From an uncultured cyanobacterium (lineage in GTDB: Bacteria; Cyanobacteriota; Cyanobacteriia; Cyanobacteriales; CAWUOF01), in assembly GCA_963744145.1 (NCBI GenBank), contig CAVUSO010000001.1, forward strand, positions 7,296,001 through 7,360,000: 64,000 nt of DNA. Direction: 5' to 3'. Both the position numbers and the translations under genes were made by a program. This document shows positions 1-64,000 of the stretch, one piece after another (positions within the stretch are counted from its first letter, which is position 1; the number at the start of each line of letters is the position of its first letter). A model generated the notes under the pieces. The model was not told where the DNA came from and made no database searches. It saw nothing but the letters and a program-made list of their open reading frames with translations.

Positions 1-2376
1 GATAAGAATGGGAATTTTACTACTGAAGTCGGTGAATTTGCAGGGTTGAATGTACTGGGAGAAGGAAATACAGCAGTAATTACAGCTCTGCAAGAAAAGG
101 GTGCTTTATTGAAAGAAGAAGCTTATCAGCATAAATATCCCTACGATTGGCGCACGAAAAAACCGACAATTGTAAGAGCGACAGAACAATGGTTTGCTTC
201 GGTAGAAGGTTTTCGAGAAGCAGCTCTACAAGCGATCGCAGCAGTAAACTGGATTCCCGCTCAAGGACAAAATCGGATTACTCCCATGGTAGCTGAACGT
301 TCCGACTGGTGTATTTCTCGTCAACGGAATTGGGGAGTACCGATTCCTGTATTTTATGATGAAGAAACTGGGGAACCATTGCTGACAGAAGAAACTATTG
401 CTCATGTCCAAGCAATTATCAGAGAAAAAGGTTCTGATGCTTGGTGGGAATTATCAGTAAAAGAATTATTACCAGACTCCTATCAAAACAATGGTCGGAG
501 TTATCGTAAAGGTCTAGATACCATGGATGTTTGGTTTGATTCTGGCTCATCTTGGGCAGCAGTAGCAAACCAGCGCGAGGAATTGCGATATCCTGTGGAT
601 ATGTATTTGGAAGGTTCTGATCAACATCGTGGTTGGTTTCAGTCTAGTTTATTGACTAGTGTGGCTAATAATGGGGTTGCTCCTTATCAAACAGTATTGA
701 CTCATGGTTTTGTCTTAGATGAACAAGGACGAAAAATGAGCAAATCCTTGGGAAATGTGATTGATCCACTCTGGGTGATTGAAGGGGGAAAAAATCAAAA
801 AGAAGAACCAGGTTATGGTGCAGATATTTTGCGATTGTGGGTATCATCTGTAGATTATGCCTCTGATGTGCCGATCGGGAAAAATATCCTGAAGCAGATG
901 GCAGATGTCAGAAGTAAAATTCGCAATACAGCTAGATTTTTGTTAGGCAATTTGCACGATTTTAATCCCGATGCTCATGCAATTCCTTATGAACATCTGG
1001 CTCAACTTGATCAATATATGCTCCATCGGATGACAGAAGTGTTCTCAGAGGTGAAGGAAGCATATGATCAGTTTCAGTTTGACCGAGTGTTCCAAGCAAT
1101 CCAGAATTTCTGTGTAGTGGATTTGTCGAATTTTTATTTAGATATTGCCAAAGATCGTCTTTATATTAGTGCTCCAAGAGCTTGGAGACGTTGGAGTTGT
1201 CAAACCATACTAGCGATCGCAGTGGAAAATTTAGCTAAAGCGATCGCGCCGATTTTATGTCATACTGCTGAAGATATTTGGCAATATTTACCCTATCCAA
1301 CTCCTTATAAATCAGTATTTACAGCGGGATGGGTACATATAAGCGATCGCTGGATTGATCCCCAACTTGCTACTACTTGGCAAAAATTACGTCAACTTCG
1401 GGGAGAAGTTAATAAGGTACTGGAACAAGCTCGAACTCAGAAGAAAATTGGTTCGTCTTTAGAAGCAAAAGTATTACTGTATACGACTGATTCAGAATTA
1501 CTTTCATTGTGGAAGAAATTTAATCCAACTCCTCAGAAATCAACCGAAAATGTAGCTGAAATAAGTGATGATCTAGCTGATGTAGATTTTTGGAGTGATC
1601 AAGAAGAACCAAAAATAAATAGTGCAGTCAATCAGATGGAAGGATTGACAACCGAGGAAGTAGGAGAATCAAATCAAGAAATCAGCCAGCAGTTAGCTCT
1701 AATTTTAGCTAATTTACAAGAATATATCAATGGGTTTTTAGGAAATAAACGCTTTCTAGCTTTAAGTAGTTTAGGATTACTGGGAGTGTTTACCCTTTAT
1801 AGTATCACTGTCATCTTAGATGGAGTGAGTCGGGTATTTCTGTTAGGAGACTTTTTTAAAATCATCGGAGTTGGATATGTAGGTTGGTTTGTCTATCGTT
1901 ATTTGTTAGAGAAAAATAAACGTCAAGAATTGAATGATTTACTGAAATCTGTAGTTAAATCATTGGAGAAAGAAGTATTGGGTCAAGATGAATCTCAACC
2001 AGTGGTAAAGGAAAATCAGATTAGTTCAGAGCGATCGCAAGTAGAAGAAATTAAACCAATTCCTGAACCTAAACCAATTCCTGAACCTCAAGCAGATCCA
2101 GCATTATCGATCGCTAATTATCTCGCACCCAATTCTAATCATGTCGATGAATTGCGCTATCTGTTTTTAACTTCAGGAGTGGAATTATTAGAGTCTCCTC
2201 AAGAGATAGAAACAGCAGAATTTGTGTTAAAAACTGATCAAATTAGCATCGGAGTCAGTCAAGCAAATGGACATAAATGCGATCGCTGTTGGAATTATTC
2301 AGATTATGTGGGAAAATCAGTCACAGATCCGCTACTGTGTGAACGATGTATTTTAGCTTTAGCAAGTGAATTCTAA
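1..2376 (+). CDS. ileS: Isoleucyl-tRNA synthetase (5' part outside window) with CAAD membrane-anchoring insertion
   Basis: Frame open from base 1. Motifs DWCISRQRNWGVPIP, EGSDQHRGWF, KMSKS and a C-terminal Zn site (CDRCW...CERC). Inserted acidic linker plus two hydrophobic helices ending GWFVYRYLL at about 1530-2120. Confidence 0.97.
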   Translation, partial: DKNGNFTTEVGEFAGLNVLGEGNTAVITALQEKGALLKEEAYQHKYPYDWRTKKPTIVRATEQWFASVEGFREAALQAIAAVNWIPAQGQNRITPMVAERSDWCISRQRNWGVPIPVFYDEETGEPLLTEETIAHVQAIIREKGSDAWWELSVKELLPDSYQNNGRSYRKGLDTMDVWFDSGSSWAAVANQREELRYPVDMYLEGSDQHRGWFQSSLLTSVANNGVAPYQTVLTHGFVLDEQGRKMSKSLGNVIDPLWVIEGGKNQKEEPGYGADILRLWVSSVDYASDVPIGKNILKQMADVRSKIRNTARFLLGNLHDFNPDAHAIPYEHLAQLDQYMLHRMTEVFSEVKEAYDQFQFDRVFQAIQNFCVVDLSNFYLDIAKDRLYISAPRAWRRWSCQTILAIAVENLAKAIAPILCHTAEDIWQYLPYPTPYKSVFTAGWVHISDRWIDPQLATTWQKLRQLRGEVNKVLEQARTQKKIGSSLEAKVLLYTTDSELLSLWKKFNPTPQKSTENVAEISDDLADVDFWSDQEEPKINSAVNQMEGLTTEEVGESNQEISQQLALILANLQEYINGFLGNKRFLALSSLGLLGVFTLYSITVILDGVSRVFLLGDFFKIIGVGYVGWFVYRYLLEKNKRQELNDLLKSVVKSLEKEVLGQDESQPVVKENQISSERSQVEEIKPIPEPKPIPEPQADPALSIANYLAPNSNHVDELRYLFLTSGVELLESPQEIETAEFVLKTDQISIGVSQANGHKCDRCWNYSDYVGKSVTDPLLCERCILALASEF

Positions 2377-2524
2377 AGTTCAATCGGTTGAGGTGATTTA
2401 CCGGAATGGGCGATCGTTTGTTTGGGATACGAATAGCGATCGCTAGTTGGGAAAAGAATTTTTCAGAAGAAACGGGTGGCTTTAATTTTCTCTATTTTCT
2501 AAAAAAATATTCTCAAAATCTCGC

Positions 2525-2551
2525 TTAACCACTCAAAATGTAACGACTCAT
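2525..2551 (-). pseudogene. Stub of cognate ParE/RelE-type toxin
   Basis: ATGA overlap with the antitoxin stop. Reads MSRYILSG*, which resembles ParE N-termini, then terminates. Confidence 0.5.
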
Positions 2552-2815
2552 TTTTTCCCCACATCCGCTTGTTGAATCTCCTCACGCAGTTCTCTTAACA
2601 CTTCTTCACCATCAAAAACCTCGCCGCGATCGGAAGCTTCAATTCCCATCATTATTTCCTGACGGAGTTCCTCTAAATGCACCAAGCGTTCCATTTCTCT
2701 TGCTTCTAACAATTGTAACGCTGCCCGTACAACTTCGCCAAGCCGAAGAATACCTACCGCTTTTGACTGTTGACTGTACGAACTGTTCTAGTTCAGAGGT
2801 TAACGATATATTCAT
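2548..2815 (-). pseudogene. ParD-like (ribbon-helix-helix) antitoxin, +1 frameshift
   Basis: MNISLTSELEQFVQSTVKSGRYSSA continues after one extra base (about 2740) as GEVVRAALQLLEAREMERLVHLEELRQEIMMGIEASDRGEVFDGEEVL...KK*. Confidence 0.85.
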
Positions 2816-2854
2816 ATATAGTTGAGACACTTACTTGAGTCAACATTATTACTA

Positions 2855-3150
2855 TACCAATTAACTATGAAATTGCACTTAATCTGAGGTTGATCTGTTA
2901 GGCCAGGGCAGGTTTATAATGGTGATCTGTTGGTGGCAAAATTGACTGGTGAACCTGCCCCTACCAATTTTATCCTCAATTTGCGGATTTCTGTAGTAGG
3001 GGCGGGTTCGCCCAGATTTTTGAAATTTACCAATTAATTAGAAAAACCCGCCCGGGTTCACCGAGATGTTTGACATTTACCTACTAATCATCAAAACCCA
3101 CCCTCACCCACAGATCAATCTTATCAATGTATCTTCATAGTGAATTGGTA
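2855..3150. mobile_element. ~297-bp MITE, copy 1
   Basis: Imperfect TIRs TACCAATTAACTATGAAATTGCAC / ATGTATCTTCATAGTGAATTGGTA with TA on both flanks. Near-identical to 33956-34252 and 39061-39358. Confidence 0.93.
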
Positions 3151-3215
3151 TATACTCCTAATAATCAAGATGATCAAATTTAGTGAGCCAACTCCCCATG
3201 AGATGAGAAAGTCCT

Positions 3216-3287
3216 TGACACAGCCACAGCAGATGTCCGTCCCACTAGAAAAAATTAATCTTGTAAGACAGTCATCTTGACTGTCCT
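3216..3287. repeat. Degenerate copy of the REP-like hairpin found at 17850-17916
   Basis: cagatgtccgtcccactagaaaaaatt...gtaagacagtcatcttgactgtcc resembles aagatgcctgtcccaccagaaaaaatc...gtgggacaggcatcttgcctgtcc. Confidence 0.6.
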
Positions 3288-3338
3288 AGTTATAGGATAA
3301 TAGGAATTGATGAAAAAACTGCTGATTCTCCCACTTCT

Positions 3339-3707
3339 ATGTCTGAATCCATCCAGCAAGAAGCTGAAGCCATAATAAATACTCTTGCATCCATTCCTTT
3401 TCAAAATTGTATTGCCCTTTCCAAAGAATTTCGCGAACTACCGATGAGGGCTGGGATCTACGCTGTCAAGCATCGTACCCTTTCCACCCTCTATATCGGT
3501 AAAACCAGATCACTACGCGATCGCTTTCGTGGCGGTCACAAAGCTTTACTTTGGGCATTTATTGAAGAATTGAAAGCCACAGACATCCGAATCGCCTTTT
3601 ACCAATTAGATTTTCCTCAATGGATTCAGCTATCATCAGAATTAGAAAGCCTAATCATTCAAGCAGTTAACCCACCCTATAATGTGAAAATTCCAGCAAG
3701 GGACTAA
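3339..3707 (+). CDS. GIY-YIG nuclease family protein
   Basis: AGIYAV...LYIGKTRSLRDRF motif, with the conserved E and PPYN near the C-terminus. Confidence 0.85.
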   Translation: MSESIQQEAEAIINTLASIPFQNCIALSKEFRELPMRAGIYAVKHRTLSTLYIGKTRSLRDRFRGGHKALLWAFIEELKATDIRIAFYQLDFPQWIQLSSELESLIIQAVNPPYNVKIPARD

Positions 3708-3711
3708 TTCT

Positions 3712-3921
3712 ATGCAAATCCAGTCTTCTACCACCGAACATCTGTCACCTGAATTAGCACAAACCTTTCTCGAAGGATTACCCGAAACCATTCGTACAGC
3801 ACTGGAAATGCGGGCTAAAACAATGAACTATCCAGTTTGGGCAGTAATTGAAATGGCGATCGCCGGCTATCTTGACGAAGAGGCTCTATCTTTTGTTGAT
3901 TGCCAACCTAAACTTGACTAG
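3712..3921 (+). CDS. Small acidic hypothetical protein, probably co-transcribed with the GIY-YIG gene
   Basis: 69 aa, starts 4 bp after the GIY-YIG stop. Helical, RHH/antitoxin-like pattern (IRTALEMRAKTMNYPVWAVIEMAIAGYLD). Confidence 0.65.
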   Translation: MQIQSSTTEHLSPELAQTFLEGLPETIRTALEMRAKTMNYPVWAVIEMAIAGYLDEEALSFVDCQPKLD

Positions 3922-3989
3922 GGATGGTGCAGTGTGATGGTAACACTGTCGGCTATGGTGGATGGAACGCAAGCGATCGGAGATTTCTT

Positions 3990-4892
3990 ATGGGTCAGTT
4001 TGAAAAAGGTGGTCAGACTGCTTGGTTTCATGATCAAGGTCATCTTGCTGGTTTTTTTCATACCTACGATCGCTTACAAGTAGGGGGAGAAAATGATCGA
4101 CCTAGAAAAGTACATATACTTGTACCCAGAGATTATGAAACATCAGGAGAACACTATCCAGTTATTTATATGAATGACGGGGATAATGTTTTTTTTCCTG
4201 ATGGTTCAGTCGGAAAATGTTGGTGGACAGCAGAAGCATTGGGAAAACTTTATGCTCAAAATGTAATTCGGAAAGTGATAGTTGTCGGAATTTATCCGAT
4301 TAATCGCGATCGGGAATATACCCACGCACAAGTTTTTAATAACGATTACGGTGGATTAGAAGATTATAGTAACTATTTAGCCGATCGGGTGAAAGTATTT
4401 ATAGATAACAACTATCGGACTTTACCAGCAGCAAAAGAAACCACCATTATTGGATCTTCTCATGGTGGATTAGCAGCATTTTATTTAGGATGTCGTCATC
4501 CCGATCGCTTTGGGAATATTGGAGCAATGTCATCATCTTTTTGGGTAGGATTAGATCCAAAAATTAAGTTATTTAATTCCCTCGCAAATTCGGAATTAAT
4601 TAAATTAACTGCAAATACCTTAGCAGACAAAAACATCAGACTAAAAATTTGGTTAGATTGGGGATTAAAACGCGATCAAGGGTTTCATAATTGGTTTATT
4701 GAACACTATGCAACTAACCGGGGAAGAGAAATGAAAAAACTTCTTTGTGAGCGATTTGGTTATGTGCTAGATGTGAACTTATTTACTTATGAAGATCCAG
4801 AGGGAGAACATTCAGAGGACTCCTGGTCGCGACGTTTACCAATGGTATTAAAAGTTTTTTACTCTCTTGCTGTTTCATGCGATCGGACATGA
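3990..4892 (+). CDS. Alpha/beta-hydrolase, putative esterase (Fes/IroE-like)
   Basis: YPVIYMNDG, nucleophile elbow GSSHGG, and C-terminal GEHSEDSWSRR. The start may instead be 3924. Confidence 0.85.
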   Translation: MGQFEKGGQTAWFHDQGHLAGFFHTYDRLQVGGENDRPRKVHILVPRDYETSGEHYPVIYMNDGDNVFFPDGSVGKCWWTAEALGKLYAQNVIRKVIVVGIYPINRDREYTHAQVFNNDYGGLEDYSNYLADRVKVFIDNNYRTLPAAKETTIIGSSHGGLAAFYLGCRHPDRFGNIGAMSSSFWVGLDPKIKLFNSLANSELIKLTANTLADKNIRLKIWLDWGLKRDQGFHNWFIEHYATNRGREMKKLLCERFGYVLDVNLFTYEDPEGEHSEDSWSRRLPMVLKVFYSLAVSCDRT

Positions 4893-5338
4893 TTGCGAGC
4901 AGAGAAGAAGGGACGAATCCGTAAACCAGTCCAACCACATTGACGGTTACGACATTGATAACGATAGACAGGGATAAAAAAATTAATCAAGCGATCACGG
5001 AAATGACGATGACGACGACGAAGTTTACTCTGACAAATTGGACATTTCACCGATCCATAGACTTGAGAAGTCTGGAGACGATGTTTGAATTGTTTTAAGA
5101 TTAAGGAGATACTTATCCCCAGCAATAGCAGACCAACAATATGGGAAAATTGGGTGTGAATCAGACTATTGACCAAGTTTTTGAGGATCACGTTGATCCC
5201 TTGGTTAGAAATCCATAACAGATAGGATAAATTTGCTTCTAGTTGAAATGGCTCAATCAACAAAAAAAATCCCAAAGATGCTAAAAATAGAGCAAATAGC
5301 TCTATCCCCCATTTTGGTCGGACGATCTGCTTTAACAT
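4859..5338 (-). CDS. Hypothetical membrane protein with C-terminal Zn-ribbon
   Basis: Two hydrophobic segments, then CPIC...YQCRNRQCGWTG. Confidence 0.65.
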   Translation of the reverse strand: MLKQIVRPKWGIELFALFLASLGFFLLIEPFQLEANLSYLLWISNQGINVILKNLVNSLIHTQFSHIVGLLLLGISISLILKQFKHRLQTSQVYGSVKCPICQSKLRRRHRHFRDRLINFFIPVYRYQCRNRQCGWTGLRIRPFFSARNHVRSHETARE

Positions 5339-5486
5339 TACTGTACTAAAGAATTAACTTTAAACAATATTCGGGGCTTACTTGCTCGGTTCAGGATAAT
5401 TTGGGTATTGCTGACCTAGGTCATGGAGATATTTAGATATGACTTGATCTTGGGAATGTACCACTCCAAAATTGAAGTGATAACTG

Positions 5487-8400
5487 GTGAGCGAGAGAAA
5501 ACAGGAGTTAGCAATGGTAATGGATGAAGCATATCGTCGAGCCCAAGAGTGGATTGAAGTAGCACGCTCAAGCGGAGCGACCGAGCTTGATCTGGGTGAT
5601 ATGGAATTGACGGAAGTACCAGAAGCGATCGCTTTACTCACCGATTTACAAATACTTAATCTGTCCGACAACCGATTGACCAAGTTACCAACAGGACTAA
5701 GTAACCTGACCCAGTTGCAAACTTTGGTTCTATCTAATAACCAATTGACAATAGTACCAGAGGTAATCGCGACTCTGGGTGAATTACAATTTCTCAATCT
5801 TTCCCATAACCAATTAACCACATTACCAGAAGAGCTCAAGACCCTGACCCAATTGCAAGAGCTGAGTCTATCTGGGAACAAATTGACGATGGTCCCAGAG
5901 GTAATATTTTCTTTCACCCAGTTACACACACTTGATCTCTCCCATAATCAATTGAGAACATTACCAGAGACACTTAATTCTCTGACCGAATTGCAAACGC
6001 TTGATCTCTCGCGGAACCAATTGACTACAATTCCAGCAGTAATATTTTCTCTCACCCATTTACAAACACTGAACCTGTCTCAGAACCAATTAACTACAGC
6101 CCCACAGGTGAGTATTTCTCTCACTGAATTGCAAACATTAAACCTTTCTTTTAATCAATTGATGACAGTACCAGAGATCATCTTTGCTCTGACTCAATTA
6201 GAAATACTTAATCTTTCTAATAACCAATTAAGGAGCGTACCAGAAGCACTAGGGTCTCTCACTCAAATCCAAGAACTGAATCTCTCTTTTAACCAATTGC
6301 AAACATTACCTTTGTCACTTAGTTCTCTGATTAACTTGGAAGAACTTGGTCTCTCTCGGAACCAATTCACCACCATTCCAGAAGTGATATTTTCCCTTCC
6401 AGTCTTGCAAATCCTGAATCTTTCTTTTAACCAATTAACTACTATCCCCGAAGCACTCAGTTTTCTGACTGAGTTACAAACTCTGAACCTCTCTTTCAAT
6501 CAATTGACTACAGTTCCAGAGACCATTCATTTTCTGATCCAATTACAAGAACTGAATCTCTCCTTTAACCAATTAACCACCATTCCAGAGGTGATATTTT
6601 CCCTAACTCAGCTACAAACTCTTGGTCTTTCTAGTAATCAAATAACCACAGTACCGGAGATCATATTTTATCTCACCGAGTTGCGATCGCTAGGTCTGTC
6701 TTTTAATCAATTAACCACCTTACCAGAAACACTAATCTATCTCACCCAATTACAAGAACTTAATCTATCTGGAAATGAATTGACTACAGTACCAGAAGCT
6801 CTCAGTTCCCTCCGACAGTTACAAATACTTGATCTCTCCGATAACAAATTGGAGACAGTACCAACAGCACTCAGTTCCTTGAGACACTTACAAATGCTTG
6901 ACCTTTCTGGTAATGAATTAACAACTATACCAGAAACATTCGGTTTTCTCACTCAGTTACAACAACTTGATCTATCCTTTAACCAATTAACTACAGTACC
7001 TGAAACACTGAGTGTTCTTACCCAGCTACAGGAACTTAGTTTCTGCTTTAACCAATTGACCACAATCCCAGAGATGATATTTTCTCTGACCCAATTGCGA
7101 TCGCTAGATTTAGCTCATAATCAATTAACTACTGTCCCAGAGTCTCTAGATATCCTGACTCAATTACAAGAGCTGAATCTAACTGATAACCAATTACTAA
7201 CATTACCAGAAGCATTAAGTTCTCTCACCCAATTGCAAATACTGAGCTGTTCTGGTAACCAATTAACTACCTTCCCCGAAATTTTTTCTGCTCTCACTCA
7301 ATTGCAAAAACTGGATCTCTCTGATAACCAATTAACTATTTTTCCAGAGACAATTATTTCTTTTGCACAGTTACAAGAGCTGAACCTTGCTCATAACCAA
7401 TTACAGACAATACCAGCAACACTTAGTTTTCTAACTCAGTTGCGATCACTTGACCTATCGGGCAATAAATTAACCACATTACCACCATCAATTAAAGACT
7501 TAAAAAAATTACTTTATCTCTCCATATCTAGTAATAATTTGAGCGATTTCCCCTCGATTATTACATCCTTAACAAACTTAAAAGAACTCTATATTACTGA
7601 TAATAAAATCACCGAAGTTCCGCCAGCAATTAGCAATTTAATTGCTCTGAAAAAACTTTATTTAGGAGGTGAAAAAATATCTTGGCATGATCAATTAAAT
7701 AAACCAGAAAATCGTGGTAATAAATTAACAACCTTACCCTCTAGTTTAACTAAGCTTACTCAACTAATTGATCTTAATCTTGATGGTAATCCTCTGGAAC
7801 TTGATTTTGCTGCTGTTTACGAACAAGGAATTGAAGCAGTGATGGAATATCTCCGGGCAAAATCCGAGGGAGAGGTAAGCAATCTCGGTCAAACCCTACC
7901 GAGCAAATGGCTCCAAATTTGGGAATATTTAGAGCAATTAAGCAAAACCTATTTACCCTACCAAACTTTAATTACCATTGGTCAAGAACAAGGTTTAACC
8001 GGATTTACTGCGGAACTATTTGTGAAAGTTTTTGATCGATTAGGGTATTTGATTCATTATGATTATGATCCAATGTTGCAGGATATTGTAATTCTGCAAC
8101 CAGAATGGTTAACCAAAGCAATCAACTTAGTTTTAGACGATCAAACTATCCGTCAGCAAAACGGACTAGTTAATTTTGATCATCTCAGTAAGTTATGGAG
8201 TCAGTATCCAAAAGAACTCCATCCAATCTTGCTCCGACTGATGGAGCATTTAGATTTATCCTACAGAGTGGTACTTGCTCCCCATGAATCCAGTCACACC
8301 AGTTTGATCGCTCAATTAGTATCTTCAGAACCGATCGCACAATTACCCAATTGGGGTGAAAAACCAGCACCAGGAGAGCGAGAACAGGTGCAAATTTGTC

Positions 8401-9440
8401 GATTTTTGGGCGATCGCGAGCAATTATCACAGATCAAAAAGTTATTTTCTCAACTGATTGTGCGTTTACATAAATATTCCCTTGGACGTACCAACTATAA
8501 AAATAGTGTTCACTGGGAACGGGGTTTAATGCTCGAACACGATTATCATGGTCTGGCTTTATTAGAATATATTGAACCAGATTTAAAGATTACAGTTCGA
8601 GCTGCTTACCCAGAAACATTTCTATCCTATCTGATCACTGAAGTAAAATGGTTAGTTGAGCATGGGGGAAAAACAGCACCAAAACTTGAACTACTCAATC
8701 AAGCAATCATTCAGGTTCCATTAATAGAAAAGGGGAGGGGAAAATTCCCAGAGTTAGTGAAAAAAGAACTTGAGATAATTCGGCAAAATTTAGTGAAACT
8801 ATCTCCTCAAGAACAATTTCAAAAATTATCAAAAGAGCATCTTGCTATTTTAAGTCAGATTGATCAACAGTTTGTTGAACTGATGCAAATGTTCCGGAAT
8901 GAAGCAAAAACTGGACCAAGACTATTTAGCTTTAGAGTAGTTGATCCAGGGTTTTTCGATCGCCCCAAATGGCTCAAAACCAAGTTTCAACTTACACTCT
9001 GGTGTGAACATTCGCGTTTACCACTACCGATTTTAAATTCCCCAGATATTCAAACAGGAGTTTATGAATTGGAAGTAAATCCTGAGTGGATTAGTCGCGC
9101 ACTTCCCAGTTTAAAACTTTTGATTAGCACATTAGGTTTAATTTTACCAATAGCAACTTCAACTAACCAAGTAATGTTAGATGACCGCATCTATACTAAG
9201 ATTGAACAAGAAATAAATCTGGGTGAGAAGAGTCTAGAAATTGCTTTAAAAAACAGTGATATAGCCCTAGATTTATCATCAATTACTTCTAATAAGTTTA
9301 TGGCTTTTCAAAGTTATATATTACGAGAACTGCATAATCTTTTGCAAGAAAAAGATCCTAATTTTGGTGGATTAGTACGAGTCCAAAACCAACAAAAGGA
9401 ATTTTTATGGGTACATCCGAATTTTGTCCATTACTATTAA
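5487..9440 (+). CDS. Leucine-rich-repeat protein with COR-like C-terminal region (Roco-derived, no Roc GTPase)
   Basis: About 30 LRRs of 23 aa (LxxLxLSxNQLTTxPE), then COR-like motifs LGYLIHY, VILQPEWLTKAI and HWERGL. No P-loop is present. Confidence 0.85.
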   Translation: MSERKQELAMVMDEAYRRAQEWIEVARSSGATELDLGDMELTEVPEAIALLTDLQILNLSDNRLTKLPTGLSNLTQLQTLVLSNNQLTIVPEVIATLGELQFLNLSHNQLTTLPEELKTLTQLQELSLSGNKLTMVPEVIFSFTQLHTLDLSHNQLRTLPETLNSLTELQTLDLSRNQLTTIPAVIFSLTHLQTLNLSQNQLTTAPQVSISLTELQTLNLSFNQLMTVPEIIFALTQLEILNLSNNQLRSVPEALGSLTQIQELNLSFNQLQTLPLSLSSLINLEELGLSRNQFTTIPEVIFSLPVLQILNLSFNQLTTIPEALSFLTELQTLNLSFNQLTTVPETIHFLIQLQELNLSFNQLTTIPEVIFSLTQLQTLGLSSNQITTVPEIIFYLTELRSLGLSFNQLTTLPETLIYLTQLQELNLSGNELTTVPEALSSLRQLQILDLSDNKLETVPTALSSLRHLQMLDLSGNELTTIPETFGFLTQLQQLDLSFNQLTTVPETLSVLTQLQELSFCFNQLTTIPEMIFSLTQLRSLDLAHNQLTTVPESLDILTQLQELNLTDNQLLTLPEALSSLTQLQILSCSGNQLTTFPEIFSALTQLQKLDLSDNQLTIFPETIISFAQLQELNLAHNQLQTIPATLSFLTQLRSLDLSGNKLTTLPPSIKDLKKLLYLSISSNNLSDFPSIITSLTNLKELYITDNKITEVPPAISNLIALKKLYLGGEKISWHDQLNKPENRGNKLTTLPSSLTKLTQLIDLNLDGNPLELDFAAVYEQGIEAVMEYLRAKSEGEVSNLGQTLPSKWLQIWEYLEQLSKTYLPYQTLITIGQEQGLTGFTAELFVKVFDRLGYLIHYDYDPMLQDIVILQPEWLTKAINLVLDDQTIRQQNGLVNFDHLSKLWSQYPKELHPILLRLMEHLDLSYRVVLAPHESSHTSLIAQLVSSEPIAQLPNWGEKPAPGEREQVQICRFLGDREQLSQIKKLFSQLIVRLHKYSLGRTNYKNSVHWERGLMLEHDYHGLALLEYIEPDLKITVRAAYPETFLSYLITEVKWLVEHGGKTAPKLELLNQAIIQVPLIEKGRGKFPELVKKELEIIRQNLVKLSPQEQFQKLSKEHLAILSQIDQQFVELMQMFRNEAKTGPRLFSFRVVDPGFFDRPKWLKTKFQLTLWCEHSRLPLPILNSPDIQTGVYELEVNPEWISRALPSLKLLISTLGLILPIATSTNQVMLDDRIYTKIEQEINLGEKSLEIALKNSDIALDLSSITSNKFMAFQSYILRELHNLLQEKDPNFGGLVRVQNQQKEFLWVHPNFVHYY

Positions 9441-9456
9441 ATAATTGTAGGTATTT

Positions 9457-9529
9457 GTAGGGGCAAAGCATTTCGGCAGATCCGCGATCGACTTAACGCA
9501 GAAAATTATGACCGAAATGCTTTGCCCTT
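9457..9529. repeat. REP-like inverted repeat
   Basis: GGGCAAAGCATTTCGG ... CCGAAATGCTTTGCCC arms, lying between convergent genes. Confidence 0.75.
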
Positions 9530-9643
9530 GATTTATGCAGCCCACAGATTGACTATAGCCCAATCTACCAGGGAATTTTTGGGGGTTTTTGCAGGATACG
9601 GGAAGAATGGCTGTCAGAGAATTTTTGGAGATACGGGCGAAGA

Positions 9644-9714
9644 AGGGCGAAGCATTCGGATTTCATATTACTCGCTCTGAGCGATAATTTATCGCCCGAA
9701 TGCTTCGCCCCTAC
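9644..9714. repeat. REP-like inverted repeat (same family, opposite orientation)
   Basis: GGGCGAAGCATTCGG ... CCGAATGCTTCGCCCCTAC. Confidence 0.75.
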
Positions 9715-9724
9715 ATGGATTGCA

Positions 9725-11731
9725 TTATGATAGATAAGTATAGCGTCCTAAACTACGCTCATAATTTTGCAATAGCAGTTGAGATTCTTGGAGAGTAATC
9801 TGATTTTGTTGTAACGCTTGTTCAGCTTGGAGACGGATACTTTCAATCATATCTTCCGTATCATACTGCACATATCCTAACACTTCTTTCATGGTATCGC
9901 CTTTAACAACATGTTCAATTTTGTATCCAGAAGGTGTTAATTGAATATGTACTGCATTTACATCCCCAAAAAGATTATGCAAATTTCCCATAATTTCTTG
10001 GTAGGCACCACTGAGAAATAACCCAATATAGTAAGGTTCTCCCGGTTTATAGGGATGTAATTCTAAGACTGATTTCACGTCCCGTAAGTCAATAAATTGA
10101 TCAATTTTCCCATCACTATCACAAGTTAGATCCGCTAATGTACCCCGTTGAGTCGGTTCTTCATCTAGACGATGAATGGGCATAATTGGAAATAGTTAAT
10201 CGATCGCCCAACTATCCGGAGCCGATTGGAAAACTGAAAGATTAACGTAATAAATTGAAGCCATGATCTTTTCTAAGTCTTCCAAATCATCCGGTACATA
10301 ATCTGCGGTACGAGCGATCGCTAGAATCTTTTCACAACAACCCCAATAAATTCGCTCGGCTTTGGCTCGATCGGTAATTCCCAAATACCCCAAATTAAAC
10401 AGACTAATTGCTTCTTCTTTGAACTGAGTAGCGTCGTGATAAGCTTCTTGATAGTTATCAACAGTAATTGATTGATAGGTTTCGTAAAGATTCCGGGTTA
10501 ATAGATGATCATCTTCACTAACTGGTGGAGGTGCTCCAGTCGGTACATCGCTAGTCCCCAGAATATCAAAAATTAACACCGATTGATGAGCAGCGATCGC
10601 CCGTCCACTTTCGCTAATTAAGGTTGGAACAGGTAATTTTTTCTCCAAACAAGCATCTTTCACACCAGCAACTACATCATTAGCATAATTTTGCATATTG
10701 TAGTTTTTCGAGGCATGAAAATTAGTTTTTGAGCCATCATAATCTACACCTAGACCACCACCCACATCTAGGTATTTCATATTACCTCCTAACTTCGCTA
10801 ATTCTACATAGATATGACTAGCTTCGCGAATCGCTTCTTTAATCGTAGTAATCGAAGAAATTTGGGAACCAATATGAAAGTGAAGCAGTTGTAAACAATC
10901 GAGCATATTCGCAGCTCGTAATTCTTCTACCGCAGTAATTATCTCCGGAATTGTCAAACCAAACTTAGCGCGATCGCCCGTAAATCCACCCCAACGACCA
11001 ACTCCTTTGGTACTTAATTTAGCCCGAATTCCGACTACTGGTTTAATTCCCAAGGTTTGACTAGTGGCAATTACCAGTGGCACTTCTTCCACTTGTTCGA
11101 GTACAATAATTGGTAATTGACCTAAACGAGTAGCTAACATTGCGGTCTCAATATATTCTTGGTCTTTATAACCATTACAAATGAGTAGAGCTCCGGGAGT
11201 TTTTAAATTTGCTAAAGCAATCATCAACTCTGGTTTTGATCCAGCTTCTAACCCAAAATGATGGGGTTGTCCAAACCGGACTAAATCTTCAATCAGATGT
11301 CGGTGTTGGTTACATTTAACTGGAAAAACACCACGATAGACACCTTGATAACTGTAGCGAGTAATTGCTTTGGCAAAACAAGCGTTTAAGCGTTCAATCC
11401 GGTCTTCTAAAATATCGGAAAAACGAATTAGTAGAGGTAACCCTAAGTTACGCTGGGTAATAGCATGAGCCAATTCATACAAATCTAGGGAACCACCCCG
11501 ATCAGCTTTGGGTGCAACTGTCACATGACCAGCAGCGTTAATCGAAAAATATGGCTCACCCCAACCTTCAATCCGATAAAGTTCCTCACTATCCTCGATC
11601 GTCCATGATTTGCTCGGGACAGATGTTCCTTTATGCTCTCCAGAACTAATTTGAACCCGCTGTGGTAAGAGAATTTCTTCCTGACCAATTGATTGATCCT
11701 GAGCTTCTGACTGAGTGGTGATTTGCGACAT
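9725..11731 (-). pseudogene. speA: Biosynthetic arginine decarboxylase with an in-frame premature TAA at 10196-10198
   Basis: PLP lysine motif FPVKCNQ, plus HFHIGSQ, DVGGGLG and TCDSDG. The two ORFs are in one frame: APDSWAID*LFPIMP, where homologues read WAIDQLFP. Confidence 0.92.
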
Positions 11732-11910
11732 AGCTGTTCGGAACCTCAACGCACGATCTATCGGCTAAAAGTCTATCCTATATTTCCACCTGACTAAAGA
11801 GTGCTGGGAGGAGGTTAAATCAGATCCACTCTGGGATTTGGGATTGTTTGCGGAAACTTTTGGGATAATCTTAATTTTGTATAGGTTAATGCAAAATCTA
11901 GGAGATTAGT

Positions 11911-12360
11911 TTGGAACGCACCTTTTTAGCTGTGAAACCCGATGGTGTCCAACGAGGACTGGTGGGTGAAATTATCCGTCGGTTTGAATCTAAAGGTTTT
12001 ACTCTCGTTGGTCTCAAGCTGCTGAAAGTCAGTAAGGAACTTGCAGAAAATCATTATGCTGTCCATCGGGAAAGACCTTTTTTTGCTGGGTTAGTCGAAT
12101 TCATTACTTCTGGACCTGTAGTGGCTATGGTGTGGGAAGGTAAAGGTGTGATTGCTAGTGCTAGAAAAATTATTGGTGCAACTAATCCCCTGAACTCTGA
12201 ACCTGGAACTATTCGTGGTGATTTTGGTGTGGATATTGGTCGCAATCTGATTCATGGTTCTGATGCTCCAGAAACAGCGGTTACAGAAATTAAACTTTGG
12301 TTTAAAGATGACGAGCTGGTAAGCTGGCAACCATCTGTAACTCCTTGGATTTACGAATAA
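11911..12360 (+). CDS. ndk: Nucleoside diphosphate kinase
   Basis: [29 protein letters not shown] and NLIHGSD. Confidence 0.98.
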
Positions 12361-12378
12361 CAATTAAATAACTGTTTA

Positions 12379-12422
12379 GTTCGTAGTAAGCGCCAAGCAC
12401 GCTCTTGGCGCTTACTACAAGC
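12379..12422. repeat. GTAGTAAGCG palindromic REP / probable bidirectional terminator
   Basis: GTAGTAAGCGCCAAG...CTTGGCGCTTACTAC between convergent genes. Shorter versions occur at 18214-18238 and 34509-34534. Confidence 0.7.
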
Positions 12423-12425
12423 GAA

Positions 12426-13710
12426 TTATTTAATGTTAATTGGTGGCACTAGAGGTAAATTGGGGTCTTCTCCTAAATGACTAATATTGCCGAGGGAAAT
12501 ATCTCCTGTCGTGAGAAACCGAAAAGTTTCTTGATAAAGACTTTTCCAAAAGGTGTTACTCATCCCACGACTAACTTCAGTCGGATCTACCATGGGATGA
12601 GGAACTAAATCTTTAGTCGGATAAATATACAAGCGATGACCGTTAGGTTCAGCACCGATATCTTGGAAAAATTGCTGGTTAGTTTCAATATCAGCTGCAT
12701 CTTCATTTTCCGTCAAAACTAACATCGTCGGAATCCGACTGAGTTTTTTTCGATTCTGATCATTACGCACAAAAGCACCAAATCTGTTAGTTGCGGTTAA
12801 TGCTCCCACCGGAAACCGTAATGCTGGGTCCCAACCTAATTCTTTCAAATCTAATGGACCAGCTAAATTCACATATTGTCTTCTTTCTTCACCATAAATC
12901 TTTAGTAATGGTGCATAAGCAACTACACCTTTAATCCGATCGCTTCGATCGGCTGCTAGTGCTAATGCTACTGCTCCCCCAACTGATAACCCAACCGTAT
13001 AGATTGGTCCGGGTAGATGATCTAATTCTGCTAAACGACTCCGCGCTTGGATTAAGTAATCCAGATGAGTCGAAACAAAATAGCGATCGAAGTCTGGATC
13101 GCGATCGATATCGATCGCCAGAATAATTTTTGGTAATCGTGGTTCTAACGATAACAATCGAGCAACTAATGCTAACTGCTGTTGATAGCTAGGACGGGCA
13201 AATCCCTCTGGATTATTAATAATGTTAGTTAGATATTGTTGTAAAACGTGATCTTGGTCGATTTTTTCTTGCAACGATTGGTAAAGGTCTGGTTTAAGAT
13301 CAACTTGAGATCCAAAATTTACTAGGTGGAACAAATACATGACCTGCTAAAGAGGGTTGATAGACATTAAATCCATTCCGAAATAAATAGTCTGCTAAAC
13401 GCCACATTTGATCAGGTTTAGCGCTAAATCCATGAAAAATCATCACTGTTCCCCGAATCGGTTGTCCCGCTTCATGAAACAAATAATAAGGGTAAGCACC
13501 TACTCGACGTTGACGATTAGCATCAATAGTTTTAATATAAGCATCAATGATTAACTTTGTTTGGGCAATTTGCTCGGCACTAGGATTAATGGTAAAATTA
13601 AAATTCTCACTCAGCGTCTGAGGTTGAGCTGAGGGCAAAAATCCCTTGAAAAATTGACCAGGTTTAGCCAAACATTGTTTAATTAGTTCCAGCATAGTCA
13701 ATATCCCCAC
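12426..13710 (-). pseudogene. Alpha/beta hydrolase (carboxylesterase/lysophospholipase-like), split by a +1 frameshift near 13311
   Basis: The N-terminal part has IFHGFSA...PSLAGH and the C-terminal part has GLSVGG. Removing one base joins KFW-SQVDLKP. Confidence 0.8.
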
Positions 13711-13771
13711 ACCCTCACGTTATTTACCCAGTAATTTACCTTAAATTACTCTCTGTAAACCACTTTGACAA

Positions 13772-13800
13772 ATAAAAGGGGTGCAAACTTAATACACCCC
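13772..13800 (-). terminator. Possible intrinsic terminator after the COG0523 gene
   Basis: GGGGTG-loop-CACCCC stem followed by CTTTTATTT on the minus strand. Confidence 0.45.
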
Positions 13801-13816
13801 GATGATAATTTATAAC

Positions 13817-14947
13817 TTATTTACCAAATCCTTTGGGTTTTTCTCGTTTCGGTAAACAAACACATTCTTCTAGTTGCGATCGCAATTTTTCATGGTCTAA
13901 CTCTTGACCAATCAATACCAATTGGTTTTTTGGTTGACCTTTCCATTCGTCATCTTCGATCGAAAAACGTTTTCCACAAAGATGAAAAATATGTCGTTTG
14001 GGACTTTCATCAAACCACATAATTCCTTTAGCTCGAAACACAGTTGCTGGTAACTGATTGTCTAAAAAGTATTGAAACTTCTTAATTGCTAATGGTTTAT
14101 CACTCTGAAAAGAAATCGAAGTAAATCCATCATTTTCTAAATGATCAGAGTGATGGTGATGATGTTCGTGATCGTGATCATGTTCATGCACACAATGACC
14201 ATGATCATGGTCACAGTCATGGTGATCATGGTGATCATGGTGATCATGGTGATCATGGTCTGATTTTTCTGACTCAAAATATTTATCAGATTCAAACAAA
14301 CCAACACTCAGAATTAATGGGAGTGCGACCTGTGCTTTAGTGGTTCGGAGAATTCTTGCTCCTGGTTTAACATCGCGAATTTTGATTTCTAACAAATCTA
14401 AATCCGCTTCATCAACCAAATCGGTTTTGTTGAGCAAAATAACATCACCGTAGACAATTTGACTTTCGGCAGCTTGACTATTAAATAAATCCAAACTAAA
14501 ATTAGCCGAGTCTACTACAGTAATAATCGAATCAAGACGAGTCATGTCGCGCAGTTCTGTTCCCAGAAATGTCAGTGCTACTGGTAAGGGATCAGCCAGA
14601 CCTGTTGTTTCCACTACTAAATAATCGATTTTTTCTGCACGTTCCAAAACTTTGTAAACTGCTTCAACCAAATCATTATTAATGGTGCAACAGATACAAC
14701 CATTGCTTAATTCCACCATATCCTCACCAGTGGTGACAATCAATTCATTATCGATCCCGATTTCACCAAATTCATTGACTAAAACTGCTGTTTTGACTCC
14801 TTGCTGGTTAGTGAGGATGTAGTTAAGGAGAGTGGTCTTACCACTACCTAGAAATCCTGTAATAATGGTAACTGGGAGACCTTGTTTAGGATGATCTAGT
14901 ATCTGAGAAGGGTCCGAGGTAGCTGTTGATTGCATCATGCGAGTCAC
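13817..14947 (-). CDS. CobW/COG0523 family metal-chaperone GTPase with His-rich insert
   Basis: GFLGSGKTT, CICC, ETTGLA and NKTD motifs. The HDH tract is encoded by 9-bp tandem repeats. Confidence 0.93.
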   Translation of the reverse strand: MTRMMQSTATSDPSQILDHPKQGLPVTIITGFLGSGKTTLLNYILTNQQGVKTAVLVNEFGEIGIDNELIVTTGEDMVELSNGCICCTINNDLVEAVYKVLERAEKIDYLVVETTGLADPLPVALTFLGTELRDMTRLDSIITVVDSANFSLDLFNSQAAESQIVYGDVILLNKTDLVDEADLDLLEIKIRDVKPGARILRTTKAQVALPLILSVGLFESDKYFESEKSDHDHHDHHDHHDHHDCDHDHGHCVHEHDHDHEHHHHHSDHLENDGFTSISFQSDKPLAIKKFQYFLDNQLPATVFRAKGIMWFDESPKRHIFHLCGKRFSIEDDEWKGQPKNQLVLIGQELDHEKLRSQLEECVCLPKREKPKGFGK

Positions 14948-14987
14948 AAAAAAACTTGGTAAGTGGGAAGCTCAGGTTCTTTAGACC

Positions 14988-15105
14988 GTTCGACTTGTCC
15001 CTGAGTTTACCCTGAGTTTACCCTGAGCGAAGTCGAAGTTTACCCTGAGCGTAGTCGAAGGGGGCGGAGTCGAAGGGCGGAGTCGAAGGGCGCTCACTTA
15101 GAGCC
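14988..15105. repeat. Five nested 22-24 nt SDR-like mini-elements (core TGAGCGNAGTCGAA)
   Basis: 118 bp = 4x24 + 22. Removing them one at a time restores the IS left hairpin. Confidence 0.85.
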
Positions 15106-15237
15106 TGAGAGGGAAACGACCCAAGTGGTTTTAACCACTAGAGAATATTTCTTAATCTTACCATTGCTTTTGTAGAAAAGACTTGCTTTTTTCTCGACAT
15201 TGAGCTATGATGTATATAGAGAAAAGAAAGTGATCAA

Positions 15238-16471
15238 ATGGTCAAAAGAAAGAAACCCGAAAAGAAGCCCCAAGTACCGTTAGGTGTTCAGCAAAATTTA
15301 ATTGATGCTGGTTCAGAGTTAAAGGCAATTCTTGAATTTATTTGCTCAGAGTCCAATAAACTACACAATTGTGCTAACTATTACGCTCGTCAAATCTGGT
15401 TCAAAACTCGCAGATTTGTAACGAAGTTTGAGATTGGGACGTATCTAATACAAACTAAAAATAGACATTTTTCTGCCCTACCATCCGATGCCGCAACACA
15501 AACTTGTAATGCCGTAGGTGAGTCAATTAGTTCCTTCGCCAAGTTACGAGAACTTTGGCTGAGTGGTAAACTCGAAACTAAACCCAACTTGCCCAATTAT
15601 CGAAAACCAGGCTATCAATTAATTGCCTATCCGAACCAATCGCTGAGACTAATTGATGGCAAGATTAGATTTCCTTTAGGATTGCAGGTCAATGCTTGGT
15701 TTGGCATCAAAGAATTTTTCCTACCAATGCCAACTAACCTAGATTTTGAGTCTCTTAGAGAGGTCAGGATACTCCCTAGAAACGGTTGCTTTTATGCTGA
15801 GTTTGTCTACCCGAACTTAGTTGAGAAACCTGTCCTAGACCCGTCGAAGTGCTTAGGATTAGATCACGGGTTAAATAACTGGTTGACAGCCGTTAGTAAT
15901 GTAGGGACAAGTTTTATTATTGATGGCAAACACTTAAAGTCAGTCAATCAATGGTACAACAAACAAGTAGCTAAACTCAAAACTAATCAACCTCAAGGTT
16001 TCTGGTCTAATCGTTTGGCAGCAATGACTGAGAAACGGAATAGACAGATGAGGGACGCTATCAACAAAGCGGCTCGAATAGTGATAAAGCACTGTTTAAA
16101 TAATGGGATCGGGACTTTAGTATTTGGTTGGAATAAAAGCCAAAATCCAACAACTATGTGAGTTGTACGGCATTAAGTTTGAGGAAACTGAAGAAAGCTA
16201 CACCAGTAAAGCTAGTTTTTTAGATGCGGACACTATCCCTACTTACGGTGAAAAACCCGCAGGATGGAAAGCCTCTGGAAAACGAGTCAATCGTGGCTTG
16301 TATTGTAGTTCTCAAGGCATTCAAGTTAATGCTGACTGCAATGGGGCAGCCAATATTTTAAGAAAAGTAGCGATGAATCTTGGGCTTGTCCTAAGTGAAA
16401 TCAGTAGAGGTGTTTTGTACGCGCCTTTGAAGTTCAGATTCTGGACTCTTCAAGAATCTCGGTGTCTTTAG
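15238..16471 (+). pseudogene. tnpB: TnpB RNA-guided nuclease with internal deletion and frameshift near 16140
   Basis: RuvC-I GLDHGLNN, EESYTSKASFLD, and RuvC-III NADCNGAANI. GWNKSQ is joined out of frame to KIQQLCELYGI. Confidence 0.88.
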
Positions 16472-16502
16472 ACCTGAGAGTATCAAAAAAGCCTAATCTA
16501 CT

Positions 16503-17741
16503 TTAAAATATTATTGGTTCAAATTTAGGACATTTCTGTCCCACATCTGGCTCGTCTAGTCGCTGAGGTAAGATCATCTGACTGGCGATCGGATGATGCG
16601 ATGGGACAAGCACTGCTAGCAATTGATCGACGATATGCTTCCAGGTTAACCGATCTGCGACAAATTGAGGACCGGTCTGACGGGCACGAGCGACAAAGTC
16701 CGGTTTTTCCATGACCGTTTCCATTAAGCAAATCAGATGATCTAAGTTTGGTTGGAGGAAAAATCTCACCTCATCGTTCATTATCGTCTTTTGCGGTTGA
16801 CTCTCGATCGCCAGAGCAAAATCCGGATGAGTAAAGTCATCTGTTGACCCACCTTTGGTGCAAATTACAGGTAATCCACAAGCGATCGCTTCTAATACGG
16901 GCATATTAAACCCTTCTGCTAAATAGGGTGATACATAGGCATCCGCTGCCTGATAAAGTTGTGCTAGTTGCTGAAATGATAAATTTTCACCGATATATCC
17001 TAATTTTTGTCTCATTTTTTCCCGCTGATCGGGCTGCATAAATTGCAACATTTTGGTTAAAGCTTGCTTTGATGCAAATAAAGAATCTGTGCCTTTTAAT
17101 ACTAATCTTGCTTGGGGATAACCTGCCGCGATCGCTGCAAACCCTTTTAATAATCCCGACATTCCTTTATTATTTAACATGACTCCAATATTTAAAAATA
17201 TAAAGCATCCTTCCCAACCTAATTGACGTCGTAAAGCAATCCGTTCAGGTTCTGTTAAAGGTTTATAAATATTTGGATCTATCCCCAAGGGAATCGAAAC
17301 TACTCGATTGGGATCAGCCCCGCTCCGCAGAAATCCATTTCTTGACCAATTAGATGTAGTGACAATGATCGTATCGGAATGAGCAAAAGCGGTTTGCATC
17401 GTTTCATTGTTTCTGATCGCTGTATTGTGAACTATTCCCCATTCGGTAGTACCAAATACACAGGTACGTTGAGCCGAAGATGGTCGAAAATCAAAAGGAT
17501 AAGAAACTCGCCAAGTTGCATCCGCAATTAAGTTTGGAGGTGGACTAGGAATTGCTTTTAATTTTGCCTCATTTTCTGGATCAAATAATCCTGTGACTGG
17601 TTGCCAACTAGGCATAGCATAGGGTAAATCTTGGTGGAAAAGCTCAATTTCAGGACGTTTAAGCATTTCCAACATTTCAAATTCACTAAGAATGGCGTGC
17701 GATCGCGCAATAAAGCGCCAACCTTCAACAACTATTTTCAT
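16503..17741 (-). CDS. Glycosyltransferase family 4 (GT-B)
   Basis: YVSPYLAEGFNMPVLEAIACGLPVI signature. Confidence 0.9.
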   Translation of the reverse strand: MKIVVEGWRFIARSHAILSEFEMLEMLKRPEIELFHQDLPYAMPSWQPVTGLFDPENEAKLKAIPSPPPNLIADATWRVSYPFDFRPSSAQRTCVFGTTEWGIVHNTAIRNNETMQTAFAHSDTIIVTTSNWSRNGFLRSGADPNRVVSIPLGIDPNIYKPLTEPERIALRRQLGWEGCFIFLNIGVMLNNKGMSGLLKGFAAIAAGYPQARLVLKGTDSLFASKQALTKMLQFMQPDQREKMRQKLGYIGENLSFQQLAQLYQAADAYVSPYLAEGFNMPVLEAIACGLPVICTKGGSTDDFTHPDFALAIESQPQKTIMNDEVRFFLQPNLDHLICLMETVMEKPDFVARARQTGPQFVADRLTWKHIVDQLLAVLVPSHHPIASQMILPQRLDEPDVGQKCPKFEPIIF

Positions 17742-17815
17742 TATATATTGAACTAGAATTTAATATTTTTGACAATTTGCCAACAAAAAGTAGATTAATT
17801 TCCCAAATGTGTCAT

Positions 17816-18213
17816 TAGACCTCTTGCAAAAGTCCTTATTCATCTATTTATTGACAGGCAAGATGCCTGTCCCACCAGAAAAAATCACTTTTGTGGGACA
17901 GGCATCTTGCCTGTCCTATTTATTTTTGCAAGAGGTCTATTATACTCCAGTACAGTTCAGTTTATTCATCTATTTATTGACAGGCAAGATGCCTGTCCCA
18001 CCAGAAAAAATCACTTTTGTGGGACAGGCATCTTGCCTGTCCTATTTATTTTTGCAAGAGGTCTATTATACTCCAGTACAGTTCAGTTTATTCATCTATT
18101 TATTGACAGGCAAGATGCCTGTCCCACCAGAAAAAATCACTTTTGTGGGACAGGCATCTTGCCTGTCCTATTTATTTTTGCAAGAGGTCTATTATACTCC
18201 AGTACAGTTCAGT
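17816..18213. repeat. Short MITE (TIR TAGACCTCTTGCAAAA) amplified as 3 identical 126-bp tandem units
   Basis: Units start at 17836, 17962 and 18088. Each has the GACAGGCAAGATGCCTGTCC hairpin pair and the right TIR TTTTGCAAGAGGTCTA. The left TIR occurs once, at 17816. Confidence 0.92.
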
Positions 18214-18262
18214 GTTCGTAGTAAGCGTTTACTACGCAAGCAAGCTGATCTGAACCATATTG
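18200..18262. mobile_element. Tiny TIR-bounded element carrying a GTAGTAAGCG palindrome
   Basis: Imperfect inverted ends CAGTACAGTTCAG ... CTGAACCATATTG around GTTCGTAGTAAGCGTTTACTACG. Confidence 0.5.
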
Positions 18263-18300
18263 CATTATATTCTAAGTTAAATTGAAAATTCACAATTGAT

Positions 18301-19761
18301 ATGACCATCTTGCTGTACAACACTCTTACCCGTCGCGAAGAACCTTTAGAAACTCTCGAAGCAGGCAAAATCCGGATTTATGGCTGCGGTGTGACGGTGT
18401 ATGATTATTGTCATTTGGGTCATGCTCGCTCTTACATAGTTTGGGATATCCTGCGGCGGTATCTACAATGGCGGGGGTATGAGGTGCGCTATGTGCAAAA
18501 TTTTACCGATATTGATGATAAAATCCTGAATCGGGCGAAACAAGAAGGATCATCAATGGAAACTGTGGCTGAACGGTTTATTGATGCCTATTTTCAAGAT
18601 TTAGATCGGCTTAACGTCAAAAGAGCAGATGAATATCCACGAGCAACTCATACCTTGGATGGGATCAAACGGTTGATTCATGAGTTGGAATCTCAGGGTT
18701 ATGCTTATCCGGCTGGAGGAGATGTTTATTATGCCGTACAGCGATTCGCTGAATATGGTAAACTGTCTGGTCGCAAGCTCGAAGATCTGCAAGCTGGAGC
18801 GAGTGGTCGGGTAGAGGTGGAGGATTCTGATGTTCAGAAAAAGAAATATCCCTTTGATTTTGCCCTCTGGAAAGCTGCGAAATCTGGTGAACCTTTCTGG
18901 AATTCTCCTTGGGGTGATGGTCGTCCTGGGTGGCACATCGAATGTTCGGCTATGGTTCGCGATCGCTTAGGAGATACGATTGATATTCATGTTGGTGGTG
19001 CTGACTTAATTTTTCCCCACCACGAAAATGAAATTGCCCAATCGGAAGCAGTCACTGGTAAACCTTTGGCTCGCTACTGGCTCCATAATGGGATGGTCAC
19101 GGTAGCTGGTGAAAAAATGTCCAAGTCCTTGGGCAATTTTATTACTATTCGTGAGTTACTCGATCGTCCTAATGCCCCAGATCCAATGGCTTTACGTTTA
19201 TTTGTCTTACAAGCCCAATATCGCAAACCCATCGATTTTACGGATGAGGCGATCGCTAGTGCCCAAAATAGTTGGCATACTCTGAAAGAAGGCTTGTTAT
19301 TTGGCGAAAAATATGCTAAGAAGTTGGGCTGGGAATTAGAAACATCCCCATCGACCTTATTAGATGTCAAAGCTGTTGAAAGATTTCAAGCAGGGTTAGA
19401 TCATGATTTTAATACCCCTGAAGGTTTAGCAGTTTTATTTGAATTAGCTAAAGAATTACGTCGAGTAGGTAATATTTTAGTCCATGAAGGAAAAACAGAG
19501 ACTTCCTCAGATATCCTTTACCAACAATGGCAAACTCTGGTTGTTTTAGCCCAGGTTTTGGGTTTAGAAGCTAAACTGGAACCAGAATCAGATATCTGTC
19601 AGGGATTAACTGATCAGGAGATTGAAGATTTAATTAACCAACGACAAGCAGCAAGGAAATCGAAAAATTTTGCCGAAAGCGATCGGATTCGCAATGAACT
19701 CCAAGCTCAAGGTATTATTTTAATCGATCAACCAGGTGGAGTAACAAGTTGGCACCGCTAA
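18301..19761 (+). CDS. cysS: Cysteinyl-tRNA synthetase
   Basis: CGVTVYDYCHLGHAR, GRPGWHIECSAM and KMSKSLGN. Confidence 0.98.
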   Translation: MTILLYNTLTRREEPLETLEAGKIRIYGCGVTVYDYCHLGHARSYIVWDILRRYLQWRGYEVRYVQNFTDIDDKILNRAKQEGSSMETVAERFIDAYFQDLDRLNVKRADEYPRATHTLDGIKRLIHELESQGYAYPAGGDVYYAVQRFAEYGKLSGRKLEDLQAGASGRVEVEDSDVQKKKYPFDFALWKAAKSGEPFWNSPWGDGRPGWHIECSAMVRDRLGDTIDIHVGGADLIFPHHENEIAQSEAVTGKPLARYWLHNGMVTVAGEKMSKSLGNFITIRELLDRPNAPDPMALRLFVLQAQYRKPIDFTDEAIASAQNSWHTLKEGLLFGEKYAKKLGWELETSPSTLLDVKAVERFQAGLDHDFNTPEGLAVLFELAKELRRVGNILVHEGKTETSSDILYQQWQTLVVLAQVLGLEAKLEPESDICQGLTDQEIEDLINQRQAARKSKNFAESDRIRNELQAQGIILIDQPGGVTSWHR

Positions 19762-19767
19762 GAATTT

Positions 19768-22700
19768 TCAAATTGATGCTTGAAAGGGTAAGGATATCAC
19801 AAACTCGGAACCTTCCCCAAGCACAGAATTTACTGTAATGGTTCCTCCATGTTTATCAACCACAATTTGTCTGGCGATCGCGAGTCCCAATCCAGTTCCT
19901 TTCCCAACTGCTTTAGTCGTAAATAAATGGTCAAATATTTTGGTTCTGACGGTCTCATTCATCCCAATTCCATTATCAGCAATACTAATTTTTACTTGGT
20001 GATTATCGGCTGATGTTTTAATAGTAATTCGGCTAGGTTTTAACTTAATTTCCTCTAAACTACGTCTTTCATTTAAGTCACCTAAAGCATCAATTGCATT
20101 AGCAAGTATATTCATAAACACCTGATTTAACTGACCAGGAAAACACTCGATTTGTGGTAAATCACCAAATTCCTTTATTACCTCAATAGCGGGATATTTT
20201 TCATGACCTTTAAGACGATGTTTAAGAATTAAAATTGTACTTTCAATCCCTTCATGAATATTGAATAAAACTGGGTGATCTTGATCAGCCCGGGAAAAAG
20301 TTCTTAAGCTGGTACTAATATTTTTTAATCTATTACAAGCTATATTCATTGACTCAATCATCTGCGGTAAATCTGCGCTGATATAATTTAGATCAACTTC
20401 TGTAGCGTGTTCAATAATTTCTTCGCTCTGGTGAGGGAAAGTATCCTGGTATAGTTTTAGATGGTGGATAATATCAGCTACCGTAGTTTTAGTTTGTGCT
20501 AGAGTCGCAGCAATAAAGCCCAAGGGATTATTCATTTCATGAGCTATTCCAGCAACTAAGTTACCGAGAGCAGACATTTTTTCACTTTGCACAATTTGCA
20601 ATTGAGCTTGTTGTAAATCTTGGAGAGCTTGCTGTGCTTGTTGGTAGAGTCGAGCATTTTCTATGGATATAGCAGCTTGAGCAGAAAGTAAGTGAATAAC
20701 TTGCAAACGTTCTGGGGTAAATACTCCCGTAGTAATTCTATTTTCCAGATATAAAATCCCCAACTTATGACCTTGATGGAGAATTGATGTGCATAATCCA
20801 CTTTGGGGTTGATGTTGAAGAATATATTCGTCAGTTAGTCCTGAGATATTTGGTTGACATTTATCTATAATAACAGATTTGCCCGTATGTTTGACGTAAT
20901 TAATTATTTGACGCGGTATATATTCACAATGGTCAATTTCTTCAGTTACTAGGAGATTTTGAATCAGAGATGGTGAGCTTTTGTCTTGATTAATCATAGT
21001 AATTACTCGGACTTGCCAAATATTTTCTTGCCCCAGCATTAAGATTGCTTTTTTGGCTCCGGAATTTTCTAAGATAATTTTATTCAAATGTAGAATTAAT
21101 TGATCTAATTCAATATAACTAGAAATTACTTGCGCTGCTTTGATAATAGAGTTTAAATCAATTAAATCTGAAATACTGGTGCTACTATTTATGCTAGTAG
21201 TAAGATAATTCTCGATCGGAGTGGAATCATGGGTAACATTTGTAATAGTTTCCGCAGCATTCTGGTTAACTTGTCGTTGCGATCGGTTGGGTTTGAGTAG
21301 TTGAGCATATCGTTTTTCTAAGTCTGAGGTTTTAGCTTTTGCTCCCCATCGAGCATAGCAATAGTAAGCTTCTTGCATATAAACAGTAGCAACTTTTTCT
21401 TTACCCCATTCCAGGTAGAATTTAGCAGCTAGTTCATTAGCTAAAGCTTCATCTTGAATGAATTCATTTTCTTGGGATTTACCGATCGCCAGATCGTACA
21501 AATCGATCGCTTCTAAAAAATTTCCCTCCATCCGAGCTACTTCACCTTTGACCAGAGAAAACAGGTGGAGAAAATTCTCAGGACAATTATTAGCCCAAAT
21601 TTCCAGTCGATTTTGATAGGTAGATATTTTTTCTCTGTACTCGATTTTTCCGGTTGCAGATGCGTAGGGATATAGTGCGATCAGGAGGAGTGCATAGATA
21701 AATAGATGACGGATATATGGAAGTAAACCTTGTGGTGCTACGTTAATAATTTCTGCGTCAGCTTGTTGAGCATACTCAAATGCTTCACCATATCTTTCCT
21801 CAAAGAAAAGAAACTCGGTTTTTAAGATATTGTAAATACAAATTACTTGGGAGTTTTTATGTTGACGACACTCGGTTAAATATGCAGTTTCTGAAAATTC
21901 CTCATCTGGTGCAGATAACTCAGCCTTAATCTCCATAAATTCGGCAATAATTGCTTGACCACCTCGGAGCAAATCGATCGCCCATTGATTTTTATACTTC
22001 CGACTGAAAGCTAGAGAATCAGCAATTTCTGTCCAGAGATTTTCTAGAGCAAAGCTTTGATAAAATCGACAATACATATTATGCCCGAAAGCATAAGCTG
22101 CATATTGTAAGTTACTAGATTCTAAACCGACTCGATAGGAAGCAAGATAATCTTCCGTAGCTACTTTCAGGGGATGAGACCAATGTCTGAGGGAACTACC
22201 AATCATCAAATAGGCTACACTTTCAGCAGATTTATTATTAAAGCTTTGCATTAAATTCAGTGTTACCTGGAGCAATTCTCCTGTATTTTGGTAATTATTC
22301 AGAGCATATCCGCGCAAACTACCAAAAGCCGGATAAATATATCCAATTTCCGGTGTATTGCCATATTCCCAGCAGAGATTAACTGCTTTAGCACAAATAA
22401 CCGACCATAATTGTTGGTGGGAACGATAGGTAGGAGGTCCCATACTAATTAACAGTGCGATCGCCATTTTTGCTTCTGGATCGGTCATCATTGGTAACTG
22501 AGCTAAACAAGAGAAAGAGCGATTTTGTAAATGAGTTTCTACTATTGCTAATTCAGCATCTCTTGCTGCATGGAAATTTTCTTCAGGCAGATGTATATTA
22601 ATTAAAGCTAGAGCAGCACGACCTGCTTGAATCGCTTCTGGATATTCTGCCCGTAAAGTATACTGCACGATCGCCATTTTATATACTTCCGCTTTTTCCA

Positions 22701-25189
22701 TCGGTGTTCTGGCTTGTGCTAGGGTAAGTTCAAGCCAAACTTTAGCTGTCTCGAAATTCCCATTCAAATACTCAATTTCAGCTCGTTCTTTAGATAAAGC
22801 CAAACTCATTTCATAATGGGTTTCCCAACAGTTGGCTGGCAAAAGTTCGATGGCGGTGGTAATATAGGTATAAGCGGCTTCATAAGCAGTGGAAGTTTTA
22901 GCTTTGCGACCCGCTAATAAATTCAGTTGAACGAGTTCTTCTATTTGCGTTGGTTGAGTAATTAATGTACGGCTAATATTCAAATGATTGAGGATTTCAA
23001 ATAGACGCTCTTCCCGCTCAGTAGCTGGTAAATCATTGAGGAGCAAGGTGCCAATATGCAGGTGAGTAGCTTGTTTTTGCTCATCCGCAATGAGGGTATA
23101 GGGCAGCTTGTTGAATGCGATCGTGTAAAAATCTGTAAGAGACTACAATCGTTTGATTGGTTTGACTAATATCATGATTGTCTTGGAAAAACTTGTAAGT
23201 TTCATTGAGAGGAACAATTAATCCTTCTTGCAGCGCTTTCCACAATGCTGCTGCTGCGTTTATTTCCGAAATTTCTGCCACGATCGCGAGGGTATGCAAG
23301 TCAAATTGTGCCCCAATACAAGCCGCTAGTTTCAGAATTGTTTGAGTTGGTTGTGGGAGTTTCTGCAACTGGATTGCCATAAACTCTACCACATCATCGG
23401 TTAGGCTATGGGCTTTGATTTGACTAATATTGCACTGCCAATATCCTTCATCTCGGTTGAACTGAATTAAGCTATCTTGATGCAATGCTTTGATAAATTG
23501 AGTAGTAAAAAATGGATTACCTTGAGCTTTTTGATAGACTAATTCAGTTAATGGTTTAGCTAGGGGGCGATCGCAGTTCAAAGTTTCTGCGACTAAGTAG
23601 TTGATATCTTCTTTTCCCAAGGACTGTAATGTGATTGTGTTTACAGTTACCCCGTTTTTTTGGATTTCGTTTACTGTCAAAATCAATGGATGAACTGGTG
23701 ATACTTCGTTATCTCGATAGGCACCTAAAATTAATAGGTGACCAGCCTCACTCATTAGTAATTCTAATAGCTTAAGCGAGGCAGAATCTGCCCACTGTAA
23801 GTCGTCTAAAAAAATTACCAAAGGATGGTCAACCTTAGTAAATACTTGGACAAATTTTTGAAATAATAGATTAAAGCGGTTTTGAGCAGCACTACCTGAT
23901 AGCTCTAAAGCGGTTGGTTGAGGGCCAATTAGTTCTTCTAATTCGGGAATCACCTCAATCATAATTTGTCCATTTTCTCCTAATGCTGCGCCAATTTTGG
24001 TTTTCCATTGATTTAGTTGGGCATCAGTTTCACACAGCAACTGCTTGATTAAGTCTCGAAACGCTTGGACGAAAGCACTAAACGGGATATTGCGGTTCAA
24101 TTGGTCGAATTTCCCTTTAATGAAATAACCCCTTTGTTTAACGATCGGTTTATGTACTTCATTGACTACTGCTGTTTTCCCAATCCCAGAAAATCCTGCG
24201 ACTAGTAGGATTTCTGGATGTCCCATGGACGTGCGGGTGAAAGTATCCATTAATAGCTGGATTTCCTGTTCCCGACCATAGAGTTTTTCCGGGATGAGGA
24301 ACCGCTCTGATGAGTCCCGGTGGGCGAGGGCAAACTGAGTAATTTTACCTGTTTCTTCCAGTTGCTGTAGACAAATTTCTAAATCATGCTGAAGTCCTAA
24401 AGCACTCTGATAGCGGTCTTCAGCATTTTTTGCCATCAGTTTCATCACTAGCTCTGATAGCAAGGGTGGTACGAGGGGATTCCACTGGGTCAATTCTGGA
24501 GGTTTACCCGCGATGTGACAGTGGACTAACTCCATTGGTTCTTTGGACCCGAAAGGCAATTTCCCTGTTAATAATTGGTAGAAAGTTACTCCCAAAGAAT
24601 AGTAGTCACTCCGATAATCGATCCCGCGATTCATCCGTCCGGTTTGCTCTGGTGAAATATAAGCTAGAGTCCCTTCGAGGATATTTGGACTTTGAATTTC
24701 CAGGGTTTCTCTCGGTAATAAGGAAGCGATCGAAAAGTCAATCAGTTTGATTTGGTGAGTGGTGGGGTTAATCAGAATATTAGCGGGTTTGATATCTTTG
24801 TGAATAACTCGCTTAGTGTGTAACTGATGTAGAGTTTTGGCGATTTGGAGCGCGATCGGCAGAAACTGAGCGATCGTCAGCGGTTTGTATTCAGTGAATT
24901 GCTCTAGTGAAATACCTCCAAAGTCTTCCATTACCAGCGCATATCTCCCTTGTTCAGCCTCCAAGCTGTAAGGTTTGATAATGCTGGGAATATCTAAGTT
25001 TCGCATAATTGTATATTGGTTGCGAAATTGAACTAACTCGCTAAAAGAAGGATATTCATATCGCCATATTTTGATCACTACTGATTGGGAATTTTTTTCT
25101 CTCCTTGCTCGATATACCAATGTTTTGGAGCCGATATGAATTAGTTCGATAATTTGATAATCGGAGATTTGCGGTAAGTTAATGAGCAT
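19768..25189 (-). pseudogene. Ser/Thr kinase - AAA ATPase - GAF - histidine kinase multidomain sensor, +1 frameshift at 23101-23103
   Basis: HKDIKPAN, GFSGIGKT, LDDLQWAD, a GAF domain, HEMNNPL and GKGTGLGL. Deleting one C gives HDRIQQAAYTLIADEQKQATHL. Confidence 0.9.
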
Positions 25190-25374
25190 GGTTAATTTAT
25201 CAGTTACTAAATGTCAGTAAATATCATCAAAATTTAGCTGTTTTTTATCAGACAGACTCAGAATTTTTGGTAGCTAACTATGCCATATATAATTCTTTAG
25301 TGATACTATTGGTGTTGAGTTTCTAGTTGATAGCTATAATCAGGGAAATCGAGTTTTAGCTAAGTTTGATGGAA

Positions 25375-25470
25375 AACCTAACCCTCCAACCCCCTTCCCG
25401 ACAAGACAAGGGGGAGAATTAAGAACTCATGCTCCCCTTTCCTCTTAGGAGAGGGGCTGGGGGAGCGGTC
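25375..25470. repeat. G/C-run REP-like repeat
   Basis: ACCTAACCC..CCCCTTCCC..GGGGGAG ... CTCCCCTTTCCTCTTAGGAGAGGGG(C/T)TGGGGGAG, shared with 51579-51703. Confidence 0.75.
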
Positions 25471-25909
25471 AGTTTTCTATTATAATTATCTTGAATAATA
25501 TAAGCAATACCTCTTGCCTGATTTTTTTTATTTGGAATTTTTCGAGAGGATGGTTAAATCAAAATATCCTAACCTTTGTATCGATCGCTAAAAACATTAG
25601 CTCATTCAATTGAACAATTTTTATTTTAAAAAAGTAATTATCGCTAGTGATCATGGGTGATTATTTGAGGAATAAATTAAGGTAAATAGGGCGATCGCTG
25701 CTCAATTTTGCTAGTAATTTTGCTGGATGTTGTCTGTCTATAATTATACCAATTTCCTCAATGAGTCTTAAAGATGGTCTAATAATTAAGGCTCTCACAT
25801 GGGAAATTTAAGGTGACAGCAAATCCAAAAATTTGGTGGCAAGCGATCACACTCATCCGGAACAATCAACTCAAGGCATTACTTTCCTAGCTCAATCAGG
25901 TGAATAAAT

Positions 25910-26521
25910 CTAGAAAATTTTAGCAGTGTGAGCGATAGGATCAAACTCAAAGCGTTGGGAGTGGTGAGTTTCTCCATAGATATTGAAGGTGACAGTTGGT
26001 TCATTACCTAGGGTTTCAATTGAATGAATCGCTCCGGGAGTAAAACTGATGATATCCCCTGGTAACAAGATCACATCCGTTACCTGTTCCACCCGATCGG
26101 GAAACTGGGGATGAGGAACTCGTTTCCAGATGGTATTTTTTTCTTCCCCTCGGAGTATGGCAACAATACCCCAATTTCCGTGATTGTGAACAGCGAATTT
26201 TATCCCCGGTAAGTAGGTAGTAATTTGCACGGTCAGGGGATAGCCAATTTCGTCGTAAAGCATAATCACCCCAGTACCTAGATGGGGTAAAGGTTCTATG
26301 TACTGAGTCTGAATCCAGTAAGAATTGGTAATCAATCGGCGCACGATCAGCCTGAGTTGAGGTAAACAATCGGTCTCGTCGATTGCTGCTTCCAATACAT
26401 CTTCCACTTCTGTCAAAAAGCGATGAAACCGATAAGATGTCCGCAGTAAATCCCACTCTCTAGCAGATTTACAAACCTGGCACTCCCCTGTCTCTGTGAC
26501 TAACAAATCTCTATATTTCAT
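25910..26521 (-). CDS. Cupin-fold protein, cysteine dioxygenase-like
   Basis: Metal motifs HNHGNWG..ILRGEE and GAIHSIE; ends FNIYG. Confidence 0.8.
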   Translation of the reverse strand: MKYRDLLVTETGECQVCKSAREWDLLRTSYRFHRFLTEVEDVLEAAIDETDCLPQLRLIVRRLITNSYWIQTQYIEPLPHLGTGVIMLYDEIGYPLTVQITTYLPGIKFAVHNHGNWGIVAILRGEEKNTIWKRVPHPQFPDRVEQVTDVILLPGDIISFTPGAIHSIETLGNEPTVTFNIYGETHHSQRFEFDPIAHTAKIF

Positions 26522-27246
26522 GGAAATCTAATCAATATTGAGTTAAATCCAATCTATAATTAGAACATAAAGTTGCTTGATTTAGTATTATTTTTAACCA
26601 ATTGCATTTGTAGTTACAGTATCGAAATCAGATTTTTATTATGGCTGTAGTAGGCTGCCACGCTGATCCCAACTCCTGGAGTTAGAAAACTCTATAGTTA
26701 AAAAATTGTTAATTAATATTTTTTTAATATTTTCTAAATTATGAATAATTGTATCTATCCAAGTTTTTTTTGGGTTTTTTGTATATTATTATACATTTTC
26801 GTTTAAAGAGGGTAATTTTTACCTACTCATTGAGTACAATCAATGATCATGGCAAAATTGCTGAAAAAAAATTCTTCAACTCAAGGATTGATAAGGGTTG
26901 AGCTTGAGTACAAAAATGCCTGCTTGATTCTTAATAAATACTAGCCATCTAGCCCTAAAATACTCGCACCTGTATCTATAAAAAAGTTTCAATACTGTGA
27001 GGATAAGGATTTGAGACTGTGAGTACAGCCTTAATCAGTTTAATTAGTTTTAATCCGAGCTAGAAACAAGGTGATCAAAATCGGTAGCTGTTATAACAAA
27101 AATGTGAATTAAACAAACTCTGTTACCAAAATCAAGGTATGGAGATCCCAGAATTCTGTAAGTTCTTTGCAGATATGGCTCAACTAGCTAACTATTCACA
27201 GGGCTAAAATGTTTTAAATTCAACCCCAAAAAAAGAGGACCGGAAT

Positions 27247-27879
27247 ATGTTGAAAGCATCTGATATTATGAGTCAAGACGTTGCTACTATTCGTGGATCA
27301 GCAACAATAGCGGAAGCAGTAAAACTGATGAGACTAAAAAATTTGCGGGCACTAATTGTCGATATCCGCAACCAACAAGATGCTTATGGAGTAATTACTC
27401 AGACGGATATAGTCAATAAGGTCGTTGCTTATGGAAAAGACTTAGAAAAAGTCCGCGTCTATGAGATTATGACCAAACCTTGTATTGTGGTTAATCCTAA
27501 TCTGCAAGTTGAATATGTAGCACGGTTATTTGCCAACACAGGTATTCGTGTTGCTCCAGTAATCAGTGGTGAGTTAATAGGTATTATTACTCAAACTGAT
27601 ATTCTCTTTAAAGGTGACTTTCTCGAAAATCCCAAAGTTCCTTTGCTGCAACGTGAATTAGCAAAAGCGATCGAGAATGCTAAATCAATTTCAGCTACGA
27701 AGGGAATTACTGCTCAGGAAGCGATTGATGCTTGGACTTTAGCAGAAGATTTGGAAGCAGAAGCTATTTACCAAGAAGGAATTCAGCCGAAGGAAAAAAC
27801 AGCTTTTCAAGAATACTGTGAAGCAAATCCATCCGTTTTACAAGCTCGACATAAAGTTTTGGTATCAACTGGATCTTAA
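27247..27879 (+). CDS. CBS-pair / CP12 fusion protein
   Basis: Two CBS domains, then a CP12-like tail AWTLAEDLEAE...AFQEYCEANP. Upstream RBS AGAGG. Confidence 0.85.
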   Translation: MLKASDIMSQDVATIRGSATIAEAVKLMRLKNLRALIVDIRNQQDAYGVITQTDIVNKVVAYGKDLEKVRVYEIMTKPCIVVNPNLQVEYVARLFANTGIRVAPVISGELIGIITQTDILFKGDFLENPKVPLLQRELAKAIENAKSISATKGITAQEAIDAWTLAEDLEAEAIYQEGIQPKEKTAFQEYCEANPSVLQARHKVLVSTGS

Positions 27880-27934
27880 GCAGAGCAACTGTTCCTTAAC
27901 ATCTGAACCAACCTGTTCAGTAGAACTTCAGCAA

Positions 27935-28000
27935 AGAAACCGGGTTTCTGTGAAAAATTCCCAGTTTGTCACCAGTGTAATCTGGAGAAACCCAGTTTCT
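27935..28000. repeat. AGAAACCGGGTTTCT palindromic repeat pair
   Basis: AGAAACCGGGTTTCT at 27935 and AGAAACCCAGTTTCT at 27986, between convergent genes. Confidence 0.65.
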
Positions 28001-28127
28001 AGTCTCGGATTACAGCAGCTCACTCTAGTCAACAAAGAACGATTTCAGGAATTATCTAGCACGGGTGAGAGATCCTCTCTTGTCCGAGCTTAAATGTTAT
28101 TTAAGTTTGAGATTCCATTCAATGGTA

Positions 28128-28649
28128 CTACTTATATTTATTTAACCACTTTTGTTTCAGCACTAAGATTTTTTTATCAATCTTAGGAAAAATAACCGCT
28201 AAACCTTGAATTAAAGTTGAGGGAATTTGGATTAAATCTACGAACAAGTTTTCTGTTTTCCCATAGAATTTGATAATCTTGACAACTCGATCAGAAAAAA
28301 TTAACCTGGACAACCAATAAACCTTAGTATATTTGACCCGATCGCAAAAAATATACAATTCTTCTACTGGCTCGGTCCAATTGACCAATATTTTATTTGC
28401 ATAAAGCAAATTGTGAACAGTGGTCATCGCTTCTTCTTCTAGCACTAAATTGACCTGATCCGTGCGATCGCTGATCAGTTGTGCCATCAACTTCGCTTCG
28501 GAGATCTGATCATTACAAGTGTAGCCTCCGCTCAAGATCAACGTAGATAGGTGTTCTTGAGTCACATAGTCAACTACAGAATTAATGTAATTTTTTATAT
28601 TTTCATTTAAAGTATTACCGTAACCACAAACAATTGCTATTTTTGTCAT
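28128..28649 (-). CDS. YdcF/DUF218 family protein
   Basis: LILSGG...SEAKLM...LEEEAMTTVHN pattern. Confidence 0.75.
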   Translation of the reverse strand: MTKIAIVCGYGNTLNENIKNYINSVVDYVTQEHLSTLILSGGYTCNDQISEAKLMAQLISDRTDQVNLVLEEEAMTTVHNLLYANKILVNWTEPVEELYIFCDRVKYTKVYWLSRLIFSDRVVKIIKFYGKTENLFVDLIQIPSTLIQGLAVIFPKIDKKILVLKQKWLNKYK

Positions 28650-28964
28650 TACTTTTTGTTAAAAAATTAGAAGATTTACATAGCCCAGGAAAAATGGCCT
28701 ATTGTCCAAATATAGACTAATTTGGCTATTTTAACAAATCTCTGGCGATTGCCATCTGGATTTACTCAGTTCACCATCTAGAAAAAAAAGATCACAGGTG
28801 GGCTTAAATAAATTGGGTAGACCAAAATAAATAATCGGTGAATTAAGAAGATAAGTAATCGGTAATTATAAATTATCAGTTACCGATTGGTGCAGCAATT
28901 TCCCAATTTTTCCCTCGTTAAATTCCTGAGCTAACCCTAATCCTCGTTGACCGATTTTTAAACA

Positions 28965-31667
28965 TCAATTTTCAATTAATGGTGATTGCACCAATTCAAT
29001 CATACCTTTCTCATCAAATTCCGCTGCTAATTCCAATAATTTTTGAGCAAATGGGGCATACTCAGGAGCAAGTGTTTGAATCCGTCTTGCTTCTTTTTCT
29101 ACTTCTTCAATATCTCCAATTTTCAGAGCTGCATAGATTTTTTCTAATTCAGTTTCTGAGGGTAAGGTCAATCCTGGTAATGTAGATTCTGATGGATGGA
29201 TATTATCATCTAATTGTTCTCTTTCCCACTGCAATTTCAGCAATTTTTCTAATTTGATGAATAACTGAGACATATCTACTGGTTTGGACAGAAAATCATT
29301 ACAGCCAATCGCGAGAGCTTTTCCTTCATCAGCACTAGAAACACTAGCACTACAAGCAATAATGGGAAGTTCTCGTTGAGAATATAATTGACGAACTTGC
29401 TGAGTAAATTCATATCCATCCATGATGGGCATCGCAATATCAGTAATTACTAAATCTGGATTAATTTCTTTGACTTGTGCTAATCCTTTAGCTCCATCTT
29501 CTGCTTCATCAATGAGAAAACCTACACTTTTTAATACTTCCGATATCACCATCCGATTTACTTCCTTATCATCGATAATTAAAATTCTTCTTTTTTCACC
29601 ACTGTAGCCAATAATTTTACTATTATTACCTATAGTCGCCGCATTAATCCATTTATCGGAAATCGGAAAATCAACTTCAAACCAAAAGGTACTACCTTGT
29701 CCTTGATGACTAATAACTTGAATTTTACTATTCATCATGGTGATTAATTGGAGACAGATTGTTAATCCTAATCCTGTACCTTCTGCACGTTTAGAACTAT
29801 TACCTACCTGTTCAAAAGGTAAAAATATTTTCTCTAATTGTGCTGGAGTCATCCCCACTCCCGTATCAGCGATCGTAAATTTGATTTTCACAGTTTCTGG
29901 GGTTCCACTTAATACTTGGACGTGAAAAGTTACATTACCCCGTTCCGTAAATTTAATGGCATTACCTAAAATATTAATTAATATTTGACGTAACCGTTTT
30001 TCATCAGCACATACTCCACTGGGTAAATCCAAATCGGGTAAATAATAAAAATTTAGGTCTTTTGCTTCAGCTCGAACTCGACTAATTTCTGCTACTCCAG
30101 ATAGAAAAGAAGGTAAATGAAAATCTTTCGGTGCTAATTCCATTTTTCTGGCTTCAATCTTCGCCAGATCAAGTATATCATTAATTAAAGTCAGTAAATG
30201 GGAACCAGCTTGTTCAATCACATCAATTCCTTTTCTTTGTTTAGGAGTTAAATCTTGGGAGCGTTGAAAAATTTGAGCATAACCGAGAATTCCATTCAAA
30301 GGTGTGCGTAATTCATGGCTCATATTTGCCAAAAATTCGCTTTTAGCTTGGTTAGCAGAATCAGCAATTTCTTTGGCTTTTTGTAATTCTATTGTCCGCT
30401 CTGCTACCCGTTTTTCTAAGGCTGAGTTATTTGCTTCTAAGGTATTAAATGATTCTTGTAATTGCATAGCCATTTGATTAAAACAATCAGCTAATATTTC
30501 TAATTCTTTGATGATTGAACCTGGAACTTGTTGGGACAAGTGACCATTAGCTAAAGCTTGATAGGCTAAAGTTAAACGATTGACTGGTTTTTGAATGACT
30601 CGAGCTGTAATAATTCCCAATCCCGTCGCGATCGCTAGTGCGATTATACACAAAATCACGGTACTGGTAGTGTTAATATAAATTTGTCCCATAAAATCAT
30701 CTTCAGGTACAACTACAACAATTAACCAATCCAGACCATTATTGTCTTGATAAGGTAAAACCTGTAAAAATAGTTCTTTACCATTAAGCTTAAATTCTAA
30801 CTGTTTATTTCCGCGAATTTTCGAGAAATTACCAAAGTAATTACTTAAATACTGCTTGATAGTTTCGATCTGGTTTAATGAATCAGAAGAGGCTTTTTCA
30901 GGTTGGGAACTAGCTACTAATTTACCATTATTAGTGATAATAAATGTCTCTCCAGTTTTGCCAATTTTTAAAGTTCTCAAAAATTTGCTAATATCTGATA
31001 AACTTAGGTCTGCACCAATCACACCTACGGGATGATTCTGATGATCATAAACTGGAGTTGCATAGGTAGTTCTGAGTATACCGTAGTTAAAACCAGTATA
31101 AATATCCCCCCATTTAGGTTTACCACTATGGATAGAAACACTATACCAAGGACGTACTCGCGGATCATAATTTGGAGCTGTTTTCAATATCTTATTTGTT
31201 AAGTGACCTTGTTGATCTGGAGCATAATAATTAAAATTGTGATTCGTCATTTCATCAGCGATTTGAATATAAAATCCTTTTTCGTTATCGAATCTACCTA
31301 CACCAAAATATCTGCCCTGTTCATTGCCAAAATTAACATTAGTAATTGTTGGAAATAATTGCACTTGATTCCAAAAAAAAAGCTCCATACTCCGGGGTTT
31401 TTTGGGATCGATCCAACCAGCTTTAATTGCATGAAATACATTGTCATTGATGATTTTTGGTACAACTAAAAAGCTGGTTAAATGTTGCTCAATTCTGTTA
31501 CTAATTTCACTTCTTAGCTGAGTAGCCAAATCGTTAACGGCAATTTTACCATTTCTTAATGATAACCACCCAACTAATCCTACGGCTGTAAATATTTCCA
31601 TGAGAAATGGGATAATTAACATCAGATTAAGGGGCAATTTTCCGAGGTTTTTTTTGATGTTGTTCAT
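28965..31667 (-). CDS. Hybrid sensor histidine kinase (Cache-HAMP-HisKA-HATPase-REC)
   Basis: Two TM helices, [25 protein letters not shown] and receiver ITDIAMP. Confidence 0.93.
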
Positions 31668-31696
31668 AAGAAATTTGCTGAATATGATTATTGATA

Positions 31697-33397
31697 TTAT
31701 ATTTCTGATTGGTATAACAATTGGAAAATTTCTTCCTCGTTAAATTCCTGAGCTAACTCTAAGATTTTTTGCCCAAAAGAAACATATTCATGGGCCAGTT
31801 CTTGGAGCCGTTGTGCTTCTCTTTCTACGATGTCAATGTCACCAATTTTCAGAGCTGCTTGTAAAATTTCTAATTCAGTTGTTGGCGGTATAATTAGAAC
31901 TGTCGATGGAGATACTGCAATTGGTTGAGCTGGATCTAATTGTTCCCGTTCCCACTCCAATTGTAAAAATTTTTGCAGTTTCACAAATAACTGTTCCATT
32001 TCCACCGGTTTAGGTAAGAAATCATTACATCCAGCAGCGATCGCTTTTCCTTCATCAGCACTAGAAACACTAGCACTAGAAGCAATTATGGGGATGGTTT
32101 GAGAATAATTCTGACGTACTTGTTGAATGAACTCATAACCATCCATCACGGGCATAGCTATATCTGTAATAATTAAATCTGGTTGATTTTCTCGGAGTTG
32201 CTCTAATCCTTGGGCTCCATTCTCAGCTTCAATCATTATAAAACCTACATTTTTCAAGACTTCAGCTACTACTAAACGATTGACTTCTTTATCATCAACC
32301 ACCAAGATAGTTCTTGGTTTACCTTGGTAACCAACGATTTTACTATTATTATCTGTAGTTGCAGCACTAATCCACCCTTGGGACAGGGGAAAATCAACTT
32401 CAAACCAAAAGGTACTCCCCTGATTAAAGGTACTACTCACTTGAATTTTACTATTCATCATTGCTACCAATTGACAGCAAATTGTTAATCCTAACCCGGT
32501 TCCTTCCGCACGTTTGGTTGCACTACCTACCTGTTCAAATGGTAAAAATATTTTCTCGAGCTGTTCCGGAGTCATTCCTACTCCTGTATCATCGATCGTA
32601 AACCGGATTTTTACAATTTCTTCGATCTGATTTAAGACTTGGACTTTAAAAGTTACATTACCTTGGATAGTAAATTTAATCGCATTACCTAATAAATTAA
32701 TTAATACTTGACGGAGAGGTTTTTCATCCGCTAATACTCCGCTAGGTAAATTTGCATCTGGTAAGTAATAGAAATTAATATCTTTTGCTTCAGCCCGAAC
32801 CCGACTAATTTCGGCTACTCCAGATAAAAAAGAAGGTAAATGGAAGTCTTTGGGGAGCAATTCCATTTTCCTTGCTTCAATTTTTGCTAGATCCAAAATA
32901 TCATTAATTAATGTGAGTAAATGTAACCCAGCTTGTTCAATAACATCGATTCCTTTTCGTTGTTTCGGATTTAAGTCTTGAGCGCGTTGAAAAATTTGGG
33001 TGTAACCGAGAATCCCATTTAATGGTGTGCGTAATTCATGGCTCATATTTGCCAGAAATTCACTTTTAGCTTGGTTCGCTTGATCAGCAATTTCTTTAGC
33101 TTGTTGTAATTCTATTGTACGTTCAGCTACCCGTATTTCTAAGTCTGAGTTAGTTGCTTCTAAGGTATTAAATGATTTTTGTAATTGAGTAGCCATTTGA
33201 TTAAAACAATTGGCTAATATTGCTAATTCTTTGATATTTGAACCAGGTACTTTTTCCTCTAATTGACCATGAGCAAGTGCTTGATATGCTTCACTCAAGC
33301 GATAAATTGGTTTTTGAATCGCTCTAGCTGTGAAAATTCCTAATCCCGTCGCGATCGCATCTGTTAGAATCGAGAAGTAATCCTTACTAAAAATCAA
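31697..33397 (-). CDS. Paralogous hybrid histidine kinase lacking the N-terminal sensor (truncated at HIP1 33351-33358); possibly a pseudogene
   Basis: HAMP-HisKA-HATPase-REC closely resembles the neighbouring kinase. Similarity stops at GCGATCGC. TTG start. Confidence 0.8.
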
Positions 33398-33421
33398 TCG
33401 AAAATAAGGGTATATATCAAA

Positions 33422-33528
33422 ATGAATGCCCTAACAATAGAATTACCGCTAGATGTCCCAGTTGAAGAAGCCCGATTCATACTAACGATCAAACAGTAGA
33501 AGAATTACAACAGGAGATGTATCTTTGA
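33422..33528 (+). pseudogene. UPF0175-family antitoxin remnant with internal deletion
   Basis: [24 protein letters not shown] is fused out of frame to TVEELQQEMYL*. These resemble the two ends of UPF0175 proteins. Confidence 0.6.
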
Positions 33529-33586
33529 ACTACATACAGAGCTACTTGTGTCGATCGCAAAAGTCAAACTACATAGTTAATTTCTT

Positions 33587-34507
33587 ATGAGTTCCCGTCG
33601 CATTCTCAAAACTGGTGAATCCTATCCTTTCAGCAGATACTTTGAGTTATCTTTTATTATTGATGATATTTTAGCTGAATTAGATTGTACGATCGCTAGA
33701 AAAAATTTAGCTCTAACTCAATCTTCTCAACCTGTAAACCTAGATTTTCTCCAACAACAGATTCAGCGGAATTTAGCTCACATTGATTTAGTCAATGAAA
33801 CTGCTAGACGGGAAGCTTTAATTAGTCCTGTTTTGGTTGAGGTATGCAATTTAACTGATCAGCGACTGAATATTGAATATTCTATTGAAGTCAATGATTA
33901 TCTGAAAGGAACTCTCGACTATTATATTGCTGCACCTCAAAATTTATTGGTTGTATACCAATTAACTATGAAATTGCACTTAATCTGAGGTTGATCTGTT
34001 AGGTCAGGGCAGGTTTATAATGGTGATCTGTTGGTGGCAAAATTGACTGGTGAACCTGCCCCTACCAATTTTATCCTCAATTTGCGGATTTCTGTAGTAG
34101 GGGCGGGTTCGCCCAGATTTTTGAAATTTACCAATTAATTAGAAAAACCCGCCCGGGTTCACCGAGATGTTTGACATTTACCTACTAATCATCAAAACCC
34201 ACCCTCACCCACAGATCAATATACATCAATGTATCTTCATAGTGAATTGGTAGTAGCAGCAAAACAATCGGATTTGGTGAGAGGATTTACTCAACTTGCG
34301 GTGGAATTAGTTGCTCTTGATCAATGGACTAAATCTACCTCTGATTTTATTTATGGAGTAGTTACTACTGGTGAAGATTGGTGTTTTGGCATTTACGATC
34401 GCCCAAATCGACAAGTAACTCAAGATCAAAAACGCTATCAGATTCCTGAAGATTTGTTGACACTTGTTCAGATTTTGATTAATATTGTTAGTTGCTCACC
34501 AAGATGA
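33587..34507 (+). pseudogene. PD-(D/E)xK-like (HsdR N-terminal-like) protein interrupted by MITE copy 2
   Basis: NETARRE..ISPVL, KGTLDYYI...LLVVAAK and YGVVTTGEDWCF. Excising the MITE plus one GTA restores the frame. Confidence 0.75.
33956..34252. mobile_element. ~297-bp MITE, copy 2
   Basis: Same TIRs as copy 1; GTA duplicated on both flanks. Confidence 0.95.
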
Positions 34508-34541
34508 TGTTTGTAGTAAGCGCTTACTACGAACGGAATAT

Positions 34542-36779
34542 TTATTGTAATCTTCTAATATGCAATTGAGCATCTTGGTAGCATCCTGTAAATCCTAAAT
34601 CTAAACAGAGACTAGATGCTTTTTGTAAATCTTCGATCGCACCTAATTTATCACCCATTTCAGCCCGAGTTTTTCCTCTCCCAGCTAAAGCATTAGCTGC
34701 ATTTGGATTGAGTCGTAATGCTTGGGTGAAGTCTTCGATCGCTTTGGGATAATCTTTCAATTCATAACGTGCTGTACCCCGATTAGTATAAGAAACTGCG
34801 TCAGCGGGATTAATCCGAATTGCTTGAGTAAAATCAGCGATCGCACCAACTTTATCATTAATTGCGGAACGAGATAGTCCTCGATTACTATAAATTTTAG
34901 GATCATTTGGGTTAAGTTGAATCGCATAGGTGCAATCTTCGATCGCTTTAGTATTATCTCCCAGGTTAAAATAAGCAATACAACGATTATCGTAAGCAAC
35001 TGTATTTTTCGGAGCTAATTTAATCGCTTGGGTGCAATCATCAATGGCTTTCTTATAATCTTTCAAATTTAGATTAGCTCCACCACGATTAGCATAAGCT
35101 TCTGCATCTTTGGGATTAATATTAATTACTTGACTGTAATCTTCCATTGCACCTTGGTAGTCAGCTAAAAAAAATCTAGCTCTACCGCGACTATAATAAG
35201 CATCTGCATCTTTAGGATCGATGCGAATTGCTTGGGTAAAATCTTCGATCGCTCCTCGTTTATCTCCAGAAGCAGAACGTGCTAAACCTCTTCCTTGATA
35301 AGCGATCGCATCATTAGGTTTCCATTGAATTGCTTGGGTAAAGTCTTGGATTGCGGTTTGATAATCTTGCAAATCATAATAACTTAACCCACGTTTATAA
35401 TAAGCATCAGGGTCATTGGGTTTGAGTCGTAATACTTGAGTAAAATCCTCAGCTGCTCCTTTTGGATCTTTTTGATCATACCGAGCTAAACCTCGGTTAA
35501 AATAAGCAGTCACATTATTGGGATCGAGTTGAATAGCTTGACTATAATCAGCGATCGCTTGTTGATAGTTTCCTAAATCATAAAAAGTATTGCCTCGTTT
35601 CCCATAAGTCACCACATCACTAGGATTAGCTTGTAGTGCTTGATTAAATTCCGTGATCGCACCTTTACCATCACCTGATGACAATTTTTCTATCCCACGA
35701 CTGTAAAAATTCTGGTTATTTAGTTGCGGTTGATGCCACCAGAAAATCAACCATCCTCCTAGCAATCCTAATCCTAATATTCCCACAATCCAACGCCACT
35801 TCAGTAATAAAGAATCAGAGATTTTATTAATAACTTCCTTCAGTTCTGGTTGGTTTTCTACTCTGGTGACGGTCGGGAAATTATCCTGAGTATTTTGAGA
35901 TGAGATCACTAGACGCGGTGGTGGTGGTGGTGCAACAATGGTAGTCCGAATTTTTTTTAAATCATCTAAAACTTCCCCTGCGGATTGATAGCGAATATCT
36001 AAGTCTAAATGAACCATTTTGTCAAGAATATCAGCTAGGGTATTATTAGGATGGGATGACAATCGCCACTTAAATTCACCATTGTTGCAATTATGAGGAT
36101 GTCTGAGATTTAATAATTCTTGAGGTGCTAATCCCGACAAGAGCTGAATCCCAATCATTCCAACTGCATAAATATCGCTACTAAACAGGGGATTACCTTG
36201 TAATTGTTCTAATGGCATATATAAAGAAGTCGGGATCGCATCGGTGGCGATCAATTTGTCCCCATTATTCAGAATTTGGGAATTGATTTCTTTAATTGGA
36301 CCAAAATTAATTAACACCATCTTGCCGTCCGGCTGGCGTCTAATTAAATTATCTGGTTTAATATCTAAGTGAATTACACCATTTCCGTGGACAAACACTA
36401 AAATCTCTAGGATTTCCTGGAGTAAACGGATCACTCGCTCTTCCTGGAGCGGGTTACCGACGACAATTTCGTGGGTTAAGGAGTTACCCGGAATAAACTC
36501 TTGGACTATATAAAATTCTTGGTTAACTTCAAAATAGGCTAGCAATTGGGGAATATGGTCATTTCTACCTAATTTTTCCAGGGATTCAGCCTTTTTTTTA
36601 AACAGAAGTTTAATAATTTGGATAGCTCTGGGGTTACTGCTCGGAGGACGAAGTTGTTTGACCACACATTGAGGATAATTAGGAAGACGTGTGTCAGCAG
36701 CTAAATAGGTTTGTCCAAAAGCACCCGAGCTGAGAACTTCTATTAATCGATAACGTCCATCTAAAAGTTGACCAATCAT
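34542..36779 (-). CDS. Ser/Thr kinase-fold (probable pseudokinase) - TM - TPR protein
   Basis: Hanks kinase fold with HLDIKPDN and NFG in place of DFG, one TM helix, and about 11 TPRs. Confidence 0.9.
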   Translation of the reverse strand: MIGQLLDGRYRLIEVLSSGAFGQTYLAADTRLPNYPQCVVKQLRPPSSNPRAIQIIKLLFKKKAESLEKLGRNDHIPQLLAYFEVNQEFYIVQEFIPGNSLTHEIVVGNPLQEERVIRLLQEILEILVFVHGNGVIHLDIKPDNLIRRQPDGKMVLINFGPIKEINSQILNNGDKLIATDAIPTSLYMPLEQLQGNPLFSSDIYAVGMIGIQLLSGLAPQELLNLRHPHNCNNGEFKWRLSSHPNNTLADILDKMVHLDLDIRYQSAGEVLDDLKKIRTTIVAPPPPPRLVISSQNTQDNFPTVTRVENQPELKEVINKISDSLLLKWRWIVGILGLGLLGGWLIFWWHQPQLNNQNFYSRGIEKLSSGDGKGAITEFNQALQANPSDVVTYGKRGNTFYDLGNYQQAIADYSQAIQLDPNNVTAYFNRGLARYDQKDPKGAAEDFTQVLRLKPNDPDAYYKRGLSYYDLQDYQTAIQDFTQAIQWKPNDAIAYQGRGLARSASGDKRGAIEDFTQAIRIDPKDADAYYSRGRARFFLADYQGAMEDYSQVININPKDAEAYANRGGANLNLKDYKKAIDDCTQAIKLAPKNTVAYDNRCIAYFNLGDNTKAIEDCTYAIQLNPNDPKIYSNRGLSRSAINDKVGAIADFTQAIRINPADAVSYTNRGTARYELKDYPKAIEDFTQALRLNPNAANALAGRGKTRAEMGDKLGAIEDLQKASSLCLDLGFTGCYQDAQLHIRRLQ

Positions 36780-36897
36780 GGCAGTACCTCAGTCTGTCAT
36801 TATTTAATTTTTGCATAATAGCTAAACTCCGGAGTTTAAGCAGCATGATCAACTAATATCAATTAACCCACCCCGCTTGCAATGGTCATCGCTGAAA

Positions 36898-38283
36898 ATG
36901 TCAGAACAATTACCTAGAACTGAAACTATTGCCGCGATCGCGACTGCGATTGTTCCTCAGCAAGGAAGTATTGGTATTGTAAGGTTATCAGGATCAGCAG
37001 CCATCACGATTGCTCAACAACTTTTTCATGCACCCGGACATCAAATTTGGGAAAGCCATCATATTCTCTATGGTTACATTTATCATCCCCAAACTCAACA
37101 GCTAGTCGATGAAGCTTTGTTACTGATTATGAAAGCACCACGTTCTTACACCCGTGAGGATGTGGTAGAATTTCATTGTCATGGCGGGATCATGGCTGTC
37201 CAGCAAGTGTTACAGCTTTGTTTAGGAGCTGGAGCTAAATTAGCCCAACCTGGAGAATTTACCTTACGTGCTTTTTTAAATGGACGTTTAGATTTAACTC
37301 AAGCTGAAAGTATTGCTGATTTAGTGGGAGCGCGATCGCCACAAGCTGCTCAAACTGCTCTAGCTGGGTTACAAGGTAAATTAGCGACTCCGATTCGTCA
37401 ACTGCGAACTCAATGTCTGGACATTTTAGCGGAAATTGAAGCTCGAATTGATTTTGAAGAAGATTTACCTCCCCTAAATCAAGATCAGATTATGACTCAA
37501 TTTCAGCAAATTTTGGTCAAGGTGACGAAAATTTTGGCAACTGCTCATCAAGGTGAATTATTACGCATCGGTTTAAAAGTAGCGATTGTGGGTCGTCCCA
37601 ATGTGGGAAAATCTAGTTTATTAAATGCTTGGAGTCAAACTGATCGAGCGATCGTCACTGATTTACCTGGTACAACTCGTGATGTGGTCGAATCTCATTT
37701 AGTTGTAGGTGGTATTCCCATTCAGGTATTAGATACCGCAGGGATTCGCGCAACTTTTGATCTGGTTGAACAAATGGGAGTCGAGCGATCGCTTTTAGCA
37801 GCTGAATCCGCGGATTTAATTTTGCTGACTATTGACGCTCAAGCAGGTTGGACATCAGCTGATCAAGAAATCTATGCTCAAGTCCAACATCGTCCTCTAA
37901 TTTTGGTGGTCAACAAAATTGATTTATGTGCTAAAATTGAGCAATTAGCCTTACCGAGTCCAGTGAATCGAGTTGTCTATACTGCTGCTGCTCATCACCA
38001 AGGAATTGGTGATTTAGAAACAGCAATTTTAGCAGTAGTCAATCTAGAAAACTTACAAGCTGCCAATTTAGATTTTGCCATTAATCAGCGACAATCTGCT
38101 GCCTTAACTAGAGCAAAAATTGCTTTAGAACAAGTCCAAACCACGATCGCAGCTGAACTCCCTTTAGACTTCTGGACAATTGATTTACGTGGTGCCATTC
38201 AAGCTTTAGGTGAAATTACTGGTGAAGAGATAACCGAATCAATTCTCGATCGCATTTTTAGTCGTTTTTGTATTGGCAAATAA
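36898..38283 (+). CDS. mnmE: tRNA modification GTPase MnmE (TrmE)
   Basis: [26 protein letters not shown] and C-terminal FCIGK. Confidence 0.98.
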
Positions 38284-38341
38284 TTATGGCTTTTCGCCCG
38301 CTAATAATCTGTATACTTTTATCTTTCTTATATTATACTAA

Positions 38342-38370
38342 TTGACAAATTTTCTAGATAGTGCTATAAA
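38342..38370 (+). promoter_or_regulatory. Candidate sigma70 promoter for the TA pair
   Basis: TTGACA-N17-TATAAA with an extended -10 TG. Confidence 0.45.
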
Positions 38371-38449
38371 CTAAATGTATCTATTTTTACCAAAGTCAAA
38401 ATTTTCAATACCTCCGCTTAAATTAACTTAGATTATTTTTTTTAAACCC

Positions 38450-38719
38450 ATGATGCAAATTACGATAGAACTTCCTCAAGAAATCGGAGAACAACTGGAA
38501 AAACAATGGGGAAATCTTCCCCAAAAAACACTAGAAGCATTTGTAATAGAAGCTTACCGTCAAGGGATACTGTCTTCGAGAGAAATCCAAAGTTTGCTGA
38601 AATTATCCTCTCGGTGGGCTACGGAAAAATTTCTGCAACAATATGATGTCTATCCTAATTATAATCAAGAAGATTTAGAACAAGATATTAAAACTATTGA
38701 AAATCTTTATCGTCCATGA
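38450..38719 (+). CDS. UPF0175-family antitoxin
   Basis: MQITIELP...EAYRQGILS...LLKLSSRW...NYNQEDLEQD; ATGA overlap with the PIN gene. Confidence 0.8.
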   Translation: MMQITIELPQEIGEQLEKQWGNLPQKTLEAFVIEAYRQGILSSREIQSLLKLSSRWATEKFLQQYDVYPNYNQEDLEQDIKTIENLYRP

Positions 38720-39490
38720 TAGTTATTGCTGATACTTCTACTATCTGTTATCTAATTCTAATTGAAGAGATTGAAATTTTAGCTCAACTATTTGGAAAGA
38801 TTGTTATACCTAATGCGGTCAAAAATGAACTAATAGCTGATGACGCTCCTGACCCAGTAAAAGATTGGATCAGGATACCACCTCTATGGCTTGAAGAAAT
38901 ATCATTAACTTTAATGATAGATTCATCTTTGTCTAAGTTACATCCTGGTGAACAAGAAGTAATTATTCTGGCGGAAGAAATAGCAGCTAATTTGGTTATT
39001 CTGGACGAAAAGTCAGCTAGGAAAATAGCTTGGCAAAGAGGCTTAAAAATTATTGGTTTATACCAATTAACTATGAAATTGCACTTAATCTGAGGTTGAT
39101 CTGTTAGAGTCAGGGCAGGTTTATAATGGTGATCTGTTGGTGGCAAAATTGACTGGTGAACCTGCCCCTACCAATTTTATCCTCAATTTGCGGATTTCTG
39201 TAGTAGGGGCGGGTTCGCCCAGATTTTTGAAATTTACCAATTAATTAGAAAAACCCGCCCGGGTTCACCGAGATGTTTGACATTTACCTACTAATCATCA
39301 AAACCCACCCTCACCCACAGATCAATATACATCAATGTATCTTCATGGTGAATTGGTATTATTAGGTATTCTTGATTTAGCCGCAACCCAGAATTTGATT
39401 GATTTACCTTTGGTAATTGAAAGATTAAAAAATACAAATTTCCGAATATCTAATCATCTGGTTCAAACTCTTATAGATCGTCATCAATAA
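38716..39490 (+). pseudogene. DUF3368 PIN-domain toxin interrupted by MITE copy 3
   Basis: MIVIADTS, LHPGEQE and ILDEKSAR. After the MITE the frame continues LGILDLAA...TNFRISNHLVQTLIDRHQ*. Confidence 0.88.
39061..39358. mobile_element. ~297-bp MITE, copy 3
   Basis: Same TIRs as copies 1 and 2; TTA duplicated on both flanks. Confidence 0.95.
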
Positions 39491-39547
39491 TAAAAATGGT
39501 TTTTCAGTACATAGTATGCTAGTTTTTAAATAAAAATCCCCAAAGTA

Positions 39548-42262
39548 TTAGTTAATATGAGAATCAATCCATTTCAAAATTCCTTCATCATCAAATTCTT
39601 GAGCTAATTTCAAAATTTCCTGGCAAAAATTCCGATATTGCGGGTCAAACTCTTGTAACAGATTAACTTCCCGTTCAACTTTTTCAATATCACCGATTCG
39701 CGCAGCTTTCTGTAAAGATTCTAATTCTGCAAGGGAAGGTATAACCATTATTTTATCTTCATTCACTTCCGGTTTAACCGCAGTAAAATCCGGATTAATG
39801 ATCCATTCTATTTCCAACCGATTTCTCAATTTCTCCAACAGTTCTGGTAATTGGATTGGTTTGAGTAAAAAATCATCACTATTAAAGGGAAGTATCTGTC
39901 GATCGCTGAGAGAAAAATTATTAACAGACATCGCAATAATCGGTATTTTTTGCAATTCCGGTGAATCTTTTAGATGTCGAATCATCTCCATTCCATTCAT
40001 TTTTGGCATCACTAAATCAGTTAAAATTAAATCAGGTTTAGCGATCGCTGCTTTTTCCAAACCTTCTACTCCATCACTTGCTTCGAGCAACTCAAACCCA
40101 TAAGGTTTAAGTAAATCAATCATTAAAGTTCGACTTTCAGTGCGATTATCTACTACCAATAATTTCACTAACTCCCGACCAGTAAAACCAGTAATTATTT
40201 CTGGTTGAGTATATTTAGCTAGTTCTCCTTTTTCTACTCCTAATTCTAGGTTTAAATCAAAATGGAAATCACTTCCTGTACCTAATTCCGAAGAAACTTG
40301 TAAAGTTGAATCCATCAGTTGTAATATTTTTTGACTAATCGCTAGTCCTAATCCCGTCCCTTCCGCTTTACGTTGATTTTCTCCTACCTGTTCAAAAGGT
40401 AAAAAGATTTTATCTATTTGATCAGCAGTAATCCCTACCCCAGTATCTTGAACTGCAAACCGGATTTTTGTAGTTATTTGTCCTTGTTTAGTCACCTGAT
40501 TATTACCCAGTCCGATCACTTTCAAGGTAACCGAACCCTGATCAGTAAATTTAATTGCATTACCTAATAAATTGATTAATACCTGTCGTAACCGTTTTTC
40601 ATCAATCCGGACTCGTTCCGGTAAATTTTCGGCAAATTCACATTGAAAAATTAAATCTTTTGCTTCTGCTTTAATTCGACAAATTTCTGCTACACCTACC
40701 AAAAAACTTGGGAAATATATATCATGAACATAAATATCTAACTTTCTGGCTTCAATTTTTGCTAAGTCTAACAATTCATTAATCAGATTTAATAAATAGG
40801 AACCACTTTCATAAATAATATTGATACCTTTGCGATCGTCTTTAGTCAAATTTTGAGAACGTTGTAAAATTTGGGTATAACCTAAAATCCCATTGAGGGG
40901 TGTTCTAAGTTCATGACTCATCGAAGAGAGAAACTCGCTTTTAGCTTGATTAGCAGAGTCAGCATTTTCTTTAGCTAACTCTAATTCATGAGTTCTTTCT
41001 TTTACTTTTTCTTCCAAGGTTTGAGCATATTCAGCTAACGCTTCGTTGGCTTTTTTTAGCCGGAATTGATTATAATAATTACTAATTAAAATTCCGCTAG
41101 CGACAATTGCTAAAAATGGCGCAAAAAATGGGATTACCCAACCTTGTAAAAAAGCAGTATAGCTAATTAACCAAAGACATATTCCGGCTAAAATAATCAT
41201 CAAACCTGTACTGAGAAAGAACCAATTTTTCCCAGCAATTTTTTTCCGCAAAACCTCCCAAGTGCTAATAGCACTAACTAAAGACCACAGAACAATCCAA
41301 AGTTGATTGACCCATAGCGACCAAACTTGCAATTGATAGCGTCCATCTAAAGCACCGCTTACAATTTGACTACAAATATTCCCGTGAACTACTACACCTG
41401 GAGTAAATAATTTTTGGTTAAATAATGAATTACTATAAGGTGTTTGTAAAATATCGTTGAGACTCAGAGCTGTCACTCCAATTAAGACGATGCGATCGCG
41501 CATGAACCCAGGAGGAATCTGGTTTTTTAATACTTCAGTTAGTGATATGCTAGGAAATTTTTCTAACTGTCCTCGATAATTTAGTAAAAGCTGATATCCT
41601 CCTGTATCTTTTTGGACATAACCCCCTTCATTTCCCTGTAATGGAATCAAAGTAGTTCGACCTAAACCATATTTTTTCTGTTTTTTATCTAATATTTTTG
41701 GTTCAATTCCTTTCTGTTTTAGATAAAATAATGCTAATTTCATTCCCAAGCTTTCTTTTCCTTGCACCGACAATAAAGCTCGACGTACATTACCATCACT
41801 ATCAATGCTCAGATCGGATGCGGCAACTTGGTCAAGTTGATCTAAAGTGGGTGGAGGTGGAATTTTTTCGGGTGTGACTTTTTCCAAACCGATCAGGTTT
41901 GGTGTAGCTTTATATAAAGCAATTAACTGCTGATGTCCTGGTTCTACGGGGATGTCTCGATATAAATCCATCCCAATCACAGCAGGTTTTTGAGCCTTAA
42001 TATATTTTAGCAGTTGGGTTAAGGTCAAATCAGACATTGGCCATTGCCCGACAGCTTTAATATCAGCTTCTCCTGCTGTGACGATGACAATACGATTATC
42101 CGGTGGTTCTGATGAACGTAGACCAAAAAATTGGTCAATTGTTACCCATTCAAGCAATTGGAAAGCACCTGTGATGTTTCCAACTATGACTAATCCACTT
42201 ACAATCAGGGCAATGACAAGAATTTCTCGCCATTCTAACCATTTTCGGATCGGCAGTTTCAT
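39548..42262 (-). CDS. CHASE2-domain hybrid histidine kinase
   Basis: CHASE2 motifs ([31 protein letters not shown]), three TM helices, [10 protein letters not shown] and a receiver domain. Confidence 0.93.
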
Positions 42263-42270
42263 TAACTAAG

Positions 42271-43542
42271 TTATAGTTGTTCCTGCAAAGGTTTTTCGGC
42301 TAAAGATTCTAATTTTACTTGCTTTAACAAATCAGACCATTCTTTGGCCAAATTTGCATCAGTTGGATGGGTGAAACGAGCTGAACTTAATATGCTCAGG
42401 GTATCATACCAAATTCCCGACTTGCCATATAAAGCTGCTAGTTGGATCACATTTAAAGACCCCGATGCTGATGGAGCTGGAACACGCTTTACCCATCCGT
42501 TAATACTGTAAGCATCCGGACGCATAATTTCACCTGGTTTGAGCAGAATGATTGACCATTGATAAGGTTTGCCCATTTCTAAAGGTGGTGCATCTTGGGG
42601 TAATTGAACCCCCACAATACCTCCAGTTTTGTGTAATTCTAGATTTGTTTGATAGTGATACAGTCGATCTTCACTATAAACACTCAAGAAAACATTCTTA
42701 GCGGGTGTATTAGGAATATAGAAAAAGAAAGTTGGATGTTCAGATATTGTTAAACCAATATTGGTGTTTGGTAATAAGGCTGTTGGATAAAGAGTTAGAC
42801 TATCGCTCCGAGAACCTCCTCCTTTGGTGCTGACGGGTTGTTGGTCATCGGTCGAGCCAAAATCTACATCTCCCCGAGAACCTCCTCCTTTGGTAATATG
42901 AGGAGTCTGATCATCAGTTGAGGTGAAATCTACATCTCCCCGAGAACCTCCTCCTTTGACGGTATTGGGAGTCTGATCATCAGTTGAGGTGAAACCGATA
43001 TCCCCTCGAGAACCTCCTCCTTTAACTGTGGTCGGAGTTTTATCCTCAATGGAGCTGAAACTGATCATTCCCCGAGAACCTCCACCCCTAACTGTAGTTG
43101 GGGTTTCGTCTTCAATTGAGCTAAAGTTGATACTGCCCCGAGAACCTCCACCTCTAACTGTGGTTGGGGTTTCGTCTTCAATTGAGCTAAAGTTGATACT
43201 GCCCCGAGAACCTCCACCCCTAACTGTGTTGGGTGTTTGATCATCAGTACCAGTAAAGTTGATACTGCCCCGAGAACCTCCACCCCTAACTGTGTTGGGT
43301 GCTTGATCATCAGTAGTAGTAAAGTTGATATTGCCTCGAGAACCTCCCCCTAACAGTTTATAGGCAGTTTCGTTAGTAGGTGGTGCAAATTGAATATCAT
43401 TTGCTGAAAAAATATGAAGATTAACTGGCACTTCACCAGCATAACTCATGGTAGCCCCTAATGCTACTGATGATGCGATCGCTACTATTCCTAGTTGACG
43501 ATGTATTCTTCTATACTGTCCAGCTTTTTTTGGCCTTTTCAT
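42271..43542 (-). CDS. DUF928 family exported protein with tandem 22-aa GGGSRG repeats
   Basis: Signal-peptide-like N-terminus, nine GGGSR motifs at a 66-nt period, and a DUF928 core (ALLP, PTFFFYIP, GIWYDTL, WSDLLKQVKL). Confidence 0.9.
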   Translation of the reverse strand: MKRPKKAGQYRRIHRQLGIVAIASSVALGATMSYAGEVPVNLHIFSANDIQFAPPTNETAYKLLGGGSRGNINFTTTDDQAPNTVRGGGSRGSINFTGTDDQTPNTVRGGGSRGSINFSSIEDETPTTVRGGGSRGSINFSSIEDETPTTVRGGGSRGMISFSSIEDKTPTTVKGGGSRGDIGFTSTDDQTPNTVKGGGSRGDVDFTSTDDQTPHITKGGGSRGDVDFGSTDDQQPVSTKGGGSRSDSLTLYPTALLPNTNIGLTISEHPTFFFYIPNTPAKNVFLSVYSEDRLYHYQTNLELHKTGGIVGVQLPQDAPPLEMGKPYQWSIILLKPGEIMRPDAYSINGWVKRVPAPSASGSLNVIQLAALYGKSGIWYDTLSILSSARFTHPTDANLAKEWSDLLKQVKLESLAEKPLQEQL

Positions 43543-43887
43543 GGTAGTAAATTACCCTCTCTTTGGAATGGCTATCAACACAATTATATATTTCGTATAC
43601 TAATCTTTATCTTAGTACAACTAATTGCTTGATTCTCAACTTTATCTATTTTTTACAATTGCTTGATTCTCAACTTTATCTTTATCCGATATTTATTCAA
43701 CATTGTCTAATGTCTAGGTCACCAAAGCTTAAAATTAGCTTATTAATTCCTTAACCTAGACATCTTATAATTATACATTTTACCAAATCTGATAATTGTA
43801 TTATTCATTACTTAATTGGACTTCTTGCTAAAATAATTTGGACAGATAGCTGGCCTGCCCCATCTCTGGTCGCCATAATTTTCAGAA

Positions 43888-46617
43888 TTAAAGCCAATTA
43901 CCAACTAAAACAAAAGGAGACCAGAAAAAAGGATGTTGATACTTAGAATGGATTAAAGATATCTGAGCTTGACGTAAAGCTTCAGCTTTGCTAGAAGCAT
44001 CTGTGGTTAATTGATGATAAAAATTGATCATTAATTCAGCCGTAGATTCGTCTCGCACTGACCATAAAGTAGCCATGGTACTGCGGGCACCCGATCGCAG
44101 AGCAATTCCGGCAATTCCTAGAGCAGCTCGTCGATCGCCATCTGCTGTTTGACAAGCACTTAAGACTAAAAGTTGCAGCGGATTTGGCGATTTTCTGGAT
44201 TGGAATGCGAGTAAATCTCCAAATTCTTTGACGTTGATTTCTCCATCCCAAGTGAGGAGAAAAGTTTGTTCAGCATCAGAACTAAATTGACCGTGGGTAG
44301 CTAGATGGATGATATCAAAAGCATTTTCTTCGATTTGGCTTTTTAAACCAGTACGAGTAAATTTTTGATCAAGTAAAGTATGGGAATGGTGGTCTAATTG
44401 AGAAAGAATTTCCTTAATTTCAAGTTTGACTCCTGGTAAAGAAGGAAACCCTTGACGAGATTCAGTCAATCCAGCCGTAAGACTATGTAATCTGTTTTTT
44501 GATAAAGTTTGTGGACTGAGCAAATATAATCCCGAACTCAGAGCAACAGCATAATTTTCGATCAGGTATTGTTTGCCATCATAAAGAGCTGACATGGGAA
44601 TATTGCGGAGAAATCCATCTAAAACGAATACTATAGTTTTAATTTTTTGACGATCTAAATCTGGTTTAACTGGCTTAACCAGCCAGTTATAAACTATCTC
44701 CGAATAGCGTAACCTTTCTTGATCGGAATAGTCATAATTGAAGGAAGAATAAAGTGTTTTTAAAGTCTGATCTACTTCAATTTCAGAGAGTTTAGTAGCA
44801 TAGTGTCTGAGTGGTTGGTGAGGAACAGAAACAATCACTTCTAAGCGATCGCTCAGAAAAACAGGATAAATTACTGCTGCGGTTGGATCGATCTGGTCAA
44901 CCGCCACCGGGCCAGTTCTTAAACAAGTATCTTGGAAATAATTATCTAGTTCAGCTAATTGTAAAAATTTGATCACATTACGAGCCAGTTTCATGTCCTC
45001 TTGACTCGCATTTTCTGACAATAATAAATCGATTAGTTGGCGATGAATGGGTTCAGCGTTCTCATTAAAACTAAACTGAATTTCCCGGTTATTAGCAATG
45101 AGGTCACTGCGTAAATTTTGAATTGCCTGAAAAGCTTCTTGATAGTTAGCGAGGGCTTCTTGGCGTTTACCTTCTTGTTTAAGTAAATGACCAACTTGCC
45201 AAGCAGTAGTAACAATTAATTCATTAGAATTTTTCAGTTGTGCAATTTTTAGAGCAATTTGAGCAAGCTGTTTAGCATCTTCATCCTGTTGTTGGTATTC
45301 ATAAACCTTACTGAGTTGATTAATCGCATAAGCTTCGGCAATTTGATCGTTAATTGTTCGCGCTACATTAATTGCTTTGGTTAAATCTTGCACCCTTTCT
45401 TGCCAATTAATTACCCTGGCATTTTTTTGATTTTGATCTACCAGTTTCATCAAACTCTGGTTGAGATTGACTTGAGTAAAAACATAGTAACGACTAGGTG
45501 GAATCTGGGCAATTTCCGCTTTAACTTCAGGTAGAATGGCGATCGCTTGATCTGCCAATTTTTGCGCCACCATTAAACTTAATTGATTTAATTGAATTTT
45601 GGCTTTTAATCCAGGGTTAGTCGTAATTCTTAAGGCTTTTTTATAAAAATCAAATGCTTCTTCGATCGCATCGTAATCTCTCGCTAGATTAGCTATATCT
45701 AATAAAGTAGCAGCCCGATCATTATTAGTTATTTTCGCATCTTTAATCGCTAAACTTTTTTCGAGGACTTTGACGGATTTGGTAAATTCTCCCATTAATC
45801 TTAATGTTACTCCCAAGCTCCGTAATCCCGATGCTTTTAATACTGGATCAGGTTCTTGTTGAATTTCTTGGAGCGTTTCTTCTAACAATTTCCGACTCCG
45901 CTGATACTGTCCCATGCTCCGGATTGCTTGAGCTTGATTGATTTTGCTCCCCCACATCCCCTGAGAATTTCCGGCTTTTTTGTACAGAGATTCAGATTGT
46001 ATCCAACTTGCTAAAGCTAATTCAGCTTGTCCTGTTTTTAGTTGCGATTTTCCTTGGGTATTCAGAGCTTGTGCTAATACAGACCATCCAATTGGATCTG
46101 CTGCAGCTTGATTTTCCAATAACTTGATGCTACTTTCAATGGCTTTATCGGCCAGTTGCCATTCTCCTAAATCTTGATATGCTGAAGATATGTTAGTTAA
46201 TAATGATGCTTGGGGTAAAATTAGTTTCTCAGATGCTAGAATATTTAGGGCTTGTTGCCAAATCGCGATCGCTTCTTGATAGCGTCCCTCTTGCTCGAGT
46301 TTTCTTCCTTGTTCTATTAATCCTTCTGGTGTTTGGACTTGTTCAACCACTCCCATATTTGTTGGGACATGGGCAAAAACTGGCATCACTAGCGTTACTA
46401 ATAATAAAGCTACCAAACCTAACCCTAAATAAAAAGAAGATCTGGCTAACTTTCTCAGGAAGTTTTCCAGAAGTAATACCAATTTAATGTGAAGTTGCAC
46501 AAAGCTAAATCCCCCTAAATCCCCCTTAAGAAGGGGGACTTTTAATTCTGGCTCCCCCTTTTTAAGGGGGTTGGGGGGATCAATTCTATGCAGCTTTTTT
46601 TTGAAAAATTTATACAT
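43888..46617 (-). CDS. TPR-CHAT (caspase-like clan CD) protease
   Basis: Hydrophobic signal/TM segment, TPRs, catalytic HLATHG and LSACQTA, ending HPFFWSPFVLVGNWL. Confidence 0.93.
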   Translation of the reverse strand: MYKFFKKKLHRIDPPNPLKKGEPELKVPLLKGDLGGFSFVQLHIKLVLLLENFLRKLARSSFYLGLGLVALLLVTLVMPVFAHVPTNMGVVEQVQTPEGLIEQGRKLEQEGRYQEAIAIWQQALNILASEKLILPQASLLTNISSAYQDLGEWQLADKAIESSIKLLENQAAADPIGWSVLAQALNTQGKSQLKTGQAELALASWIQSESLYKKAGNSQGMWGSKINQAQAIRSMGQYQRSRKLLEETLQEIQQEPDPVLKASGLRSLGVTLRLMGEFTKSVKVLEKSLAIKDAKITNNDRAATLLDIANLARDYDAIEEAFDFYKKALRITTNPGLKAKIQLNQLSLMVAQKLADQAIAILPEVKAEIAQIPPSRYYVFTQVNLNQSLMKLVDQNQKNARVINWQERVQDLTKAINVARTINDQIAEAYAINQLSKVYEYQQQDEDAKQLAQIALKIAQLKNSNELIVTTAWQVGHLLKQEGKRQEALANYQEAFQAIQNLRSDLIANNREIQFSFNENAEPIHRQLIDLLLSENASQEDMKLARNVIKFLQLAELDNYFQDTCLRTGPVAVDQIDPTAAVIYPVFLSDRLEVIVSVPHQPLRHYATKLSEIEVDQTLKTLYSSFNYDYSDQERLRYSEIVYNWLVKPVKPDLDRQKIKTIVFVLDGFLRNIPMSALYDGKQYLIENYAVALSSGLYLLSPQTLSKNRLHSLTAGLTESRQGFPSLPGVKLEIKEILSQLDHHSHTLLDQKFTRTGLKSQIEENAFDIIHLATHGQFSSDAEQTFLLTWDGEINVKEFGDLLAFQSRKSPNPLQLLVLSACQTADGDRRAALGIAGIALRSGARSTMATLWSVRDESTAELMINFYHQLTTDASSKAEALRQAQISLIHSKYQHPFFWSPFVLVGNWL
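46477..46614. mobile_element. 138-bp MITE/REP element inserted in frame in the CHAT 5' end
   Basis: One end is TACCAATTTAATGTGAAGTTGCAC, related to the 297-bp MITE TIR; the other end is degenerate. Internal CCCCCTTAAGAAGGGGG and CCCCCTTTTTAAGGGGG hairpins. Confidence 0.75.
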
Positions 46618-48482
46618 ACTAGATTTTTGAGTTTACCTTGATCCGAGAGTTACTCGATTAACTTTAATTATTTTAAGTGTTGCTCTTGTTCACTAAAATA
46701 TTTATCACTGCTACTTTAATCTGTTATAATTTCTAGGTTAAATTTTTAGTTAACCCTAGTTTTCTAAATTTATTAGGCACTGCCAGTAATCTAGCGCGAT
46801 CGGTACAGAAAAAAGATTAAAATTAGGTTAAGCTATGTTTAAAATCCTTGACAATTCCTGGGGCGATCGGCTAGGAGCGGCGAGTTCGGCCCAGAAGCGC
46901 TCAAAACAATTTCTCCTTTTTCATTGATTTGCCATCCTGTGACTTCTCTAATTACTGGTAAGGTGGGAGTTGTTAATCTAGCCGAAGAATTAGCAGAATT
47001 TTGGGATAAGACTTGACTGGTGTAATCTGTGTAATCTTGCCAAATATCCTCACTATTAAATGGTTTGCTCGGATCATCTGATAAACCACCCCTTCTGGTG
47101 ATCTTAAACGTATCGCCACTACGTTTGGTACAATCGGCAATAATTTGATGAGAAGCATCAGCGAATTGTTGTGGTAGTTCGATTAATTCCGCACTGGTTT
47201 TAAGATCAGGAGTATTGACTTTGACATTACCAGAAATTCCAAATTGAGAAGAAGCAGTAATATTACTATCAGGAGAAAGGAACAAACCCGTAGTAGTAAT
47301 TAAAATATTACCACCGCTACCTCGGACAGCATTAGCATTAATGGTACTACCTTCAATGGCAGCGATCGTACCAGAATTAATGGTCAAATTGCCCCCATCA
47401 CCAACTGAGCCTAAAGCATCTACAATGATTTCACCACTATGGCGTAATTGCAAGGAATCTTGCACATTCAGAATCACATTACCACCCTGTCCAGATGCGG
47501 TAGAGCCAGTAATAAAGCCACCACGCTGTAATAATACATCTGTAGCATTTAACTGGAATTTTCCCGCATTTCCAGTTCCTTGATGTTGTACACCAACTCG
47601 CGCCCCATCTTGCACTGTCAGACGACCTGTATTAATAGTTAATTCACCTGTATTTCCTGAAAAATTAGGTGGCAATCCGAAATAATTGAGAATTTCATCA
47701 TTTAATTTAAAACCACTAGCTGAGATATCTGAAGGCTCTCCATCAGATTTAGTACCGCTAACCAAAATTGAGTCTGGGGCGTTAATTGTAACTTTACCAG
47801 CATTCCCAGAAGTGCTAGTTGTAGAATTTACTTGTCCGCCATCAAGAACGGTTAATTTAGGCGTATTAATCAGAGTATTACCTGCATTTCCAAATGCAAA
47901 AGTATAGGTGCTGATATAACTCGCAGCCAATAAAAGCGATGGGGGTGCTGTTCCAACCACTTCAATACTCTCAGATGCCTTGATATTAATATTACCACCA
48001 TTTCCCGTTCCATTTCCTGGTAATTCTTGTCCGATTCGATTAAGGGGAGAAGTATATATAGTTGATCCTAGTAAACCTCCATTTGTAATGCTTAATCTAG
48101 AGGTAGATAAATTCACATCACCCGCCGAGCCACTGTTATAAGTTACGCTACTGATTGCGCTATAAATAGGAGTATTATCATTACTATTTATAGCTCCATT
48201 AATATTTACTAACTGGCTAGCATCAATAGTAATATTGCCAGCATTGCCTGTTCCATTTCTAGGTGCTGGTTCTGCGATTTGGTAAGGAAATACTGCTGTT
48301 AAAATTTCACTTCCACTGTCAAGTCTCAATTGTTGGGTTGATATCGCTACATTCCCTCCATTTGATCCTCCCGAAGTATCTGACCAAATTCCCCCACTGA
48401 AATCACTTTCAAAGGAATTTATTCCATTTGCGGAGATTGAGTCAGAAGCATTAACGCTGATATCTCCTCCAATTCCATTTCC

Positions 48483-49939
48483 CAGGGTAAGAGCATCTCA
48501 ATTAGGCTTGACACAAGGATTAAGAAGGATCTAATGTAGACTCAGAGAAACAAGAAAGGAGGATTTGGAGCATATAATTATTATCCATAGCAGCGCGTTT
48601 ACTTTTCTGGCGTAAACTGCGTTTGTAAGTTGACTCGCGATTAAGAGCGTTGAGAGCTAATCGTCTGAGCAGAGAAAAGTTACGAGGACTGTGAAAAGAA
48701 CGAATGCGACAGCTATCTTCAAAAAAAGTACAATCTAAAGTCCAGTGTGCAGAATTTTCGATTTCCCAATGTTGACGAATAGCTCGACCTATGAATTCAG
48801 CATTGTTGTCTAAAGAAGTAAGATAGTATTGAGTCTCGCAAGTAGTTTTGTTCCAAAGATGACGGATACGATGAATGATGACAATACTTTTTAAACCTGC
48901 CCATAATTTGGGTTGGTAAAGGTCAGGAATGGCCGTAATAGGGAACACCCAAACTTCACGAATTTCCACCCGATGATGCCCTTTCTCAATCCGTTTGTCA
49001 TGAGTGAAATCAATTCCTGAAAAATTATTTTTCTGTGCAGTTTGGAAGAATTGTTGTACCTGATTATGTAAAGTTGGATGATTGGCTTTAAGTGTCAGAA
49101 TATAATCAGCTTTTTTATCAATAATCTTTTGAGCAATTTCGGTTTGGGTCCCCATCGCATCAATAGTAATAATTGAGCCAGCGATATCAAGTAACTCTAG
49201 TAATGCTGGAATAGCTGTAATTTCATTGGATTTATCTTGGACTTTCATTTGTGCTAAAACTAATCGTTGTTCACTAGCCCACGCACTAATCAAATGTAAT
49301 GCTGATTGTCCTTGATTTCGGTCATAGGAACCTCTGACAGTCTTCCCATCTATGGCAATTACTTCTCCTCCCATTTGAGTAACTAAGGTGTTTACCCAAG
49401 CTTGAAAACATTGCTCCAATTGGTTGGGGTTAATACTTTCAAATACTCGACGAAAGGTATCATCTGAGGGAATACCATTGGGTAATTCTAAAAACTCTTC
49501 TAGCCAAATTTGTTTACTAATCCCATAATTCTCAATGTCTTCCCAGCCTTGTGCTCCAGCTATTATGGCCAGAATTGCCATCACTAAAATGTCTATCAAT
49601 AAGTGTTTTTTTGTTCGGTTTACTCTCGGGTCTTCAACATCTTCAAAATGCTTGACTAAACTCTGTTGTATTTCCATCAAGTCAGCTACTACTTGGTTTT
49701 TCCTAGCAGAATGGGAGTTTTGTTTAGCATTAGCTATATTGATATCGAACCCTTGAGACATTTGAATATTCCTGGAGATTATGAGTTGGACGGTATAGTT
49801 TTTCACCTACCACTCTCTATGCTCTTTTGTCAACTATTTTCTCTACCAGATTTGTGATGTTCTGATCTCGATGGCTATATTTCATATTTGATGAAAATAT
49901 TCTGTATCCTCGGTGACAAAATTAGATGCGCTAACCCTG
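48483..49939 (-). mobile_element. ISAs1-family insertion sequence
   Basis: TIRs CAGGGTAAGAGCATCT / AGATGCGCTAACCCTG, with an 11-bp direct repeat ATTCCATTTCC on both flanks. Confidence 0.93.
48520..49761 (-). CDS. ISAs1 family transposase
   Basis: DPR, PSDDTFRR, IAIDGKT, KSNEI, TIDAMG and HWEIEN motifs; ORF intact. Confidence 0.95.
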   Translation of the reverse strand: MSQGFDINIANAKQNSHSARKNQVVADLMEIQQSLVKHFEDVEDPRVNRTKKHLLIDILVMAILAIIAGAQGWEDIENYGISKQIWLEEFLELPNGIPSDDTFRRVFESINPNQLEQCFQAWVNTLVTQMGGEVIAIDGKTVRGSYDRNQGQSALHLISAWASEQRLVLAQMKVQDKSNEITAIPALLELLDIAGSIITIDAMGTQTEIAQKIIDKKADYILTLKANHPTLHNQVQQFFQTAQKNNFSGIDFTHDKRIEKGHHRVEIREVWVFPITAIPDLYQPKLWAGLKSIVIIHRIRHLWNKTTCETQYYLTSLDNNAEFIGRAIRQHWEIENSAHWTLDCTFFEDSCRIRSFHSPRNFSLLRRLALNALNRESTYKRSLRQKSKRAAMDNNYMLQILLSCFSESTLDPS

Positions 49940-51578
49940 ATTCCATTTCCTTGAGTTAGAGAATAAATTCCCCCTCCATTAGATAAAGTTAATCGATCTG
50001 TGGACAGAGCAATTTTTCCGCCATTTCCTCCACCCAAACTTATACTATTTAAGCCACTACCAAAGGAATAAAAAGGGTTGGCATTATTGGCGATAATATC
50101 GGTAGCATTGACAGTAATATTACCACCATTTCCCGGGGCATTTTGTCCTACCAATGTAGTGATTTGCCCCCCATTAGTTAGCATCATTTCTCTAGTTGAG
50201 ATTTTGATATCTCCTCCATTACCAGTCGCAAAATTTTCGCTACTGATCCGACTATTAGGATTTTTGTCTAGCTGAATTGGAGTAGTGCTGGTTGGTGATA
50301 CCCCATCGATGTTAATTGTATCGGCTGTGACTGTAATATTTCCAGCTATTCCTTGTCCTAAATTTAAGGTTTCGATCCGTCCCCCATCTTGAATATTGAT
50401 TTGGGGTGCAGTAACAGCGATCGCACCTCCTTGACTACTAGATCCTGATTCAATTTGATTCACAATTGCGGAACTTAAACCAGAGTTTGTCCCAGCAATT
50501 TCCAGAGATTTACTAGCAGCGATCGCGATATTACTCCCAGTTCCAATCCCATTATTACTCGCGCTAATTTGGGAACCATTGAGGATACCGATATCACCAC
50601 CAACTAAGGAAATACCACTATTACCTAGGTTGGAAACATTCACGACCGAGGAACTCAAGGTAATATTGCCAAACTGTTGCACCTGAGCATATCCTAAAGT
50701 CCATCCAGATAGATTTTGGGAAAGACTAACTTGTCCTAATTTCACGCTCCCAATTTCAATCCGTCCTCCGGTCGCGATCGCACTGGCACCTGTTAAAACT
50801 ACATCTCCACCAACTAATGCTAATGTATTTCCAGGCGCAACCGTTAAACTTCCTGAACTTTGCACTGTCCCTGAATTAGGTTGATTCCATTGTAAACCGA
50901 TCGGAACATTCATGCTCAACAATGGAGGAGCCTGTGGATTACTAGCACTATAAATACTACCATTGGATAGTTGAATACTGTTAGCGGTACTACCGAAAAA
51001 AGCACCACCAATATTTAAGCTGGTATTCGGTCCAAAAATTATCCCGTTCGGATTAGTTAAAAATAAATTTGCTCTACCGTTAGTATGAATTGAACCATCT
51101 ATATTAGAAATATTCTTACCTGTGACACGGGTGAGAATATTGTCAATTCCAATTGCATTATTAAAAAATGCTCCTGTATTCGTAGGAATCGAAAATTCTT
51201 GGAAACTATGGAAAAGTATATTACCTGATCTGGTCCCCCCTTCAATTTGAAAGGTATTCCCTTGATGGCTTACAACTGAAGGTTGAGATAACGTAGCATC
51301 AGGAACAATTTGGGCTGTTGCTATATTTGCCCAACTCAGAAATATAATTATGCTAAAACTACGGCATAGCATAGAGTTTTCCTAGGCGTATTTATAACGC
51401 ACTTATGAAACAGATTTAGTTCAAACTTACATAACCTCTTCTTAACATCCCATCGTTATATTATAATAAAACTAAGATCAGATTAAGATTAGTTTAAAGA
51501 CTATCAGTAAATAGGCGATCGGGGGATGACTCCCCCTTAAAAAGCAGGGCTATTTCATGCTCGATTCTCATATAATCT

Positions 51579-51703
51579 GACCTAACCCCCCAACCTCTTC
51601 CCTAGGAGGGCAGGGGGAGTAATTAAGATGATTAAATTGATGGGAGTGAATCAGACTCATTCTTGCTCCCCTTTCCTCTTAGGAGAGGGGTTGGGGGAGA
51701 GGT
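51579..51703. repeat. G/C-run REP-like repeat
   Basis: Second copy of the family at 25375-25470. Confidence 0.75.
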
Positions 51704-51781
51704 TCTGCTATCAAATAATATATGATTGTATGATAATTATGCGATCGCTATATGAGCAAAAAAAATCAGCCTAAATTAAAT

Positions 51782-54700
51782 TTAGTTTAAATTCCCTTGA
51801 CAAGAGGATGGGTAGAGAAAGGAAGAAAGAGAATTTGCTTCAGATGTAACTAAAACAATTTCTCCTTTTTCATTAACTTTCCAACTATTTGCTTCCCTAA
51901 TTATTGGTAAGGTAGGAGTTATTAATTTAGCCGAAGAATGAGCAGAATTTCGTCCTAAAAATTGACTGGTGTAATCTGTCCGATCTTGCCAAATATCCTC
52001 ACTATTAAATGTTTGACTTGGCTCTTCTGATCTCCCACTCCGTCCACTTACCTTAAATGTATCTCCACTCCGTTTGGTACAACCGGCTACAATTTGATGA
52101 GCAGGATCAGTAAATTGTTGTGGTAAATTAATGAATGCAGCTACAGATTGGATATCAGGAGTATGGACAGAAACATTTCCAGACACTCCAAATTGGGAAG
52201 AAGCTGTAATCTGACTATCAGGGAAAGTAAACAATCCTTGAGTAGTAATAAAAATATTACCCCCCTCTCCTTTAACAGCATTAGCACTGATGATGCTAGT
52301 TTCCAAATTAGCTAAAGTATCTGTATTAATATTAATATTACCCCCATTCGCAATCCCTTGAGCTTGCACAGTAATTTGACTTTGATCGCGTAACAGTAGA
52401 CTGTGGGAATTAATGGTAACATTTCCCCGATCGCCCGAAATAGCTGAGACGGCAATTTGCCCATGATTATTCAGCAATACCGAATTAGCTTGAATATCCA
52501 CATTTCCAGCTTGAGAAACTCCCTGTCCGACCTGGGGAACATCAGCAATTTGGAAGTTACTTGCGTTAATTAAAGCACCATCACGAACAATTAACTGATT
52601 CGTTTTAATCGCAATATTACCCGCATCTCCGATCGCACTTGCAGCATTAGTAAATATGCCATTACTACTAATGCTATCAGTTCCAGCAAGTTCCACGCGA
52701 TCGCGAGCATTAACTGTGATATTGCCACCTTTTCCATTCCCAATACTCGAACTAGTTAGACGTACACCTACTCCCTGATCTAACAATAGCGTACCTGTAT
52801 TAATTACAATATTACCTGAATCTCCATAAAAACGAGTATTAGCAGTAATCCCGGCTGTCGTACTACCAAAAGTCCGACTACTAGCACCGATTAATTTAAT
52901 TTGATTAGCTGCATTAATAGTTAGTGTTCCTGTTTTACCTGTTCCTTGAGTATCGGTAGAAATATTTCCTTGCTGAATCAGTAAATTACCAGTATTAATA
53001 GTCAAATCTCCCCCATTACCACTGTCATTAATTCTTGCTACAATTCCGGAGGTACTGGTATTAATTAAGTTGATATCTTGGGCAGAATTTATCAATAAAC
53101 TACTCCCCATACTGTTAGGTTGGGAACTAAAGGTATTAACATTTATTTCTGCACCATTTTGCACTGTTAACGTTCTCGTATCAATTCTTAATAGTCCCCC
53201 GTTACCAGTAGCTCCTGGTCTAATTTGGGAAAATATCCCACTGCTGTCTATATTATTAGATGATACTCCTGATATCTGAATCTGATCAGCAATAATATTG
53301 AGATTACCAAGATTACCAGCACCATTGATATTACCAGCAATCCGAGCGCCATTGCTAATTAATAATTTATTAGTATTAACATTCAGATTTCCCGTGTTTC
53401 CTAGTCCAGAAGATAGGGTTAAAATCCCACTATTTACTTGTTGGTTAGGATTAAAATTGTTAGGATTTAGATTAGTAGCTTTAATCACTGATGGATTACC
53501 AGGATTAGCAACAGAAATTTGTAAAGTGTAAGTTTGTCCCGGTTGGGGAGCTTTCCCCTCTAAAGGTACATTATCTGAAAGAGTAGTATTATAAACACCA
53601 ACCGCAATCACATAAGTACCTGGTTGTTTGAGCGTAGTAGAAAGATAGGAATCGTTCCTAAATGTACTACCTCCAGCACCATTTGTGATCGGAGAATCAT
53701 CATTACTACCAAGTAATGCTCCCGTCTTGCGATCGAATAAGAATATCTGGGTATCAATATTACCTGGAGCTAGACGTACAGAAGTTTTTTCACCATAATC
53801 GATATCAAAAATAGCTTTTGAATTCGGTTGACTGGTCGCAAATTGATAGTAGTCATAAGAGGTAGTTGCTGGACCTAATGGTGTTCCCCCCTGAACTACT
53901 TGGGTTGGTGTTCCCCCTAGAACAATTTGAGTAGGTGTTCTCGAAACAGAGACATGGGGAATAGTCTGGGATGATTCTATATTTGGATTAGCTTGGGTAT
54001 TAAAATTACTGGGAACGAGCGTATAGCTGGTGACTTGATCAAAAGGATTATTAGTAAAGTTGTTACTAATCCCGTCTAATGATGCTGTATCTGTAACTTT
54101 TACATTAATATCTCCCCCATTACCTTTACTAGTGCTTGAAGTCAGAACTTGTCCTCCAGTTTGGAATTGTAAATTACCTGTATTGATCTGGATTAGTCCA
54201 CTCGGATTATTACTATTAGTTACTGTCGCGATAAAACCCCGATCCGATATATTTAAACTCCCCTGGGGATTATTAATTGTAATGTTCCCACTCGGACCAC
54301 TGGTTTCATTGAGGGAACGAGTTAAAATCCCACTAAAAAGTCCATCCGTTGTAAACCCAGAAATATCAATATTGTTCTGAGCATTAATTACAATATTTCC
54401 TGATGCTCTACTATCACTGGTGATCGTTTGAATTCGTGAACCATCTTGTAATTTTAAAGTACCCGTATTAATTTGAATCGGTTGGAAACTATTCCCAATT
54501 AAACTTTGTTGACTCAACCGAGTAGCTTGGGTAGTATTAATCGCGATCGCTCCTGATGTTCCTTGGATTTGACTAGCGGTTAAATCCAGATTATTACTAT
54601 TAAGATTAATTTCACCTCCTTGCAATTGAGCGGTTTGGAAACTAAGATCAGTTGCTAATAAAGATAAATTGCCAGAACTAGTTAAATTACTTCCTTGAAA

Positions 54701-55270
54701 TTGGATTGAATTACGGGGATTACTATATTGTAATCCGGCTGGTACATTAATAGTTAATAATGGTGGTGCTTGGGGATTAGTAGCACTAAAACTTTGATCA
54801 TTATTAAACAGAATACTATCTGATGTTACTAAATTAAGTGAACCTTTAAGATCTAGTTGAGCATGAGAACCAAAAATAATCCCATTCGGGTTAATCAAAA
54901 ACAGATTAGCATTTCCTAATACACCCAAAGTCCCGTTAATATTGGAAGAATTAACACCGGTAACCCGCGTGAATATATTAGATATTCCGACTGGATTATT
55001 AAAATATGCCGCACCTCCAGTTGGAACATTAAATTGTTGAAAACTATGAAATAAATTACTCCCTCTTGTAGTTCCACCTTGAATCAGCAATTTATTACCT
55101 TGGTTACCAACCTGAGAAGGATTCGGTAATGTTACATCAGGCACAATTTGGGCTTGGGAGATATTTGCCCAATTCACCAATATGATTAGATTCACTATAC
55201 TAAATTGACTTATTTGTTTACCAAATTTAGTCCCATTGGTATTAGTAATAAACTTTAGTAAGCTATTCAT
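51782..55270 (-). CDS. Filamentous haemagglutinin / TPS-domain exoprotein with inserted PPC-like domain
   Basis: Signal peptide ending AQIVPD, NLFHSFQQFN, NPNGIIFG, beta-helix repeats, and the insert DTQIFLFD...NDD...GTYVIAV. Confidence 0.9.
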   Translation of the reverse strand: MNSLLKFITNTNGTKFGKQISQFSIVNLIILVNWANISQAQIVPDVTLPNPSQVGNQGNKLLIQGGTTRGSNLFHSFQQFNVPTGGAAYFNNPVGISNIFTRVTGVNSSNINGTLGVLGNANLFLINPNGIIFGSHAQLDLKGSLNLVTSDSILFNNDQSFSATNPQAPPLLTINVPAGLQYSNPRNSIQFQGSNLTSSGNLSLLATDLSFQTAQLQGGEINLNSNNLDLTASQIQGTSGAIAINTTQATRLSQQSLIGNSFQPIQINTGTLKLQDGSRIQTITSDSRASGNIVINAQNNIDISGFTTDGLFSGILTRSLNETSGPSGNITINNPQGSLNISDRGFIATVTNSNNPSGLIQINTGNLQFQTGGQVLTSSTSKGNGGDINVKVTDTASLDGISNNFTNNPFDQVTSYTLVPSNFNTQANPNIESSQTIPHVSVSRTPTQIVLGGTPTQVVQGGTPLGPATTSYDYYQFATSQPNSKAIFDIDYGEKTSVRLAPGNIDTQIFLFDRKTGALLGSNDDSPITNGAGGSTFRNDSYLSTTLKQPGTYVIAVGVYNTTLSDNVPLEGKAPQPGQTYTLQISVANPGNPSVIKATNLNPNNFNPNQQVNSGILTLSSGLGNTGNLNVNTNKLLISNGARIAGNINGAGNLGNLNIIADQIQISGVSSNNIDSSGIFSQIRPGATGNGGLLRIDTRTLTVQNGAEINVNTFSSQPNSMGSSLLINSAQDINLINTSTSGIVARINDSGNGGDLTINTGNLLIQQGNISTDTQGTGKTGTLTINAANQIKLIGASSRTFGSTTAGITANTRFYGDSGNIVINTGTLLLDQGVGVRLTSSSIGNGKGGNITVNARDRVELAGTDSISSNGIFTNAASAIGDAGNIAIKTNQLIVRDGALINASNFQIADVPQVGQGVSQAGNVDIQANSVLLNNHGQIAVSAISGDRGNVTINSHSLLLRDQSQITVQAQGIANGGNININTDTLANLETSIISANAVKGEGGNIFITTQGLFTFPDSQITASSQFGVSGNVSVHTPDIQSVAAFINLPQQFTDPAHQIVAGCTKRSGDTFKVSGRSGRSEEPSQTFNSEDIWQDRTDYTSQFLGRNSAHSSAKLITPTLPIIREANSWKVNEKGEIVLVTSEANSLSSFLYPSSCQGNLN

Positions 55271-55381
55271 AAGTCCAATATATAACCTGGTTAATAATAT
55301 TAATATTATTAATCTAATAAAGTTAAATTAAAATTAAAATTTGTTTAAACAACTAGGAACACAGCGATCGCCTTTCCCCCA

Positions 55382-55633
55382 TCAAGTCTTGAGCATAATT
55401 TTTAGCAAGGACCAAACCAAAAATAAAAAAGAAAGAAAACTAACTACAATAGCCAACCAATTAACCCCTAACCAAAATGAGTTATAATCTAATTTCTGAA
55501 AAGAACACCAAGAACACCAAATCGCACTACAGACAAGAATCACAAATAGACAGGACAAAAAAATAAACAAAGAAGCAAAACCCATCAGTGTCAGTTTGGT
55601 CACTATGTTAGTTGCTAGAAGATAAATTATCAT
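55382..55633 (-). CDS. Small hydrophobic hypothetical protein
   Basis: 83 aa with two hydrophobic segments; no recognised family. Confidence 0.4.
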   Translation of the reverse strand: MIIYLLATNIVTKLTLMGFASLFIFLSCLFVILVCSAIWCSWCSFQKLDYNSFWLGVNWLAIVVSFLSFLFLVWSLLKIMLKT

Positions 55634-55898
55634 AATTGTCCCACCCGATCATCTAGGTGACTTCTTGACTTATTTCTATATGCTAACTGAATTAATAATT
55701 GAATAATTTAAGTAGAAGTTATCAGAATTAAGTAGTACCTTGTGGATCGGGATCAACTTAAAACATCAAGATTTTAACTGTTCTTAATCAATTTAATATG
55801 AGCTTAATTTTTAGACTACTGATTAGTGATTGTGGGTAAAAGCCTCCGATCGCCATGTTCAATTAAGAATTAGTTAAGGCTCATCATTAGTTTCTTTG

Positions 55899-56264
55899 TC
55901 AATTGCGTAATAATTGTTGCACAGTTCCAATTAATTCGTGAGGTTCAAAGGGTTTAGTAATATAAGCATCTGCACCTTGCTTCATTCCCCAGTAGCGATC
56001 GAATTCTTCCGTTTTAATGGAACACATGATCACAGCAACATTCTTAGTTTTTGAGTTGGATTTGAGACGACGACAGACTTCATAACCATTCATGCGAGGC
56101 ATAATGATGTCTAAGATCACCAAAACTGGACATTGCTCCTGAATTCGCTCTAATGCTTCAATTCCATCTGTAGCACTCATGACCTTTAATCCACTCTTTT
56201 GCAGGATTTCGGCCATCATCTCCCTTTGGCTCTTACTGTCTTCCACTACCATTACTAAACTCAT
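55899..56264 (-). CDS. Single-domain CheY-like response regulator (PilH/PixH-like)
   Basis: VVEDS, LDIIMPRMNGYEVCR and DRYWGMKQGADAYITKPF. Confidence 0.9.
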   Translation of the reverse strand: MSLVMVVEDSKSQREMMAEILQKSGLKVMSATDGIEALERIQEQCPVLVILDIIMPRMNGYEVCRRLKSNSKTKNVAVIMCSIKTEEFDRYWGMKQGADAYITKPFEPHELIGTVQQLLRN

Positions 56265-56456
56265 AATGCCCTTACCTGCTAGCTAGTTAATCCCACGCCA
56301 CAGTAGTGTATCCTGAGATTGATCACAGTTGTTTTTTAGCAACTTACCCATTGATGGTGATTTTCTGATCACTATTTTACTAATCTAAGAATAATTTTTG
56401 TGATTAAGTCCAATACACTTTAATATGATACTCATTTTTAGGGATGAGGGGATCAG

Positions 56457-57182
56457 CTATATTTGGTTTTCCTGACCTTGGGTATTGATGGCCAAAATTG
56501 CGATCGCGATCGCTGGTAAAAAAATTGACCAAAAATTGATGATCCGCATCAAAAACGCCCCAAGGGCTGCACCACAAATAAAACTGAGTAAAGTAATCCC
56601 AAATTTCAGTGCCCGTTGACGTAATTCCTGTTTTTTGGTAGGATCATGAGCTAGGTGGGGATCGATGGGGATCAGGTATAAGTTAACTAGATCAATGGTA
56701 AGCTGTGTTAAGTTACCAGTCATCACGGTAGTGGGTAACAGGGTGCCCAAGGCTGCACGCATGAAGCCATTTTGGATGCCCATCGCAAAAACCCCAGTTG
56801 AGCCAATAATAAAAACGATCATATCATTTGACGGATCAGTGAGGTGAGAGCCTAAGGTAATCCCCACCCAGCCGAAAATCCCTAACAGGACAGCTTCAAA
56901 CCATAAAAAAATTGACAAATGTGCGGAACGGGTATAAGTAATTACAGTGATCAAGGCGATCGCCCCAATAAAAACCGGAATCACAGCTAAACGCACCCAA
57001 ACCATATTTCCGCTAATTCCGGCTAGTTGAGCGCCTGCTACTACTAAGTTTCCTGTGACATGAGCAGTAAATAAACCATTTAGCCCGAAAAATCCAGCCG
57101 TATCTATATATCCAGCTACCCAGCTCAGAACTCCTGTTAGCAAAAGATGATAGTTTTTTTGGGTGATATTGTGGCTAACCAT
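56457..57182 (-). CDS. YoaK/DUF1275 membrane protein
   Basis: AGYIDT..F...FTAHVTGN, AMGIQN and TTVMTGN. Confidence 0.88.
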   Translation of the reverse strand: MVSHNITQKNYHLLLTGVLSWVAGYIDTAGFFGLNGLFTAHVTGNLVVAGAQLAGISGNMVWVRLAVIPVFIGAIALITVITYTRSAHLSIFLWFEAVLLGIFGWVGITLGSHLTDPSNDMIVFIIGSTGVFAMGIQNGFMRAALGTLLPTTVMTGNLTQLTIDLVNLYLIPIDPHLAHDPTKKQELRQRALKFGITLLSFICGAALGAFLMRIINFWSIFLPAIAIAILAINTQGQENQI

Positions 57183-57394
57183 TGTGGTAATTTTTTTTCT
57201 GATCGTTCTTTCTAATCCTCGAATCCCACTATACCTTACCCGTTTGATTACCAAAATTTTATTTTAAATCATGAAATAATTGTGCAATTTTGGAAAAATT
57301 ATTAGAAAATCAAAAGAATAGATAGCTAAAGCTAATATTTTTTAATTTGAGCAACAATATTTGCTTTTATTTATGATAGAGGGATGATTCATAG

Positions 57395-58153
57395 ATGAGT
57401 AAACTGAGAGCTTTAATTTTTGATGTTGATGGCACCATTGCTGATACGGAACGGGATGGACACCGTTTAGCATTTAATCGAGCTTTTGCTAATTGGGGAC
57501 TGGATTGGGAGTGGTCAGTGGAATTATATAAGGAATTAATCGCGATCGGGGGAGGTAAAGAAAGAATTTTATTTTACCAAAACCACTACCAACCGGAGTT
57601 TGTGCCCCCCATACCCCTTGATCGCTGGTTAGTGGAGTTGCATATCACAAAATCTGAATATTATCAACAATTACTGGCTAGTGGTGCAATTCCCCTCCGA
57701 ATAGGAGTAAAACGATTATTATCAGAAGCGAGGGAACAAGGGATTAGGCTCGCGATCGCCTCAACTTCGGCGCTACCGAATGTAACCAACCTCTTAACCT
57801 ATACACTAGGGTCTGAAAGTATCGATTGGTTTGAAATCATCGCTGCGGGGGATATTGTTTCAGCCAAAAAACCAGCTCCAGATATTTATCATTATGTCCT
57901 GCAAAATTTGGAGTTAAGCCCATCAGAGTGTGTAGTGTTGGAAGACTCACCACAAGGATTACAAGCCGCTTTAGCCGCCAATTTAACTACAATTATCACG
58001 GTTAATGATTATACCAAAAATGAAGATTTTGCTGGAGCCAAATTAGTATTAAATCACTTAGGCGAACCAGATCATCCTTTTGGGGCGATCGCGGGTAATG
58101 TGGGTGATGCGAGTTATTTAGATTTAAGCTTAATCCGGAGTTTAATTGCCTGA
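57395..58153 (+). CDS. CbbY-like HAD hydrolase
   Basis: FDVDGTIADTERDGHRLAFN, GGGKER, KKPAPDIY and EDS. Confidence 0.9.
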   Translation: MSKLRALIFDVDGTIADTERDGHRLAFNRAFANWGLDWEWSVELYKELIAIGGGKERILFYQNHYQPEFVPPIPLDRWLVELHITKSEYYQQLLASGAIPLRIGVKRLLSEAREQGIRLAIASTSALPNVTNLLTYTLGSESIDWFEIIAAGDIVSAKKPAPDIYHYVLQNLELSPSECVVLEDSPQGLQAALAANLTTIITVNDYTKNEDFAGAKLVLNHLGEPDHPFGAIAGNVGDASYLDLSLIRSLIA

Positions 58154-58275
58154 ATTTGGGCCAGTGGAAAGCTGGAAAAATATCAAATCAAATCAGCTTA
58201 AGATCAGCTATAATTATTAAGTTATTTGAAAAACTTTGTAATTCACAGCAAAAGTCTGTTACTTTTATACCCCTT

Positions 58276-60066
58276 ATGTCTCTCCCCATCCGCAACGTCG
58301 CTATCATTGCCCACGTCGATCACGGCAAAACCACTCTTGTTGACGCTCTGCTCAAACAATCCGGTATCTTCCGTGAAGGGGAAGACATACCAGATTGCGT
58401 CATGGACTCAAACGCCATTGAGCGGGAACGGGGTATTACCATACTTTCTAAAAATACCGCCGTTACTTATAAAGATACGTTAATTAACATCGTCGATACC
58501 CCTGGACACGCAGACTTTGGTGGTGAAGTCGAGCGGGTGTTGGGAATGGTAGATGGTTGTCTGTTGATCGTCGATGCTAATGAAGGTCCCATGCCCCAAA
58601 CCCGATTCGTGCTAAAAAAAGCACTGGAAAAGGGTTTGCGTCCCATCGTATTTGTGAATAAAATCGATCGTGGACAAGCCAATCCCCTCACTGCGGTTGA
58701 TAAAGTTTTGGATCTATTCATCGAATTAGGAGCAGATGACGATCAGTGTGATTTTCCCTATTTGTTCGGTTCTGGGTTAGGTGGTTATGCTAAAACCGAT
58801 CTAGCAGCCGAAGGGGTAGATATGCAGCCCTTATTTGAAGCGATCCTCGATCATGTACCACCTCCAGTGGGAGATCCCAATAAACCGCTGCAATTGCAAG
58901 TCACCACTTTGGATTATTCCGAATATGTAGGACGGATTGTGATTGGTCGGATTCACAATGGGGTGATTAAAGCTGGTCAACAAGCTGCTTTAGTCGTGGA
59001 AAATGGCACGATCATCAAAGCCAAAATTACGAAATTAATGGGCTTTGAAGGGCTGAAGCGGATTGATATCCCCGAATCTTCTGCTGGTAATATTGTCGCC
59101 GTGGCTGGTTTTGCTAGTGCTAATATTGGTGAAACAATTACTTGTCCTAATGAACCTCAAGCTTTACCACTAATTAAGGTAGATGAACCGACCTTGCAAA
59201 TGACATTTTCTGTCAATGATTCACCATTTGCAGGTCAAGAAGGTAAATTTGTCACTTCCCGTCAATTGCGCGATCGCTTATTACGGGAATTAGAAACAAA
59301 TGTAGCATTACGGGTGGAAGAAACTAGCTCTCCGGATAAATTTCTAGTTTCTGGTCGTGGGGAATTGCACCTAGGTATTCTAATTGAAACCATGCGTCGG
59401 GAAGGTTACGAATTCCAAGTTTCCCAACCCCAAGTAATTTATCGCGAAGTCACTGGTCAACCCTGTGAACCGTTTGAATGTCTAGTCTTAGATGTACCCG
59501 AAGAAGCTGTGGGTAGTTGTATTGAACGTCTCGGACAACGCAAAGCAGAAATGCAAGATATGCGGGTCGGTACTACTGGTCGTACTCAACTGGAATTTTC
59601 CATTCCAGCTCGCGGATTAATTGGTTTCCGAGGTGAGTTCATGCGAATGACTCGCGGTGAGGGAATTATGAATCATAGTTTCCTCGATTATCGTCCAATT
59701 ATTGGCGAAATTGAATCGCGACGCAATGGAGTTTTGATTTCCTTTGAAGAAGGTGTAGCTACTTTCTACGCAATGAAAAATGCTGAAGATCGTGGTGTAT
59801 TTTTTATTACTCCGGGCACCAAAGTTTATCGGGGGATGATTGTAGGTGAACACAATCGTTCTCAAGATTTAGAGTTAAATGTTTGCAAAGCCAAGCAATT
59901 AACTAACCATCGTGCTTCAGGTGGTGATGAATTAGTGCAATTGCAAGCTCCTGTAGATATGACTTTAGAACGTTCTTTGGAATATATTGGTTCCGATGAA
60001 TTGGTAGAAGTAACACCAATATCGATTCGCTTGCGGAAATTGTCGAAGAAATTGGTGAAACGTTAA
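58276..60066 (+). CDS. typA: Translational GTPase TypA/BipA
   Basis: [39 protein letters not shown] and ELVEVTP. Confidence 0.97.
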
Positions 60067-60103
60067 TTTTGTTGGAGGGTGGGTAATGCTCACCCTAAAT
60101 CCA

Positions 60104-60141
60104 GTAGGGGCGGTAGGGGCGCAAGAGCAATACGCCCCTAC
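60104..60141. repeat. GTAGGGGCG REP-like hairpin
   Basis: GTAGGGGCG (duplicated) ... CGCCCCTAC, downstream of typA. Confidence 0.65.
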
Positions 60142-60171
60142 CAATTTTCTTGTTGGTAGGACAAAGATTAG

Positions 60172-63100
60172 ATGTGGCAGATTAATTCATCCGATATTTT
60201 TGATCTTAGAACACCCGGAGGCGATCGCTTTACTGAGTTTGTTGATGCCTTAATTAGAGCAGAAGCATACATAATGAGTGTACCCCAAGCTGAAATCGCG
60301 ACCAACCTACGGACAAATCTTGGGGATGGAGGTGTCGATACGGAAGTACGTCAAGCAATCCCTCATAGTAAAACAGGTTGGAATAGCGTCCCGACTTGTT
60401 GGCAGTATAAAGCTACTCAATTTGCCGGAATTAAACTATCAGATTTAAAAAAAGAAATCAAGAAATCCTATTCACAAGAGCTGATTAAAAAAGGTTTTGG
60501 TTATCGTTTTTGTATTGCTGACGACTTAACACCACAAAAGAAAAGAGATTGGGAAAACAGTTTAAATAATGAAGTAAAAAAGCTGAATACTTCAGCACCA
60601 GATGCTAGAGTTGTTACTGCATCTGATCTAGCTGTATGGGCAAACGAATTTCCAGCCATAGTTGTTCGATTTTTCAAAACCGCACTGAAAAAGTGCATAA
60701 CCCTAAGAGATTGGGGAAAAGAGATTTTAGCACTGACTCCAAAAAGTGTTGAAATAAAAGAATGGGCTTTGGTTAAGCAGCAACTCATAGATCATGCTAG
60801 TTTTGGCAGTCACAGTAATTCAGTTATTCAACTCATTCAAGGGGAATCCGGTGTCGGCAAAACTAGACTGGTTTACGAATCATTATCGGGTCTAGAATGC
60901 GCTCAGTCCTTAGTGCTTTATACAGTAGATGATGCTGCATTAGAGATTATCCATTCCTTGATTCGTGATCAATCAGCTAAAGTTATATTAGTAGCAGATG
61001 AATGCTTGCCTGAAACCCAATTACAACTTAAGCGTCATCTTAATAGAATTAGAGATCGGGTACGAGTTATTTGTATCGACAATTCTGGAGATGATGATTT
61101 ATCCAAAGAATCTTGGCTGACTCGGATGTCGAAAGCCGATGTTGATCAGATTTGTAAGCAAAATTTTCCAGAAATTCATCCAAAGCGTCGCCGGATCTAT
61201 GTAAATCTATCAGGTGGATTTGTCAAGCTTGCAGCCGATCTCTGTAATCAAGATTCTCAGATTGTCGAGCAGGGAAACCTAGACTCAATCGCGAGAGATC
61301 TCAGAAACTACTTGAAAATTCGCTTAAATAATGATAGTGAAAAATTACGGGTAATGGAAGCGATCGCCCTGTTCTCAAAAGTAGGATACCGGGAAGATGT
61401 TGAAGAAGAATTTAACAGCTTATGTGAACTATTAAAGTTAGAACGAAATGATACTTTAGAAAAAGCTTGGCAATTAAAAAAAGTCCCTGGGTTCATTTCT
61501 TTTGCTGGTCGATTCATTTATATCACCCCTGAAATTATTGCTGAGATCGCTTTTGAAGGTGCATGGGAAAGATGGGTTGCTTACAATCCGTCTGAATTTC
61601 TCTCCAAAATTCCCCTGGAACTTCTTGAATCTTTTCTCAAGCGTGTATCTCGAAGTGGTTCTCAGGAGGTACGCCGGATTGTCGGAGACTTTTTTCGATC
61701 TTGGTCTGCCGAAATTCAACCGATTGATTTAATGGATAATAATCAAGTAAATCGGCTCCTAATTTTAGTAGAGATTAATCCCAACGATTATCTATATAGA
61801 CTTGTCCATCTAATTGCTCAAGTTTCCTTAGAAGAACTTTTAGAAATATCTATAAAATCCGAAGACATCAAACGTTCATTAGTTTGGATAGCCGAACGAA
61901 TGGCTAATTTTTATGAGTTCTTTTTAGATTCAGAATCAATTTTATGGAAACTAGCAATTGTTGAAATAGAGTCTAATATAGGTAATAGCGCTATCCGCAC
62001 CTGGCAGCAATTTTTCCAGAATCTTAAATTCAAGAACAACGACACCTTTTACAGAAAGAATAGCTTTATTGGAACGCCGATTATTTAATGAAGATAAAAG
62101 ACAGAGAACTCTAGCTCTCAAAGGGTTGGGCAAAATTTTTGAGATAGATGAATGGCAGGTTGTCGGTTCACTGGTATTTGCTGGTAAAATTTCCCCTAAG
62201 GAATGGGAACCTGCGAATCAGTTAGAGTTTAGCCAATGTATGGAATTAGCAGTTGAGCTTTTGTCTAAAGCAGGAAATAGCTCACTACCCGATCTTCGCA
62301 ATGAGATTCTAAATATTGCTATCGAAAATATCCACTTTTTCTTAGCTAATGGCTATTTAGAGTCGATGAAAGCACTTTTTCCAATCGATAATATTCCAAC
62401 CGATGTTCTGTTCTCATTAATTAGGAAAGTGGAAGATTTCATTAAATATGATGCTCAGGCTTTCCCAGAAGTGAAGGAATGGTTACAAAACCTCATTCCT
62501 AATAATTTTCATGGTAAATTGATAGAAATTGTGGGTAAATCGCTCTGGCACTATACAGATCAAAACCAACAAGCAAATTGGCGTCAAGAGATTGAACATA
62601 TTGCCAGAGAACTTTGCGATCGCCAAGAACTGCTGCAATCCGAAATCGAGTGGCTTTGTTCACCCCAAGCAATGAGTGTATGGGCATTAGGTTATGCCAT
62701 GGGAACCTACGATGTGAATGCAAATTGTTTAGAAATTATTATGCACTCAGTAGCAGAGACACATAATACTGGTCTAGCAAGAGAATATTTAAGAAGTTTA
62801 GTGGTCAACTATCCTCAACATATTGATGTTGTCAATAGATGGATCGATAAATTTGAAATTCAGGCTCCCGCAGTTGCTTATGACTTGTTGATCGGTGGTG
62901 GTGATGCTACCAGAGCTGTACAGAGAGCATTAAACCTGATTGACCAGGGAACTCTCTCCTTAGAATATCTTAATAGTTTTGTTATTGGTATTTCTCAAAG
63001 AGCCTTATCTATAGAAGAATTTTATGAAATTTTCCAAAGGTTGATTAACTCCCTAGAAACAGAAAAAGATATTTCCATAATTAAGATTGCTCTAAAATTA

Positions 63101-63832
63101 GTTGCTTATCGTTTCAAGAACGAGGAGGAACATAATCTCAGCAGTATTAGAAAAAACTCTTCTATTGAAAGTTTGATCTGGAAACTGCTCGAATTATCAA
63201 CACCATTAAGTTTTGGAGATGCTTACCATTGGGTCCAAATTCTGAAAAGTATGGCAGAAATTGATTTAGATCGGGCAGCAAAGATTGCTAGTTTTGCACT
63301 GGTTGGTAATGGATTGAAAAAAGAAGAGGTAGAAGAAATACTGATTAACATGGCTAAAGATCATCCCGATTTAGTAATGAACCGATTAGGGGAAGTTATA
63401 ATTGACGAAAACCAAGGATGGCATTTCTTAATTGAAGACTACCGCTTTTTGTTCCAATCACTTCCTCTTAATGCTCTAAAAAACTGGCTTCGTTCAGTAG
63501 GTGTTGTTGGAGCGCGGAAGATTGCCATAAATCTACCGATTCCATACCTAGATGAGAATGGTCAAATTGTCATACCACCACTGACAGAGTTTGTTTTATC
63601 AGAATTTGAAGATGATGAAGATACCTTTCAACGTTTCTGTAAGGGAGCGCACAGTCTTCAGAGTTACGTTGGTAATATAGCATCTCAAAAGAAGCAAGAA
63701 GCAGAGATTGCCAAAAAATTCCTGAATCATCCGTTGCACAGAATTAGGGAATGGGCACTTTATGAGATTGATCGTTGTAACCAGGAGGCTAAATATTGGC
63801 AGCAAAGTGATGAAGAGATCCAAATTGGTTAA
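60172..63832 (+). pseudogene. Restriction-endonuclease-like + STAND-type NTPase + helical repeat protein (Avs-like), +1 frameshift near 62011-62018
   Basis: DGGVD...WQYK nuclease motif, Walker A GESGVGKT and Walker B ILVADE. Deleting one base fuses the two ORFs (WQQFF-RILNSRTTTPFTERIALLERRL) into about 1220 aa. Confidence 0.75.
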
Positions 63833-63914
63833 CTAGATAAATAGTATATTTATTGATGGGTATCTGCTATGATTAGCAATTAAAGTTCTCAATGTTTAAA
63901 TAGTAGGTATAGCT

Positions 63915-64000
63915 ATGCTAAATGGATACAAAATTATTGATGCTGATTCCCATATTATCGAACCTCATCAGCTTTGGGCTAAATATATTGCTCCTGAATT
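63915..64000 (+). CDS. Amidohydrolase family protein (N-terminus only)
   Basis: MLNGYKIIDADSHIIEPHQLWAKYI; runs off the window edge. Confidence 0.75.
   Translation, partial: MLNGYKIIDADSHIIEPHQLWAKYIAPE

What the first reader, a model, noticed from the sequence alone, without database searches (positions are those of the whole stretch)
39548..55270. TPS adhesins + TPR-CHAT protease + repeat-bearing DUF928 + CHASE2 kinase: candidate extracytoplasmic proteolytic signalling system
Seen: five co-oriented genes, with DUF928 and the CHASE2 kinase only 8 bp apart. The CHAT His/Cys dyad is intact, and all the products have export or membrane signals. Known: CHAT is a clan CD protease, and its relatives separase and gingipain R cut after Arg. 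CHASE2 is an extracellular sensor domain whose ligand I do not know. This gene neighbourhood recurs in cyanobacteria, but I know of no established mechanism for it. Inference: the TPS protein activates CHAT, CHAT cleaves DUF928 at GGSR|G, and the products are read by CHASE2.
Basis: partly seen in the sequence, partly recalled or inferred. Interest (0 to 1): 0.85.

Follow-up and report, generated by a model that had tools for sequence, protein, structure and literature searches.

The report
Cyanobacterial TPS–CHAT–DUF928–CHASE2 sensing cassette
This is one copy of a widespread but unstudied cyanobacterial gene set in which a membrane sensor of unknown ligand (CHASE2) sits beside an exported caspase-like protease, a small exported protein with an invariant arginine motif and adhesin-like exoproteins, which suggests a testable way the sensor is fed; one adhesin-like gene here is broken by a jumping gene.

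Summary
The genes are real and sit at the stated coordinates, all on the minus strand. They are TPS1, TPS2, TPR-CHAT, DUF928 and a CHASE2 hybrid histidine kinase.

The linkage is strongly conserved. In 79 DUF928 loci from other cyanobacteria, CHAT lies directly upstream in 56 of 66 assessable loci. CHASE2 lies directly downstream in 56 of 66, and a TPS gene lies upstream in 37 of 56. No other gene family recurs in more than 14 of the 79 loci. The linked CHASE2 sensors carry at least five different cytoplasmic outputs, so the conserved unit is the extracytoplasmic input.

Nearly every DUF928 protein checked has 1-9 copies of an N-terminal module ending G-G-G-x-R, and the Arg was present in all I inspected. 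The module is absent from the neighbouring TPS, CHAT and CHASE2 proteins. The CHAT His/Cys dyad is invariant in 67 of 67 sequences. A published cyanobacterial CHAT protease, HetF, cuts strictly after Arg.

Cleavage, binding and any role for TPS remain inferences. AlphaFold2 gives the repeats a beta-rich fold at intermediate confidence, which supports a non-cleavage rival.

Verdict: a real, conserved and undescribed sensory cassette. Its mechanism is plausible but unproven.

The parts
51782..55270 (-). TPS1: intact 1162-aa TpsA-type exoprotein. It has an N-terminal signal-like segment, a TPS secretion domain at residues 40-278, beta-helix repeats, a weak PPC-like insert, and a conserved C-terminal domain with no Pfam model.
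   Evidence: PF05860 1.1e-47; PPC 0.0022, below cutoff; TIGR01901; C-terminal consensus over 55 sequences; no Pfam hit for the last 200 aa at E<=10; C-terminal relatives are all TPS-domain proteins.
49940..51372 (-). TPS2, 5' part, up to and including the first copy of the 11-bp target duplication. The called ORF runs on to 49882 into IS sequence.
   Evidence: (PF05860 2.5e-56).
48483..49939 (-). ISAs1-family insertion sequence of 1457 bp. The transposase gene is at 48520-49806. It has imperfect terminal inverted repeats and is flanked by identical 11-bp direct repeats at 49940-49950 and 48472-48482.
   Evidence: DDE_Tnp_1_assoc, DDE_Tnp_1; NF033564 3.3e-125.
46839..48482 (-). TPS2, 3' part: beta-helix repeats plus the same conserved C-terminal domain as TPS1. 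Together with the 5' part it forms one 1021-aa frame once the IS and one repeat copy are left out.
43888..46617 (-). Exported TPR-CHAT cysteine protease of 909 aa as called. Alternative starts are GTG at residue 40 and TTG at residue 46. It has one N-terminal hydrophobic segment (about residues 57-82), a TPR array, and a CHAT domain at 638-907 with H775 and C822.
   Evidence: (dyad invariant 67/67; 58 of 64 relatives have the N-terminal hydrophobic segment).
42271..43542 (-). DUF928 protein of 423 aa. It has a signal-like N-terminus, nine 22-aa modules each ending GGGSR (DNA array 42808-43351), and then the DUF928 domain (about residues 250-420), modelled as a beta-sandwich plus three helices.
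   Evidence: (domain pLDDT >90).
39548..42262 (-). CHASE2 hybrid histidine kinase of 904 aa. Layout: TM1, an outside CHASE2 domain (about residues 31-315), three TM helices, HisKA, HATPase_c, REC, and a ~90-aa tail.
   Evidence: 32 invariant sensor positions in 65 sequences; pLDDT 89.5, pTM 0.88.
55899..56264 (-). Stand-alone receiver-domain protein just upstream of TPS1. It is a possible phosphorelay partner of the hybrid kinase, but its membership in the cassette is not shown.
   Evidence: Response_reg 7e-29. It is not among the recurrent neighbours, apart from REC-GGDEF-EAL proteins in 14 of 79 loci.

Best explanation
The interval encodes one copy of a conserved cyanobacterial input module for CHASE2 receptors. 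The module has four extracytoplasmic parts:
1. TpsA-type beta-helical exoproteins. There are two here, and one is inactivated by an IS.
2. An exported TPR-CHAT cysteine protease.
3. An exported DUF928 protein. Its N-terminus carries one to nine copies of a module F-x-x-P-x-D-x-x-P-x4-G-G-G-[S/T/V]-R.
4. The outside-facing CHASE2 domain of a membrane receptor, here a hybrid histidine kinase.

Most likely working:
- DUF928 is the periplasmic partner, or the ligand precursor, of CHASE2.
- The TPR-CHAT protease controls DUF928 by cutting after the conserved Arg of the module. This either trims DUF928 to an active or inactive form or releases ~22-aa peptides.
- The TpsA protein reaches the cell surface and supplies or gates the stimulus.
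- The receptor then passes the signal to whichever cytoplasmic output it carries.

Shown here: the gene content, the conserved and rearrangement-tolerant linkage, the variable outputs, the conservation and specificity of the motif, the invariant catalytic dyad, the co-divergence of CHAT, DUF928 and CHASE2, and the predicted outside location.

Inferred: every physical contact, the cleavage itself, its site, and the direction of information flow.

My odds:
- About 0.8 that the four families work together as an input to CHASE2.
- About 0.6 that DUF928 contacts CHASE2 directly.
- About 0.4 that CHAT cuts DUF928 after the motif Arg.
- About 0.25 that TPS acts upstream of CHAT.
For: Linkage:
- Of 79 DUF928 loci fetched from other genomes, a CHAT ORF occurs in 66 loci, CHASE2 in 65 and a TPS domain in 44.
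- Among loci with enough flank, CHAT is directly upstream on the same strand in 56 of 66. CHASE2 is directly downstream in 56 of 66, with a median gap of 91.5 nt and a minimum of 3. A TPS gene is upstream in 37 of 56.
- No other family occurs in more than 14 of 79 loci.
- In 7 annotated plasmid loci with only 27-40% identical DUF928, CHASE2 is adjacent in 5 and CHAT adjacent in 5. TPS is present in 3. Orders and strands differ: CHASE2 precedes DUF928 in 4.

The input module is the conserved unit:
- 63 linked CHASE2 proteins were scanned.
- Their outputs are HK+REC (13), HK+REC+cyclase (14), PP2C/SpoIIE (14), cyclase with or without PAS (14), GGDEF (2) and HK without REC (3). Three more are cut by the locus end.

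Motif:
- R223 and F206 are invariant in the first 23 homologues.
- Over 157 motif instances, F is at -13 in 146 and P is at -5 in 152. The residue after R is G in 115, D in 22 and S in 11.
- The pattern P-x4-G-G-G-[STAV]-R occurs 186 times in 73 of 78 DUF928 ORFs. It occurs 0 times in 55 TPS, 68 CHAT and 66 CHASE2 ORFs, and 2 times in 2099 other ORFs.
- The regex misses that I inspected all carry variants that keep the Arg.

Protease:
- H775 and C822 are invariant in 67 of 67 sequences.
- The Anabaena CHAT protease HetF cuts PatU3 after Arg117. The R117A, R117D and R117H substitutions abolish cleavage (PMC9457339, passages).

Co-divergence: distance matrices over 28 complete cassettes correlate at r = 0.92-0.95 among CHAT, DUF928 and CHASE2. 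None of 300 permutations reached these values.

Location. Some DUF928 relatives also carry a peptidoglycan-binding domain.

Precedents for CHASE2 depending on a secreted or outer-membrane helper:
- A LysM-FecR protein is encoded just upstream of CHASE2 kinases in Burkholderiales (PMC5192318, passages).
- The outer-membrane protein NsrA acts upstream of the S. meliloti CHASE2 cyclases (PMC13001267, passages).
Against:
- AF2 places short beta strands through the repeat region at pLDDT 63-83, with GGGSRG as turns. This fits a folded beta-rich stalk as well as a string of cleavage sites.
- Each module holds about 3 Pro and 5-6 Gly. The conserved residues could be structural or could form a binding motif rather than a cleavage site.
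- CHAT is missing next to DUF928 in 10 of 66 assessable loci, and in 2 of the 7 plasmid loci where CHASE2-DUF928 stands alone. Cleavage by a linked CHAT therefore cannot be obligatory everywhere.
- CHASE2 is missing downstream in 10 of 66 loci.
- No TpsB transporter gene is in the window or among the 18 most frequent neighbour families. Surface export of the TPS proteins is assumed, not shown.
- Co-divergence and synteny can reflect co-inheritance alone.
- The 79 loci are the best 80 of 171 hits, so they are biased towards close relatives of the query. The family has 7143 clusters.
- CHAT proteases do not all cut after Arg. From recall, the type III-E Craspase cuts after Leu or Met.
Confidence: 0.45

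Rival explanations
1. Same cassette, different wiring. DUF928 is a stable co-sensor bound to CHASE2. Its N-terminal modules are a folded beta-rich stalk or a docking motif, for example for the TPR array or for the end of the TpsA beta-helix, and are not cut. The substrate of TPR-CHAT is the conserved C-terminal domain of the TpsA protein, which holds its own conserved G-R-G-G element. This would resemble the periplasmic processing of the FhaB prodomain.
For: - AF2 predicts regular short strands in every repeat at pLDDT 63-83.
- The TPS C-terminal domain is conserved over 55 sequences. Its T-G-R-G-G-L-P stretch is at >=80% conservation, apart from the T at 50-80%. It has no Pfam model.
- TPS and CHAT are neighbours, and they stay paired when inverted as a unit (A. 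cylindrica plasmid).
- Regulated periplasmic degradation of a TpsA C-terminal prodomain is known for FhaB (abstracts seen in the listing: PMC4542190, PMC8263021).
Against: - Most family members have a single module, which cannot form a repeat fold on its own.
- The Arg is kept even where the rest of the module decays.
- In the window the TPS element is degenerate: G-R-S-G in TPS1 and R-R-G-G in TPS2.
- TPS is the least tightly linked member.
Confidence: 0.25
2. The TPS, CHAT and DUF928 genes form an adhesin secretion and maturation unit. The CHASE2 receptor is only its transcriptional or second-messenger regulator, linked for co-regulation. It senses some unrelated small ligand and makes no contact with the other three.
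For: - Regulators are often encoded beside what they regulate.
- TPS-CHAT-DUF928 trios occur without an adjacent CHASE2 gene (for example L033, L049, L071, L072 and L076).
Against: - The outputs are of at least five biochemically unrelated kinds, while the sensor domain stays 55% mean column identity with 32 invariant positions.
- DUF928-CHASE2 adjacency survives where TPS and CHAT are absent.
- Gaps between DUF928 and CHASE2 are as small as 3-20 nt, and 8 nt in the window.
- The CHASE2 sensor co-diverges with DUF928 at r = 0.94.
Confidence: 0.12
3. A conflict system: contact-dependent inhibition (a TpsA toxin) or a CHAT-based defence or abortive-infection module, as with CHAT proteases of CRISPR type III-E or gasdermin systems.
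For: TpsA proteins include CdiA toxins, and CHAT proteases occur in defence systems (recalled). Several loci are on plasmids.
Against: - The TPS C-termini are conserved between paralogues and across species rather than polymorphic. They have no toxin domain in Pfam, and no small immunity-like gene follows them.
- The CHAT protein has an export or anchor segment.
- No cas or gasdermin domains were found in the Pfam scans of the window ORFs.
- The constant partner is a signal-transduction receptor.
Confidence: 0.04

Closest known systems
HetF-PatU3 of Anabaena PCC 7120, a CHAT protease with a defined substrate (PMC9457339)
   Same: It is a cyanobacterial CHAT-domain Cys protease combined with TPR repeats and a membrane segment. 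It acts on one specific regulatory substrate and depends strictly on a P1 Arg. The scissile bond there is R|S. Here the candidate bond is R|G in 8 of 9 modules and R|S in the last.
   Different: The HetF CHAT domain is cytoplasmic with periplasmic TPRs, according to that paper. Here TPR and CHAT follow a single N-terminal hydrophobic segment, so both are predicted to be outside. The substrate, partners and pathway (cell division and heterocysts) are unrelated. Homology beyond the Pfam family was not measured here.
LysM-FecR protein + CHASE2 histidine kinase operon of Burkholderiales ('BiofilmReg', PMC5192318)
   Same: A secreted accessory protein is encoded immediately upstream of a CHASE2 kinase, with a gap of about 10 bp. 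The CHASE2 ligand is unknown. Some DUF928 proteins also carry a peptidoglycan-binding domain.
   Different: The accessory protein there is FecR-type, not DUF928. A Pfam scan of the DUF928 domain at E<=10 gives only DUF928. That operon has no CHAT protease and no TPS protein.
NsrA -> CyaD1/CyaD2/CyaK of Sinorhizobium meliloti (PMC13001267 and the references it cites)
   Same: This is the only CHASE2 pathway with a known stimulus. A protein signal is perceived through an outer-membrane protein and relayed to CHASE2 receptors, so it is a trans-envelope input.
   Different: The outer-membrane part is a beta-barrel, not a TpsA exoprotein. No protease or DUF928 is involved.
Two-partner secretion with periplasmic processing of the TpsA C-terminus (Bordetella FhaB/FhaC; DegP, CtpA, SphB1)
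   Same: Both have an N-terminal TPS domain with the NPNG element, a long beta-helix and a conserved C-terminal region. A dedicated protease is encoded or acts nearby.
   Different: No TpsB gene is in the window or in the conserved neighbourhood. The protease here is clan CD (CHAT), not a serine protease. The cassette is tied to a signalling receptor.
TPR-CHAT (Csx29) protease of type III-E CRISPR 'Craspase' (recalled, not examined here)
   Same: The TPR + CHAT architecture, and a protease that cuts one dedicated partner protein encoded next to it in order to pass on a signal.
   Different: Craspase is cytoplasmic and RNA-activated through Cas7-11, and cuts after Leu or Met. No cas genes are in the window, and phmmer of the window CHAT protein against PDB sequences found only TPR proteins.

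Membership tests
TpsA exoproteins (two-partner secretion, type Vb) | N-terminal TPS secretion domain with the NPNG element | tested here: met
   PF05860 at 1.1e-47 (TPS1) and 2.5e-56 (TPS2). TIGR01901 adhes_NPXG at 1e-23 and 9e-24. N-P-N-G-I is present in both translations.
TpsA exoproteins (two-partner secretion, type Vb) | Cognate TpsB (Omp85/POTRA) transporter encoded with it | tested here: not met
   No such domain was found in the Pfam scans of the long ORFs of the 64-kb window. None of the 18 most frequent neighbour families in 79 loci is a TpsB. The rest of the genome could not be searched.
CHAT peptidases (clan CD, caspase-haemoglobinase fold) | CHAT domain with the catalytic His and Cys | tested here: met
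   PF12770 at 2.4e-60 over 287 of 289 profile positions. H775 and C822 are invariant in 67 of 67 sequences.
CHAT peptidases (clan CD, caspase-haemoglobinase fold) | Proteolytic activity and P1 preference | not testable with these tools
   Only precedent is available: HetF cuts after Arg.
DUF928 (PF06051) | Full-length match to the family profile | tested here: met
   6.1e-47, profile positions 2-184 of 184. The family has 7143 50%-identity clusters at E<=1e-3.
CHASE2 receptors | CHASE2 domain between one N-terminal TM helix and a cluster of TM helices, followed by a cytoplasmic output | tested here: met
   PF05226 at 6.6e-62. AF2 helices lie at 5-30, 316-339, 347-372 and 380-400, with an alpha/beta domain between them. 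Hydropathy. HisKA, HATPase_c and REC follow.
ISAs1-family insertion sequences | ISAs1 transposase, terminal inverted repeats, target-site duplication | tested here: met
   NF033564 at 3.3e-125. The ends match at 19 of 30 positions as inverted repeats, and the 11-bp direct repeats are identical.
Contact-dependent inhibition (CdiA/CdiB/CdiI) | Polymorphic C-terminal toxin followed by an immunity gene, with CdiB adjacent | tested here: not met
   The C-termini are conserved across 55 TPS proteins. No toxin domain is present. The downstream genes are TPS2 and CHAT, and no TpsB is present.
Type III-E CRISPR Craspase (Cas7-11 + TPR-CHAT) | TPR-CHAT encoded with Cas7-11 and a CRISPR array; cytoplasmic | tested here: not met
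   No Cas domains were found in the window ORF scans. The CHAT protein has an N-terminal export or anchor segment. No CRISPR-specific search was run.
FecR-type accessory proteins of CHASE2 kinases | FecR domain in the protein encoded next to CHASE2 | tested here: not met
   A Pfam scan of the DUF928 domain at E<=10 returns only DUF928. Foldseek gives only generic Ig/FN3-like matches.

The most novel reading that the evidence does not exclude
The N-terminal arrays of DUF928 are polyprotein precursors. The exported TPR-CHAT protease cuts after each G-G-G-x-R and releases identical ~22-residue Pro/Gly-rich peptides into the periplasm, nine per molecule in this window. These peptides, or the newly exposed N-terminus of the DUF928 domain, are the long-sought ligands of CHASE2 receptors. 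This would be a bacterial counterpart of prohormone processing or of protease-activated receptors. The TpsA filament would couple peptide release to events at the cell surface. In filamentous cyanobacteria, whose cells share an outer membrane, such peptides could travel between cells.
Probability: 0.12. Interest if true: 0.9.

Novelty: new variant of a known kind. Interest (0 to 1): 0.7.

Why it matters
CHASE2 is one of the common extracytoplasmic sensor domains of bacteria. In the passages I read, its ligand is still called unknown (PMC10581220, PMC5192318).

DUF928 is a large family of 7143 clusters at 50% identity. I found it mentioned in only one paper of the searched library.

The survey turns a vague neighbourhood into a defined, testable module:
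- DUF928-CHASE2 is a constant pair.
- An exported caspase-like protease and TpsA exoproteins are frequent third and fourth members.
- The module is plugged into kinase, cyclase, PP2C and GGDEF outputs.
- One invariant Arg is an obvious point of attack for experiments.

If the proteolytic relay is right, it would be a new way for bacteria to feed a membrane receptor. It would also give a periplasmic role to CHAT proteases, which are otherwise known from cytoplasmic differentiation and defence systems.

Tried and rejected
- Complex prediction. The queue was full, and the tool was declared unavailable. Nothing was folded, so nothing follows for or against binding.
- Locus search. The search for related loci with the 23-sequence alignment A1 failed for lack of a conserved stretch. 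A 10-sequence alignment, A2, worked.
- Fold comparison.
  - The DUF928 model's best PDB matches are FN3/Ig-like domains and MtxA-C (E 7e-4 to 1e-3, TM-score normalised to target length <=0.65). They are uninformative.
  - The CHASE2 model (pLDDT 89.5) has no PDB match better than E 0.35. My idea that CHASE2 might be caspase-like found no support.
- PDB sequence search. The CHAT protein matched only TPR proteins.
- Fusion (Rosetta-stone) search. None of the DUF928 relatives of 742-2115 aa scored. The tool calls this weak evidence. Longer representatives carry a second DUF928 domain, pentapeptide repeats or a PG_binding_1 domain, but not CHAT or CHASE2.
- Pfam at E<=10 on the TPS C-terminal domains gave nothing usable.
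- The promoter and terminator scan was uninformative: 50 promoter-like sites against 59.3 expected. A weak terminator-like hairpin lies after the CHAT gene.
- The CDI, Craspase and chance-neighbourhood readings were rejected, as given under the rivals and the membership tests.
- Literature searches:
  - 'DUF928': 1 paper.
  - 'CHAT domain'+'CHASE2'+'cyanobacteria': 0 papers.
  - 'CHASE2'+'CHAT': 3 papers, none on this cassette.
  - 'CHAT domain'+'two-partner secretion': 0 papers.
  - Mixed-term searches, and 'sll1891', found no description of the cassette.
  - Subscription-only papers are outside the library.
- Unchecked. The rest of the window's genome, including any TpsB, could not be searched.

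Full report
WHAT IS THERE

The interval 39548-55270 holds seven co-oriented minus-strand ORFs. Pfam and NCBIfam assign them as follows:
- 51782-55270: a 1162-aa TpsA-type exoprotein (TPS domain, E 1e-47).
- 49882-51372: the 5' part of a second TPS gene (E 2.5e-56).
- 48520-49806: an ISAs1-family transposase (NF033564, E 3e-125).
- 46839-48329: an ORF with no family.
- 43888-46617: a TPR-CHAT protein (CHAT, E 2.4e-60).
- 42271-43542: a DUF928 protein (E 6e-47).
- 39548-42262: a CHASE2-HisKA-HATPase-REC hybrid kinase (CHASE2, E 6.6e-62).

The 8-bp spacing between DUF928 and CHASE2 is correct.

The family-less ORF is the 3' part of TPS2. A 1457-bp element at 48483-49939 has imperfect terminal inverted repeats (19 of 30 positions) and identical 11-bp direct repeats on both sides. 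Leaving out the element and one repeat copy gives a single open frame of 1021 aa. Three alternative joins hit stops near residue 485-499. There are two TPS genes, and one has been knocked out by a transposition that still has intact target duplications.

No TpsB transporter is encoded anywhere in the 64-kb window.

THE PROTEINS

- TPS1 and TPS2 share an N-terminal signal-like segment, the TPS domain with the N-P-N-G-I element, and beta-helix repeats.
- They also share a C-terminal domain of about 150 aa that is conserved over 55 cassette-linked TPS proteins. It includes two Cys and a G-R-G-G-L-P stretch. It has no Pfam model. Its database relatives are all TPS-domain proteins, and those with a source name are cyanobacterial.
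- The CHAT protein has one hydrophobic segment (about residues 57-82) ahead of the TPR array. 58 of 64 relatives have such a segment. H775 and C822 are invariant in 67 of 67 sequences, as are H771, D667, D680, D828 and D856.
- DUF928 has a signal-like N-terminus, then nine 22-aa modules each ending GGGSR. The next residue is G in eight modules and S in the last. The DUF928 domain follows. The DNA repeat has a 66-nt period at 83-84% identity, so it is not an assembly artefact of identical copies.
- AlphaFold2 with an 85-sequence alignment models the DUF928 domain at pLDDT above 90, as a beta-sandwich (262-353) plus three helices (365-408). It gives the repeats short strands at pLDDT 63-83, with GGGSRG as turns. 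Foldseek finds only generic Ig/FN3-like folds.
- The CHASE2 region (1-401) is modelled at pLDDT 89.5 and pTM 0.88. It has one TM helix, an alpha/beta outside domain and three further TM helices. It has no PDB match better than E 0.35.
- Within the cassette the CHASE2 sensor is very conserved: 55% mean column identity, with 32 invariant positions that include several Asp, Arg, His, Asn and Ser.

LINKAGE ACROSS GENOMES

A DUF928 profile fetched 79 loci from species-representative genomes. These are the best 80 of 171 confirmed hits. They are overwhelmingly filamentous and pleurocapsalean cyanobacteria.

I called ORFs and searched them with the window's domains. This found CHAT in 66 loci, CHASE2 in 65, a TPS domain in 44 and DUF928 ORFs in 77.

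Counting only loci with enough flanking sequence:
- CHAT is directly upstream on the same strand in 56 of 66.
- CHASE2 is directly downstream in 56 of 66. The gaps are 3-445 nt, median 91.5.
- A TPS gene is upstream in 37 of 56.

Among 495 other neighbour ORFs, no family is present in more than 14 of 79 loci. The top family is a REC-GGDEF-EAL protein, and none of the 18 commonest is a TpsB. The ten loci without a downstream CHASE2 carry unrelated genes there.

At least ten assemblies contribute two or three loci. This is read from the contig names. One locus, L006, has two cassettes in tandem. The cassette therefore duplicates as a unit.

Distance matrices over 28 complete cassettes correlate at r = 0.92-0.95 among CHAT, DUF928 and the CHASE2 sensor, and at 0.67-0.74 with TPS. 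None of 300 label permutations reached these values. This shows co-divergence, which co-inheritance alone could produce.

An independent and more distant sample points the same way. tblastn of the DUF928 domain against annotated plasmids hit 22 cyanobacterial records at 27-40% identity, and I examined seven:
- CHASE2 is adjacent to DUF928 in five. In four of these the order is CHASE2 then DUF928.
- CHAT is adjacent in five, on either strand.
- TPS is present in three.
- In Anabaena cylindrica the TPS-CHAT pair converges on the CHASE2-DUF928 pair from the opposite strand.
- Two loci (Nostoc PCC 7120 alpha plasmid, Nostoc NIES-3756) have CHASE2-DUF928 with no CHAT in view. The plasmid gene tables are incomplete.

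The association therefore survives rearrangement. That argues for function rather than frozen synteny, and it marks DUF928-CHASE2 as the core pair. A passage in PMC5587647 had noted one such Nostoc punctiforme cluster without interpreting it.

THE INPUT MODULE IS WHAT IS CONSERVED

The cytoplasmic parts of 63 linked CHASE2 proteins fall into these classes:
- HisKA-HATPase-REC: 13
- the same plus a cyclase domain: 14
- PP2C/SpoIIE: 14
- adenylate/guanylate cyclase, with or without PAS: 14
- GGDEF: 2
- kinase without REC: 3
- cut by the locus end: 3

One extracytoplasmic gene set feeding five or more output chemistries is what one expects if TPS, CHAT and DUF928 act on the sensor side.

THE MOTIF

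In the first 23 homologues, the Arg of GGGSR and a Phe 17 residues before it are invariant.

Over 157 instances, the module reads [V/I]-x-F-x-[P]-[P]-[G]-[D/E]-x-[A]-P-x-x-[T/S]-x-G-G-G-[S/T]-R-[G/D/S]. F is present in 146 and the P at -5 in 152.

A pattern for the module's core occurs 186 times in 73 of 78 DUF928 ORFs. It never occurs in 55 TPS, 68 CHAT or 66 CHASE2 ORFs, and it occurs twice in 2099 other ORFs.

Every apparent exception that I read has a variant that keeps the Arg. Examples are GGGVR, GGASR and GGGRR, and in distant plasmid relatives A-A-A-R or G-A-N-R.

Copy number runs from 1 to 9:
- It is mostly 1 with cyclase-type receptors.
- It is 3-7 with kinase-cyclase receptors and 1-8 with PP2C receptors.
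- The window's nine copies are at the top of the range seen.

In single-copy proteins the module sits just after the signal peptide, with its Arg a median of 31 residues before the domain core. It is often followed by a Cys within 8 residues (56 of 86).

HOW IT MOST LIKELY WORKS

All four products are predicted to be outside the cytoplasmic membrane or in it. I therefore read the set as an extracytoplasmic relay into CHASE2.

The best-supported single link is DUF928 with CHASE2. The two show constant adjacency in both gene orders, tiny intergenic gaps and co-divergence. There is also a parallel in Burkholderiales, where a secreted LysM-FecR protein is encoded about 10 bp upstream of CHASE2 kinases (PMC5192318, passages). 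Some DUF928 proteins likewise carry a peptidoglycan-binding domain.

The second link is CHAT acting on DUF928. The evidence is the conserved, family-specific Arg in a Gly-rich, Pro-rich module, the invariant catalytic dyad, and the fact that the cyanobacterial CHAT protease HetF needs a P1 Arg (PMC9457339, passages). TPR arrays commonly bind extended peptides (general knowledge), which would suit the F-x-x-P-x-D-x-x-P part of the module. Cleavage would either trim DUF928 or release 22-residue peptides.

The third link is TPS as the surface-exposed input. It rests only on linkage and on analogy. In S. meliloti, CHASE2 cyclases perceive a protein signal through an outer-membrane protein (PMC13001267, passages). 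The C-terminal prodomain of FhaB is processed in the periplasm (abstracts in the listing).

WHAT SPEAKS AGAINST IT

- No binding or cleavage was tested. The complex predictor was unavailable.
- AF2 gives the repeats regular short strands at intermediate confidence. This fits a folded stalk or docking array as well as it fits a string of cleavage sites. The conserved TPS C-terminal G-R-G-G element is an alternative CHAT substrate.
- CHAT is absent beside DUF928 in 10 of 66 loci, and CHASE2 in 10 of 66.
- The 79 loci are close relatives within a family of 7143 clusters. Frequencies elsewhere are unknown.
- Export of the TPS proteins needs a TpsB that I could not find.

COMPARISON AND NOVELTY

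Each part is a member of a known family (see the membership tests). The TPS genes lack an adjacent TpsB. The cassette is not a CDI locus: its C-termini are conserved and there is no immunity gene. It is not a Craspase either: there are no cas genes and the CHAT protein is exported.

The combination of TpsA, exported TPR-CHAT, DUF928 and CHASE2 is not described in any paper that my searches reached. Those searches cover only open-access papers and preprints.

In kind, it would belong with accessory-protein-dependent and protease-dependent extracytoplasmic signalling. I therefore rate it a new variant of a known kind. The window's copy is an ordinary member, apart from its high repeat number and its IS-broken TPS2.

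Noticed in passing
window 48483-49939: A 1457-bp ISAs1-family element with identical 11-bp target duplications splits the second TPS gene. The intact duplications and the clean frame restoration suggest a recent insertion. A related ISAs1-like transposase also sits near the cassette on the Gloeothece PCC 7424 plasmid.
   Followed up: yes
window 46839-47441 and 51782-52384; loci L001-L079: The TPS proteins of these cassettes share a C-terminal domain of about 150 aa. It has two conserved Cys, a G-R-G-G-L-P stretch and a V-E-A-T-G-W hairpin-like motif. It has no Pfam model. A further paralogue of 830 aa lies elsewhere on the same 7.63-Mb contig.
   Followed up: partly
L080 (Nostoc PCC 7120 alpha plasmid) and L086 (Anabaena cylindrica plasmid): In Nostocales plasmid loci a DUF1822 protein is encoded near CHASE2-DUF928 (directly upstream in A. 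cylindrica). In PCC 7120 a sigma-70 family factor accompanies it. This may be a further, lineage-specific member of the module.
   Followed up: no
proteins P0170, P0132, P0033, P0029: Some DUF928 proteins carry an N-terminal PG_binding_1 domain, pentapeptide repeats, or two DUF928 domains in tandem.
   Followed up: partly
window 5487-9440 (+): A 1317-aa protein with many leucine-rich repeats followed by COR-A and COR-B domains. It is a ROCO-like architecture in a cyanobacterium.
   Followed up: no
window 9725-11749 (-): Arginine decarboxylase appears split into two ORFs. One is 517 aa with the PLP and helical-bundle domains. The other is 152 aa with the C-terminal extension. This could be a frameshift, a stop, or a sequencing error.
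   Followed up: no
window 15238-16471 (+): An IS605 OrfB/TnpB-like gene is split into two overlapping ORFs, one with the OrfB_IS605 part and one with the TNB part. It is probably degraded.
   Followed up: no
window 19768-25189 (-): A Ser/Thr kinase-AAA_16 protein (702 aa) lies immediately upstream of a GAF-histidine kinase (1092 aa) on the same strand. Two further hybrid kinases lie at 28965-33397. The region is dense in signalling genes.
   Followed up: no
window 38450-39093 (+): A UPF0175 antitoxin-like gene overlaps a 125-aa ORF by 4 nt. That ORF has a weak PIN-like match (E 0.013). The pair is a likely toxin-antitoxin system just downstream of the CHASE2 kinase.
   Followed up: no
window 60172-63832 (+): Two large overlapping-end ORFs of 638 and 587 aa have no Pfam or NCBIfam match.
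   Followed up: no
literature: PMC2853523 (passages): A Trichodesmium erythraeum metacaspase (peptidase C14, also clan CD) is reported as fused to a CHASE2 domain. This is a different way in which a caspase-like protease and CHASE2 are combined.
   Followed up: no

Follow-up and report, generated by a model that had tools for sequence, protein, structure and literature searches.

In the window, the 64,000-nucleotide stretch of DNA from an uncultured cyanobacterium that was analysed here, a gene for a DUF928 protein encodes a regular array of nine GGGSR motifs ahead of the conserved domain. As judged from comparison with its relatives, the repeated unit is the signature element of the DUF928 family, F-x-P-P...P...G-G-x-[ST]-R-G, in amplified form and neither a new module nor a novel peptide cassette; most DUF928 proteins carry the same motif in a single copy. 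The gene lies between those for a TPR-CHAT protease and a CHASE2 sensor kinase (Table 1). With less than even confidence, we favour a reading in which the array provides recognition and cleavage sites for the co-encoded TPR-CHAT protease and thereby feeds the CHASE2 sensor.

Table 1. Features of the array locus; positions refer to the window.
Feature	Position	Strand	Basis or remarks
CHASE2 hybrid sensor histidine kinase with receiver	39548..42262	-	Pfam CHASE2, HisKA, HATPase_c, Response_reg
DUF928 protein, 423 aa	42271..43542	-	ORF translation
DUF928 domain proper, aa 246-423: predicted beta-sandwich then three helices	42274..42807	-	Pfam PF06051, AlphaFold
Nine GGGSR motifs taken together	42808..43350	-	
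Eight tandem 22-aa units, aa 70-245, each G-x-[IV]-x-F-...-D-x-x-P-...-[RK]-G-G-G-S-R	42808..43335	-	
First unit, aa 48-69, NDIQFAPPTNETAYKLLGGGSR	43336..43401	-	ancestral-type F-x-P-P...GGGSR; divergent from the eight later units
Predicted Sec signal peptide of DUF928 protein, aa 1-35	43438..43542	-	basic start, hydrophobic stretch, S-Y-A before likely cut; by inspection
CHAT-DUF928 intergenic region	43543..43887	-	terminator-like hairpin at 43860-43840; two perfect 25-nt direct repeats at 43623-43647 and 43657-43681; pattern matches only
TPR-CHAT (caspase-fold) protease, predicted exported	43888..46617	-	Pfam CHAT, E 2.4e-60, plus TPR families
Two-partner-secretion cargo genes, upstream	46839..55270	-	TPS-domain ORFs 51782-55270 and 49882-51372; IS transposase 48520-49806; beta-helix-repeat ORF 46839-48329

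The Pfam DUF928 profile (PF06051) matches residues 241-419 of the window protein with an E-value of 6.1e-47 and 160.2 bits, against a curated cut-off of 26, and profile positions 2-184 of 184 are covered. N-terminal to the domain, GGGSR motifs lie at residues 65, 87, 109, 131, 153, 175, 197, 219 and 241, all eight intervals being exactly 22 residues, and Tandem Repeats Finder reports a period of 66 nt with 6.8 copies and 84% matches, along with an overlapping row of 3.3 copies. The nine motifs at exact 66-nt spacing described in the original prediction are thus confirmed, and the eight linker strings that it listed agree with the translation. Nucleotide identity among the units ranges from 58 to 97% and is highest between adjacent units; units 2 and 3 (94%) and units 4 and 5 (97%) form recent duplicate pairs. 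Contigs assembled from one sequencing run (X1) match the window without differences, although they are fragmented within the repeats, and coverage of the array gene in another run (X2) is confined to positions 43339-43516. The N-terminus, read by eye from the translation, has the character of a Sec signal peptide, and we infer that the DUF928 protein is exported to the periplasm. Such an N-terminus is hard to reconcile with another suggestion of the original prediction, a RiPP-type precursor, here one with several core peptides, since the modification of such precursors takes place in the cytoplasm. A folded domain of 178 residues also follows the array, and no RiPP maturase family was found among the ORFs scanned between 28965 and 58153. 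The multi-copy layout is the one feature that suits a RiPP precursor, and we consider this origin of the array extremely improbable.

At the nucleotide level, the motif varies less than protein-level selection by itself would demand. The codons GGA GGT TCT are the same in all nine copies, and variation is limited to two third positions, those of the first Gly (GGG, GGT or GGA) and of the Arg (CGA or CGG); synonymous differences amount to 0.15 within the motif versus 0.72 within the linkers. Homogenisation between units could be the source of this uniformity. The original prediction had deduced selection on the protein from conservation of the motif despite synonymous variation within the gene, an argument that is weak in view of the three identical codons and the low synonymous difference, but the selection itself is borne out elsewhere. 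The motif Arg is invariant in DUF928 alignments of 114 and of 89 sequences, and in both of these the flanking G-G-G-S and the following G are at least 90% conserved; by this comparison, the decisive evidence for protein-level selection is that from the DUF928 proteins of other species. In the linkers, a pN/pS of 0.35 together with synonymous change near saturation indicates that most units are old and under purifying selection.

The relation of the unit to the family is apparent within the same 7.7-Mb genome, which contains 16 DUF928 matches. Most of these paralogues have one F/Y-x-P-P...G-G-x-[ST]-R-G between signal peptide and domain, and one further paralogue has 6-7 tandem copies of the motif. 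The motif exceeds what chance would produce: genome-wide (2.38 million residues), the pattern GG[GA][ST]RG occurs in only four open frames of at least 100 residues, all four of which encode DUF928 proteins. When the repeat region alone was searched against 1.84 billion representatives, the 35 matches returned did not reveal the unit in any protein other than those of the DUF928 type; the nine longer matches of that search (552-1482 aa) contain no motif pattern by regular expression. The window protein carries the G-G-x-[ST]-R-G motif with its invariant Arg ahead of the domain, the combination that we take from the alignments as our own mark of the family. Conservation, counted from the Arg, falls on F (-17), P-P (-15/-14), P (-9; 92% in arrays), G-G-G/A-S/T (-4 to -1) and G (+1), so that a Pro-containing stretch (F-x-P-P...P) lies about 9 to 17 residues before the motif Arg. 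Gly occupies +1 in 90% of 158 inner units versus 28% of 53 last units, a difference that may mean that the +1 Gly opens the following unit and is not part of a cleavage site. Three other identities for the motif were rejected by eye: the register of RTX nonapeptides does not match it, RGD is found in only some units, and the upstream basic residue required for the PatS RGSGR pentapeptide is not conserved across the DUF928 family.

In the AlphaFold model of the window protein, residues 250-423 have pLDDT values above 90 and form a beta-sandwich followed by three helices. The best solved match to the model in a structure search was the C-terminal domain of MtxA (4z29_B; Z 9.9, rmsd 3.9, 146 residues, model residues 252-418), with Z values of at most 7.9 for the next matches. 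Foldseek gave no match in the PDB at E <=0.001, returning only generic Ig and FN3 folds, and a sequence profile against the PDB found nothing meaningful (best E 0.64). The last motif (residues 241-247) drops below a pLDDT of 50 directly beside the well-predicted domain, and values below 50 also occur in a paralogue with one motif, at residues 63-66 adjoining its motif Arg. With such values in both, the models treat the motif as an exposed loop outside the fold, and it is drawn as flexible. The repeat region is modelled at pLDDT 50-62 as stacked beta-hairpins with two strands per unit. From this picture one might suppose that the array is a stalk, a beta-solenoid or beta-roll in which the stacked units form a rigid spacer and keep the DUF928 domain at a fixed distance, the Gly-rich motif forming the turns and the Arg serving a structural role. 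A structural solenoid is the outcome that the original prediction had itself named as telling against it, and AlphaFold does draw one, weakly. The modelled repeats do align to right-handed beta-helices at Z values of 6.7-7.9 (CAP, 1k4z, Z 7.4; TBCC, 5cya, Z 7.0; EtpA, 8vba, Z 6.7), and the conservation of hydrophobic residues at i/i+2 (I/V, F) suits beta-strands. Nevertheless, Z values below 8 may indicate no more than a shared general layout, the pLDDT of the region is just 50-62, only about three of the 22 residues in each unit are hydrophobic and related arrays are Pro-rich (F-x-P-P-G-D-x-A-P). Moreover, most family members have the motif in a single copy, where a solenoid is impossible and where the motif is modelled as disordered. 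A stalk of this kind is, in our estimate, rather unlikely.

In a sample of 182 DUF928 proteins that over-represents arrays, the motif is single in 102 and present in three to nine copies in 53; the expectation of the original prediction that DUF928 proteins usually have only one or a few motifs is thus right in that the single copy is commonest, but does not cover the 53 array proteins. These counts come from a regular expression that misses variants, as with L036, which scored zero and has six copies by eye. Nine motifs is the highest number seen, reached only by the window protein and one metagenomic protein among the 182. Many DUF928 proteins with 2-9 units occur in related genomes and metagenomes, named examples having the source labels Argonema, Aerosakkonema, Phormidium, Moorena and Leptolyngbya. 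DUF928 was found in 125 of 401 genomes of the phylum, and a DNA pattern for at least three motifs matched in 24 of the 401, versus 3 for a reversed-pattern control; in this census, which is free of the bias of the protein sample, overlapping matches were most numerous at the window gene.

Array and single-motif proteins differ in more than copy number. In 87 of the 102 single-motif proteins a Cys follows the motif within 14 residues, but none of the 53 with three or more motifs has one there, which argues that the array class is a distinct architecture and no casual expansion. In a domain-only tree (179 rows), 50 of 51 array proteins fall within one 73-row clade (SH-aLRT 94), and the array label changes 5 times on the tree versus 14.6 in shuffles. 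The window protein, which has nine units and lacks a Cys behind its last motif, sits in a six-row, array-only clade (SH-aLRT 100) inside the larger one, and so belongs to the array subfamily as defined here (at least three units, no Cys, a place in the array clade). The long-branch outlier P0151 and L036 suggest independent array expansions. Copy number differs among close relatives within the clade: one group has members with 9, 5 and 3 copies, a second has members with 6, 4 and 3. In six close relatives, the best match of the first unit is another species' first unit in five of the six proteins, which marks it as orthologous between species; 30 of 36 units match best within their own protein, and inner units resemble their neighbours. 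Clade placement and this pattern of matching indicate that the presence of an array is old and stable while its inner units turn over. The array is genuine and of long standing, and it is subject to purifying selection, which bears out the original prediction where it inferred selection on the protein.

Units that are homogenised within a species and different between species are what species-specific signals would look like. The original prediction had proposed that cleavage after each Arg releases eight 22-mers; as diffusible peptides these might be sensed by the CHASE2 protein. This is a sub-case of cleavage, and every point in favour of cleavage applies to it as well. Concerted evolution of repeats is, however, expected without a signalling role too, and the single-motif proteins would yield one N-terminal peptide of variable sequence. 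In addition, the conserved positions are the flanks and the strand-like residues, with no obvious peptide core. We regard diffusible 22-mers as decidedly unlikely.

The protein encoded upstream begins with basic residues followed by a hydrophobic segment, as do its homologues (840-940 aa). The true start of TPR-CHAT probably lies about 40 codons downstream of the first ATG, and both the TPR and the CHAT parts are probably outside the cytoplasm. The catalytic residues of the CHAT domain, His775 and Cys822, are invariant in 108 sequences, and the protease is apparently active. At nine array loci from other genomes, a CHAT gene is directly upstream in seven and a CHASE2 gene directly downstream in six. 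The neighbouring protease that the original prediction invoked is therefore well founded, with a caspase-fold TPR-CHAT gene next to the array here and in most of the loci elsewhere. On the evidence of these loci, the order TPR-CHAT protease, DUF928, CHASE2 kinase is conserved. Of the 16 DUF928 genes in this genome, 10 have a CHAT match within 6 kb and 9 have a CHASE2 match within 2.5 kb. Among the 401 genomes of the phylum, CHAT is present in 125 of the 125 that are DUF928-positive, with no DUF928-positive genome lacking it, DUF928 is absent from 44 CHAT-positive genomes, and CHASE2, found in 366, is so nearly universal as to be non-discriminating; these counts derive from related genomes rich in all three families, are not independent and are only suggestive. 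Further upstream in the window, one of the two-partner-secretion cargo genes looks interrupted by an IS element.

The spacing of the genes bears on which neighbour matters most. The start of the CHASE2 kinase gene follows the DUF928 stop codon by 8 nt, and the CHAT-DUF928 gap is 345 nt with a terminator-like hairpin; given this tighter coupling with CHASE2 than with CHAT, the primary partner of the DUF928 protein could be the sensor. The array may act uncleaved, as a multivalent ligand or tether that takes the place of a single motif pinned by a disulfide; its loops would bind with avidity to the periplasmic domain of CHASE2, to the TPRs of the protease or to some other protein of the envelope. 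The 8-nt gap and the adjacency of CHASE2 at six of nine array loci agree with such a role, as do the Cys that follows single motifs and is missing from arrays, and a copy number that is labile while the presence of the array is stable. MtxA, the closest solved fold, is likewise encoded beside a CHASE2 cyclase gene, according to the accessible part of PMC4439547. Against a purely binding role, a flexible loop in which Gly and Ser flank an invariant Arg is what a protease site typically looks like, and the CHAT gene is equally conserved in the neighbourhood. We take an uncleaved ligand to be possible, if somewhat doubtful.

The reading that we tentatively prefer, in which the array is a multi-site target of the CHAT protease, would work as follows. 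The array is a lineage-specific tandem amplification of the DUF928 signature element to nine copies, and the loops of the exported DUF928 protein would present to the exported TPR-CHAT, in the periplasm, repeated sites for recognition and probably for cleavage. TPR-CHAT would cut after the motif Arg, the Pro-containing stretch upstream of it being a possible docking element, and processing of the DUF928 protein would set the input of the CHASE2 hybrid kinase. Many copies would mean many cuts or binding sites per molecule, and might thus provide a gain, a buffer or a counter. Several lines of evidence favour this scheme: the unit is the family's motif, shared with paralogues, invariant in its Arg and, in its strict form, confined to DUF928 proteins; the motif is exposed in two AlphaFold models; CHAT is linked to DUF928 at the level of loci, genes and genomes; the CHAT His/Cys pair is intact, and the cyanobacterial CHAT protease HetF has Arg specificity; the presence of the array is stable while copy number varies; and the absence of the Cys sets the array class apart. 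The stacked hairpins with their beta-helix matches stand against it, as does an x-[IV]-x-F-x pattern that suits a folded or strand-pairing element.

The other role offered by the original prediction, in which the array is a multivalent bait that the protease binds, is no less tenable than its polyprotein reading. A bolder elaboration of the cleavage scheme makes the array a proteolytic gain device, in which CHAT would cut after each Arg and either the released, species-specific 22-mers or the new N-termini would be the input of the CHASE2 kinase; copy number would then set the size of the signal, and the inner units would permit kin-specific signalling in filamentous cyanobacteria. For newly exposed N-termini, the tethered ligands of protease-activated receptors provide an analogy. 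We give this elaboration little credence at present.

DUF928 is a family without assigned function, and the array marks the Arg loop, multiplied up to nine times, as the part that evolution treats as the working one. In the literature covered, which for the most part did not extend to subscription journals, DUF928 is mentioned in a single paper, and there only in passing, and no printed description of the CHAT-DUF928-CHASE2 module or of the array was found. Nine sites make cleavage easy to test, as a ladder with steps of about 2.3 kDa would be expected. If cleavage takes place, it would link extracytoplasmic proteolysis by a caspase-fold enzyme to two-component signalling in multicellular cyanobacteria. 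Neither the Pfam description of CHASE2 nor the accessible passages of the CHASE2 literature name a ligand, and the array offers a testable lead to what this orphan class of membrane sensors detects. Should the array instead be a solenoid or an uncut tether, the finding would come down to a commonplace expansion of repeats in a family without assigned function.

Multi-copy pro-peptides cut at basic sites provide one point of comparison: the yeast alpha-factor precursor is cut by Kex2, and the Phr peptides of Bacillus are exported by the Sec pathway. The array protein resembles these precursors in its predicted signal peptide, in tandem, near-identical units that end at a basic residue, in a dedicated or nearby protease and in a membrane receptor. 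Those precursors, however, lack a large folded domain at the C-terminus, and the peptides that they yield are known, whereas the release of peptides here is hypothetical.

A second point of comparison is HetF of Anabaena PCC 7120, the only cyanobacterial CHAT protease for which we found a characterization in the literature. According to the available text of PMC9457339, its CHAT domain, in which the active site is a Cys, cuts PatU3, a regulator of cell division and heterocysts, specifically and only once, at R117|S118, and the substitutions R117A, R117D and R117H abolish cutting. Both systems involve a cyanobacterial CHAT protease, and the essential Arg with a small P1' residue reported for PatU3 in that text has its counterpart in the invariant Arg and Gly of the DUF928 motif. 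The same source describes the HetF TPRs as periplasmic, with a transmembrane segment between TPRs and CHAT; here, by contrast, a single hydrophobic segment at the N-terminus precedes TPR and CHAT alike, and both are probably extracytoplasmic. Furthermore, the candidate substrate in the window is predicted to be exported and has nine candidate sites. Fusions of caspase and CHASE2 domains are described in the accessible part of PMC8195603.

For the DUF928 domain itself, the nearest solved fold is that of MtxA of Magnetospirillum gryphiswaldense, an exported protein of unknown function from which trypsin takes off a flexibly attached N-terminal part, as the available portion of PMC4439547 reports. 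The two proteins share export, predicted in the case of the DUF928 protein, an Ig-like beta-sandwich followed by TPR-like helices and an adjoining gene for a CHASE2-domain receptor. With structural similarity over the whole modelled domain and a CHASE2 gene as neighbour, the DUF928 domain counts as MtxA-like in fold. Sequence similarity is undetectable in the profile search against the PDB, and that portion of PMC4439547 describes no GG-x-S-R-G motif or repeat array in MtxA. A further comparison is with the single-motif majority of the family, which has the same domain, invariant-Arg motif, signal-peptide-like N-terminus and gene neighbours; it differs in combining one motif, in most cases, with a Cys, whereas the array class combines three to nine motifs with the absence of that residue.

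In a family-wide sample of 182 DUF928 proteins that is biased towards arrays, a Cys lies within 14 aa after the G-G-x-[ST]-R-G motif in 87 of 102 proteins with a single motif, whereas none of 53 array proteins (three or more copies) has one; alignments show that the single-motif class also carries a consensus Cys within the DUF928 domain. A disulfide between motif and domain may thus have been lost as arrays arose.

In the 345-nt gap 5' of the window DUF928 gene, a 25-nt sequence occurs twice as perfect direct repeats at a spacing of 34 nt, and the stop codon of the upstream CHAT gene is followed by a terminator-like hairpin. Taken together, the repeats and the hairpin suggest that DUF928 and CHASE2 have their own, separately regulated transcript. 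One partner of the CHASE2 hybrid kinase could be a stand-alone receiver encoded upstream of, and on the same strand as, the two-partner-secretion (TPS) genes. An IS4-type transposase ORF sits between a TPS-domain ORF and a beta-helix-repeat ORF, and the span 46839-51372 looks like a single TPS cargo gene interrupted by insertion.

Features of the window and of the paralogous cluster
Feature	Position	Strand	Remarks
Direct repeats	43623-43681		
Terminator-like hairpin	43860-43840		
Beta-helix-repeat ORF	46839-48329		no Pfam match
IS4-type transposase ORF	48520-49806		PF01609, PF13808
TPS-domain ORF	49882-51372		
Response-regulator receiver gene	55899-56264	-	
Paralogous cluster (L003)	G000:C1:3634710-3637629		includes DUF928 gene

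The window's own genome (G000) is extremely rich in this toolkit, with whole-genome family matches numbering 85 for CHAT, 56 for TPS, 18 for CHASE2 and 16 for DUF928. Several open frames of 1400-2300 aa combine an N-terminal TPS domain with a C-terminal CHAT domain; their products would be proteases of the caspase-like type, with two-partner secretion as the export route. The paralogous cluster looks like a copy in decay: the DUF928 gene is intact and holds 6-7 copies of the motif, the CHAT gene is split over two frames with a TAA, and the CHASE2 frame is just 412 aa long.

Beyond this genome, sensor domains 46-55% identical to that of the window CHASE2 are joined to varied outputs: kinase, SpoIIE phosphatase, adenylate cyclase or GGDEF. 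Top matches of all three families, DUF928, CHAT and CHASE2, fall on contigs of matching length, 106984 for the Argonema entries and 79788 for the Phormidium plasmid entries, which suggests that the same three-gene set is present in both.
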